Shown here in pieces: positions 1 through 64,000 of a DNA stretch of 64,000 bases (its first letter is position 1; the number at the start of each line of letters is the position of its first letter). The position numbers and the translations under genes are program-made. Below the pieces are notes generated by a model. The model was not told the origin of the DNA and made no database searches. It worked only from the letters and a program-made list of their open reading frames with translations. Location of the stretch: NCBI GenBank assembly GCA_051362555.1, contig JBPQGU010000016.1, forward strand, positions 310,001-374,000. The letters are read 5' to 3'. The DNA is from Lingula anatina. Lineage: Eukaryota > Animalia > Brachiopoda.

Positions 1-1419
1 GGGGACATTATTCCCGCCCGCCAAGCGAATAAATATAGAATAGACGCAGATATTAAGTAGCGGACTCGGCGAACCGTGACCGCCGCACGCTGTTCAAGTT
101 GACATCGCGACCGCAGTTCCCGCGTGCCGCGTGTTGATCTTACCCACTGCGCTGTGATATATGTCACTGTTGGCAGTGCAAATAGCTTCTGGTCGCCGAG
201 AACCCTTTTCACGTCACCATGATAAAAGGAGGAGAAAAGCCGGTGACAAGGCGCGTGCCAAGCTGACCAATCCCTGCCCGAATTTGTCGCATTCCCCTCC
301 CCAGCTGCTTGCGCATTCATTTTATTATTTCGGTGCGAGTGCGTCTTAAGAATGGCTATGCCCTACCAATATAGGGTGATGAAACTACAATAGCAATTAA
401 CATTTGTTTACACAGAGATATTGATATTTAGAAAATATTATATCCAATGCATATTATCATGACATAATACTGTGTCATTATCGGACTTGATTGTGCTTGT
501 ATACAATGAATGAGTTGCCTGAAATATGAGTTGCTGTATTAAGTTGTGTGTCATGATGTCAAAGCGCCTTGGAAATGACTCGAGTTATTAGCACAGGGTA
601 CTGCTCTACACCCGAGGCCAACTGAATGATGACGTTAAATCCATACCAAAATTCTCACTGCAGAAAAAAGAAAACGAATATCTAGTGAAAAATCAATCCG
701 TGACCCAGGTTAAAGGGCGACGATCTACCACGGACCAGTGCGTACAAAGATCACAGCGGGTCGACGTTTGTTTGCCGTTCACACCGCGGCCACTGATTTT
801 ACCGCTCGGATTATCAAATCGATCAAAAAAGCAACACAACTTAAGAAGTACTCTGCCTATGTCCACAACGCCACGTGGCTTTGTTTGAGAGGCGATTCGT
901 TCACGTGGGAGGATACGAGCACGCTTCACGATCAATTAATGCGTACGTTGTTTGTGTATTGGGAGAGATTTCGTACTCGGTATACACAGAAAAAATGTCA
1001 GGTTGGGCTCACTTTCCTTCCTACTTCCTGGTCCACGGGCTATTTTGCTTCCCTCTTTTGGAAATCTCAGCCGGTGTTTCCCTCCTGTTATAGTAATGCA
1101 TCTGAACAACCTCGAGCCTTTCAAAAATGAAACGATGTGGTGTCTGCATTAATTCGTATATTGACGAAAAAATGCACAATTTTGTGTAATGGCCTCTTTG
1201 TCTTGTAAGCGAAGCAAAACGATCTCTTTTTAATTATAAAATTTAAAAAATGTACAGATTTTCTCTCCTTGATACAATTGCAGTAGTAACGCTCTGTTAA
1301 AATGTGTGCCCGTACTCCTTAGCCAGCGTCATTAGATGACTATAGATAATATGTTTGACAGCACTTTTTAAAAAGAAAATATTCTCGCTCTAATCAAAGT
1401 GTTTGTATCTTGTCACCAG

Positions 1420-1492
1420 GGTTCAGCGAAGTTAGAGAAAGCTGAAATTCTTCAGATGACGGTGGATCACTTAAAGGTGCTGCACCAGAAGG
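1420..1492 (+). CDS. Hey: Hey bHLH-Orange repressor, internal exon (bHLH loop/helix 2)
   Basis: Bounded by cag|GGT...AAG G|gtaagt and encodes [24 protein letters not shown], the conserved Hey helix 2. It joins in phase 1 to the exon at 4746. Earlier exons were not found and probably lie upstream of the window. Confidence 0.93.
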
Positions 1493-2026
1493 GTAAGTTG
1501 ATATTTAGATGCATATCTGTCTTTGTTTAATGTGAAAATATTGTTTTTATTTTATTTAATGTCTTTTTTTGTATTTTTAATTGCATTTCGGATGCAATCA
1601 TCATTCCTCTTAAAGATAAGAAAAAAAACCATAGTGTACAAGTAACAACTGTTTGTCATTTGTATCCAGTACTTATTACTGATTTATGGATTCTGTATTA
1701 TACTAGAACTTAAACGTTACCTCTCTCTGTGAAGACTTCTACATCACACAAACCTTCTTACAAAAACGCTTTCATTATGCACCTGATCACACTATAAAGA
1801 TATTTTCCCCTCATTTTATGAGAGATTTTGTAATGTCCATTATAAGTAAACGTTATGAAATTACCTAATAACAAGACGTGCCTTAGTTGTGGCCATTAAT
1901 TCACCATCTAATTGATATATGGGATGTATAGTGTGCACATCGGTGTATAAATATCCCCTTTCTGCTGGAAGATAATCTCGATCGATGAAGCGATAACATC
2001 TCGTGCTGGCTAATTGCTATTAGCAT

Positions 2027-2815
2027 TAATGAGCGAGTAACCGATATGGATTTCTGCGGAAATATTTTCTTTCCTGGCGGCGACCCGGGGCACTTTAATT
2101 GTTGAAACAATTCTGATCTGCAAACGTGTGAGAAAAGAGGTTTAAGTACAATACCCAGGTGTGTTATGTTTAGCTTGTTAAGACACCAAGCGCTGAAAAT
2201 CCGAGCTTTAACTGAAAAATCGCGTAACTAAGGTATTTTGATAAGTATAATTATAATCAAAATTGAAACAAATGGAGGGTCTTATTATTATCACCGTTTA
2301 ACTGTTAGCATATTGTAGTCTGCCTCAAAGTTGTTGAGTTGTAATTAGACATCTCGTAACTCCCCTTTTCTGTTTTAGCAAGAAGCTAGACTATATTATG
2401 GTTATTCATTCTCGGTAGTACAATAAAGTGTTATGCGATAAAGAGAATCGTTAATGAGCGAGTAACCAAAGTGGTTTTCTGCGGAAGTATATTCTTTCTT
2501 CTTAAGCACAATACCCAGGTATGTTATGTTTAGCTTGTTAAGACACCACACATTAGGTATCTGTGCCAGAAAATCAGAACTTTTACCAAATAATCGCTTT
2601 GATTACCAAGGTATTTTGATAAATATAATTATGTCCAAATTGAAACAAGTTGAGGGTCTTGTTCTTTCACCGGTAGTAGTCTGTCTTAAAACTGTCGTGT
2701 GAAATTGAAATAAGACAGCTTGTGAATTCTACTGTAATGGGCAGTAGCATTTCTGTATTATGGCAATTCATTCATGGTAGTATCAATAAGGCGCCGTGCT
2801 ATTCGATAAAAAATA
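2027..2815. repeat. Diverged local tandem duplication (about 0.4-kb unit) in the Hey intron
   Basis: The blocks ttaatgagcgagtaacc, caatacccaggt.tgttatgtttagcttgttaagacacca and aaggtattttgataa recur in the same order at about 2027-2450 and about 2451-2815. Confidence 0.8.
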
Positions 2816-3941
2816 AAGCGTTCTAATTAAAAAACAAAATGATGCAAGAGCCTCGGCTGAGGGAAACGCCGTATAAACCAGTGAAATATAACTACTGGCA
2901 CTCGGTTTATTTTGCGGGGGAGGCATGCTGGGAATTGCGGTGTTGTCACATTGTCGTCGTGTTAGTTCCGAGTACAGTTAAGGCGGTACACGTGGGTGAG
3001 GTCATGTCTCCGTGACCCGGTGTCAAAATGATCACCTTTTTTAAGAAGCACAACATGGTCCCATCGTGTGAAATTGAACGCCTTCGTCAACACTGTCAAC
3101 CCCCATGTCGCGCGTTTATAGTGATTAACTTAATCGCCAGATTTTATTGAAATTACACGCGCTTGAAATCCAATTTGATCATAATGAATCCTGAGAGGAC
3201 GACTTTCCCATAGCTTTTACTACCACATGTCAAGTAGGCCTGTCGTACAATATCTCCGGTAATCTACCAGCACATTGTACGCCCAGCCTGACTTCTCGAC
3301 GGTGACATTTTCCCACAGGCTCGTGTTGAATCATGGAGTAATTATTCGTGTGATCCGCATTCAATTATACGGCGAACAAAAGAAAACTACCAGGCCGGGA
3401 ATGATTAGCCGCGACAGATGAAATAAAAAACCAGGTCGATTAAGAAGAAAGTCGTAAAAAGCGTGGGATATAGGGGCCGTAATGGGCAAGACAATGACGT
3501 GGGTCGCGTCACAATGTTGACGCTTCGGCGCGTGTAGGTCAGTTGACATGCGGGGATTTTAATAAACAAATGGATTGAAAAAACTCAGTTGTCATTTAAA
3601 TGATAATGATTCAATGAGCACGGACATGTTTTTACATTTAAAGGCTCTCTAACTAATATGTAAATATATATATAGATATAGGATAACAATAATGATATGA
3701 AATAAATGATGAAAATATAGCGTTATACAATATACATTATAAAGAGATACAAGTAAAATGGATAAAATCCCTTGTGTATTTAATACTAATTATATGCGTT
3801 TTAATCATTACCTTACATAAAATTTTTGCTACAGCAGTCTCACCTTGCGTAGATGTGGATTTAGGATTACGTAAAGCTGTCTGACTTTGTCTTTTAAGAA
3901 CTATTCTTATCAAGACACTTTACTTAGATCATAAATGCACC

Positions 3942-4115
3942 GGGGGCGTCTCGATAGTCCGAAGGTTCATTGGTCCGAAGGTTCATTGGTCCGAAAAGTG
4001 GTAACATTTTCATCAATTTTTTAATCAAGGGTTCATTGGTCCGAAGGTTTTATAGTGAACATTCGGACCAATGAACCTTCGGACTATTGAACCTTCGGAC
4101 TATCGCTACGGCCCC
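3942..4115. mobile_element. Foldback MITE with 15-bp subterminal repeats and an 8-bp TSD (copy 1)
   Basis: Termini GGGGGCGT...ACGGCCCC; units of ttcattggtccgaagg in inverted arrangement; flanked by AATGCACC at 3934-3941 and 4116-4123. Confidence 0.9.
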
Positions 4116-4745
4116 AATGCACCCTGTCAATGTAAATACCTCTATTGCGAACGGTCATTATTTTATAGATTAGAATAAATCGTCGCAATTGTTGAATATA
4201 CCTTATTCTCACTTAGGATGAAAGGAACTAAATAAAACGGAGGAACTGTTTGAACTCGTCAATGCACGAGTGATTTTCAAAGAATAAAATAAAATAAGGA
4301 TACTACAAAATAAACACGTATAGACAAATTATATTACCTTTTGAGAAATACTGCGTAAAGATTTTAAGCTACGCGAGAAAGATAAGAGACTGGAATGAAA
4401 TAATTCGGTCTTTGGTGCAAATGAATTCTCTCAAATTAGTACTTCAAAAGCATAATATTGCACAAAAGAGTATATTTAAATGTACATTGTATTTATTTTC
4501 TTCTTTGATTTTTTTGTATTTCATGACTGCAGTGAATTCCCCCCCCCAAAAAAAAAAGAAAAAAAAAACATATTTCTCATGGTAACAAAAAAATTAATTA
4601 TAATACTGCATCTTACACTGAAAGGAAATCACACCTAGAATTATTTTTTTCATTATCTTAGTATAATATAACTGAATAAATTAAAACTTTCACTTGGGTA
4701 TGTATTATGAACCCTATAGTTTAATTATAATTTGTATATTTGCAG

Positions 4746-5413
4746 GTCTGAACGGCTACAACTACCCGGACCCTCACGCCCTGGCCATGGACTACAGGAG
4801 CCTTGGCTTCCGGGAGTGCGCAGCGGAAGTTGCGCGGTACCTGGTCACGGTGGAGGGGATGGACATCCAGGATCCGCTGCGCCTGCGCCTGATGAGCCAC
4901 CTGCAGTGTTTCAGCGCTCAAAGAGAGGCGGCGGCAAAGGCGAGCTATCAGAACTCGCAGTGGAACATGACGACCAGCCCTCATTTTAACATGAATATAA
5001 ACGTGAACAGTCAGTATTCAGGAAATCCCATGATTACGTCACAGCAGTCTACGGATCAACTTATGACGTCACATCACACTGCTTTGCCGACGTCATGCTC
5101 AGAGCCAAAATATAACCCCCACCAGGATGCAGTTAACTCCAACATAGGAAATCACCATTTACGTCTTCCAACAACGGCTAGTGCGGCGCCACAGATGTCA
5201 AGCGTTGCCTCATCTTCGTCTTCCGGTCATGCGCAGATGCCTCAGCTCTCTAGTTCCTTGGTTCCTCCGTCTTTACAGCACTCGTCTCAGTTTTCGCTAG
5301 GTATGAACTCTCTTCCCATGCTTTCACCGACAGGTCCTCACAACTACAACCCGTCTTCCTCCTCACACGCCGTCAAACCTTACAGACCCTGGGGAAGCGA
5401 ACTCGCTTACTGA
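4746..5413 (+). CDS. Hey: Hey terminal coding exon (Orange domain and YRPW motif)
   Basis: Acceptor ttgcag| at 4745. Encodes the Orange domain (LAMDYRSLGFRECAAEVARYLVTVEGMDIQDPLRLRLMSHL) and ends KPYRPWGSELAY*, the Hey-type YRPW tail. Candidate polyA signal AATAAA near 6727. Confidence 0.96.
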
Positions 5414-8400
5414 CCTAAGACACTGGGTCGTCTGTTTAAAGTTGTGACGTCATAGATCTTGGATTCATGACGTCAATGATTTGCCAAATTACCCACCGGC
5501 CAAAAAACTTATATCAGTGAATCTGAGGGATAAAAAAGCTGTTACTGCCACAGTGTTGAAGGAATGGAATGAAGATTCACTGTAACAGTATAACAAAATC
5601 CGCAGTGCTATGGGGTTAAGAACAATGTGCAATATGCAATGATTTAATTATACACTTTAGATAGGAGCTCCGTAAATATGATATATTTTTGTGGTCATAA
5701 GGTAGTCACTCGATTCCTGTTAAGATATGTCTGTCGGAAAATCTTAAGGCGACAAGACATGATTGAGAAATTAAATTTGCACCCATTTCAGACTACAAGG
5801 AAAAGGGGCCGGCAGATAAATGAATTATAAGTAACATTTGTACCGATGTTTCCATTTCAAATGCAATCAGTTCGAATAATTGAAATCAGCACAGAGCAAT
5901 TACACCGTACATCCCTCGCTTTAGATCAAACCACTCCGCGAGGTCGTGTTACCATGGTAACTCGACTACCACGGGTGCGCACGCTCCGCAGAGGAAACAG
6001 TAATTAAAAGTTGATTTAGCTGACCATAGGCCAGTCTTGTAAAGATAGCTTCTCCGCGTGGCACGTGCTTGCTTGACGTGTGCACATAGAGGTATCACTT
6101 CCACGTAGAAGGTGTCTGTGCCGTGTGCTTTTTAGTTCTGTAGTCAAAGACTACTTGTTTTCTCCTAGAGATGAGGATGTATGTCGAAAGCTATTGGATG
6201 GTACGTAGGGGTCCTATAACAGTACATTGGGACAGAAAACGAAGCCGACTGCCAAAGGGCTGAATGCAATTTTTACATTTTATTTTTATTTTATTTTTTA
6301 TTTCATTTTAACTTTCTTAATGCACCTTTTGAACGACGGGCGCATCACGCCAATGCTTTTCACGTTTTAAAATGACCATTGCTTAGAAAGCGATGCATTT
6401 AAATGTATAGTGTTCACAAATAATTATTAGCATTCTCGTCACCAAATCACTGTTATTTCAATCACATGGACAATCTATGCGCTTCCTATGCTGTAACAGC
6501 AGCGCGTTTTACGTAAATACACGACTTTTGACGATCATGCACGAATTTTGTCAAAGATATTTAAGTGTGTGCGGTTGTAAAGTATAAATTATGTAGATTT
6601 GACGTCTTTTGATGTGTTTATATTAGAGGAACCAATTTTAAAGAGTTCCTAATTTTCTATTGGGAGAGAAACGTATGACGTTTATTTATTATTTTTAAAG
6701 ATTTATTTACAGATGATTATGATAATAATAAACAGTTACGGCAAAAGCTTTAATATAAAGTCGACTTTGTTTTTCATTGACAGAAGACTTGAACTTGTCC
6801 GTTTGGTAACATTCCAGTGAGTGATACAGCATAATAGGGCTGTATCACTTTTTGTCTTAACCATCAAAGCATTCAAGACGAATTTGTCCCATACCAAAAT
6901 AATCTGACGAGATCTGGTTTTGACAAATTTGAAATTACATAAAGAAGGGGATAATGAAACAAATAAAAATTAAAAGCAAATATACTGCTCGTTTTTCAGG
7001 CACATTTAGATTTTCCTTTTGATTTGAAAACTGGTTGAAATCCTCCGAACTCGATTGATTTAAAAGCTTAGTTTGACAGTATTAAAAAACTTGCAAAGTA
7101 TGCGCATTAAGAGTCGGAGCGAGCAGTGTTCGGGTTAAACTCAGTTGACTGTCTCCACCAAGTACATTATTCTGTGAATTACATAGCCATTGAGTAACAA
7201 GTGTACAGTTAGTCACTCAAATGACAGAGCCGTGTTTATTAATGAAAAAAAAAAAAGAAAACTCACAAGAAACAAATTTGAAACTTTATTAGGATAACGT
7301 AACTCATGCAAGAACAACTAACAAACAGAAAAACGGACTGATAAACAAAAGATTTCATCAAAACGCAAAACAGAAAATAATAAATATTTGTTTAAACTTC
7401 AAAAAAGGATTCTAACTGATTTTTCATTATGATGTGACTTTTCCCCATGACATTAGCCCTGTAAACGCAATAAGTACATCCCTGATGGGACGTCCCCCTG
7501 TCACGATACACGTGCCTCATTAATTAACGACCTCTGGCAGAATTACAATTTAACTGCACACAGTCCAGTTTTGACTGAAGAATTAAGGCGTTCACAGTAC
7601 ACGCAAGACAAACAATGTAACATTCAACACAGGTTAGCTGAAAATACATTGGGGAAGAAACAAAAAGTAGAAAGGTTTCAAGAAGAAGACTCCCAGTGGC
7701 ACGGGACACGCAGCACAATCTGGAGTGCTGCTGCTAGAACACGCCGGGGGTTCACGGATTGTGACAGTTGAGACTGAGAGGATTGTGCTCAATACACGAC
7801 AGCACAACAGAGAAAACGTACAGAGGCATAGCGTCGCGTACGACGCCACACACAACGAAATAACAGGCGTGTCTTGACCAAGTCTCCAAACCACCAGGAA
7901 TCTTCTAAAAACTGATGTTTTATATATAACTCTAATTACAAGGAGACACCTAAAACATTACTCACACACTTAGCGTATGCACCTGTGTTTTCAATAAATA
8001 AATAAAAATAAACGTACTTTAGAATAAGGTCTGATTATCACAAGCTCCAATTCTGTAAGTTATATGAGTTTGGAAATCTGACATATGTAGCATTTATGTA
8101 TATCACACTTATGGACAATCGGAATCGATCATTGACAGGAATCAAGAAAGCGGAAAAAGCACATTCTCTTCGAGAATGCAGCAACGAATGACTATGTACA
8201 AGATAGAGGGACATTTAGAGATAACACAGTGGTAATCCTTTCAACGGAAATGTTTTTTCTCACAACAGAACGTCAACAATTAATTAGACGAAAATGTCTT
8301 TGTCAAAAAAGTCAACAAATTAAAATGGAAAAGGAAAACAACAATGTACCTAGTGTAACATCGTGGTCGTGTACACGTGTATATATACATGTACATACTA

Positions 8401-8957
8401 TACATATACAGTATTTATCAAGTGGAGTGAATGAGCTGTACAGACCGTTCCAGTTTGTATATACACAGTATTTGGTACATGGTGTGCATGAGTCGTACAG
8501 GCGGTTCCAGTTTGTATTCGCAGCTTTCAGAACTGTTCAGCTCTATACAGCAGAGTGGTAAGTTATATTGAGCGTTATTGTGGCTGAACATAATTATTGC
8601 CTAGTGCTGCTGGTTCCCATTGTTTTGTATATTTTTGCATTTGATTGATTCTCCCTGAATGATATGTCAAACGTGCCTCTGCGAGACCAGATAACTTATC
8701 GCTGGATTATTACTTGAATACACCTGTTCTTATTTTAGGAAGAGAGTTCCACAGATAGACAAGGTAATTCCATTAGAAAGAATGTGACCATAAGACTTCA
8801 TACAGCTGAAAACAATTGATTCCTTTGCGTTACTTCTTTTACGAAAATTGTCCTGTTTTCCAATGTTCTTGTATATTTTAAGGAACATTGTAACATATTT
8901 ATTAACATTCGAACGTTGTGTATACGTGACGTCATATTTGACGTCATCTCATTGTGG

Positions 8958-9701
8958 TCACACTGGCGTTTCGTTAAACTTTTTAATACGGTCCAGAATA
9001 TTTCCACCAGCCGGGCGTCCCGTAGGGGACGTAGGTGACGTTGGCGACGTTGTCCGCGTGGGGGAGCGAAAACGAGACACCGGTGTCGGCGTCTTCTTCT
9101 CTTCTTTATTGCCGCCGCCAAATAGAGACTGGAATTTACGTTTCTTTTCTTCTACGGGACTCAAAGCTCGCTGCTCTCTTTCTAAAGATGATGGTGGAGT
9201 GTCTTTAGATGATGATGATGATGATTCTTTGCCTTTCAATCCTTCACTCGGAGGCGTGCTGCTTTTAGCAGTGTCTTTTGAGCTATGGGGACCGGCTATA
9301 TTCAACTTTAAAGGTTCCTTATGGTCTTTTTTAGAATGCTTTGCGTCTTGTTTTGTTTCTTTGTGATCAATCTTTTTACTTTTCTGTTTATCATCCGGCT
9401 TTACACTTTTATCTTCCGATTTCATGGTTTTGTCGTCAGATTTTTTACTCTTTTCATCAGATATTTTACTTTTCTGTTTTTCATCCGATTTGTGTCCTTT
9501 TGAGAGCAATTTGCCGGGCACAGCTTTCCCGCGGTGAGCCTCTTTTTCGTCCTTCGGAATCACAGGATGTTCTCCAGCACGGCGGAGTGACGGGTGGGCG
9601 AGTCTTGACTTCGGGCGCCATCTCCTGGGCGGTCGCCTGCGTTTGGGGCACGGAGGCCGGGCAAACAATGGCGTCAATGACGGTGGCCGGCCAGATTCCG
9701 G
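8958..9701 (-). CDS. SOGA: SOGA-like terminal K/S-rich exon
   Basis: Within ORF 8958..9713; acceptor ttacag at 9702; ends ILDRIKKFNETPV*. Candidate - strand polyA signals near 7236 and 7285. Confidence 0.78.
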   Translation of the reverse strand, partial: PESGRPPSLTPLFARPPCPKRRRPPRRWRPKSRLAHPSLRRAGEHPVIPKDEKEAHRGKAVPGKLLSKGHKSDEKQKSKISDEKSKKSDDKTMKSEDKSVKPDDKQKSKKIDHKETKQDAKHSKKDHKEPLKLNIAGPHSSKDTAKSSTPPSEGLKGKESSSSSSKDTPPSSLEREQRALSPVEEKKRKFQSLFGGGNKEEKKTPTPVSRFRSPTRTTSPTSPTSPTGRPAGGNILDRIKKFNETPV

Positions 9702-12700
9702 CTGTAAGAGCACAGATAAACAGAATAATTAATAGATGTTAAAATAATTATTTTATCGAATGACAGAGCAGTATAATAGTTTAAAATGATACAAGTGTTG
9801 TTTTTAAGACAACTTTAAATGGAACGATGTCTTCTTGACTACATAACTACATACTATTACGTATTTATGTCGGTGTGTTAATTGACATTCAGACACTGCG
9901 ATAGCCAAACTAACCTGTTATATGCATCCCTGATGTGAAGCAAAAGAAACACATGCAGATATAATAAAAGCTTTTCATGGACATTAACAATACACTTATC
10001 CTGAAAAAAGTCATTTTTTTTTATTACAGACAATGTTTTAAACTTAAAATTAAGGACAGATTATTAGTTTAACTAAATATCCATTTAACACAATTGTCTT
10101 TAAAAGAAAAAAAAACTATGCTTACCAAGGATCCAAAAGTAGCTATACTGGCTCCACTGGCGTACTGCGACAAATGGCTGTTCAGACTGTAGTCACTGTC
10201 GTGGCCTATGACGTCACTGCCATATGACGTCAGAGGTGCTAACCCTCCATTGGCTGCCACATTATCTGCAGAGTCAGCCGATGAACTTCGCTTTAGTTTT
10301 CGCTTCACCTTTTGAGAAAAGCTGCTAATTTTTTTAGGATCGGTGTTGGATGGGGCCGCTGGCGACGACACGTTGATGCCGATCTTTGCTAAAGTGTTTT
10401 TGACAGCGGATTCTAGACTCCCCGCTCTCTTAAAGAGACCACGTCTGTCTTTGCCGCTAAGAAATCGGAATGGCGAGTGGTGTTTCTTATGTGGAGCGCT
10501 CTCTGGCGTCTCCAGTGGGTCGGTACTGTATGTTGGAACTGCCGGAAGAGATTCCGTGGACCCGGACCTCGTCGTCGTTGGTTTGGTGGTCTTTGTTTGT
10601 GATTCAGTCACCGGAAAATCTGTCTCTAAAACGCTTGGCTTGCTAGCGCCTTTTTGTGCGTGTCGCCCTCTAGCGGGCAAGGACGAATATATTGAAGAAG
10701 AAGAGTAAGTATCGAAGAAATGCTGCCTGGCAGACTTTGGAGACTGTTTATCGCCACTGCTCCTAGTTGGCGATGTGCTCATCAACTGCTCCCGTGAGGG
10801 CGCTGCTAGCGGCACATATCCAGGAGAAGCCGTGAAGAGAACATCCTCGCCGGGAGTGTCTGCAGATAAACTCTTTTGTAATGGGGGTCTCTTTTTAGTA
10901 GGCGATGGCTGGAATTGAAATGGTCGTGTATCGGTGGGGGCAGTGGCCGGAGCAGGCGTCCGTTTGGACCGGCCATAGGGGGAGATCATGAACCCTGGCG
11001 TGGGCATCGGATAGTTGGTGAACTTCTTGAACCGCTGGAGACCCTGCCTCTCAGGGGTAGTGTCACGTGACGTGGATGCACTCATTGACCCTGAGTTGTA
11101 GGAGGGTTTGTGTGAGGGTGGGGGTAGTAGCACAGGACCCAGGGGAGCGGTGGCGCTACCCTCTGTGAATGACGCAGACATCAGCGGAGGAGCGGATATT
11201 CGCGCAGGCGCACTGGGAGTGACTTCTAGTTCAATGCTGGACAGAGACCTGCAATAAAAAGTACAGCGTGTTAAAATCCGAATGATTGAACAGATTACAT
11301 TCGTGTTTTCTTTTTTACGCTGTTCATTAGCAGTAAAGAAGGATAACTGTATAATTAATTGTGTATAATAGCTTGATGAAATGTAAAATAACTACTCGAA
11401 AGAATCACCGTTAACATATGGCACTTTTTTCTTGGACGTGTTGCGTCTAAATGTATTTATTGTAGTCTTGTTACATAGCTTGAAACCACCATTTTAACTC
11501 AGAAACCGGTCCAATTGTTGGGCACACTCTTTCGCTCCCACTGTAAACGAGTGTAAATGAGAATTAAGCGAGAGTTGAAAAGTCCCTGCGCATGGTCATC
11601 TGCGTCATAAGTGAGGTAATTTTAGTGATGTGCTTTAGAAAAAAAACCCTCCTTAATATTTTAATTTTAGAAAAGACTGCAGAATACACTGACCGTCTAA
11701 GTCCTGGTTGCTTTCTGTCACTGGACGCTGCAATGGTACCAGTTAGTCTGGAAATCTGGCTAAATGCCTGAAAACAATGGAGTGCGAGTACTGAATTGTG
11801 AAACATGGCAACTTTTATCAAGACACGTTATGTAATTGCTCTGACTGGAGGGAGTAGAAAATAAACAGAGGACGCTATTTCAATCTTTACATTTTCACAA
11901 AGAGAACGAACGTCCTGTACAAGGATAGCCAACGTCTTCATATACTGTGCAGTAGGCTACAGGTTCTATTTGCAAAGAAGTCAGATGCTTTGGTGGTTTA
12001 CAGGATGCTACAGGTGAGTTAAATGTATATACACGGTACAGCTATACAAACGTGCCAGGAAACTTCAGTTACATTGAAGATAAATACATGTACATGAAAA
12101 AGTGTCATCTATAAATAAAACTATAAATAAAACTGTAAGATGATGCAAGGCAGTGAATCCATTTTGTTAACACTTATTTCAATTATACAACCAAACGTGC
12201 CACTACTGGAACACTGTAGTGCTGACGTGGAGACACATCTCAGCAATGAGTATAGATACTGAAGTGTACATGACGGTAGAAATACACCCATTCACACAAT
12301 CACTATTTTAGACCACTTCCTACGATCGGGGAACAAAACACGGTCTTTGGCAAAAATTGGAGACAATAGTGTGCTATTTAAATTCTACATATTCCCATGC
12401 TTTCAAACTGACCTACCTCCTTTAACATACGAACCATTCGCTGAAATTGATTGATCGACGGTATGTAAGCAATGGCGGTTCATGTAGCAGCATTTAAAGA
12501 AACAGTTCGAGAAAATTAGATGAAAAAAAGATATGGCGATACCTAGATGGGGAAAGGGTGAGTAAAAGTAAGATAGCTAAGGCGTCAATATCACCTTGCT
12601 AAAACAACGAAGGAGATAAAAGTACATTCTCAATTCACAGGTCTGACAGAGGGCTTCGACACTCATGCGGAAAATCTCTCGATGGAATAAAAGTCATTCT

Positions 12701-15700
12701 CGAATTGTTATTGATATAAAACATGAATTTTCTTTTGCGAAGAAAAGATTCTTATGGTATCTAACAAACACATTTTAGTATACTTTAAGAAAGCTGACAA
12801 TAAGCTTAGTATGGAGACCAAAGCAAAATCACTTCATAAAGCGGTCATTTTTTTTAGCCTATTACAACTTCCGGCATGTGACTGAGCAAGGTGCAGTCGG
12901 TGCCACAGCTAGGCACCAGTGGTACCCATGGCTACTTACCCCGTCCAGTAATTTCCGTATATCTTCTTTATCTCTGTCCCACTTGGCCTCACTGGTGGCG
13001 CTGGTGTCACTCCCGGCCAGGCTGGTCCGTGATGCCGTCATACCCTGGGAGTCTCTGTGGTCCATTTCTAGCAGTCTGGCGACTTCATTTAGCCTCACGC
13101 ACTGGTGGAAAATGGAGGACATGGTTAAGTGATAGTCTGCTCTTATTGTGAAGATAGAAACTGCATCACGCTTACTGCACTGAGCAGTCTCTGTCTTTGA
13201 GGTAGGAGGCATACCCCTCTCTAGTAATAAAAAAAATACATAAAAGACCGAAAGAGCTTATCTGTCCCGTAAAAAATCTATTCTTAGGTATATATTTCAT
13301 ATACACCAAATAGTCCATGTTTTTTTCGGGACACAAGCCCACCAACAAACCACAATCTACTATGGAACTGGCAGTACCAACAGGGATGAAAATACCACAT
13401 TTAAACATCAAAATACACACCATGAATACAGACACTAATATTGAACCGTTTGTCTCGAGTCCCCCAACTGATAAAAAATCAACAAGCTCGAGCACTCACA
13501 CTAAAAACATTACTTTTTTATTCATTTCTAGTTTGACAATATGTACTAGTATTACAACATTAACGGACCCTAAATCTGATCTCACTATAGGCTACATGGC
13601 GATTCCTTATAAAATGTTAATCTTATAAGAAAATAATTCAATTACATATACCTCTCTCAAAATGTCGTCTATCCTTTTCTCCGTTTCCTCTCGCTTATTT
13701 TTCTCCTTGGCTACGCATTTTTCCAGATCCCTCTTGGCTGCTTCCCAGGTACTCTTTTCCTTATTAAATTTGTCTTTAAATTCTTGTTCTTTTTTCCTTA
13801 AATTTTCCTCTAGTTTCGCAATTTGTTCCTTAAAACCCTCTTGTTCTTTCCGCCATTCACTTTCCTGCTTAGATAAACCGTCCAGCTTAACCTTCATTTT
13901 TCCAAACTCTTGGCTTAGTTTCTGAAATTCTGAATCCTTCTGTAATAGTTTTTCGGTCAGCTCTCGTCTGGCTCTCGTAATTTCAAAACCAGATTGTCCA
14001 TTTATTTTTCGAATGATCTCATCTTTTTCTTTAAGACGTTCGTCTCGCGTCCTTATTGATTCATTTAATCGATTCAAATTATCATCCTTATCAGAAATTT
14101 GATTTTTCATAGTTTTTATTTCTTCGTGCAATTGCTTTATCTCTGCTTCTTTTTCCTTGAGATTGCCTTCTTGTTTTTGTAATTCGTCGTCAACGTTAAA
14201 GTAATCCTTTTCAAGCTCTTCAATTTCCGTGTCTTTTTCTTTCAGAATCCTCTGGAATTCTTTCAGAAGGTCCTCCTTGCCCTTCATGGTGGCCTGCGTC
14301 TCGTTCAGCGTCTGGGACAGGTTCTGTATCTCCTCTTCTAATTTGAAACGGTCATGCGCAAACTGCTCGTCCTTCTCCTTGATCATGCTCTGAATCTGAA
14401 AACATATGTAGTGAATTCCCAGTTGAAATGTTTATTGCTGATATATGATAACAAAATGGTTCGCACAATATCTTTGACCATGCCTAACACGTGTTTTTAA
14501 ATAGATCGAAAACACAACATTATTGGACAAAAATTAATGGGTGTTATTATTTAAACATAGTGTTAGAGGTACAGTTGTAACACAGTGCATTGTGTTGTCT
14601 CTCTGGTGGTAGTTTAGAGTGTTACCCATGTGGTACCTCCACGTTTGAAGGAGGGAGTTGCTCTACCAGTGTTTTTCATATAAAACTGTAAAATAAGTGA
14701 AAAACTGAAAGAATGCAATTTTGTTGTCTTTTAATTACAATGTACAGTACGTGATAGCGGCGTCACGTGCACCTATACATAGGTCTACATCTCTTCCCCA
14801 CCTCTCTCTCTCTCTCTATCACGCGCGCACACACACATACAATGGCAATAGCTAAAACTATATGTATAATGTAAAGGCTATGGAAATCAATACCTTTTGT
14901 GCCTGTTGTTTGGCCTCCTTGGCCTCTGCCCTGTAGTCTGCGCACTTGTCTCTCAAAGTCTTGATCTCGTTTTCGATGGTAGACCTCGAATCGTTCTAGA
15001 AAATATTAAAGGGAACGGTTTAATTTACACTTTCAATGTCAGAACTACAGGGGCAGTAACCTTAACCCCAGGAACACCCACCACGCCACGTGACACACTA
15101 AGTTGTCAACTGTCAACATCCACTTGCCAATTCGCACCTGTCAACACCCATCAATCAAATGTCACCGCCCACCAGTCAACCGTCTACTGCCAGCACCCAC
15201 TCGTGAACTGTCAACACCCACCTGTCCACTGTCAACACCCACTCGCATACTGTCAACACCCACTTGCATACTGTCAACACCCACCTGTCCACTGTCAACA
15301 CCCACTTGCATACTGTCAACACCCACTTGCATACTGTCAACACCCACCTGTCCACTGTCAACACCCACTTGCATACTGTCAACACCCACTTGCATACTGT
15401 CAACACCCACCTGTCCACTGGACCACCGTGCTTCCTGGCGCTGGAGTTGCTGGTGGAGTTCTTCTGTTTTCTTCATAAATTCCTGGAGTTTTCTCTGCAT
15501 CTCTTCTTTCTCACGGCGCCAGATGGCGCTACCGCTCCCACGGCCATCACGGAGCTGAAAAACGGGAGGATATGATCAAGTTCTAGAAGCAGCAAGTATA
15601 AAATGAAATGATGGCAGACCCAGTGGCGGATTTAGGGGTTGTCAGGGGGGTCCTGCCCTACTCGATTTCTGATAAAAAAAGACACCAAAAAGCTGAATCA

Positions 15701-18700
15701 TAGTTCTAAACCATACCAAATGGCGCAATATGCCCTCCAAAACAGCAATTTTTTTTGGGCCCCTCGAGCGTGCCCCGAACCTGACGCCATGGGGATGAGG
15801 TTCGGCCTTGCAATCCGAGGCCTGTCAATCCTAAAAAATCGGACTCCCCTGTAAAAAATTCTGCATCCGCCCCTGCAGACCGAAGAGCTGTTGATACTGT
15901 TCAAAACTACAATGCCACTCATACACACAGATTGGTAATTATTGACCATTGGTATCAGCTTAGCTAAACATACATTTGATGATGTCCTCGGCCCCGGGTT
16001 CACGATCACAGTGGGACTTGAGAAACACTCGAATTCTTGGAAGTAAAATCGTTTTTCAGGCATTTACCTCGTCAATATCTCGCTGCATCAGTTCGTTGGC
16101 TGCCTGCACCCGCTGTAGTGTATTTTCAAGATCTGTTGCTCGGTTGGTGGCACGGAAAAGTTTCTGTTGGCATTGCTGGAGCTGAATTTAAAGAAAAAAT
16201 ATATATAAATACGTTTCAAATTATTTTAACACTCGCCCTACCTTATTTGCTCGTTGAGAATCATTGCTCGATGCCTGCTTATCTGAATGTACGTTTGATT
16301 CTTTAGGTGCGCGGTCTGTATGTGACACGCATACATGTACACCAAAACTGGGGTCCCATACTTAGATCGATCCATGTGGATCGACCTAACTCCCTGGGGG
16401 TTCACGCTAAATTGCTATCAGCTCAAGAGGCTTAAATGTCTGTCACACCTACCGAATTAGCTAAGGGTAAAGATAATTACCCCTAACAGTTTTGCTAGGC
16501 GTGACAGACGTTTAAGCCGGTTAGTTTGATAGTAATTTAGTGAGACTCCCCAGGGAGATAGATCGATCCAAATATCTGTGGGAATGGTCCCTAACAAAGA
16601 CAGACAGGCACACACAGACACACCTGTACACACACACACACACTCACACACACACACACATGTACACACACACACACACACGAGCAGAAACGTGCCAATG
16701 CAGTCCACTGCCTACCTAACATTGCAAGCAAGCAACAAGATGCCGGCAGCTCCTCAACTTGTCTGTTTACCATTTGAATTTTGTTAGATAAACGGAAATT
16801 AAGATTATGGTACAGATCGAATGAGGGCCGTAATCTTTCTGTTATTGAGCTATGTTCATTGAGCCGGTTCTCCGAGATTAATCTCTTTGATAATCAATTG
16901 CAATTTTCTTATAGAAATCGAGGCATGTCGCGGTGAAGACCCCGGGATCATTCAAATACAAATGTTTGCAGATTGTAAAGTCGCGAATGTTGCATTAACA
17001 CAACACTTTAGGCCATGAATGTGGATTGTTTCATCAAGTACATCTTCACAGTGTGTAGGTCTTATGGGAATATAACGTGACGACAAATGCAAGACATCGC
17101 ATGTGGGGTTTAATTACTGTAATCTTGCATGCCGAGCACGGTCATAACAGAATTGAAGGAAAATCGTATACTTAAGTCGCAATTGATCTTGTTATTTTTG
17201 CAAAACAACTCCTATTTTTATGCGTAAACAAGTCTCCAGTGGTATTCTAGACGTCTTTGGTCCACCAAGAAACCATAATACAATACATGCAACTTGTTGT
17301 TTTGCGATATTCTTGGGTTTTGTAGAAAGGAACCAAACTATTGACACCCCAATCACAAACTACTTTAAACTGACCGACCACACGTTTGTCACGTACGTCA
17401 ACCGATATATTTTAAAATGTGTTGATACGAAAAGGATATTTTCACATAGAAAGTAATACCTAAGCGATACCGCTTTACCGGCGTGTCTTAATTTATTTCG
17501 TAGCCTGGCCATTGCGTAAGAAGGTGACTGAAACGTAACCCCCGCAGCCAACACGACCAATAACTAAACTTAACGCCAAGAAACAACCTTGTGGAGTATT
17601 TGTGAAGGGGAGTCGAGCTCTTTGTACCTTAATTGTATGGTAGAACCTCTCAGAACATTCCGGTACATCTGTGCTGCTAAGATATACATATCATAATTGG
17701 CCTTCAGGTACCATTAAAGTACTCAGTTATATTATCGATGTTCCTGCATCGAATACAGAAGTTAATTCGATATTTCTCAAGATCAAGACTCAATCGAAAG
17801 CTGTTTATGAAGCTACCGTTTAAAAAGTTATGTTAATATTCATATTGGAGGGTACATTGTAGAAGTATCATGGATAAACACAAATTTCTCACAGCCCTAC
17901 CTCTTGCTGTAACTCTTCCTTCTGCTTATCGTGTACAAATGCTTGGTCTCTCACCCCTGACTGGACTTTAAGGTCGCTGGTCATTATGTCCACCTTTTTG
18001 CCAAGAGTGGACGTTTTCTGTCTCTCCTCGGCTAACAGACGCTCCAATGACTCCACGCGCTTTTTAAAGGCTCTCTGGAAAGTGAACGGACTCGTGTGTG
18101 TGTGTGTGTGTTTTAATATACTACGGCGACACAACCCTGAAAATGACTCAATATGTAAATGTTTGTTGACATGGCAGTGACCGGTGTGACAGGAATGGTA
18201 GTCCCAGGAAATGAAGTCCAGGGTTATTAGAGTCTTAGGCTTAGTATTTAGGACGAATGTCACCTGTACAAAGTAGTGGAGAACGGACTATGGTCCCTAG
18301 CGAACTACCGTGCCTGTCACAGCAGTTTCAATGTATTTTGATAAGCTTGGATGGAAAATGTCGCAGAGATTAGCATAATCATTCTTACAGTCCAGAGTTG
18401 GGTCTGTACAAGGAAGAAAGTGAGAACAAAAAATAAAAACAAAACAGGTAACTCACATCCCAGTCTTTCTGTATGACTTTGGTGCTACCTGGTGTCTGTG
18501 CTCCTGACGTCACTGCAAACACGTCATCACTCCCGAGGCTGACGTCACTGATCACGCTGATGGCGCTTCTCTCGCTAGGAGTTGACCGTTCAGAAGAACC
18601 GGACTCGCTGCCATACCTAAAATGATGCAGTGGACAGGTTTGCTTTTTTAAAAGCAAGTTTTATCCCAATTTTCTGATAGAGTGTATATGTAGAAAAAGC

Positions 18701-21700
18701 TAGGCGTAGGCATACGAGCCCAAGCAATAATCTCTGATGAGCTGATACTATGGTAATTGCAACTCTCTGCCAAGAGATTAAATGCGACCCAGACACTGGT
18801 TCAATCTCCGTACAATCGTACAGCTTTTACGGAAAACAAAATCAGTTGCAGCAGCAAGTGAATGTGAAATATCAAATTTGTATGATGCTGCTTATGCAGC
18901 TTTCTAAATTTGAATGGAAAGCAATTGATTTGAGGCGTGAAGCACAATGAGAGATACGAGCTGTTCAGAGAAATTGTCTGTGAGGTATTCTAAAACAGGA
19001 AATGCTCCGCGAGATTGGAATGCGCTGACCTCTGAAATAAGGACTGCACTCCTATAAATAACTTGCAATAATTTGTTTTATTTATCACGCCTATGGCAGG
19101 TTGCTACGGTGAACGAGAAGTACGAAGAGTGCTGTAGACCTCTGAACCTGTACACAGACGTCTGTTAATTATCAACGCTTGGAGCATCCCACCAGGTACA
19201 GGTTCTTCCTTAACGGTTCTGGCGAAACCCATATCTTACCTGCTTTTAAGGCTTAATACTCAGTACACGTATCACTACACGTCATTCCATAAATTAATCG
19301 CAACTGCAAATTACTGTTTAGCGTTTCAGTCAAATGTTCCTGCATATAAATGAACTCAATTTTTAAGACAGACTAATTTCTTTTACGGGCGGTTTCCCGT
19401 CACTGATCAATCTCTGCCATGTGTTTCAGAATTAGCAGACCCTGCCAACTTGTGCTGTAGATCAAACTTAGGGACCGTTCACAATGGATTTTGTCGACCT
19501 AGCTAATGCGCACTGACTCCACGGGCACTCTCGCTGAATGCAATCAGATTAACAGACTAGCACTCCTCCTGGGTTGGAGTAGAACATATAAAAGCTGGTA
19601 AATATACGAGTATGTTGGAAACAAGAGGAGAGGTGTCAGTATGTTAATCTGTTGCTTTTAGCAAGAGTCCCCGTGGAGTTAGCTTGCGCTATCTAGGTCG
19701 ACAGAATCCATTGTGAACGGTCCCTTACCCGTCTATCTCATCCTGTAAGCAGTCCGCTCTCTCCTCGACCAGGTCCAGCAGGTTCTGCATGATTTCGTTC
19801 TTTTGTTTCATCTGGTCCAACTCGTTGAGCAGCTCGCCCTCCGTGTGCCGGAATGTTCGCTTTAGGTTGCCCATTTCCTCCTTCAGTCCCTCTATCTCCC
19901 TCTCGAGCTGCTCGTTGGTGGCGTCTTTGGCCTTAATAATGATCTGCAAATCCTCTGCAAAAGTATTTATCACACTTTTATGAGATGCTGTTCCTTTCCT
20001 GTTCATAAGATAACACGAACATATTCATAGTTGAAAAAAGGGAGATATACAAACCAGTAACGTATACGACTAAATCAGAACTCTTGATAATTAGGAAATT
20101 GAAAATCTTTTCCCTTTTCTTTGTTTCTGTTTTTCCTGCGACAGCTGTCAAACATACATATCTGCCCTCTATTGTGATAACATGCATGCTGTTAACTTAA
20201 CTCCCTCGAATCATTGAGATAAATGCGCACTGCAAGTTATCATAATTTTGGTCGCTTGATACAGTGTATACTAGTACGCCAGTTTCTTTTTATGAAGGGG
20301 AGAGGGCGAGTTATACAATACTTATCAACAGAATGTCCGGTACTCTATACTAAAGGCCAACTGAGCAATGAAGTAATTTCTATTCAATAATTCTTGCTGG
20401 AAAGCAGAGAAAGTGTGTAGAATTAAACAGAAACATATCCGTGAATGTATAGCGAAAAATCAATCTGTGGCCTTGATATAGGAAAAGGCGTGAGGGCGCG
20501 ACGAGGGCTAGTAGAAAAGGTCGCAAGTACAGGCAACGTAAAGTAGAACAACCAAAAGGGTAACACAGACGCTCTATGCAGTGGTGTGTTTTAAATCTCA
20601 TTCAGATAAGCCCACATAAGAGACAATCTGCCTTTTCAAATGATTATTTAATCAAATTTAAAACGTGTTTAAGGTTTTTGTATAATCATAATTATGCACA
20701 TTATCTGGACTATGTTTTAAATGTAAGGATTCAGGTCATAAATAATAATAACTACACACAGATAACCAAATCATCTTACCGGTTTCTTCCTGAAGCTCAG
20801 CGATTTTATTCAAAATGTCACTGGTCACTAATTCCTTTCCTTTTCCCACCTCGGGAGTTGACGGTCTCCGCGTCTTTTGGTCGCGAGAACCACCTTCCTT
20901 CAACTCATTTAGTTCCCGGAGAAGTGTGCTCTTTTCTTCGGTCAACTCCGCCAGTTTCCGTCTGAGCACGATGGATTCCTCGCCCGCCTCCCCCAACTGA
21001 TCTTCCAGTTCACGTGATCGTTGCATGTCACTACCACGTTGAAATTCCCGCCTGTTCACTTCCCTCGTTAAATCCTGAGTTCTAAAATCCAATTCTCTTA
21101 ACTTTTGTTTTAACTCGTTGTTTTCTTTTTCCAGTATTCGATTTGACTCCTTAAGTTCGATATTTTGAAAAGCTGCGTCTTCTGGCTTGATGGCAGGCAC
21201 ACTTTTCCTTAAGGCCGCCAGCTGCAGCGTCCGGTTCACTTTATGTAAGTTATCATTTTCCTGTTCTAAATGTTCTAAACGCTCTTTTAAGAATGTTGCC
21301 TCTGACTGCGTTGCCTCAAGCTGCCGTTTTACGTCAATTTGGAAATCGCTGTCTAATGATCTGCTGCGTTTAATAAGCTGCTTCCGACCTGCCTCTTGCA
21401 GCGAACCAGCCTTGACCTTGGTTTTCAGCTCGAGGATCTCGCGGTCGCGTTCCACAAGCTGCCACTTCAAGCTGTCAATCTCGTCTAACATAAGTTGCAG
21501 CTCTATATCAGAGCCGTACTTCGATAGGTCGACCTTTCCCTCTGCAGCGAGCCTCTCCTGAAGGAATTTCACCTCCGCGAAAAGGTTCTCGTTCTCTTGC
21601 TGCACATCTTGGAGTTTTTTCCTTAGTATTTTGGCCTCCTGCTCCGCCACTTCCATTTGCAGGTGAAAGTCAGGTTCCGACTCGGAGTCGGACGGCGTCA

Positions 21701-24700
21701 CCACCTCGGCAATATCCGGCAATGTTGGTGGCAGAACCTCTTCCAGAGAACCCTGTCGCTTCTTCGTCCCCTTGGCTCCCCTAGAGCCGCTTGGGGACAT
21801 CTTTTTTAGCTGCATGGACAAAGTCTCGTTTTCAACCTCAGTCTCTTGAAGCTTTTTACGCAAAACTTTGACCTCCTCTTCCGTAAAACGAAGTTGCTCG
21901 CGAAGGTCACTCTCGCGCTCAATTACATCCTCGAGATCTCGCCTGAGGTGCGAGACTTCGCGGTCCTCCATGCTTGTGCTTTGTTCACTTATACTCCGTG
22001 TGAGGACCCGCTGAAAATGAGAGATAAATGTAAGCATAATCAACTCTTAACCATGCATTCAGCTGACACCTGACAGATAATAATGTTATAATGCTATAAA
22101 CATTCCATTATTGTCCCAACAAAAGTTTAAGTGTACATACAGAAAATTCCTTATTTGGTACATCGAAGTCCACAAAAACAATATATTGCTATGTTATCAC
22201 TCTGTTCACTTATCTCCATACACCTCAGAGCATTGTACATATACTCAAGCACTATAAAATCTTTGTCTCGGTTCATTTACGCTTCCATGTACACTTCTAG
22301 ATACGACACATTTAGTAAATGTTATGAAAATAAAATATCTTCATGCGCTGAACACATGAAGCGAAAGGTTTCTTTAAGCTACCGATCAAAACAACTGTTA
22401 TGGCATCTAGTTAACATTCCGGTGGAAGTTCCTTGTTAAGGGATTGAAAGAAGCTACATTTATGTCTAGTTCAACACGTGTGACGTGCACACGAGCATCC
22501 GACCGCTTTGCGCATGCAATATAAGATACTGTAACTAATGGCAGCTATGTTGCCTAAAAATGTCCAGATTTTAATTAAAATCTTAATTTCAAAAGAAGTA
22601 TCTACTGGTAATATTCTAGCAAAACGTCATGCAGAGAAAAATAAGTAATCAGCCTTTGATTAGTAAAAAGTAGCCCCCAACAACGCATTTAGTAGAAGCA
22701 AGGTCAGAGAGCATGAGACGTGCGTAGAAGGCTATTGTTATTGCGAGGTATGCAGCACAGAAGCAGAGAATAAAGGTGTTCGGAAATAAAATGGTGATAT
22801 TGATGTGTTATTTATCAAAATAAGCCAGTGACGTTTTATATTTACTGGCAATTCTTTGCAACACCAGCTGTAAGCTTAATTACTTCAAGCACCCCGTCCT
22901 TTGTATGACATATTTCATTGGACATACTCTTGCCCACATGGAAAGCTTGGAGGCGGTGAGGTTTCTGATACAAGACTACGATTGTCGACAAAGGTATGAC
23001 GGTGAACAGGAAAATGCACCATTCTACATTAAACAGAGGACATATGTACCCGGCTCTCAGCCCGGTAGTTATTACACTGTGTGCATGCACTGGTGTTAAT
23101 GTTTCAGAGACAGTTTGGGTATTCTGTAGTCTATGGACTGAAGGGCTTTACTGCGTTTGAATGAGACTCGTCTCAACTAACACAATTCGTATGCGCCGTT
23201 TTGTTTGTAAGGTGCAATTATACCATCTGCAGTTGCTAATATGTCTTAACAGTGCGTTCATGATTAAGACGTATTAATGCAGCGTCCAGAATAGAACGAA
23301 GACATCAGGAAGGAGAGGACGTGTATACAATGTTAGGAGACAAACATAGGTTTTTCGGAAGGAACCTGCCTCATCTTGTTATTATGCTTTCGCGTTATGC
23401 ATTTCCCCTGTTGATTTGATACTTTAAAACATCTCCAAAAAATGCTGTCAAGTACTTATAACTCAGACTAATACATCTTCTAAGTTTTATTCTAATATCA
23501 AATTCGACACATTCGTGCAATTAAGAGGAACTTCACAAGTTGGCCTCAATTGCAAGTGGCTACCATTTACAAAAATGATGCATTAGTGACGCGGTAGTGA
23601 GTAAGTGATGAGGCAGGCGACTTGATGACGTGGGGAAGGTAGTTGGTTGTGAGGTCCATGAAATAGATAACGCATGCGCATGCTGGATATCTGTACCTTT
23701 CTGTGTGATAACTCTTATGGCCACTAAGAGGCTCGATGGAGAGGGATGGCGGACATTTTGTCTGTCTGTTTGTCTACTCCTCCAGCCCCTAGATAAAATT
23801 TGAAGTGCTGCTGATAAGCATCTGTGCTTGGAAAAGATATTACTACATAAGTCATTTGTGAACATTACAAGGAACCGAGGGCCGTAGTGACATGCATTTA
23901 CGTATACTCGGGTTTCGAAATCTCTGGTGCTGAAATCTTGCGGTATATATTTGGAAGGCGTCCAAAGCTCTTGGCCTTAGCTCCAGTAGGTTAAAAATGG
24001 AAGAACAGAGGGTTGAAGTTTGTAGTTTGCATTATTTTTCATCCAGATATCGTCAATTTGTTGAGGGCATGTGTGTCACGGAGACTAAGATAAAATAAAA
24101 TGCATTTCGCTGTGGATGGTAGTAAGTGGTAAAGACAGGCTGAACAAAGCAGATGTACACGTACGATGTAAATAGGCTAACCTGGAAAACTGCATGTATT
24201 GCATTCATTCCTGTAAGTAGTTATTTAAAACCAGAGACACGCATGTATTTCGGCTAAGATGTTTTTTCTGTTTTTGTTACCTGTCTGACTCAACAAACAC
24301 AGAGGCTGCAAAACGAGGTGCTTACCGAGTTAGAAAGCAAAGGGAGGCAACACAGGGTGTAGATTGGGGGGGGGGGGGGGGGGAGGCAGTGCAAGAAAAA
24401 GATGGTACAGATGGTGCTGATAGTCTCGAAAAATCATTTACCAGTACTTTTGTAAAATGTGTACTACAGAATACACTGCGAGACTCATCGTTGTTGCTTT
24501 TTCCTCTTTACAATCGAAAAAAAATTATCTGTCCTAAAAATGCAAAATTAAATGTAGACTTACTAGTACGTTTTTACATAACAGAATTTCCTCTTAATGT
24601 GTTTGTTCTAGTCGCGTTTGTACACGTTTTCATAGAATCTTTTGTTTGAATTATTTGGAGGCCCCCCGAGTTAACTAAGAAAGAGAAGTCAATGGACACA

Positions 24701-27700
24701 CATTAACATACACAACATTAATGATGAGAAATGAACAGCGAGCGAAAGATCCACACCATTTTGTTAACCGTCACAATGCGAAATATTAAAGATACCAGAT
24801 AAACTGATGAAGACACGCATTGTTCCGGCAATATCGTAGCAGCGCTATAAGATGTTTCACATGTACAGCTTGTTTATTTCGCGGATCTGTAATTTATAAC
24901 GAGGTTATTAATCACGTGAACTATGCCATGAGGCCGAGAGGAGGTAGGAGGTAGGTAATCATAACCAAACAGACCTCATTGCCTGGAATCCTGGGATAGT
25001 CCAACCACTGACGCAACAAGGTCAAGTTCAGCCGAGCTTATGTCAGCCTAGTAACACGTGTTACTGTTAATTAGGGCGGCATGGTTACTGCTGTGGGTCA
25101 TGTGACTGTGGTTAAACTACAGTCACGTGGTATGCGCCTCGCTATCGATATCTTGAAAGCTAAAGGCTTTGTCAGAAAATGTTTCATATTGAGGCTGACG
25201 CTGTAACATATGCCTGTACACTAAAAAGGCAGAATGTGTCAGGATTTTTGTACAAAAAATAAATAAATAAATAAATAAATAAATAAAATAAAATAAAATA
25301 AAATAAAATAAAATAAAATAAAATAAATTAAAATGAAATAAAATTGTAATATCGGTCTTTGCTTCAGAGGATGGATTACATGATTTGGCAAAGTCTTCTG
25401 CTTCGTTTATCGAAGAAATATCCTAGCTATCTTCAATCCCCCTATTCTAGAAGTTTATTATAAGTAGTGCATATCTCTTTCTACTACGTGAACAGTAAGA
25501 TCTAAAAAGAGGAGCAATCTCCCAACACACCGCACTGAAAGGCGCAAAATGCCAGCAAACACACGGCTAGGCAGGCCACAACGCCAGTCAAAACACACGG
25601 CTAGGCAAAACCAACATGCCCTATTTGTGTGCAGAACGCATTGGTGGTTGGATGCGTGGAAGTTCAAATGGTCCTCTTCTGCATGGTGCTTGATATGAAG
25701 TTAGGTGGGCGTGCCAACCTCGCACGAGGCATGCAACGCAATGTCTGCACTCCTCAAGAGGTTGACATTCAATCCTTGCAAACAACATATTCAAACAAAC
25801 AACATCTTGATTTCTACAGTTACAACAGGTCCACCTGGAAGAATGTTTGGATTTGTTTTTTTTTCTTTGTACTTGGATCATGCATCAGTCTTTTTGTTTG
25901 GGTTTCATTAATCTAGATGATTTTTTTTATCATATGGATTATTAATCTGTTAATGTGGTTAGTCATGTACTAATATATTTATGTGCTGTTTAAGATGAAG
26001 CGTGTGTATGAAGGTAAGCAGTCGTTACTATGGGCGTATTAGGTGTCAGAACAGAATATCCGGAAATGCCAATTTTTATGAGGAGTGATTTCTATATTTT
26101 TGCTCCCTAAACGTTCCCCGAAATACCAAAATCGCTCAATTTGAGCGTAAAGTGTTCAAGTATTGGATATTCCCTCTACTTAAATTACTGTTGGTGATAT
26201 GTCTGTATGCAGATATAGTTCATTTCAATATAGAAACGTGCTTCAATTAGGCCACGTTAATTTGTTTCGATTAATTATGAAAACTAGACCACAAACAAAC
26301 AAAACAGAGGTTAATACTTAAAGTTAACTGAGCACCTATATAAAAAACTGACTTCAAGCCGATGTGGTGTGTATATGCAACTGTGTACAAGGTGGATCCA
26401 CGTACGCTTAGGGGTAATGGTCTATTTTACGAAGGGAACAAATTTACACTAGCTTTGCATTTGGGGATTATGCTGTTTTTGGGAGTTTATGCCATTGAGG
26501 GGAAAGAAGGTTAAAATCAAACTCACTGAGTCAACGGCTACCTTTTTTCGAAAATAGAAATCTAAATAATGAAACATTTAAAGGTGAGTACGAGTTTTGT
26601 CTGTCTGTGTCGTCCGGCAGAATTCAAACTTTCAGGAAAACTAATGTCCACCTGGCTAATGTGCACAAACTCCACGGAGACTCTTGCTGAATGTAATCAC
26701 ATGAACAGAATAACACGCCTCCTCTTGTGTCCAAAGTACGAGTATATAATCAGCAGCTTCTCTGTATAATTCTACTCAACGCCAGGAGACGTGTTAGTCT
26801 GACAGTCTGATTGCTTTCAGTGAGAGTCCCCTTGGAGTTAGTGCACACTAGCAAGTGGGCACTTACACATTCCGAACAGGCTCGATGCGAGTCATGTTTG
26901 TATATAGCGCAAGTGAGCAAGTTAATAGTAAATGTGCTACGTATGTGAAATCGACGCGTGAGCAACATGAGGGTGTCTGTATTTAGGCGCTATAAATGGG
27001 CACAGTACTAGTATACACACGAGTATAATATTTGTTTGTTTCTTGTTGTGTATATGGGTGTACGCAGGCATGAATGTAGATGTATATAAGGGAGGGAACG
27101 TATGTTGGACTGTTGATAGGCGTGATTTTATAAAGTACTGTAGTTTGGATCGCAGGGGGCGTCTCGATAGTCCGAAGGTTCATTGGTCCGAAAAGTGGTA
27201 ACATTTTCATCGATTTTTTAATCAAGGGTTCATTGGTCCGAAGGTTCTATAGTGAATATTCGGACCAATGAACCTTCGGACTATTGCTACGGCCCCGGAT
27301 CACAGATGTACTCGTACAACAGGCGAATTCTGAGAACGCAGGGTTGTACTTACCCGTTTGGGTTCTGGAGGAGGTAGGGCGTGGTCTTCACCCTCAGGGG
27401 ATTGTCTTTTAGACCCCATGGCAGCATCCCCTGGGGATTTGTACGCAGCCAGCTATAATGCAAAGAACGAGATGGTTAATTAAGGTTTTGTCTTGAAGAC
27501 GTGTACAGAGCAGAGAAGGCCAGTATGCACCAATATCATTGCTTATAGTTGGAATCTAAATAAAAATAAAAATCACCGCACTGATATCAGTGTTCAGTTT
27601 CATGTTGTTTACTATGAAAATAATATGCATACATAATAACGTGGGATATCAAACGTTCAGAATTATAATTACTACCTGAGCGGCAATCAGGCCCAAGCTT

Positions 27701-30700
27701 GATCAGTATATATCTACATATATTCAGTTATGAAACATTCGCATTTACAAAGAACAAGGTATAACCATGGCATAACTCTGCCAGAGGACTAGAAATGTTT
27801 TCTATTGCTTCCCGCCCCCTTAATCTAATATAAAATCTCTCTCTGTCTTTTTTCTCTCTCTCGATCGTTATGTCATTAAATATATGTGCATTATACCATG
27901 CACGAATTGAAATAAAAATGCATATGGGATCCGTATAACGTACAGAATAAAGTTACCAGGGATCAATTGTGGTATGTCTAATTACTGTAGTTAGGCGTAC
28001 AAATCACACAGTTATCGACAAGTTGAGACCGACAGTTTCACCTTGAAATTGTTCACATCGGTAACAAGCATGTGGGGTGTCCTGTATCCCTGAGCCTATC
28101 CCCTAGATCAACCATGGATTCATATCCCCACTTAATATATGTATTACACTAACACGGAGACCAAGGGGCCGTTAACAATAAGTTTTGTCGACTTAGCTAA
28201 TGCGCATCGACTCCACGTTGATTCTCTTTGTATGTAATCAGACTAACAGACTAACACATCTCCTGGCGTCGAGTAAAGAATACGGAGAAGCTGGGGACTA
28301 CATGGGTACGTTGGAAACGACAGGAGGCGTGTTGGTCTGTGAATCTGACTGCATTTAGCGAGGGTCCCCGTGGAGTTAGTGCGCATTAGCTAGGTCGACA
28401 AAATTCATTGTGAGCGGCCCCTAAGTATAATTGATCCTATCAACCACATTCAACTTGTTCACCTTGGCTCTGCGAGAAATGTACTTTCTTGAAAGCACGT
28501 GTTTTTAATACTTTTTCTCTATCGCCAATTAAGCCTGGCGTTGAAGAAGGTTTTCCCAGGCTAACCATACAGGCAAAGTAAAATAATAGTTGCACAGTTG
28601 TTGATAATCCAACGATTTTATGTAATATCAACTCCGTTGGCAGAACTCCTAGTAAGTCGATCAATGGAGCCATTCACCCGTATCGACTTCAAGAAAAAAA
28701 CCAAGCGGGAAAGAACTTAAAGTACAAACAAGAAAGAAACACTAACTGCAGCGCGTGGTGCTAGTCTCAGGTGGTTCATTAGACGGGGGAGTCTTAAGGG
28801 AAAAAGGCAAGCTGTTATCCCGGAGTCAATGTTGGTCCGGGGTCAACACAGGTCACCGTGTATTTGTACAATCCTGGGGTCTAAGTACTCAGAATCTACC
28901 CAGACACTTGACGTAATGTGTTAATGGAATAGAGCCCGGTGGGGAACTGTAATCTCAATTAGACCACGTCTACGCCGGGTACCTGGCCAGGAAACATCCG
29001 GGAATAAAACTCAACGGGAAGTTGCCTCATTGCATGACCTCTCGGGATGAGAATCAAAATGGCGCCTTTGAACAACGTGACCCATTGCCTTTGACATTTC
29101 CGGCCATGGCTTGATCAGTTGGGATCCCAGGCCCTAAACACTAACATTCTATAGGCACTATTTACCTGTACTATATAATAATTCAGGAGCTCTAGACTGC
29201 CGTTCAGGTACTTAGACTCATAGAGTTTGTAAAATGTTTAAAATTCCAATGCCTAACCGGTGTTATTCGCTGGGACTTGGACCACGCTGAGCACCAACAC
29301 AATAGTGTACACGTACTAAGTAGAGGAATCACATATACTACAGTGTATATAGTGTATGATAATACAACGAAACTATATCCTATAAGATAATACAACTTTT
29401 ATACTAGACAAAACAAGATGTTACATGTACATACTATGATAAAACTACTAATACTTCGGTACTAATTATTTTATAATACAAGTAATATACAATATGCGGT
29501 TGATAATAAAACTAATATACCATATGATTATACAACTAGTATACTGTATGCTTGGTGATAACTAATTTACTATATACATTGCAATTTGTGTAAGTGCTTG
29601 TGTATACTATAGATTATATGATAATAAAACTAATATACTTTATGGCATGGTGACAGATTTCTTTAAGTTAGACCTGATTGGACGTTGAACAACTGTCAAG
29701 TCATTTCACGTAAATATAACAGCACGGGGAATACTCGAATCATTGATCAGAAACGAGTCCACTTTCAAAAGGACAGTCGTTTTCCAGCAAGTTTACCTAA
29801 ATGCAAAAAAAAAAAAAATAAATAAATAAATAAAAAAATAAAAAAATAAAAAATAATAAAAATAATAATATAAAATAAATAAATAAATAAAATAAATAAT
29901 AAAGAAAACAAGCGCCTTATATAGAATTGTTGTTCCTATGTTTTGTTTGAACGTCAATACATAGAACATGTTAAGCTGACTAAAACTGTGCCTAAGTACA
30001 TCATTTGCAGTGCACCCAGGTAAGTGTTTCAGTACCGGTAGATGCGCAATATGTTCAGAACAGCAACCTCGCGCCATTTATTCTCTGTGGTATAAATAAT
30101 GCAGCAACGGAAATGCCAGCTCGGCGGCTGGTATATGTTGAAGCATCTGGCAGAACATAACATATCAGCTCCCATAACTATTCGAGTGAATGATTACATT
30201 CCTGTTTCCGCAAATCAATCATTGTATATCTAACATTATCTATATAGCATGTAATATTCAAGCCTGTTGCGTTGGTATGGTTAATAATCATATAAAACAT
30301 ATGGATGTCACATGAAACATTACATAAGATACTTTTCATGTGAATTTTGCTTATTAAGTGTATACCACCTATTGCCTAAAAGTGTATATGGTTTACCAGT
30401 GCTATATCTTAATGAGAAAAAAGGCGTACATACACTAAACGCACGATACCTTCCGATGGGAAAAGTTCATAGAGTCATAAACATTTAGAACATATCCAAA
30501 CTCAGTTACAGGTTTCTTGCTCATATAAATCTCAAGATTAGCAATTAAGTTCAACACGAGGTTGAGTTTTTTTTTTTTTTTTTTTTTTTGCACTCTGCTG
30601 TCTATGAACATCCTTTGTAAAGTCATTTTAGTAACACATGAGCGTTAGAATAAAATAAAATTAGTCAATATAGGCGATGATTAGAGTAGGCCTCTTAATC

Positions 30701-32521
30701 CCAATAATTAGGTATTGTCGTGCTTTTAAATCTGAAAAAAGGGCGTCACTGCCCAACCAACAGTTAAGTATATATTATAATGTACACCGACATCTAACAA
30801 ATAGAAACACAATATTATCATGAGCTCTTTAATATATTGTATATGAATGGACACCGTCAACGAGGCGATACCATAATGGCTCATACACAATGTTAAGGAT
30901 AAACAAAAACATGAAGCTTCTGCCAGGGTCGCCCTTTATTGCAACCAAACCGAGAATTTCATTCCTATATCTATATCTTAAAAGATGTTGCCAGGAAAAT
31001 GCATTCCTCACTACCTAATAACCAACTCATTAGATCCATTTACCACTCTCGAGGTGTTAATCAATTCCACGGGAAATTGTCCCCTCCAGAAACGCAATTA
31101 GTCCCCCAAAAACAATCATCCACTCCACAATCAGGTGCACGCTTTCCAATAACGTACCACTCGACAGTGTGGCGTTTTATCAGGCTCTCACGCGCCGAGA
31201 AAGGAAGCGCCGCGAGTTTATTAATCACTGGGTCAATTTTATTTACCTATTCTCTTTTTAATATAAGGATTCGTTAATATCTTATGTGCGCCTGAATTAA
31301 AAGCAGGCGTATAAATATCAGGTGTTGTTAAAGCGAAATAGCTAGCCTCCCAGCTGTTCAAGACTTGTTTAACCAAGTTCCACCCGGTAGATTGGATGAT
31401 TCGACAGGTGAGCTACAGCTGGGAGAATATTAATGCTGTGATTAGCGACCACTATGTTTAGTCTGTTCTGGTGAGAGACGCAAGCGTGTGCTGGTCTGGT
31501 TTTAGCTACACACCTTAAGCTCGAGAGATGGTTCTCTTCACTGAAATTATGTTAGTCAGAGTAAGACATTTTGAATAACAAAAAACTGCCTGTTTTTCTG
31601 GAAATGGAATCGTTAAGCCTTTACTGAAAATCGACGTAACACAAGCTTTTATAAGAAAAATAGAAAAAAAATCAGTCCTACAACAGAAAGCAAATAAAAT
31701 CTCAACTCAATGAAAATAATTGAAATAAAGAAAATTAAAGAAAAACACAAAATGGACCAGACAAATACTAAAACGGAAAGAAAGAAAAAATCAAATAGAA
31801 ATAAATAAAATATTGAGTTAACAAGTCGGTAATTAACCACTACTTCATTTGTCGATAATTTTGCCAATTAATCCCGAGCCTTCAATAAGTAATAGATGAC
31901 TAACGTCACTCCCCATCTTCTTTAGGCATATATGAATCGACGAACCGTGTCCGTAGATATGGAGGCACGGCTGGGAGCACCGGAATGCTCACACAGCACG
32001 AACCTGGCCAGCCATAACTCAATGTTTGCTTTAAGCTTGTTATTTAAGTCTTAGGTATTATTGCCAATATATAACGCCCAGAGTAAATATCATCCGTTAT
32101 TTTTATGGAGCTATGAAACTGCAAAAAATCACTCGCGACCTTTATTTTCTGGGTTATTTTGTGCTTTGTATTATCCATGTATTTCATTGATTAAAAGTGT
32201 TTTGACAGATTTTATTCATATTTCTGATCCTTTGTTAAAAGTACCTTTTAGCCGGTGCGCTGTATACAGGAGAAGGGAGGAACTCAATAGAAAAGCATGC
32301 TCATGATCAATTCTGTATTGGTGTTATACAATGCTGCTCTAAGTCAACTATGAAGTGTTGGCCTTAGTCAAGGATAATATGACTATAAGATTCGCTGCTG
32401 GCTTTCCCACACTCTCTCAATATAATCCGGTCTCTTTTCAGACTGCCATACTGGGAACGACATGGGGATTAATTTTTTCGGTCTGTTTGGAATCTGCAGA
32501 ACGTCTGCTCTTATGCTTTGG

Positions 32522-32564
<43 letters not shown>

Positions 32565-33676
32565 GGTTCGTGTACTTGCTATGAATTCAATGACCTAGCA
32601 GTTACATAATACTATTAAAAACAAATATTAATCATCAATGAATATTAAATGTACCTATTCAACTTGAAAACGATTTACAGACTCCCTACAGGCGATAAGT
32701 ATAGCAATAAACTGTGCCGTCAAAGCTAATATTACAAAGTTCCTCAATGTGCAGGGCTCTGGTGAAGTCCTGTGACAGTTACATATGCTACGAGTGTATA
32801 AAACGTGCTGTTCACACGGGCACCTTGCACGCTTGCAGCACGTGTGCCAGTGCCGGTTAACCAGCTGTAGGTACTCGGATTAAGAAGGAATATTGTGACT
32901 TTGACATAAAAAGGGATCGTCCCATGTATATACATCATGCACAGGATCTTCGGCGTCCAAACCCAAATAGTCTAGATTTCCGTATGATAGATGGATGATA
33001 CATATAACAAGATACTGCAGTCATTAATCAACACTGGAGAAAAGACTACAGAAATCTCAAAGAGAAAATAAGCTCAGTTCTTAAAGATTTCCTTTACGGG
33101 ATTTTCGCGTTTAATGTAATTTCCCTTGAGAAAAATGACATATTCTACTACTTTGAAACCATTGCTCGGCCTATTCCTGCACTTGGATTCGATATTTTAT
33201 ACCATTCCTAATTAAATAATTTAGTTTAAAATGTCTGAACAGTCTTCTTGACATTTCGAAAGGAAAAACGGACATCACGTTCCTTTTATTTGAGGGGTTT
33301 GATCATTTTAAGGCCTCAATTGGGACACATAAGTAGCTTTGCAAGATATTAAGACAAAAATACGACTTGGTGACCTTTCGAAATTCGCATAGTATCCTTT
33401 CAGATTATATCAAAATAAAGTGCATGAACCCTAAGCATGAGAAGCGATTCCATCCTCCAATATGTGACAACAAAAATTTTACCATGATCGAGTAAAAGGA
33501 CAACTCCGTTTCGAAGCTTTTATACAGCACTTAGCTGCCCACTTAAGCGTTCAGTTCAGTGTGGCTATAACGTACATTAACCAAGAGTAACCGCTATAAA
33601 AATCGATATTAAATGACCGATAGGCATCGAAGCTTGGTACTGATATTACTGTATTTACGTGCATTAATTTTGACAC

Positions 33677-33728
<52 letters not shown>

Positions 33729-36700
33729 TTCACACACACAATGAGAGTGCGGTTATATTGAAAAAAAAAAAACGTATTAGCTGATTACTTCCTGAATCAT
33801 ATCGGCTTAAAAGCCAAATAATCCATTTCTGAAACACGCGGTGCAACGTCAGTGCATTGTGCCTTTCAAAAGTTTACGAGTCCCGGGAATAGCTCTCGCC
33901 TTTTGGGGTTTTGTAAATACGTGTTGCACAACGCCAGGTATCTCCAACGATCCATCATTAGTCTCAAATCGGGTTCCGCGATGCTAAACATAAGTGAGGA
34001 ACACACGGTATAACCATACTCCCTGCGGCCAATCAAAACCAAGTCTACATTTATACTAGGACCCAGTGTATTGGATCCCAGATTAATGTGAGTTTTCAAG
34101 CTCTCAGGTGGATCCCCACCCACTACATGTAATATCAGTGTATAATAATAAACTTCACACGCCTGAGGGGGTTTGGTGTGCAATAACAAAGACACAGTTT
34201 CGAGACGTGCAATGAGAGCAGGTTTCGAAACATTGCATCAATGGCCATTTGTCACTTGGTTCCTGAACAAATCAATTTGCGAAAGCATTGATATTAAGAT
34301 ATACTGTGACCGACCTCACGTCATTTCACTTCCAATTTATCTGATACTGAACTCAAATGCTTTTGAGTGTGACTTCGTACAATGATAACAAGCCTACAGA
34401 CACGGCATCAATATTGCAACTGTCATTGTCATTTGAAGAGAGATTAATATGAAGCTAGCTGTGACCGTGAGATAAAGGAGCTTACAAGAGGTTGGAACAA
34501 TGCAGGTGTCCGTCCTTGTTTTTATTATACCTGGACAAGATTCTAAGATTCTATGAGATTCTGTAAGATTCTGAGATCTCTGCCTTATTCTTCAAATGAC
34601 ACCTATTAACTTTAAACACAGCGATGACAATAGTTTCAGGATCTAAACAATGTGTCTTACGGACAGCACAGCTGAGATCACCACTGACTAGCAACTGGCC
34701 TTCCCCATCTCATGTTACTCTTGAGTTCCTTACGTGCGAGGTAGAATAATAGTTTCAGGATCGAAACTGTGTTTACGAAAAGATGATGAGGTTGAACTTA
34801 CAGTTTTAATAAAACCTGACTATTCCCGAGCGATTAAAAGGAGAGAGAGAGAGAGAGAGAGAGAGATTGATTGATTGATTGATTGATTGAGAGAGAGAGA
34901 TGCAGAGTGTTAAAGACATTGAAAGTTGAAGGTTTGATAAGATTTTCAACATTGGCTTCGTACTGTTGGAAATGTGTGCGTTAGTTAGTTACGTTACGTT
35001 TATTAGATATACAAAATTCGAATAACCTCGATGTCATGAAATTGCCAATCGTCCAATCTTTAAATCGAAGATAAATAATGTACTGTGCTCATAATGTATG
35101 TATCTACCTGGAACTAGAACCATATCTATACACTAATGTATATGTGTTTGTGACGGAGGGGGGGGGGGGGGAGGTGACGGGTAATATGAACACTGGTCGA
35201 AGAATCAAGCTTAGAATACATATTGTTTCTTCACTATGTCCTGTAACTGTACATGTACACATTTACCAGTCCAATATACCGTCTGTTGAATCACTATTTC
35301 TAGCTAACAGCTTCTTTAAGTGGGCACTCGGTGCTTGGACACAGAATAGAGCACACCGGAACAAAATAATGGCACAATCCTTAATGCTTCTTCAAGTTGA
35401 CGTTATTGAACGAAATAATGTATACCCTAAATTAGCCAATATCAAAGAGCAGTGAAGGATATTCATAAAGAACGAAGGTGTAATGGTTTTAACCTGTTTG
35501 TTCTGTATGAATACAGTGTTGGCTCTCTTTTCCTGTATCGGTGTCTAATTGATTGATATTGGCAAATTGCACACACTTGTTCAACTTTACTTTTTCAGAA
35601 AACTTACTGTTAGCCTAGGTTATTGGCATCTTGCCATTGCTTAAACCTAACAGGATGGAGGCAGAATATTAGGTTAGAGGAATGAAATCTCTATATAGAT
35701 TTAAACATTTTTTAAACATGAGAAGTCATTCATTAGAAACGAAACAATTGCAATAAAATTAAAAAAAAAAGAAATAAATACTGAAATATTCACAAAGTGG
35801 CAAACGGGTACTCACCTCCTGCGTTAGTCGTTTGGTTTCTTTTTCTGACAGCAACAACCTGTTGGCGTATTCTCGTATCTGCTCTCGGTATTTCTCGTTC
35901 TCTTCCTCATATCTCGTTCGTCTCTCCTCAACCAGCTCAAGTTCCTCGTTGAGGCGAATTGAAACTTCCTTTGCACAGTTCAACTCCTCCTCAAGTTCCC
36001 GGATGTGTTGTAAATCCTCCGCACTCTGATACTGACTCTCTAACGAACGTATACGCTCCTCGTACATCTGTTTGTCAGCCTCGATCTGGTCATTCTTACG
36101 CTCCGACTTTCGCAGCTTGAACTGCAGGATGCGGCAATTTTTGGCGGCAATTTCGAGTTCTCGTTGTAACTCCTGTAATTCGACGGACTCCTCCTCACGG
36201 AACTGGTCGTGAATCTCATCCATTTCCATTTTCATCTCCTCCATTTCCTCCTTCAATATGGCGTTCTCCTCTCTGAGTTTACTGACCTCTGTGTCGCCAT
36301 CACTTCCCGTATTCTTGGCCGCCATTTCGCTGTACTTCGTTTCCAATTCCTGTAGTTTTTCTGTCAGCTCCTTGTTACTCCTTTCCAGATTTGAACTGAG
36401 CTCTTCGGCAGCTTTTATACGACCGTTAAGGGAGTCTATTTCCTTTTGAAATTCAGCAATTTGTTTAGTGTGTTTAGCTTTTTCGCTAGACCGCTCTTCT
36501 TCTACTTTTTTCGTAGAATCTGTTGCAGCTTTAAGCTGCTGTTTTAGTTTTATTACCTCTTGATTGTGTTTCTTATTTTCTTCTTGTGCTTCTTTCAGAG
36601 ATTTATCAATTCTTTCTTTTTCTTTTTCTGCGCGGTTCTTTGCCTCATCTGTGGCAGTTTTAAGTTGCGATGTAAGAGCAGATATTTCGTTCTTAAGTTT

Positions 36701-37579
36701 TTTCACTTCGAGTGATTCCTTCTCGGCCTGTAACTTTTTCTGTGAATTTTCCGATGTTTTTAGCTGAATTTCTGCGGATTTTAGCTGAATGTGTAGCTCG
36801 TCTACTTCCTTTTGGAGTTTCCGCTTGTCATCTTGTAAAACACGGGACGACTCGCAAAGTTTTTCCTTTTCCTTCTCTGTTTTTTTCTTGTCTTCTTCAG
36901 CGGCCGTCAATTTACGTTGATGTTCTTCTCCTTCCTTTTTAAGTCGCTTTGTTTCCTCCTCCAATTCGCCAACGGTGACAAGATGTTCTTTCTCCGCTTT
37001 TTTCTTTGAATCCTCAGCTTGTTTGATCTGATTTTGTAAGTCTTCTACGAGCTTCTTTTGTTTTGTAGACTCTTCTCGTGCTTGTGTGTCGGCAACTTGG
37101 CGCTCCTTTTCAATCTTTTTCTTTGAATCTTCTGTTATTTTTAATTGAGACTTAAACTTTTCAACGTCTTTCTTCAGCGTCTTGTTTTCTTCCTCCAACT
37201 TCTTAAGAGCGTCGGATGGTGGCGGGGGATCTGTTTGAGACGCCGCCGCCTTTGTTTCATGATGTACCTTTTCGGTTGATATCCGTTCTGTTTTAGTAAT
37301 TTGCTTTTGATTTTCGAGGACAGTTTTTGGTGACGATGGCGATTTCTTGCCCAGTTTATCTTGACCTGTCGTTTTAGCTGCAGGGCGACCCTTCACAGGC
37401 GATTCCAAAGACCTGTCGGGAGATTTCCGTAGCAACTGCTGCCCAAACGGTTTCACTGATAGCGTGTCCTTGGGAGACTCGGGTGTTTTCGTACCACTGC
37501 TACCGGTTAATTTCTTGCCGTTCTTATCCTTCTCAGTTGTTGTTGTTGTCGATGATTTAGTATCTGGCGCTTTCTTGGC
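8958..37579 (-). CDS. SOGA: SOGA/MTCL-family (microtubule cross-linking factor-like) giant coiled-coil protein, 14 exons, 5' end interrupted by a transposon
   Basis: Phase-consistent GT-AG exons in transcript order: 37579-35816, 27452-27354, 22010-20780, 19954-19729, 18616-18457, 18074-17901, 16181-16068, 15554-15411, 14995-14894, 14395-13652, 13101-12940, 11767-11694, 11248-10126, 9701-8958 (6861 nt including the stop). Family motifs: EMEEMKMEMDEIHDQFREEESVELQELQRELEIAAKNCRILQFKLRKSE and DLREQLRFTEEEVKVLRKKL. Confidence 0.85.
10126..11248 (-). CDS. SOGA: SOGA-like penultimate S/P/T-rich exon
   Basis: Overlaps ORF 10069..11181; phase-2 acceptor matches the 11694-11767 exon; donor gtaagc at 10125. 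Confidence 0.8.
13652..14395 (-). CDS. SOGA: SOGA-like internal coiled-coil exon
   Basis: Overlaps ORF 13607..14386; phase-0 splice sites on both sides; E/K-rich heptad sequence. Confidence 0.85.
15120..15420. repeat. 21-bp minisatellite with a 63-bp higher-order unit, overlapping a SOGA splice donor
   Basis: Units ctgtcaacacccacttgcata and ctgtcaacacccacctgtcca, degenerating toward 15120. Confidence 0.95.
15621..15875. mobile_element. hAT-like non-autonomous element
   Basis: Termini CAGTGGCGGAT...ATCCGCCCCTG; cagacc is present on both flanks (partial TSD). Confidence 0.7.
16350..16593. mobile_element. Degenerate palindromic MITE
   Basis: Arms (gatcga.ctaactccctgggg...gcttaaatgtctgtcac) are inverted against (gtgacagacgtttaagc...cccagggagatagatcgatcc). 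A related palindrome lies at about 49560-49785. Confidence 0.6.
19471..19724. mobile_element. PIF/Harbinger (Tourist-like) MITE with TTA TSD
   Basis: TIRs GGGACCGTTCACAATGGATT.TGTCGACCTAG; TTA at 19468-19470 and 19725-19727. Confidence 0.88.
20780..22010 (-). CDS. SOGA: SOGA-like exon with repeated SOGA-type coiled-coil modules
   Basis: Within ORF 20736..22043; acceptor tttcag at 22011, donor gtaag at 20779. Repeated L.xQL/M..xEEE.K.LRKKL motifs. Confidence 0.88.
25258..25343. repeat. (AAAT)n/(AAAAT)n microsatellite
   Basis: Visible directly in the sequence. Confidence 0.95.
26586..26880. mobile_element. Decayed copy of the 19471/28165 MITE family
   Basis: Shares gctaatgtgcac.aactccacgg.gactct.gctgaatg.aatca and the inverted arm gagagtccccttggagttagtgcacactagc. 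Confidence 0.6.
27155..27296. mobile_element. Foldback MITE, copy 2 of the 3942 family
   Basis: Near-identical to 3942-4115 with two fewer repeat units; TSD GGATCGCA / GGATCACA (one mismatch). Confidence 0.9.
28165..28421. mobile_element. PIF/Harbinger-like MITE, second copy of the 19471 family
   Basis: GGGGCCGTTAACAAT...ATTGTGAGCGGCCCC; flanks CAA / TAA. Confidence 0.85.
32522..32562. repeat. (TAA)n microsatellite
   Basis: Visible directly in the sequence. Confidence 0.95.
33680..33740. repeat. Compound (CT)n(CA)n microsatellite
   Basis: Visible directly in the sequence. Confidence 0.95.
34839..34900. repeat. Compound (GA)n(GATT)n(GA)n microsatellite
   Basis: Visible directly in the sequence. 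Confidence 0.95.
35816..37579 (-). CDS. SOGA: SOGA-like large 5' coiled-coil exon, cut at 37579 by the transposon TIR
   Basis: Part of ORF 35759..37858; donor GAG|gtgagt at 35815; contains the ELQRELEIAAKNCRILQFKLRK signature. Confidence 0.88.
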
Positions 37580-37816
37580 TACGGAAGCGTACAAGTGCCA
37601 CAACACACAACAAAAACACTCGACACACAACACAATCGCAACACAACACATTAACTTCTCGACACAACACCAAAGAAAATCGCGACACAACACATTAACT
37701 TCTCGACACCAAAGAAAGTCGCAACACAACACAATTAACTTCTCGACACAACGGAAATAGGTGGCGCTATCGGCGCGGACGTCTTGGAAAAGCCGCGAAA
37801 ACCCACAGAACGAAAG
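37580..37816 (+). repeat. Left terminal inverted repeat (237 bp)
   Basis: Base-by-base reverse complement of 55718-55954; three internal copies of attaacttctcgacac and many acacaac units. Confidence 0.97.
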
Positions 37817-38376
37817 TAGAAAATCAACTGCATTTTTATGAATTGTATTTTCACACATAAATCATTTCTCAAGCAACTCCGTAAAATGTAACTTTTTTGA
37901 TAATGTTAGAATGATTTAATTTAGTCTGTTATCCTTAGCTACAAGCAGAGGCTATCAAGTCCAGGCATCACATGTCCAGCAGCTGATCATGAGCTGTAGT
38001 GCTTAACCCACTTTAAGTGCAAATGGTCATAAATCAATCAATTGTCAAAGATACGCAATTTCGTGAGTAGAAGCAGTTCCACCCATTTGAGAAAAAATCC
38101 AAAAATTCTACAATCAAACAGATCATCTACGTTTATATTTATGCAAATTGTATAGGCAAGGACACCAAGAAACCAAGGTAAAAATATTTTACATTTTAAT
38201 GCAATTTTAAAGGTATATTTTATTGATAGAAGCTTGTTTCACCCTCAGTGCTTTGTTCTCTGAGCATGCCACATGGTTTAAACTAAACTGGCTTCTACAG
38301 ATAAATGTTATGTACATTTCTACCCGATTTTCTTCATATAAAGTGCACGTGATTAACATCAAAATATTTTTTTATT

Positions 38377-38557
38377 CAGGCCCGTAGCCGGGGGGGGCGG
38401 GGTGGGGGGGGGTGGGGGGTGGGGGGGGGGGGGTGTTAAAAAAAACCACCCTTTTTGCTGGTAAAAGGTCCACTCTGGGTAAAATTTGATCTAGGTACAA
38501 AAAGTTAACTTATTCAGAAAAAGGACCCCCATTTTGAAATTGCTGGCTACAGTCCTG
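38377..38557. mobile_element. hAT-like MITE (CAGGCCCGTAGCC...GGCTAC..CCTG family) inside the large element
   Basis: Core cccttttgctgg.aaaaggtccactctgggtaaaatttga is shared with about 41685-41844 and about 52758-52918. Confidence 0.75.
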
Positions 38558-39453
38558 TAATTACTACTTGTCACAGCATTTTATAAAAAGTTAGTAAAAA
38601 GGCAGTTTTAATTAGTTTATCAGGTTTTAAGTAGTGTCATATTCGGTTTTTTTTTTATTGATTGAAAATTATTGTTAGTAGAATTAAATGTCTGTTTGCT
38701 AAAGAACATATATATTTCTTATAGGACAACTTGAGATTACGTGCACAAGGGCAAAAGGAGCCAAAATTGTGAGTGTTAAACTGTACAATGTATTCGCTGG
38801 TTTATTTAAATTAGAGACATGTTATTAATAGTCCATTCTTTATGTTACAAATACTACATTAGAATTAATTTCTTATTTTTTTTTTTATATTTCTATGTCA
38901 CTACATTCATAGTCTGTTAAATGATTCAGTTTAATTAATTAGCAGTGTACAAATTGTCAAATATAATATTCCCCTGTCAGTCTGAGTACAGTCAAGACAT
39001 GTTAGTTTAAGACAATGTAACAAGGTCAGAATATTGGTGAGACCTTTTATTTTTTTCTTTGATTTTTGTTAATTTATTTTATTATTTCAGATTCACAGTA
39101 ATTTGGTATTAAAATACTCTGCTATTATCCTGGTACTACCTAACAGTAAATAAAGGTTCCATCATCTAATTACATATCATCTAGTTATGTCATCATTTCG
39201 ACAAATGCACGCAAACTCTACAATGTATGATTCATTTTTTTATGCATTGTACGTGTTTCCACACATAAACCTTGCTGGTCCAGAGGACCTGCATTATCAA
39301 AGTTCTTGTCGATCTTTTGGCTTTTCAGGTGGTCATCACCAGTTAGACCCGCAGTTTCCCCATGTCTACAGATTCAGAATGTGGTGCAAGTCTTTTAGGG
39401 CAATTTCTATGAATTCTAAAAAAAAATTATATACTTTATTTCAGTGTGATATC

Positions 39454-42400
39454 ATGTACTGCCCCTATTGTGGCAAGGAATTGCCCTGTGGATTTGAAAA
39501 TTTTTTATGCTGCACATTTTGCGGCAAATCACTGCCAGATTGGTCCAGCAGACAAATTGAAAACTCTAACAGAGGTAGGTTATGGATATCATTAATTTAG
39601 GAAATTAAAGAATATTCTACCTATCTAACATGTTCTACCTATCTGGACTCAGACTTTTATGGTTATAAGGTGACATCTTAATGCAGAATTTACATCTCTT
39701 TTCATGCCTATAAATTACAAGATTATTCCAATACAGATGAATTTTGACTGTGTAAATGAAAGGGATCCATTTTTGTTCTTGGTGAGGTACTTAACTTGGT
39801 TTGTCAATCAAAAGTTTGGATTAAAATCACAAGGGATTTCCAAGAGACTGCTAATAACCTGGTAATAGCCATTCTGTGGTATTTGTTCGGCTCATAAATG
39901 CATAATTTCCGAAACCAGACACAAGAGTCCCAAATGGATTTTAGGTTTGATAATTAATTATTATTTTATGAACACTTTTAATCCAGAAAAAGTGTTAAAT
40001 AGTGTTTGGAAAGGACATTAAAAATTTTTTTATATAGTTTTCAAAATATTGAATATTTTGATTAATATTATTTTGAATAATAAAGGCGAAAAACATTAAA
40101 TATAACTTATATTATCTAGCATATAGCTAAGTGCATATGATTAAGATTAATTTATAATATATTGGCCTCACAAATCTATATTAGATGGACTTGTTTTCAG
40201 TCTGTCTTTATTTGTTATGCAGACAAAACTGGGTGCAATATAAGAATGTCATTCTTAATTGATTAAATAATAATGTTATCTCCTTTTCATTTTCATTACA
40301 TCATTCCACAATTTTTTAAAATTGAAACAACAATATATCAAATAATATATTAATTAATAATATGGTAATGTTATTGTAGATGTGGCAAGTGCAGCCATTG
40401 CTGGTGTGAGTGGCCTCAGTTCAAGTTCAAGTGCAGGTTTCCTTGAGCCGAAAAAGGAAGGTAAGTAGCAACTTAATAAAACAAACTATAATAAATAAAG
40501 AGTATTATTATTATCATTATTATTAAAAAGCGTACAACTCTTTTGTCTTCTCGGGATAATATATTCCCTTCTAACCAATAGGTTGAGAAAAATCTCTGTG
40601 CTAGGGTCAGAAAAATACACATAAACCAAATTACATTACAATTTATTTCGCTATTTTAGCCTTTCAAAAATTTTAGCTTCCTTCAGTGCTGCATATAATA
40701 AGCAGACGTAACATTTAAACTTACAGTTGTCTGTGGCAGCCATATCTTTTTAACTTTCAGTTTTTATAATAACCCTGGAATTAGAATTTTTCCTCAGAAT
40801 AATTAAGTTTAGGGTTATTGCAGCTTAATTGCGATTAAGACAGAAATAAGAATTTTTTCAAGAAAATAATTCCCTGACTGCATCTTTATAATCAGTTTAA
40901 AGGCAGCAAATCGTAAGTTAGCCAGGGTCAAATTACATACATGTAGATTGAGTATTTGGGTTTATTGAATTAAAGCACTTTCACCTAATTTGGTGCCTTC
41001 CTTTAAACATAGTGGCTGGTGTTGATTGTTGAAATGTATTCTAAATTTGCTTATATTTCAGACCTACCCCAGCTGCTCCAAACATTCAAAAAAATGAGAG
41101 AAAAGAGGAACACTGAAAGGAACTCTTTTTTTACAAACAAGAAATCAAGATTTTCAATGAAGGACAATGAAGTGAATGTAAGTAATGAATTAAGGAGGGT
41201 AAAAAATCTTGAGGTCTCGGTACTTTTTGAAAAAATTAAACCAGTCTTCTTTAGGGGATCTTATATACCACACAATAATTGGTTATCTGGAATTTAATCT
41301 GACACTACCATCTATTCAGGTACTAGACAAAAAACTGGGTGAGAAAATTTGTTTATGTTTCTAAGTCCATGATTACTACTTAATATCACAAATGAGAAGC
41401 ATGACTTCCTAAATACAATACCGACTAAGGCCACACTTTTTTATTTTTATGGATGACATCCTCTGGGGACCCCGAAATCGGTGCGAGAGGGCGAAAAAAA
41501 AAAAAAAAACAGTCCAAAAAAAAAAAATGCTGCTTAAGTAAAGGAATGCTGTCAGTACACAGCTGGAAACTCAAATTTACCACAGAAACACGTATCAAAC
41601 TAACAATATGTCTTTATCCATGCTCTCAAAATATTAAAGCATTGTAAATACTTCGTAGAAAGGTAAAAAAAAGTCATGAATATATGGGCCCGTAGCCAGG
41701 GGGTTAGAAAGAACCACCCCTTTTGCTGGGAAAAGGTCCACTCTGGGTAAAATTTGAACTAGATACATTAAGTTTGTATGGAAAATGGTCCACTTTTTCA
41801 AAAAAAGAACCCCTTCCCTTTTGGAATTGCTGGCTACGGGCCTGATAGACATGCTGCATATTACCCAATCTATTTAAGGTTATTTCATGCATTTTGTTGG
41901 TATAACAATCAATAAAACAAATATCAAACAAACAGCATGTCTTTATTTGTACTCTCAGAATATTAAAGCATTATGAACACTACACAGAAATGTTAAAAAA
42001 TGATGCAAAGATATGCTTAATACTACCAATTCTATAAAAGGTCATTTCGGTCGATGCCATTTGGGCTACTTCGACTCACATGAAGCAGCCAAACTGTCGG
42101 GTGGCCTGACCGACCTACAGCCCACCAAATACCTCGACGCCCTGTCGACCCTTTTTTTTTTTCGCTACAAGAAAACCTGGTATGTGTTGCATTGGACAGA
42201 ATATCACTGAAATTTTCCGAGCGATAGTTGCTGGCCGCTGCCAGCCTTTCGCATAATTGTAAAAAAGTGGCCCAATATCAATGGCATAACAATCCAAAAC
42301 GACGGCCCCGTTCTCTTTATGACTTTATATAATTAATTGTCCTGTAATTTGAAAGTAATCCTAGAGATGAATTTGATGGCAAAGCGGCCACATTTCCACG

Positions 42401-45400
42401 TGGCAGTAATACGCATGCGCAGAAAGCACATTTTCCGGCAAATTCAATAACGACGTTTGCGACAACCGACTTCGATGGGGAGGGGGGGGGGTGTTTTTTT
42501 TTTTTTTTTTTTTTGGAGAACGGACGAAAATCGGTGCGCGCGCAGGATGTCATCCATAAAATTAAAAAAGTGTGGCCTAATCCAATCACTATGAAATCTC
42601 CCTGAAATGTTCTTTTATCAAAACATTTTAATCCAACCAAATATGTAGTGGTTTATGGGACACCTTCCATGAAATTAGATCTAATGCTACTATCGATACA
42701 TTTCAGCTAAGCAATTTTCCACCAAACCTACCCTGGAATAGTGCTAACACTTGCCAATTTAGCTAAATGCTAAAACTGGCTTAAACTGTCTAAACATAAA
42801 CGGCTAGATTTGACTCATTTTATACCATTCGGACAACAAATTGACAAAAAAGTGATGATTTGGCTAAGCGAAAAAAATTGCTAGCATTACCCCAGCTACC
42901 ACAAAACTGATAATCTCTATCAGTTATTTTAGTATTGTGTAAAATACAATATTATGTGGAGTTAAGTCTTCTATTGAAGGGTTTGTGGGTGGTGTTTCCA
43001 TATTATATTATATTTGTCTATCTGAAGGTTTAAACAGAATGTGGTGATAAAAAAATCAGTTTTTTTGTGTTATGCACAATCATGATTATTATCTAAAAGA
43101 AAGCCTAATCAAGTGATAATTTAATCCAAAGAATAATGTTACTTTTTCACACATGTGATTTCAGATCAGAGTGGGAATTCTCATACCTAAAAACGGCTGT
43201 TTAAAGCCTTTTAGGGGGAAGACCCTGAAAGTGACTGTAAGGCCAAGCTGGACTGCAGAGGAGACTTTGCAGGCCTGTTTGGCCAAACACAGAGCCCACA
43301 ATGGACATGAAATGGAAGAGGGAGGATACTGTCTGACTTATGACAGTGGCAAGGTGGTGGAACACCTCCCTGAAGGAAACCCCCCTGCCAAGTTCACCAT
43401 CAGGGGATATAAGGAGCAAATTCAAAAGGACTGGCAGAGGCTTGTTCTATACATTTGTGCTAGGGAGCACCTAGGTAGTATTGGTTTAACCCTTATCAGG
43501 AAAATGGGGGCCCAATGGACCCAAGCAGGTTGAATACATGTAGTTCTTCACAGCTGCACAATAAAGCTGTTCAGTATTATGGGGCATAATTAATTCTGAT
43601 AGGCATCCAGTGTCAGAGTTACATCATCTCCACCCAACACTTATTTCCATCGTTCCTCAAATCATACATTTGCATTGCATGTTTTTCTTAGATTGCAAAA
43701 TGTGCTACGGTGGCAAAATGTAGCTCTACCAACCCTAATGTAATCCTCAATAAGCATATCTGGCCAAGCTTGTCCCATGTTATTGACCTTTTTTGATGAA
43801 AAAAAATATATGAGAAAATTAACCTTTTTCTTTTGTATCCTAAAAGGATAGTGTAGGTCCAATGCATTCAATATAGCTCCTAATTGGTCATTAGTGCTAC
43901 ATTATGGTTAATTTTTAGTATCAATATATATTTGTGTAGAGGCAAATTTAATATTTTGTGGACTACATTTAAAATTAATTTATAACTATATTTTATTCTT
44001 AATTAACCTTTTAATAATTTCAGAAAAAGAAGAAGCACATGTAGAGATATTAACAAGTGATGAAGAGTCCGATTTAGAGGTAATACTTTAAAATTTAAAC
44101 TATTTTGGTATAAAACATGTCCTTTTAAGTAGGAGAAATTTCAGATCCCTATTACAGCTGGTACATATCTGACGTAGTCATTCTTTTCATTGTATTATGT
44201 ATCCCAGTTTTTTGCCAATATTAATATATGTAATGATGTTGTGGGCATTTATTATGACTGTACATCCTTATATCCTTTTTCTCAAGAAGTTAATCCATTG
44301 AAATATATTATTGATTAATGCACATGATGAAGTACTCAGCAGCTAAGATACATCTAGCAAATATAGGTAATGTATGTGAGGATAGTTGCAGAGATTGGTA
44401 GTGTTTTTTTTTTTTTTTTTTTCTCTTCTTGACTTTTCCTTGCATATTCTGCTTTACCACGTATTATTAATTGATAAAATGGCACTTCACCATAATAAAT
44501 GCACTTTCCCTTGCTTAGTTTCATTGTCACTTGCTATATCTTTTGTTTACTGTTTGTTCACAAAACTGTTATGTTATGGGGATGGGGTTACATCTAAAAA
44601 TTTTGTATAATGTTATTGGAGCACAGAAAGGAGAATTACTTGGCATTGTAGGCTAACCCACAAGCATAGTAGGTTTGCAATAGGGCATTTTTGTTTTTTG
44701 GCCTTTACACACACGCGCACGCGCACACACACACACACACACACACTTGTTTGGATTGAAACATCATTGATCAGGTTATAGACTTTAAAGTCTAATGGAG
44801 TGAAGCTAGTAATACAGATATATATATATGACATCATGTTTGGTGTTCAGCATGTACTGGTGTAACATGAAAATCTGACTCCCCCAATGAAAATTTGACT
44901 CCCCCTCCACAAAACTTCATAAATCTGTTTTTATTTTGAGTATATGACTGTGATCTTGTAGTATGTAAAATGGAGGATACATATACATAGGCACTTTTTT
45001 TGTAGTTTGCAGGTGAAAACTTTTATAATAAAATAAGAAAATTAAAAATGTGCACATAATGAAAATCTGACTCTCCCATCAAAATTTGACCCCCTCACCC
45101 CCCCCATAAATCTTATTTTATTTGGAGTATATGACTGTGATCTTTTAGTATGTAAAATGGAGGATACATTGGCCTTTTTTTTGTAGTTTACAGGTGAAAA
45201 TTTTCATGAAAAAATAAGAAAGTTAAAAATGTGCACTTAACTGCCCATTGTCTCCCCAAAGAAAAAGTGCCAATGTATCCTCCATTATGCATACTACAAG
45301 GTCATAGTCATTTACTGAAATAAAATGAGATTAATGAATGTTTTATTTGGGGGGGGGGGGGGGGGGGGGGAGTCAAAATTTCATAGGGGGAGTCACATTT

Positions 45401-48400
45401 TCATAATGAAAATCTGACTGGGGAGTCAGAATATCATGGTACACCGGTAGTCCTAATCTATGCTGTACAGAAATTCATAAGTGGACTACATGTATGTGCT
45501 GTATGCAAGACTAAAAAATGTTTTCATTGTTAGCTGTGGGGGTACACTCATTAAATCTCTGTTCCATTCCCCAAACTGTACCCCCACGGGGACGACGCAT
45601 GGGAGAGGAGAGACCATGAAAGGATTACAGGGTCTTCCTTTTATGTAGGTCCACCATATTTAGGTCTCGGCCTTACTATACCTCGGCTCTTCTCAATGTG
45701 AATGCTCTCTGAGAGATCCCAGAGTAATTTGGGTTAAGAAAGAATATAGAGTGAAAATAGTTAAATCAAAATAGTCTCTTTTTTCATCTACTATGCTAGG
45801 ACTTTTTGATCAACCCTTGCACATGCCTAAATAAGGGAGGGCCCATTGCTCTAATAAGTAACATGTAACACATGATCGCATTTGTATGGGCTAAAGAACT
45901 ACTCTGTATTCTGTAAGGGTATTCTGGAGGTATTTTCCTCGGTCTTGATTTTGAGATTTCTGGACAGTATAATTCACACAGTTTAGATCACAAAAACTCT
46001 TTCAGTTTATTTCCTCTTTAAATTAATATACACATTCTTTGCATAAAGACCAGTAAACATGTCATCCTTAAGACTTGTAGTATTAAATTAATACTTAAAA
46101 CAACATACATATGATTCTGTCCAGCGCACCTCTATATAGATACTAGAAGTTGGTATTCAATCTTTATAAACCCTACCTCATTAATGATTGCAGCTTATTG
46201 TATTTAACTTGAGGCTGAAATATTTGACACACGCTAAGCTTTCATATTGGCTTGTTATTTTGTGTTTTATGCTTTTTTGGTGTTATAGTTGTACTTGTGG
46301 TTTGCCCCTCTATCTCTTTTTAACAAAGAGCATCTCTGTTTAACAAAAACATTATACTGTACACAATATGTTAATGAAGACTTCATGCTGTTATGAGAGT
46401 TGGTAGTAATCAAACATGTGTTTAAATATATTTAGTAATAATTTTTCAACATACCCTACCTCCCTTGTATATGTATACATCTTTTTGCTGTAGTTTAGAG
46501 CATCACTTTATATTGGCATTAATTTTGTAGGAATGGATACATACTAAAGAAGTTGGCTGTAGAGTTGATGCAGGAACTCCAACTGTGAGCTTCAGGGTTG
46601 ATGCCTCCAGCACTAGGTTTGATGTGATTATTAATACACTTAGAACTAGAACAATGTTACAAAGAAATACAATACATCTTGAACCTCATATTTGTTTGGA
46701 GTTAGAAACTATGAAATAGCTGGTACAAGCTGCCCGATGTTGCAGCCTTTATTGCAAACTTTTTAAAGATGTGTGTATTATCTCTGGATGATTGTACATG
46801 TAACATGAAGCAGATTTGTATCATACCTTGCAGTGTCAGGTAAAAGATGAAATTTATTATTATCTCTTAGCAAACTTCAAGACTATTTTTACTGGCTTTG
46901 TATGTTCAAGATCTAGAGCCTAGGGTATTAACCAGTTCAAAGAAGTGAACCAAATCAAGATTTTGTTTCCAGACATCTCTGTTTATGAACCAATTAATTT
47001 TGTGTGCCTCAATCAATGTTGCAGGACTGAACAGTCATCATATGAGACTTATGTTGAGGCATTACAAGATGATCCAGATGATTACCCAGAAGAGGTGTGG
47101 TCCACAAATGTGGAAACCCAAGATACAAATGCCAGTCCTGAGCAAGAAATGGATCTCACAGCTCTTGTCATTGCTTGGCAAGGTAAAACAGAATACAGAT
47201 CCTTTTTTACTCTATGTTACTTCTTTCAGTAGCTGTGCAATATACCCTTTTCATCCAAAATTGCTGTAAAATAGTCAATTCAAAACTTTTTAAAGTAAAA
47301 AACTATACCCTGGCATTACAATGCCATATACATGTACACTGTACTAGTAACATACACAACAATTACAAGGTGTTTTAGGGTTTAAATTATGTGATTGTGT
47401 AGACATACAGATGTGTGGTTGACATATGCATACAGTATATTTAGACAAGAGATTTAAATTTTGAATTATAGAACAAAATGCCAAGACAGAAGATGAGGAA
47501 CTGATTGTGCGGAGGAGGAAACTTTTAAACAGTGTCCTATCTGCCACCAAGAGAGAAGGATTTTCTTTTTTTAAAATTCCCAAAGTGGAATTTTCCGGAG
47601 AGAAAGCCCTAGATGATGGTGGGCCACGAAGAGAGTGTTTTAGGTATATATATATATATTTATTGATTGGTATTGATTGATGAAAACCATTTATTTACCT
47701 AGGTTAATGCTGTATATTATGGTCTGTTTATGCATATTTACTCATGAATTGTTTTAACTTGTATTATGTGTGATGAAAACATGCTTTAAATTTTATGTAT
47801 CAATGCATTTAAAAATGGGTTTCCTACACAGGTATCTGTTATGGCAAATATTTTGCAATTTTCAGACTACTTATGAAAGAAATTTCATCTCTGGATATAT
47901 TTGAAGGCCCTCCAGAGGCCCTTGTCTTTAGACATAATGTCACTAAACTGGAGGCAGGAAGCCACCATAAATCAGGGCAGCTGGTTGCCTGGAGCATTCT
48001 CCATGGTGGACCTGGGTTCCCCATGCTCCACCCCCTGCTCTTTGAAAAGATGGTGGGGAGGGAGCCAAAGAGGGAGGACATTCCTAAGTATATAGGATTA
48101 CTTTTGCCAGAGGAGAAAGATAAGCTCAACAAGGTAATAACTGTACAAGTAAAATAAGTTCAAAGCACTTCTTTATTTGTAATTATCAATTACAAATGAA
48201 AAAAAAAATGTTTCTTTTTTCTTTACCTCTTACACAACCTCTTTTCCCAACACATCTAATGGTTCTACATTAATTAATTTATCAACAGAATGAATCATTT
48301 AAATAGCAGTATAGTATCCACTTCAAAATTAAAGTAAATGTACATATGCTAATTGCAGATATATTGCAGTGATAAAACAGAATTTGACGCAGTGGTGGCA

Positions 48401-50120
48401 GCTGAAATGGATTGGATATGTGACCAGGGGATTTTTAAGTTTTCTTTCGAGGAGAAGGAAACAATGATATTTCAGCTTCTGCTGAACATAGTATATTACA
48501 AGTAAGATATATAAATTTGAACCCTAGTCAGGAAACAATCATTGATTACTTGTCACTTAAAAATGATTTTTAAAAATACTTCTATTACCCAATGTAATTA
48601 TGTTTATAGATGTATATAGACATGTCAAATTGCACTTCGTTTGCAATTTGTTACACAAAGCAAGGGGGATTGATGTTTGAGGTATTTATCAGCGGCAGTG
48701 CTTTACTGATGTGGCAGCAAATAAGGAACAGTTTACAATGTTATCTTTGATCTACCACTCTAAAGGAATGTAATTGTGATTGATTTGATGCGTAATTGTT
48801 AAATTGTGGCCAGTGCCATTCGCTGTCTTGTGACTTGGGTATGTCACAGTCAGGATACTATATCCAAGCAGCAGCTCCTTAACAAATAGAAGGCTTTAAG
48901 TATAATATGTCCATTTCTAACTAATTTTTTATAACATAGTAATATATGGGGTCTTTACTAAAAACAATTTTTTTCTAACCATCATTTCCTAATTGTCTGA
49001 GGGCAATTTTTATTGAGGATTTGAAAAGAGTAAAAACCCTAGAAACTGTTGATTGCAGGAGAGTTGCAGACTAAATTTGTTTGCAATTTGTTTTTTCTCC
49101 CCTTATGAATTCCTCTATGTGAAATCCTTAAAAGTGCAAAAAGAAAATTGATAATATAGAATTAAACAAAATAATTCTTTTATATTTCTAAAATCTTTTT
49201 ATATTATCATTATGACTTTTTTTTGTTCTTCAGGAGTAAAACAGAAGCGGATGAGTTTTTGGGTGGACTGAATAGTATAGGGCAGTTGGGGGTGCTGATG
49301 CACAAATACCCTTCCTCTTTACAGAGGTTGTTTGTGCACAGTACCTCTGCTGTCACAAGGATGTGGTTTAAAGATAACATGTCCTATGTCCACAGTGACA
49401 ATAGCGCTGTCAAAGATGTTGAAGAAGATACAGTACTGCTGTGGGAAAGATTCCTACAGGACTGTGAGAGTAAGTAATGGCTAAAGAGAGGGAAAAAAAC
49501 AGTTGTCAAAATGTTTGATTACAAATTAATGTCTATAAAGGAATGTATAGTGTCTAAGGGAGTGACCCCACAACCCTATAGGTCTAGGTGGATTGATCCA
49601 TCTCTATGGGGTCTTTGCTAGATTGCATTCAGTTTGAGCAGCTTAAATGTCTGGGGCGCCTACTGAAGCTACTAGTGGGTAATTAGCTCTCCTGCAGACC
49701 ATTAAACTGCTTAAATTGAAAGCAATCTGACGAGAGGCCCCGTGAAGATAGATTGACCCAGCTAGTTGAACAGGGTTGTGGGAAGGCAGTCAAATACCAA
49801 ATCCAGGGCTACATTATGACTTGTATAGTTTCATTTATAGTGATATGTTTAGTCATATAATAATAATAAGACTCTTCATTCCAGGTGGAAGGTCACAGGT
49901 CACACTTCATAAAGTTTTGGGCTTCATAACCGGAGCAGAAGAAATCCCACCAGGTGGTTTCGAAAAAAAGTTAGAGGTTGGGTTCTTCATCCCCAGTGAA
50001 AGGTGTCGGTTCCCCTGGGCATCAACATGTGGCCTGTATTTACACCTGCCCACGGGAGATGACCTGGGAGATCTACTTGTCACAGCAATCCAAGAAGGAA
50101 TGGGGTTCTCCATTTCATAA
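39454..50120 (+). CDS. Transposon-borne HECT-domain E3 ubiquitin ligase (G2E3-like HECT) with an N-terminal double zinc ribbon, about 660 aa, 12 coding exons
   Basis: Phase-consistent exons 39454-39574, 40380-40460, 41062-41177, 43165-43474, 44024-44079, 46531-46616, 47025-47182, 47472-47643, 47866-48133, 48359-48501, 49234-49469, 49885-50120 (1983 nt, no internal stop). Motifs: CPYCGK..CTFCGK; VEFSGEKALDDGGPRRECF; ILHGGPGFPML; FITGAEEIPPGGF; PWASTC with the catalytic Cys; C-terminal GF. Confidence 0.85.
41429..42577. mobile_element. Non-autonomous TIR element with TAA TSD (Zator- or PIF/Harbinger-like) in a HECT-gene intron, with a hAT-like MITE nested at about 41685-41844
   Basis: TAA|GGCCACACTTTTTT.ATTTT.ATGGATGACATCCT ... 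AGGATGTCATCCATAAAATTAAAAAAGTGTGGCC|TAA. Confidence 0.8.
44861..45443. mobile_element. Ginger1-like non-autonomous foldback element
   Basis: TGTAAC...GGTACA termini; flanks CTGG / CCGG (4-bp CCGG-type target); repeated atgaaaatctgactcccc subterminal motifs; internal duplicated and inverted 150-bp blocks. Confidence 0.65.
49560..49785. mobile_element. Degenerate palindromic MITE in the last HECT-gene intron
   Basis: cccacaaccct ... agggttgtggg arms; internal similarity to 16350-16593. Confidence 0.55.
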
Positions 50121-50164
50121 GTGCAGATTATACAACATATTGTTTATACACAGCACTGTAATTA

Positions 50165-50364
50165 TCTTCTCACCTAGTGAACGTTGTAGGTTCCCTTGGG
50201 CATCAACTTGTGGGCTATATTTACACCTGCCTAAAGGTGAAGAGGACCTGGGAGGATTGCTGGTGAGATCTGTGACTGAGGGAATTGGCTTAATTCTCAA
50301 TTTCTTAGCAACAATACGAACAGTATGGATTTGTTATGTAAAGAAATTCTACCATGGAATTTGA
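50165..50364 (+). pseudogene. Second, diverged copy of the HECT catalytic C-terminus
   Basis: Encodes FSPSERCRFPWASTCGLYLHLPKGEEDLGGLLVRSVTEGIG, just after the stop codon of the first copy. Confidence 0.8.
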
Positions 50365-51558
50365 AGACTAGCTGATAGTAGAATTTGCACTCTAGCTAAT
50401 AGTATGTTATTATGTGCACGGATATATTCAAAGATCCTATGGGCTGCAATAGCAAGACAGTTTTGTTTTCATCACATAAGCAGCTGTAAGGCAACTTCAC
50501 AGATGTACATGTGCTTGCTTGCTTAAATGATGTTTGGTAGTTTTAACTATGGATTTAAACATTTTTATGTTTGGTGTGCAACTGTAGCGTATACAAATAA
50601 TATAACATTTGTTTTGGAAATGTAAAGACCATTTATTTTTTTAGACCTTTTAAAACATGCCAATGGTGGAAAAAATAATGTAGAACAATACAATTATAAA
50701 GAAGATAGATGAGAGAAACTGCATGGCTCTGCAAAGTATATAATACACACTTGAAAAGGTGTTACAGACAATCTGTAAGGAGTATTGTTTGTTTATTAAG
50801 CAGATTAGCATTATTGAGATTTCAGCAGCAAGACAGCTTGGCAGGACATAAATGTGGCCTAACACTCAATAAATACACACTAAGGACATATCTAAATAGA
50901 AAAAGTAAGATGTCATATCATTTTTAATAAATGATAATGAAAAAGCTTTAAAAGATTATCATTCAATGACAGGGTTTAAACGTTATGTAATATCATGGAA
51001 ACATTAAATAAAAAAACTGTACATAATTGTAAAAAATAAAATTCTACAAAATAAAGGCAGGCAAGGAATTTTAAACAGTTTTATTGTAGTCCTTTGATTA
51101 CCTGTGCCCCTATACATGTAAGTGGGCAAGAAGACCCCAACTCCATACAAAACTCCATACACAGACTAATGTGCTAATTTTATGCAAAATTCTGCCTCAT
51201 ATGCGCCCCGATTATGGATGGAAAATGAGACCATGCAGGAAAGAAGTCCCAACTCAAATGATATTACATTAACTGTGCATTGGAAGGACCCCTGAATATA
51301 CAGTTAAACCTGAAAGCTCAGCATATGGGCAACATCATTCAAGGACATTTGGGAAGAAAGACAAGATACCATATTTACATATGTAATTGACTGAGTAGTC
51401 ATTCAACATGGTCAGTGCCTTCAAATGTATATCAGTTTGAGTGTATTATGTAAAAGAGAAAAATGTCAGGACTACATGTATCTACTTACTAAATGTACTA
51501 TTTTATTCAGCATTTATCCCCCTTGAAACAGCTTATCGTTAGATTGTTTTGCTCTATA

Positions 51559-53837
51559 TTAATCACAAGTCAATGCTTTAAGTCTTAAGTATAACTCCAA
51601 TGCATCGTCAACATTTTCAGGGTATATAAGGTTGTAGGTTTCCATAAGAAACTGCAAAAACTCTTCTAGCTCCCCATCCTGGCACACTGAGTTAGCCTCT
51701 GTAAAATTGTAGAACATGTCCCAGTCCTGGTGACTTACATCCACCTTACAGTCCCTACCATTTGGTGGCAAAAAGTACAACTCATCTGGGATCCCTGCTG
51801 GACAAGAAGCATATCGGCTTGGTCTAATTCTGTGTGTATTCCAAAACACTGCTGCTTCTTGGAGATCTTTCCTCAACAGATCCATAAAACAAAATCTCAA
51901 ACATTCTATTTGTAAACTGTTGCCAACAGTAAAGTGACCCTCCTCAGTAAGATCTTCAAAAAGGTTAATCCAATATGTTGAACGGTTTCTTCTGAGAAAA
52001 GACCACCACTGCTCAATCCGTTGATTGCTTGGCGATGTTCCATATCTATGACCGTGTGAGCTGTTTGTCAAGGAACACTGAACTGGGGCCAACAATGAAA
52101 TTTCAGTGCCACAATCTGTCCTCACAATCTTAGGGCATATCATACCCATTTGTCTCACTGTGTCTAAAAAATACTTACATATTATAGAACTCTTGTGATT
52201 TGTGTGGTTACATTCCAACCACATTATTCTCCTAGAGAAACCATCGATGCAACCATTAATTTCAAAACCATATATTTTCAGTTTATCATAGCCGTCTACA
52301 TGCCAGCAGTGGTTTGGCCCTTGACTGATGTAGGTTCTTCTTTGTAAGCGACTCAAGCGTCGGTTTTCTACACTAATGGGGTCAATCTGACGCAATAATA
52401 ATCTCACCATTTCTTGAGTAACTCTAAGATGGTATTTCCTAATCAGCCTTTGCCACATGGATCTATATCCTCCAAGTCTACCTAGCAATTTTAATTTAAA
52501 AATAAAAAAAAAATGTTAGACAAAATTTGTAAATTGTTACAATTCGTTATTAATATAAAGGATTAAACAGACCTTAATCTCACTGCACATTGTACATGTA
52601 AAAGAAAAGAAAAGTTTCATGACAGACGACTATAGTAAAAAAAAAAACTATATACTGAGCAGCTAAATGTGATGCAATAAAAAATTGCCCCAAAATAATG
52701 TGGGTCTAGTTAATAGAGCTCAACAACCGCTGTATTATATTGACTAAATATACATAGCAGGCCCGTAGCCAGCGGGGTTTCGGGGGGTTTGAAAGAACCC
52801 CCTTTTTGCTGGAAAAAGGTCCACTCTGGGTAAAATTTGACCTAGGTACATAGGGGTTATATGGTAAAAGGTCCACTTTTTCAGAAAAAAGAACCTCCTG
52901 TATAGCGCCCCTCCCCTACAAAAAATATGTACATGTATGATAGTGATATATGTGATGTATGTGCAATAGCACACCAGATGACCATTTATGACCATTTATG
53001 GCCATAAATGACCATTAATATGAATGAGGTCTAATTATGATACCTGTTCCTTCCAATTCTCTTCTTATAGCTTGATAGACTAAGTGAAGAGGTGACTGGC
53101 TTGCAAAACCTCGTCTTGATAACCCATAAGACCTGATAAAGATATACAGTTTTAAACTTGCACAAAATTTAATCTCGCTGAATACTCTTCATTAACTCAT
53201 ATGACTGCTAAAATATGTTTTGGTTGTCCAGTCTAATTTTAGCTGGTGAAATTTATAAAAAGGGGAATATGCAATGAAAAATGGCTCACCGATTTTGGCT
53301 GCATGCTAAAATGCAGGTAGACCTTTAACACATTTTATCAACCTACTTATATTTTGCAAATCTGAATATGATATCAGTCTATCTTAAACTTATATACAAT
53401 TTAATCTGCTTTTCAGCTAATTTCTTACTGTTTCATGTATGCAAATTACAGACTTTAGAAAGAACTGTCACAAGTACAAAGACTTAGAAGTAGGTTTGTT
53501 TTAAGTACTGTCTCATTACTAGTACTTCACTTGGAAATATTTGCCTCTTAATGAGATTTGTAAATGAAAAAGGAAAAGGTTGGTAACAATTACTGCCCAC
53601 ATGGTCAATTTATTATCAAATTTCTCGATCATCTTTAATTGTACAAGTACCTGATCCGCCGTTTAAGGGTCCTTAGGCTCAAATGAATCCCATGGTACAA
53701 CCCAAGAAAAATAACAATAGCTTTGTATTGGAAGCCTTGGCTGAAGTAAGCTTCGATTGCTTCTTGTTCAGATCTAAAATTAAATGTAAACTTAGAGCAT
53801 TGAGAATATTCCTTCAAGCACTTTAAATCTGAATTAG
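51559..53837 (-). CDS. Integrase-like (rve / IS3-IS481 clan) DDE transposase, at least 3 exons, about 400 aa; N-terminus unresolved
   Basis: Exons 53837-53651, 53132-53044 and 52481-51559 join in phase. HTH-like EAYFSQGFQYKAIVIFLGLYHGIHLSLRTLKRRI and GGYRSMWQRL segments; catalytic motifs WHVDGYDKL, CIDGFSR, VRTDCGTE, NQRIEQWW; N.HRIR tail. Confidence 0.9.
52758..52918. mobile_element. hAT-like MITE (38377 family) in a transposase intron
   Basis: Begins CAGGCCCGTAGCC and shares the family core; the right end is degenerate. Confidence 0.7.
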
Positions 53838-55717
53838 CTGTAAGAGAAACTTACACTCACAAAGTTTACACCAAATTTACAACATTTACAAAGGAAAATA
53901 ACCAATTTTGTATAAGTAAGATTAGTGTACTAGTACTATTTGTGTTTCAGATTCATGCTGCACAACCTGGTCAGTGCTAGGCCCTGTCTAGAATTGGTGT
54001 CTACATTGTCATAGAAGGTGGCCATTTGTGCATACTGACCTAAACTCAATGAGTGGCAATGATGGTAATCCATTTGCCCCTTGGAAACTTTGCCACAGTA
54101 ATGTCAATATCAAGAGAACCATGGCATATGCCCACTTGTTATCTGAAATATAAAACTTAAAAATGTTGAACATTTCAAAATAAAATTTGCATCACAAATT
54201 CTAGCTATAAATGCTAATTATAAGAAAGCGCAATCCTCTAAAAACTTCATTCATGGATTTTAATACATATAGGCAATAATAACAATACAGCAGTTTGTAC
54301 CAGTATATGTTGTTCTGAATCGACTGCACCTTCATGGTTATTTCCAACTATTTAATTGACTATTAAGTCAATCTGTTGAAGACGTATTTTGTGTTTTAGT
54401 CATTACATTTCTATACTACCTTGTATTGTTACTCCCATGCACCAACCCTCCCCCCCAGGGACAGATCCAGAGTTATTTTCTGACTGTCTTCCGAATTGTC
54501 TTTGTTGATCCATCCTCTATTTTTGACCGTCCTTTGACAGAAAAAAATAGATACCCGTCAATGTAAACTTGAAAATCTGACCGTCTTCTGGAAGACCCAG
54601 AAGACATCCTAAATCCGCCCCTGCCCCCCCCCCTCCTTAGTTATGTGTATAGTCTTTGAAAATCATAAAGAAGAACTGTTGTAAAAGCTGTACATGTTTT
54701 TTGAAGTTCCATATGGTTCAGTGATTGTTTCCTTATTTCTCAAGGCATTTATAATAATATGTCACTTTTAGTTCCAAGAAAAGAGCACTTTTGAAAACAT
54801 TGTATTACAGAGAAGTTTTATTATCAGATCATTTGCTGTGAATGTTCTATGCTGAGCGCGTGTGTGTATGTGTGTGTGTGTGTGTGGGGAGGGGGGTATT
54901 GATGTTGAGAGTAATGAAGCCAGGGGATATATCATAGCTGGGGACAATCAGTGCGGGTTCAACGGAAAATATTAGTGGATAATTATGAAATTTTAGAAAA
55001 TTTTCTTTACTTGTAGACAGTAACAATATACCCAATACCCAATTTGACATTTCCAAATTAAACTGAATAAAACTAAACTTGTTACTGTGCTCACATATTT
55101 TGAAATTCCAATATTGTAAATGCAACATAAATATTTGATAATCAATGCAATGTATGTAAATAAATTAGTAAAGTAAATGCATAACACTTGAAACTTAATT
55201 TGCTCCTCATGCTTGTACTAGTAAGCATGTAATCTCAAGGGCTGTTCTCTATATATTTAATATATTAATAATGGCATAAAAACATTAAATATTGTCAGTG
55301 CAGCAGGACATTAACCTGTTACACTTAACCAAGTCCTCGTAATTTTAAACAATGCCAATTACTAATATTTACTAATTTTTGTTATTAGCAACGTGCAAAG
55401 AAAGAAGAAATCACTTTAAAAATTACAGAGCATTAAGATTTGTTAATTATAACAAGGACCATGTGGTATTCTCAGAACAAAGACCGATTTCAATCTTTTT
55501 GATAAGAAATATACCAGTAAAATTAAACTAGAAAAGAAAATACATGTATGCTTACCTTGGTTGCTTAGAATCGTTGTCTATCTGGCTTTTGTAGAGATTC
55601 AAGATGGTTTGTTAAAATTGGACGGTTGAAATTGATTTTTGAACTTTACAAATGATTTACGTGTGGAAATACAATGCATAACATGCAGTTGTATGTCCGA
55701 GAGTTTTTCTCTGTGCG

Positions 55718-55954
55718 CTTTCGTTCTGTGGGTTTTCGCGGCTTTTCCAAGACGTCCGCGCCGATAGCGCCACCTATTTCCGTTGTGTCGAGAAGTTAAT
55801 TGTGTTGTGTTGCGACTTTCTTTGGTGTCGAGAAGTTAATGTGTTGTGTCGCGATTTTCTTTGGTGTTGTGTCGAGAAGTTAATGTGTTGTGTTGCGATT
55901 GTGTTGTGTGTCGAGTGTTTTTGTTGTGTGTTGTGGCACTTGTACGCTTCCGTA
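55718..55954 (-). repeat. Right terminal inverted repeat (237 bp)
   Basis: Reverse complement of 37580-37816. Confidence 0.97.
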
Positions 55955-57582
55955 GCCTCCGGTCGAATACAAGCCTTTACGGACCAACCAAAATTAAATG
56001 CCCGTGTCTGGTGCGGGTGCTCTATTTTCGTGGTTCTCTTACATAATTGCGCGGTGCTTCGTTAATCTGGCAACAAATGTTCGCTACAGATGAGATGCAA
56101 ATAAAACGGTATAATGATCGACGCGAAAATGCCTTTAATCTGTTTTGATGCTTTCCATGTACGCTTATGTACTATAATGTATAGGATTCGAAATTATCAA
56201 CATCGGATTACTTAAAATAACCATCCAAAGATCATGTACATTACGGCGCGTACACACAATTCCTTAGATTTGTGGTTTTTAATGAACTTAAATAAAGATG
56301 CTGCGATAAAGACCATTCAACTTAATAAGATATATATATAGGGCGAAAAAGAAATTGAGACGTCCCTGGAGTCGAGACAAAATCTATGATAAAGAATCCC
56401 GATTCTGTAATAACAGCTAAGTTTGTCTCTTTTAAATTAATTTGAATTGTGCTCTTTAACAAGAGAGGCAGTCAATGTGAGGGTCGGTGGGACATTTAAT
56501 GGTGGGGGTCGTGTATTTAAAATCACAGATTTCGGGCATGAAAGAAAATTTTGTGGTTTCCGAGGTCAGTTTGTAAGATCAAAATTCAGGCCAGGGCGCT
56601 GTTCTGAATCTTTCCCTTGAAGTGGTAAATTGAAACGTGGATTTTAGCCTTTAATTTTGCCCAAGGGAGAACGGCGTTGTGTAACAGTAAACTGCACTGG
56701 TATGCATAGGCCGACTTATACTACGTAGTTATACTGGATCTCTACAATAGTCTAGATGACTGGTGCAAAAATTGCTCAAAAGGTGGAAAAAGCATGAAAC
56801 TTGGCACAAATGTTCTTTGGACTATGCTGATCATTTTCAAGGGCAGTGCCCAAAATTTCAAAGCGTTGCTTAGCAACCGTTGCTAAGGAAGTGATTTACC
56901 TTAGTAACAAGCTAATTGGACCTTTCTTGTTCAGTTTAAATGATTTAAAAAGGCTTTTAATAATGTTTCAAACCATCAGAACTATCACAATACTATTTTA
57001 AGACATTAAAAACCCAAGTAAACCATTGCAACAGTTGCTAGGCAGCATATTACCCTAGCAACAAGTATTTAACATGCTGAATTAGCCCAGAAAGTTAGTG
57101 TTAAGGTTGATTTTTTGTTGAGTTCCTCTAGACAGAGGGGAGTTCAAATGTCATTAATAATATCATTGATGTAAAAAAAAACAAAAACATTTTTACACCA
57201 TCTTTTATGGAAAATAGTTTTTTTAATTTTTTTCAATTTTTGAGTTTTGACATAATGGTTGTGATAAGATTTCACCTGGGGTTAAATTGAAATTTTCCTG
57301 AATTTCACTCAAAGAACCAGTAATGTTTGCCAAAAGGGATAAGAAGTTGCTTTTAGTATTTTTAATCCACCTTTTGTTACTACCGATTCCTGACATTTTG
57401 CCAAGAAAAACGCTCTCCACTTACTCTTATTTTCTTCATAAAGAAGTCTCTTAAGCCATGTAAAGTTTAGGGCCTTGGAAAAATTTTTATTTGCTGTACC
57501 TTTTTCCGTCCATTTTTGTAATCAGACGCCATCCTTGCTCATTTTATTTTTTATCTTTTTCCATTCCTGATAAAGTTAAATA

Positions 57583-59243
57583 CAGACTTGACATTTAATA
57601 TGGAATATTTAAGTTTCGAAGGTATACCTAGGTAAAAATACGTTCTTTTTTCAAAAAACTCCGATTTCATATAAGATTTGTGAATGTAAAAGTATGCAGT
57701 CATTTGTGTCACTACCAATTAACTGACTTTCATGCATGTTGCGCTGCTACACTATGTAATTTGCAGTGATTTAATTGGGTAGTGTTCCTTTGGGCTGATC
57801 AAAGCTTGGCTTAGGCAAAGCTTGGTTCTGTCAAAAAAGTATCCATATTTCAGCAACTACTGCATAGAAAAATTTGAAATTTTGCATGCAAGCGGCCAGT
57901 TTTGCAGTGCGTAAGATGAGTCAAGAAGTGCATTATAAATTTGTTAATCTAAGGCAGAATGGCGCGAAAAAGACAGACATCACCAGACAGATCATAGCGC
58001 CAAACGGAACGGTCCCCACAGTTTTATAGAGTAATGCCCAGACTGATGTACCTACACAGAGGTCACCCCCAATGTATCAAAATTTTACCTACAGGGTACA
58101 GGACCCACTGTCTTTCGGGATACGCTGCTGCAACTAAACAAAAAACACTTAGTCCGTTCAGAACGAGGGGTAAATTGCCACTAAAATGCGTTTTTCAAAG
58201 CCCTTAGCGAACACCAAACTGGTTTTAGCAGGTAAGAACACCTAATGACCTCCGAGGTACCCACTGTATACAGCAAAACATCGTCGTCTGTTTCCCTAAT
58301 GAATTGGGGGCCATGAACGATTCTGGGTAGAACACTGAAACTGCGTGGGCTCTTTATTGAGGTCAGATTTCACCTGTAACGCCCAATTAGTCAAAACAGA
58401 GTTTACAGATATCCAGAAGAGGCCTACGACGAAGCATATGCCGGGTCTAAAGTGACAAGGGTGATTGACAGCGTCAGTATTTGGAGTAGATTCCACATTG
58501 GTACCAAAACACCAATGGTAGTCATCGACGAAAACCTGAACCAGATCAAATAAAGGGATAATCTCGAAACCACTTGACTATCATTTGATAGGGGGCACCT
58601 TAGGAACAATTATAGGTTGCACGATGAGGTTGCAGGTTCACACAGAGCACTTTTAATAGCAGATAACTTACAGAACCAAGGGGATGAGCAGCTACCCTGG
58701 TCATCAAAATCGCCATATTTGAACCACATAGACAATATTTCGGTAGACCATTACTCACCAATCAACTGCCTACATGTCCTACATCAAAACTGGACCAGAT
58801 TGGACAATTTCAGACCGATGCCTAGAATGCTATTCCAGATTGAACTCTAAAAACCTACCCTCAAGAAATGCCTTGCCGCTTGAGAGCGCTGGCAACAGCC
58901 ACGAAGAGGCCAGGCGTAACAACGACCATTACTGTGACTAGCAACTGACATGAGGGTCTTTTGTGGAGCGTATTACCCTTTTACAGACGATAATTTGGAA
59001 ACTATGGAGATCCAAAATATCTCTTTTAATGGGAGTCGTATGACATAGAATAGGCAATGTGTTTTTGTTTGTTTCTCTGGCGAATTCCATTAATGAACTG
59101 ATGTCACAATGACATCAAATAGATAATTTAAAGTTATTAAAACACGATTTTAATCCTTATTTTCATTTATCAGTCCGCAAAATAGGAAAAAACTGATAAA
59201 AAATTATTTCGAAAAAAATATTCCATATTAAATGTCAAGTCTG
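57583..59243 (+). mobile_element. Decayed Tc1-like element nested in the Academ-like element
   Basis: TA|CAGACTTGACATTTAATATGGAATATTT ... AAATATTCCATATTAAATGTCAAGTCTG|TA, with an internal transposase remnant. Confidence 0.88.
58470..58790 (+). pseudogene. Tc1 DD34E transposase remnant
   Basis: SVSIWSRFHIGTKTPMVVIDENLNQIK*RDNL...HDEVAGSHRA...LPWSSKSPYLNHIDNI resembles the Tc1 consensus SVMVWG...QDDNA.PHRA...WPS.SPDLNPIENL and has in-frame stops. Confidence 0.85.
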
Positions 59244-61822
59244 TATGATATGCATATTTTAAGTATTGAGGGAGGGGGGGGGGGGGGGCTGGTAGGAGAG
59301 TTTATACATGCCCTACGTAAGATGAGAAATACTAAAGGTTAAACCACTGTTGACTTTCCTATTATTGAAAGGTTTCTCAGAGACCAGATTTCCAAGATAT
59401 TTTTCATTTTGTTCAATATTTTCTAAAAAGTTTTTTCACATTGTATTTTGTCAGTTCAGCATGGTTCTATTTTAATTCTATTTGTTAATCAATAAAGTTC
59501 AAAAGTTTCTGTTCACACCCAAAGGCCGTTAGATGCCATATCTTACTTCCACCAAGGCTGCTCTACTATATATAAGAGTATTCTTGCGAGATGAACATAT
59601 CTGAATCAGCACTACGGTGCCATGTCATCAGATACCATGTGCTCACTCTGGTTGGACTTGTGCAGAACAGTGGGCCTAAGTGGACACATTTGCCAAAAGC
59701 TATTGACCTGTTCAGAGTTGTTCCAGTGTGCATGTAGGTGCAGATGTAGAGGCTGACAATGTGCAAGGGCAAAATGCACTGTATATTGCACATACAAGGG
59801 AGAATTAACTATTATTATTATTATTAACTATTGCAAAGTTTTATAAAGAGTCGTAAGGTGATAAAAGCATGGAAATGGCTGGTTACTAATTTTGAACATG
59901 CTGCCTTAAGTATCTGCACTGGCAATTTATTTGATCGGATGTGTGTAAACACACAATTGGTTCAACTTACTGGATTAAAAGTATGAACATCTTGCTCAAA
60001 AGTGTAGTTCTTAGCTAGTATTATAGATTTGCCTTACTTAATAGACTAACGCAACTTTAAATGCTTGTTGCTAGGGTAATATGCTGCCTAGCAATCGTGG
60101 CTAAGGTTAATTTGGGTTTTAATTGCCTTAAAATAGTCTAGTGATAGTTCTGATGCCCTGAAACATAGTTATTAGCATTTATAAACTTTTTAAACTGGAC
60201 AAGAAAGGTCTAATTAGCTTGTTACTAAGGAAATTCACTTCCATAGCAACGGTTGCTAAGCAACGCTTGGAAATTTTGGGCACTGCCCTTGAAAATGATC
60301 AGCATAGACCAAAGAACAATTGTGCCAAGTTTCATGCTTTTTCCACATTTTGAGCAATTTGGCCAAAATATAGAACCAGTCATCCAGACTACAATGTCTT
60401 TGGTCAGATCACTGGGTTTTCATGATATTCCCTTCACTGTACGCTCCTAAAGCAATACAATTGGGATGCTAAGTTGTCATCATGTAGCAAAACAACACTT
60501 GAACATTATCTGAATGATATGGGATATACAGCTTGTGAAAGCCTAGGTATAAATACCAACAAGGTATGCAGCACGTACATCTCTAAACCAGCCCCGTCAA
60601 TCAAACACACATTATGGTCAGTTGCGTCTTAGTTTAAATGCAGTCAAACAGGCAAATAGGCTTTAATTACGAAAATATTGCGCGTTTATTAATAAACTTT
60701 ATTTATTTTAGATCTGCTGATTCGAAAAAAAAATATAATCCATTTCTACTACTTGCACAAAACGCGTGACCATACCAGTCCAGTGGACATTTAGGAAATT
60801 CACGGGAATAAACGCGTCCATATGAAAATAAGAGCTTATACTAACTTGAAACGGAATAAAAAGCGCACAATCATGGCAGTGAGTGAGCACCCCCCCCCCC
60901 CCCCCCCACCAACACCACCACATGCACACAATCACCCACGAATGTAACTGTCTTGAAAACATGAGGCAGAGAACGCCATAAATATTGTAGTATTATTCTA
61001 AGCATCCTAAAGGTAGTCACGCAGCAAAACTTTTGTGTGCTTTAAAAAATCTGAGAATATATTATAGCAAATATAATACAATTTTAAATAATTGAAATGC
61101 ATTTCTTTCTAACATTCAGTTTACGTACGTTTTTTGGTAGCCTCTCAAAGTTTTAAACCTCAAATATTGGAGACCATAATAGAGTCAGCCAAGGACACGT
61201 TCAGGGAACACGTTTGAACTCGTAATGATGGACATTTACAGGTGTAGGTCCAGTATAGAGCTTCTTGTAAACAGTTTAGAACCAAGGGACCGAACTTGAT
61301 TTGAGGACCAGAAGAGAGGCTTTACATGCGTCAACGTATAGATAATCGCGACTGTATTTTGTCGAAATATCAAATTGAATAACCCTGAGTTTGACCCTTT
61401 AAACCAATCAAAGCAATGGAAAGGAAAGGGGGTGACCCTCGATTTGTGCAGATTTAGACAATTTCGACGACTTGGAGTCCACGATGGTAAATGTAGGCCC
61501 TACATAATAATGGTAAATAAGAATGAATGATGAAATGATAAGAAAGAAAGTAAAACGTTCACTATTATTTTATTTGTAAATGCTTTGGGTTTTAAGATTT
61601 GAAACAACTCTGTTGAATAGCTATATACATGTAAAGTAACATAGCTAGCTGTTATTGCTATGATTAACATATCATTATCAGTTAATTGATTCTAGCATTA
61701 AATTTTCACAAAATAATTTAAGGCTTCACACTACGGGATATACAAAGAAATGTAATGATTGGATTTTACTGGTAAAATAGTTGCAATTATAGTTACAGAG
61801 TGGGCCTTTCTCAACAATGCAT

Positions 61823-63766
61823 TGCATAAAAATACGGTATATATTAGAAAGTTTACATCTGCGTCGACAATTCTATTTCTTATTTACTGAAAATTTCCAT
61901 GGCTGTAATCGCACCAGTAATTAAACACTTGAATGTATTTTTTTTATTCTCTCCTCTTATGGTCTCGCTAAAATTAAAACCCTCCTGTTGTGAACCGCAT
62001 CTAATCCCAATGTACTCTTTAATATCATGGGTAAAGCCAAAACCAATCTTAGTATAAAACCAACTCCGAGCTCCGAGTCGGGTTGTCAAACACGACTTCG
62101 TGTAACATCATGAAGTTTACCGTTCATGTCGGGGACTGGGGTTGCGTGGGCTGAAATGCGTCACCCGGATTATCGATTGCGTGACGTGGTTGAAAGTTTC
62201 CATCTGATCCATTGGAATCAACGGAGCTGTCGTGTCTGCGTGGTAACGCTTCTGGCTTACATAAGGGCAGACTCTCGGTCGCTAGTTCGAGTCACAGTAG
62301 TCATCGCCTCATTTGTTTTTTGCGATTGATTACTATAAGAGGAAACTCGCACGTACGGAGGGTGGGCGGGTCTGTCACGGAGCAGTCGGTACCGTGCATG
62401 GATACAAATGAGACATCCAAAGCGTCATCAACCATGGTAACTCAAAGTCACGGGTTCGAGTCCCGGATGAGGCACGTCAGTCCATCACTACAACGACCTT
62501 GCCCCTGAATCGGGATGTCACGAGACGGGAACGAATGAGGGATCTCGTGGGACTTAGCAAATTACCTTTTGCATAAAAAATACGGTATACTTTAGAAAGG
62601 TTACATCTGCGTCGACAATTCTATTTCCTTTTTCTTCAGTTAAAAGGCCTTATATTTGTGCCACAGATCTTGAACTTAAATTGAGCTATAACGAACTCCG
62701 TATGGCTTGCATTTCATCAAAATGTGCTATCTTCTTGGTGGGATTATCAGATAGAAAACTTTTGATTTTTTACTAAAGTTGCGTCACCTCTACTCCTTTT
62801 ATCAGGCACGAATTTTGTTTGTTTGTTTGTTTTTTTTTATGCCCTTCCTTTCCTATCTTGGGCCCTTGCTTCTCAAGACTGTTCATATGTTCATACAGTA
62901 CCCGGGGCAAGTCAGCAGTCGACATTTGAAAGAGAAAAAACTACTCAATACTTAAACTGCCGAGGTGTGAACAGCTGTGGACGTCATCGTGCTCCACAAC
63001 GTTAAAGGTGAAACCAAACGTTATCTCAATGCAAAACCAAATGAAAATAAATGCATCCGAAGTCAGCTTACTAGGAACGTACTAAGCAGGCCTATCAGTG
63101 AATACGATCCAAATTGTTTTGATCCTGTAGCTTTTCCGGTATTAAAGCACGTCATACGACCTGTTAACCACGTTCGGTAGAAAAACGATATCTCCTCGGC
63201 GGAATTATTTGCCACATTTGTTTTACTCAAAATTTCTGTGGCTGCAATCGCACCAGTAATCAAACACTTGAATGTATTTTTTTCATTCTCTCCTATTATG
63301 GTCTCGCTAAAATTAAAACCCTCCTGTTGTGAACTCCCTCCTGTTGGCGCTCTCCGTGACGTGGTTGAAAGTTTCCATCTGATCCTTTGGAATCAACGGA
63401 GCTGTCGTGGCTGCGTGGTAACGCGGCTGGCTTACATACGGGCAGACTCCCGGTCGCTTGTTCGAGTCACAGTAGTTATCGCCTCATTTCTTTTTTTTGC
63501 CAGAATTAATTTTGGAAAATTGCGATTGATTACTATAAGAGGAAACTCGCACGTACGGAGGGTGGGCGGGTCTGTCACGGAGCAGTCGGTACCGTGCATG
63601 GATACAAACGAGACATACAAAGCGCCATCAACCATGGTAACTCAAAGTCACGGGTTCGAGTCCCGGATGAGGCACGTCAGTCCATCACTACAACGACCTT
63701 GCCCCTGAATCGGGATGTCACGAGACGGGAACGAATGAGGGATCTCGTGGGACTTAGCAAATTACC
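61823..63766. repeat. Rearranged local duplication
   Basis: About 62180-62566 matches about 63355-63766; about 61881-61994 matches about 63222-63334; about 61823-61878 matches about 62571-62627. Confidence 0.9.
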
Positions 63767-63784
63767 TCCTGGAGCATATTTTGC

Positions 63785-64000
63785 AATAGGTTGATCTTGA
63801 CCTGACCTACTTTCCTAAAATTTGGTCATTTGATATAGAATTATTGTGTGACCTCACTTGTGGAAGGATTTGTATGTTAAAAATTCTAGGAGATATTGCA
63901 TTTTGAAATTTGCAAAAAATTCACTTTAAAATTCTCTGTGACCTTGAAAATTAGGTCAAGGTAAGAAAAAATTGGGTGGACCGGAATAACTTTTCATAGA
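63785..64000. repeat. Start of a (t)gaccttga-motif interspersed repeat
   Basis: Motifs tcttgacctgacct, tgaccttgaaa and aggtcaaggt; runs to the window edge; family not assignable. Confidence 0.4.

What the first reader, a model, noticed from the sequence alone, without database searches (positions are those of the whole stretch)
37580..55954. Giant two-gene DNA transposon: integrase-like transposase plus an intact HECT E3 ligase between perfect 237-bp TIRs
Seen: 18,375 bp, identical TIRs, and two convergent multi-intron genes with no stops in the modelled exons. One is an rve-type DDE enzyme with HTH-like N-terminal segments; the other is a Zn-ribbon/unknown-domain/HECT protein. Known: rve/IS3/IS481-clan DDE enzymes mobilise eukaryotic TIR elements such as Ginger and IS3EU, and HECT domains transfer ubiquitin through a catalytic Cys. 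From memory, IS3EU has TAY..RTA ends but a 6-bp TSD and a YqaJ-type partner, and Ginger has TGT..ACA ends with 4-5-bp TSDs; this element fits neither. Inferred: a poorly described or unnamed family of large cargo-carrying transposons whose E3 ligase may act on host silencing factors or on its own transposase. It may also explain some scattered 'G2E3-like' annotations in animal genomes.
Basis: partly seen in the sequence, partly recalled or inferred. Interest (0 to 1): 0.92.

Follow-up and report, generated by a model that had tools for sequence, protein, structure and literature searches.

The report
IS3EU transposon carrying a ubiquitin ligase
This is a large copy of a known kind of cut-and-paste jumping gene (IS3EU) that carries, facing its transposase gene, an intact gene for a predicted ubiquitin ligase; the same pairing recurs in many related elements, and the ligase likely helps the element spread by tagging host proteins.

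Summary
The element is real: 18,375 bp, identical 237-bp TIRs, a 405-aa transposase and a convergent, open 660-aa HECT gene. It is not an unnamed family. Its TACGG..CCGTA ends and transposase core match published IS3EU/GingerRoot.

The HECT gene belongs to the element. 30 of 80 related loci carry one, always downstream and convergent, and all 30 keep the catalytic Cys. Four complete relatives have 6-bp TSDs. The 'unknown domain' is predicted to be ubiquitin-like.

This copy lacks a 6-bp TSD, most likely because its right flank is not the continuation of the host (SOGA-family) exon it interrupts. That was not settled. Its transposase has N264I at a position that is N in 99 of 100 aligned sequences.

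No paper found names HECT as the IS3EU partner, but Repbase could not be seen. This scan found the same pair before on other DNA (e1-7810794, e1-9343563). Ligase activity and substrate are untested.

The parts
37580..55954 (.). Whole IS3EU element, 18,375 bp, ends TACGG..CCGTA
   Evidence: signature
37580..37816 (+). Left TIR, 237 bp, with about three 44-bp subterminal repeats (37619-37752); CpG-rich (o/e 1.67)
55718..55954 (-). Right TIR, exact reverse complement of the left; weaker similarity continues about 60 bp further in
39454..50120 (+). HECT E3 gene, 660 aa, 12 exons: 39445-39574, 40380-40460, 41062-41177, 43165-43474, 44024-44079, 46531-46616, 47025-47182, 47472-47643, 47866-48133, 48359-48501, 49234-49469, 49885-50120
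   Evidence: open, GT-AG, identical to P0123; PF00632
39454..39522 (+). N-terminal CxxC..CxxC zinc ribbon of the HECT protein
   Evidence: sequence; Zn_Ribbon_1 weak here, above cut-off in partner genes of L003, L008, L009
43165..43474 (+). Exon for the 'unknown domain': predicted ubiquitin-like beta-grasp fold
   Evidence: AF2 pLDDT 92.6; VIA-align Z 8.2, rmsd 3.4-3.9 over 84-88 residues to plexin ubiquitin-like domains; Foldseek not significant
50028..50030 (+). Codon of the predicted catalytic Cys631 (PWASTC); Phe at -4 from the C-terminus
   Evidence: aligned to the catalytic motif of AREL1
51559..54122 (-). Transposase gene, 405 aa, exons 54142-54040, 53773-53651, 53132-53044, 52481-51559; D 52296-52294, D 52116-52114, E 52014-52012 (33 residues between the second D and E)
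52099..52101 (-). N264I change in the DxGTEN motif (N in 99 of 100 aligned sequences and in the RefSeq copy)
35816..37579 (-). Host coding exon (coiled-coil, SOGA-family gene) that ends at the left TIR
   Evidence: RNA depth and loose ends at 35816 and 37579; joint to 27423-27441; PF11365 in a further exon on the same strand
55955..56400 (.). Right flank; no 6-bp TSD with the left flank; likely not the original neighbour of the host exon
41428..42890 (.). Nested high-copy repeats (MITE-like) in HECT intron 3; others near 38430-38560, 44867-45404, 52780-52890, 54400-54623
   Evidence: inverted repeats; depth 3,000-54,000 against about 40 in run X10
50164..50300 (+). Diverged duplicate of the 3' end of the last HECT exon
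   Evidence: 67% aa identity over 48 aa

Best explanation
This is an IS3EU/GingerRoot DNA transposon whose second, convergent gene encodes a predicted HECT ubiquitin ligase that is a regular part of this transposon clade and likely helps the element spread by ubiquitinating a host protein that restrains it. Transposition (inferred from the family): the transposase would bind the 44-bp repeats in the TIRs through its N-terminal helical region, cut at the TA ends with D199/D259/E293 and insert with a 6-bp stagger. Ligase (inferred from HECT chemistry): a host E2 would load ubiquitin on Cys631, and the zinc ribbon and the ubiquitin-like domain would pick or deliver the substrate. A host substrate (a silencing or repair factor) is preferred over the element's own transposase, because HECT genes appear to move between families with very different transposases. 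This copy is a recent insertion in a SOGA-family gene. It is likely joined to a foreign right flank (deletion, recombination between two copies, or assembly mis-join), and its transposase is likely impaired by N264I. My odds by step: IS3EU membership 0.95; HECT is the element's own selected gene 0.9; it is an active E3 0.8; the substrate is a host restraint factor 0.45; the right flank is foreign 0.8.
For: Shown. The ends are TACGG..CCGTA, the IS3EU signature. The core motifs equal IS3EU rows, about 57 of 102 aligned positions identical to IS3EU-5_DR1p by hand count. HECT lies in 30 of 80 related loci (25 of 67 clusters) and in 15 of 17 with 3 kb or more downstream. All 42 domain hits are downstream on the opposite strand, and 0 of 18 loci with 1 kb or more upstream have one upstream. 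Pfam alone confirms 19 loci among 176 ORFs. Four of four complete relatives have 6-bp TSDs, and three of them enclose a HECT gene. The catalytic Cys is kept in 30 of 30. dN/dS is below 1 in 7 of 11 HECT pairs, for example 0.19 with p=2e-15. HECT-bearing rows are spread over the whole transposase tree. Run X10 has the host exon but zero depth over the transposase. For swapping: L021 against L031 has transposase dS 1.49 but HECT dS 0.27, and Mantel rho is only 0.14. Analogies in print: fungal IS3EU carry TET/JBP and an oppositely oriented alpha-kinase; Helitrons carry deubiquitinases.
Against: No activity, expression or substrate evidence. The HECT match is divergent (49.5 bits to PF00632) and the full-length model was poor (pLDDT 40). 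Only 21 of 30 relatives have an aromatic residue at -4. The HECT partner is not universal: among 13 loci from a second collection, 1 has a HECT gene (upstream, same strand) and 3 have a convergent protein kinase. L062 also has a kinase, and complete element L014 has no HECT. Nine of 32 loci with 2 kb or more downstream lack it. 19 of the 30 loci match the second profile by construction. Four of the 11 dN/dS pairs were too close to inform, and the pairs are not independent. The 6-bp TSD is not met at this locus, and the empty site was not read directly.
Confidence: 0.62

Rival explanations
1. Same element and same ligase, but the substrate is the element's own transposase or transpososome: the E3 limits transposase dose or clears it from DNA after strand transfer.
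For: The two genes are linked in one fixed convergent layout. The ubiquitin-like domain and UBX or CUE domains in relatives would suit hand-over to the proteasome or p97 (established knowledge, not tested). Distances of the two genes are weakly but positively correlated.
Against: HECT genes look exchanged between families with distant transposases, and a kinase can stand in the same slot. Both fit poorly with a transposase-specific partner.
Confidence: 0.22
2. A distinct variant with a 2-bp TSD (GC or TA) that inserted cleanly at a splice acceptor of the host exon; the RNA loose end at 37579 is then a splice junction and both flanks are original.
For: Both 2-bp readings give an AG directly before the host exon and an open frame or a possible acceptor. 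The X10 contig that stops at 37579 could run on into the right flank, which was outside the stretch laid.
Against: Four of four complete relatives with the same 5-bp ends have 6-bp TSDs. The two hypothetical acceptors are poor: GAG with T 0.31 and G 0.25, or TAG with T 0.25, G 0.38 and a nearby AG, against 16 of 16 YAG with T 0.38-0.69 and G at most 0.19 in the element's own introns. It needs insertion exactly at an exon edge.
Confidence: 0.15
3. The HECT gene is passive cargo, captured from a host gene and carried without benefit, as in Pack-MULEs and plant GingerRoot gene fragments.
For: GingerRoot captures gene fragments. Some elements lack HECT or carry other genes.
Against: It is a whole gene in one position and orientation across about 25 families with 45% mean transposase identity. 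The HECT C-lobes average only 26% identity yet keep the Cys in 30 of 30, and dN/dS is below 1.
Confidence: 0.05
4. One reading: an unnamed superfamily that is neither IS3EU nor Ginger.
For: No 6-bp TSD at this locus; the size exceeds the 8-13 kb fungal IS3EU rows and 4-13 kb GingerRoots seen; no paper found pairs IS3EU with HECT.
Against: Ends, transposase core, two-gene layout and the relatives' 6-bp TSDs all match IS3EU.
Confidence: 0.03

Closest known systems
IS3EU/GingerRoot superfamily (Repbase; PMC10045372, PMC12730594, PMC6839031), nearest printed rows IS3EU-5_DR, IS3EU-1_HM, IS3EU-2_SK
   Same: TA..TA ends with TAYGG..CCRTA, the WHxDGYDKLK / GCIDGFSR / DxGTEN / NQRIExWW core, two genes, and 6-bp TSDs in complete relatives.
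   Different: The second gene is identified here as Zn-ribbon + ubiquitin-like + HECT, which the papers read do not name. This copy is 18.4 kb and intron-rich and has no 6-bp TSD.
Fungal TET+ IS3EU families (PMC12730594) and Styx/REP9 (PMC10853768, PMC8232023)
   Same: Same ends (first 9 bp identical to IS3EU-2, -5, -7, -10 and -11_PGr); a protein-modifying enzyme gene in opposite orientation to the transposase; Styx copies lie at rearrangement breakpoints.
   Different: Their partners are alpha-kinase, TET/JBP or unknown ORFs, not HECT.
Helitron-borne VTD and OTU deubiquitinases (PMC9741609)
   Same: DNA transposons that carry ubiquitin-system enzymes with intact catalytic residues, proposed to aid transposition.
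   Different: Those remove ubiquitin and are fused in a rolling-circle RepHel ORF; this one is predicted to add ubiquitin and is a separate gene in a DDE element.
Cellular HECT E3 ligases (AREL1, Rsp5, NEDD4 family, G2E3)
   Same: N-lobe DxGGPxRE motif, C-lobe Cys motif, C-terminal position of the domain (profile to PDB E down to 2e-15).
   Different: Much more divergent, with a different N-terminal set of domains. True G2E3 is a single chordate gene (PMC2837046), so a clam 'G2E3-like' name on a relative (P0126) is likely a similarity label.
Ginger1/Ginger2 and IS481EU
   Same: Integrase-like DDE transposase and TIRs.
   Different: 4-5-bp TSDs (Ginger), or TNT..AYA ends, one gene and 4/15/25-bp TSDs (IS481EU); the Ginger2 cores lack the motifs above.

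Membership tests
IS3EU/GingerRoot | TA..TA termini (TAYGG..CCRTA) | tested here: met
   TACGGAAGC..GCTTCCGTA; definition; identical first 9 bp in five published families
IS3EU/GingerRoot | TIRs longer than 30 bp | tested here: met
   237 bp identical
IS3EU/GingerRoot | DDE transposase of the IS3EU type, without HHCC motif | tested here: met
   rva_4 E=3e-32; D199, D259, E293 conserved in 99-100 of 100; motif comparison by eye with the published alignment, about 56% to IS3EU-5_DR1p
IS3EU/GingerRoot | Placement inside the clade on a tree with reference families | not tested
   The tree held only loci and proteins fetched here, no Repbase references
IS3EU/GingerRoot | 6-bp TSD (usual) | tested here: inconclusive
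   Absent at this locus, but the flanks are probably not a pair; present in 4 of 4 complete relatives; empty site not read
IS3EU/GingerRoot | Two encoded proteins | tested here: met
   Two open genes; definition quoted in PMC8232023
Ginger1/Ginger2 | 4-5-bp TSD and Ginger-type core; TGT..ACA ends (ends recalled) | tested here: not met
   Ends TAC..GTA; Ginger2 rows lack the motifs; relatives have 6-bp TSDs
IS481EU | TNT..AYA ends, single protein, TIRs mostly under 50 bp | tested here: not met
HECT E3 ligase | C-terminal bilobed HECT domain of about 350 aa | tested here: met
   PF00632 49.5 bits against cut-off 23.9; profile hits to solved HECT domains
HECT E3 ligase | Catalytic Cys in the C-lobe | tested here: met
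   Cys631 aligned to AREL1 AHTC; 30 of 30 relatives
HECT E3 ligase | Ubiquitin thioester formation and transfer | not testable with these tools
   needs an in vitro assay
Ubiquitin-like (beta-grasp) domain | beta-beta-alpha-beta-beta-alpha-beta fold | tested here: met
   pLDDT 92.6; Z up to 8.2, most of the 50 rows ubiquitin-like folds; only a fold, the Z is middling and Foldseek E was above 0.001

The most novel reading that the evidence does not exclude
IS3EU transposons have a dedicated convergent slot for an exchangeable protein-modifying enzyme: a ubiquitin-like-domain HECT ligase in most of this animal clade, a Ser/Thr kinase in others, an alpha-kinase in fungi. The HECT form is an undescribed, widespread, transposon-encoded E3 family that degrades or disarms host silencing factors, and it accounts for many of the 'G2E3-like' genes annotated in fish and invertebrates.
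Probability: 0.3. Interest if true: 0.82.

Novelty: new variant of a known kind. Interest (0 to 1): 0.55.

Why it matters
IS3EU is called poorly characterised, and known mainly from Repbase, in two papers read. Naming its second gene as a selected HECT ligase with a ubiquitin-like domain gives a direct test of whether an animal DNA transposon uses the host ubiquitin system for its own ends. It also warns that counts of HECT or G2E3-like genes in aquatic animal genomes may include transposon cargo. The locus itself shows a presence/absence insertion that cuts a host coding exon. If Repbase or Kojima 2019 already name the HECT partner, this drops to a new member of a known kind.

Tried and rejected
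No genome is held for this window, so copy number and other insertion sites could not be counted.

No RNA holder was listed. Three RNA runs gave next to no reads on the element's exons; in X15 about all reads at the junction carry the element-free form, so this says nothing on expression.

The empty site was not read directly.

Viral contigs: 10 pattern matches, no relative. The transposase profile against PDB sequences gave 0 hits. The full HECT fold from 10 sequences was too poor to use. Foldseek on the ubiquitin-like domain gave no match at E<=0.001. The protein atlas gave no answer. No tRNA lies in 37000-64000.

My first HECT model had a wrong exon-1 end and a missing exon, and one search used a wrong exon-3 end; all were corrected. 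The acceptor row for 27441 was misplaced and is left out of the 16.

L092 looked complete, but its two ends share no TIR, so it is not counted. L006 has a TGATC-type inverted repeat at its contig ends and is not counted either. L070 was left out of the trees (best transposase piece under 180 aa).

Literature searches: IS3EU+HECT 0 papers; IS3EU+ubiquitin 2, listing only; HECT/DNA transposon/TIR/integrase/G2E3 1, passages irrelevant; HECT domain+transposase+DNA transposons 1, listing only; G2E3+HECT+expansion+transposable 0; transposon-encoded/ubiquitin ligase/anti-silencing 46, 25 listed, one read. Kojima 2019 is not held, Repbase cannot be searched, and bioRxiv supplements are closed; any of these may name the partner.

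Full report
1. Observation. Positions 37580-37816 and 55718-55954 are exact reverse complements for 237 bp, and this is the only perfect inverted repeat over 100 bp in the window. The element is 18,375 bp, begins TACGGAAGC and ends GCTTCCGTA, and each TIR holds about three 44-bp repeats. On the minus strand, four exons give an open 405-aa protein that matches PF24764 rva_4 at E=3e-32. On the plus strand, twelve GT-AG exons give an open 660-aa protein identical to RefSeq XP_013411196.1 of Lingula anatina, with PF00632 HECT at 49.5 bits. The RefSeq transposase XP_013411268.1 is also on a contig of 1,026,528 nt and differs at two residues. One of these, N264I, hits the DxGTEN motif, where 99 of 100 aligned sequences have N. 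The window is therefore most likely Lingula, and this copy's transposase may be impaired. About 3.2 kb codes; the rest is intron with nested repeats that reach thousands-fold depth in one DNA run.

2. Family. PMC10045372 (passages) defines IS3EU by TA..TA ends and usually 6-bp TSDs and merges it with GingerRoot. PMC12730594 (passages) gives TAYGG..CCRTA; in its Table S1, five of the 14 IS3EU rows shown start with the same nine bases as this element. The supplement of PMC10045372 (parts 1 and 12 seen) shows IS3EU cores with the motifs WHxDGYDKLK, GCIDGFSR, DxGTEN and NQRIExWW, as here. By hand I count about 57 identities in 102 aligned positions to IS3EU-5_DR1p, while the Ginger2 and IS3 rows lack these motifs. 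PMC8232023 (passages) states that IS3EU encodes two proteins. No tree with reference families was built.

3. The HECT gene is the element's own. Pfam found HECT in 19 loci among all 176 ORFs of 100 aa or more outside the transposase, each downstream and on the opposite strand. A profile built from those 19 plus 10 relatives found 30 of 80 loci (25 of 67 clusters), 23 of 32 with 2 kb or more downstream and 15 of 17 with 3 kb or more. All 42 domain hits were downstream and convergent, and none lay upstream in 18 loci with 1 kb or more (66 kb upstream and 157 kb downstream in all). Four loci hold complete elements with TACGG..CCGTA ends: L008 (5,112 bp), L014 (2,885), L054 (5,980) and L070 (9,394). 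All four have 6-bp TSDs, and all but L014 enclose a HECT gene. The catalytic Cys is present in 30 of 30 (27 by pattern, three by alignment), and an aromatic residue at -4 in 21 of 30 (the role of this residue is recalled, not read). dN/dS is significantly below 1 in 7 of 11 pairs; four pairs were too close to inform. On a transposase tree of 34 rows, HECT-bearing rows are spread throughout and rows without it are scattered (6 changes against 6.5 shuffled), which fits an old partner with losses. Against universality: in 13 loci from a second collection (likely eukaryotic DNA in bacterial bins, with 5-kb flanks), one has a HECT gene upstream on the same strand and three have a convergent protein kinase, as does L062.

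4. Anatomy of the ligase. It has an N-terminal zinc ribbon, also seen in partner genes of L003, L008, L009 and L051. The 'unknown domain' has 243 relatives at E<=0.001. It folds with pLDDT 92.6 into a beta-grasp, with best Z 8.2 to plexin ubiquitin-like domains and mostly ubiquitin-like folds in the 50 rows. Foldseek's top rows were LC3, GABARAP and ubiquitin, none significant. A profile of this domain hits convergent ORFs in nine loci. Of 140 aligned relatives, 8 carry Pfam HECT and 6 carry CUE; 34 of 149 match my HECT profile. The HECT profile matches solved ligases down to E=2e-15, with Cys631 on the catalytic motif. The best full-length relative is named 'G2/M phase-specific E3 ubiquitin-protein ligase-like' in a clam (29% identity), whereas PMC2837046 (passages) finds true G2E3 only after the chordate/echinoderm split. 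Its context was not tested.

5. The locus. The left TIR abuts a transcribed host exon (35816-37579, minus strand) of a SOGA-family gene (PF11365 in a further exon; same gene inferred). Of the ten DNA runs listed as holders, nine hold 0.42-0.91 of the words and one (X10) holds 0.07. X10 covers the host exon but has zero depth over the transposase, and its contig stops matching exactly at 37579. It differs by 2-4% in the exon, so it may be another population. In RNA run X15, 65 reads leave the exon at 37579 into letters that are in frame with it and absent from the window. Two readings remain. In the first (about 0.8), the exon continues in element-free alleles and the right flank here is foreign. 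In the second, the junction is a splice and the TSD is 2 bp. The second needs a GAG or purine-rich TAG acceptor unlike all 16 acceptors of the element's genes, and it conflicts with 4 of 4 relatives. An older protein record joins chitin-synthase-like exons, not found in this window, to the transposase (P0124), which hints at a second insertion site. Styx, a fungal IS3EU-like element, sits at translocation breakpoints (PMC10853768, passages and section 15 part 1). The empty site was not read directly.

6. How it likely works. Shown: ends, genes, layout, conservation, selection and presence/absence. Inferred from the family: TIR binding, DDE cleavage and a 6-bp staggered insertion. Inferred from HECT chemistry (PMC9547173, passages): E2 binding, a thioester on Cys631 and transfer to a substrate. 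The substrate is a guess guided by two observations. HECT distances follow transposase distances only weakly (rho 0.14, p=0.04, 23 rows), and one pair has transposase dS 1.49 but HECT dS 0.27, so the ligase seems exchangeable between families. A kinase can also fill the same slot. Both fit a host target better than a transposase-specific one. The element's interior is CpG-depleted (o/e 0.31 against 0.83 in the host intron), which would fit long exposure to methylation. Precedents in print are TET/JBP cargo in fungal IS3EU, deubiquitinases in Helitrons (PMC9741609, passages), and a conference remark that captured host proteins may regulate transposition (PMC3520738, passage).

7. Novelty. IS3EU+HECT gave 0 papers, and the other searches named no such element. 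GingerRoot (PMC6839031, parts 2-3 of 7 and a term search), PMC11934779 (passages), PMC9587614 (passages) and bioRxiv 10.1101/2021.09.26.461848 (passages) do not mention HECT where it was searched for. Repbase and Kojima 2019 could not be seen and may name the second protein. This scan has noted the same pair before in other genomes, which is not independent support.

8. Verdict. It is an IS3EU member with a HECT partner that is common in its clade and apparently unreported in the open papers searched. Interest 0.55.

Noticed in passing
window 54122-54060 (-); alignment A1: The transposase model starts with a signal-peptide-like hydrophobic stretch. 13 of 50 aligned sequences with 15 or more N-terminal residues have one, and 22 of 50 have a zinc ribbon there. 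This is odd for a nuclear enzyme and unexplained.
   Followed up: partly
L062:2956-3747, L086:2432-2833, L087:6915-7343, L089:7003-7341: A convergent Ser/Thr protein kinase stands where the HECT gene usually lies.
   Followed up: partly
L021, L031, L054: The HECT genes are much closer (dS 0.17-0.27) than the transposases (dS 1.5) between L021 and L031/L054, which suggests cargo exchange between families.
   Followed up: partly
window 37817-55717: The element interior has CpG o/e 0.31, while the TIR has 1.67, the host intron 0.83 and the right flank 1.48.
   Followed up: no
window 39225 to 49824, and 49070-50401: Runs X10 and X18, which lack the transposase, show joints that skip most of the HECT gene and several-fold depth over its 3' end; these may be related deletion derivatives.
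   Followed up: no
window 50164-50300: Diverged duplicate of the last 48 codons of the HECT gene.
   Followed up: no
window 39230-39270: A 30-40-bp piece resembling the subterminal region just inside both TIRs lies upstream of the HECT start; it may be a relic of an older end.
   Followed up: no
window 56769-60360: A second TIR element (304-bp arms, 89%) with a nested one with perfect 31-bp TIRs (57580-59246).
   Followed up: no
P0124: An older protein record joins chitin-synthase-like exons that are not in this window to the transposase exons.
   Followed up: partly
window 4685-5413 (+) and 8961-37579 (-): A Hairy-orange (Hey-like) gene exon, and the long coiled-coil SOGA-family gene that the element interrupts.
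   Followed up: partly
L081-L093: Intron-split eukaryotic transposon genes occur in records titled as bacterial or archaeal MAGs, likely host DNA in the bins.
   Followed up: no
L011:3225-4889: The HECT partner carries a UBX domain, another beta-grasp, in place of this domain type.
   Followed up: no
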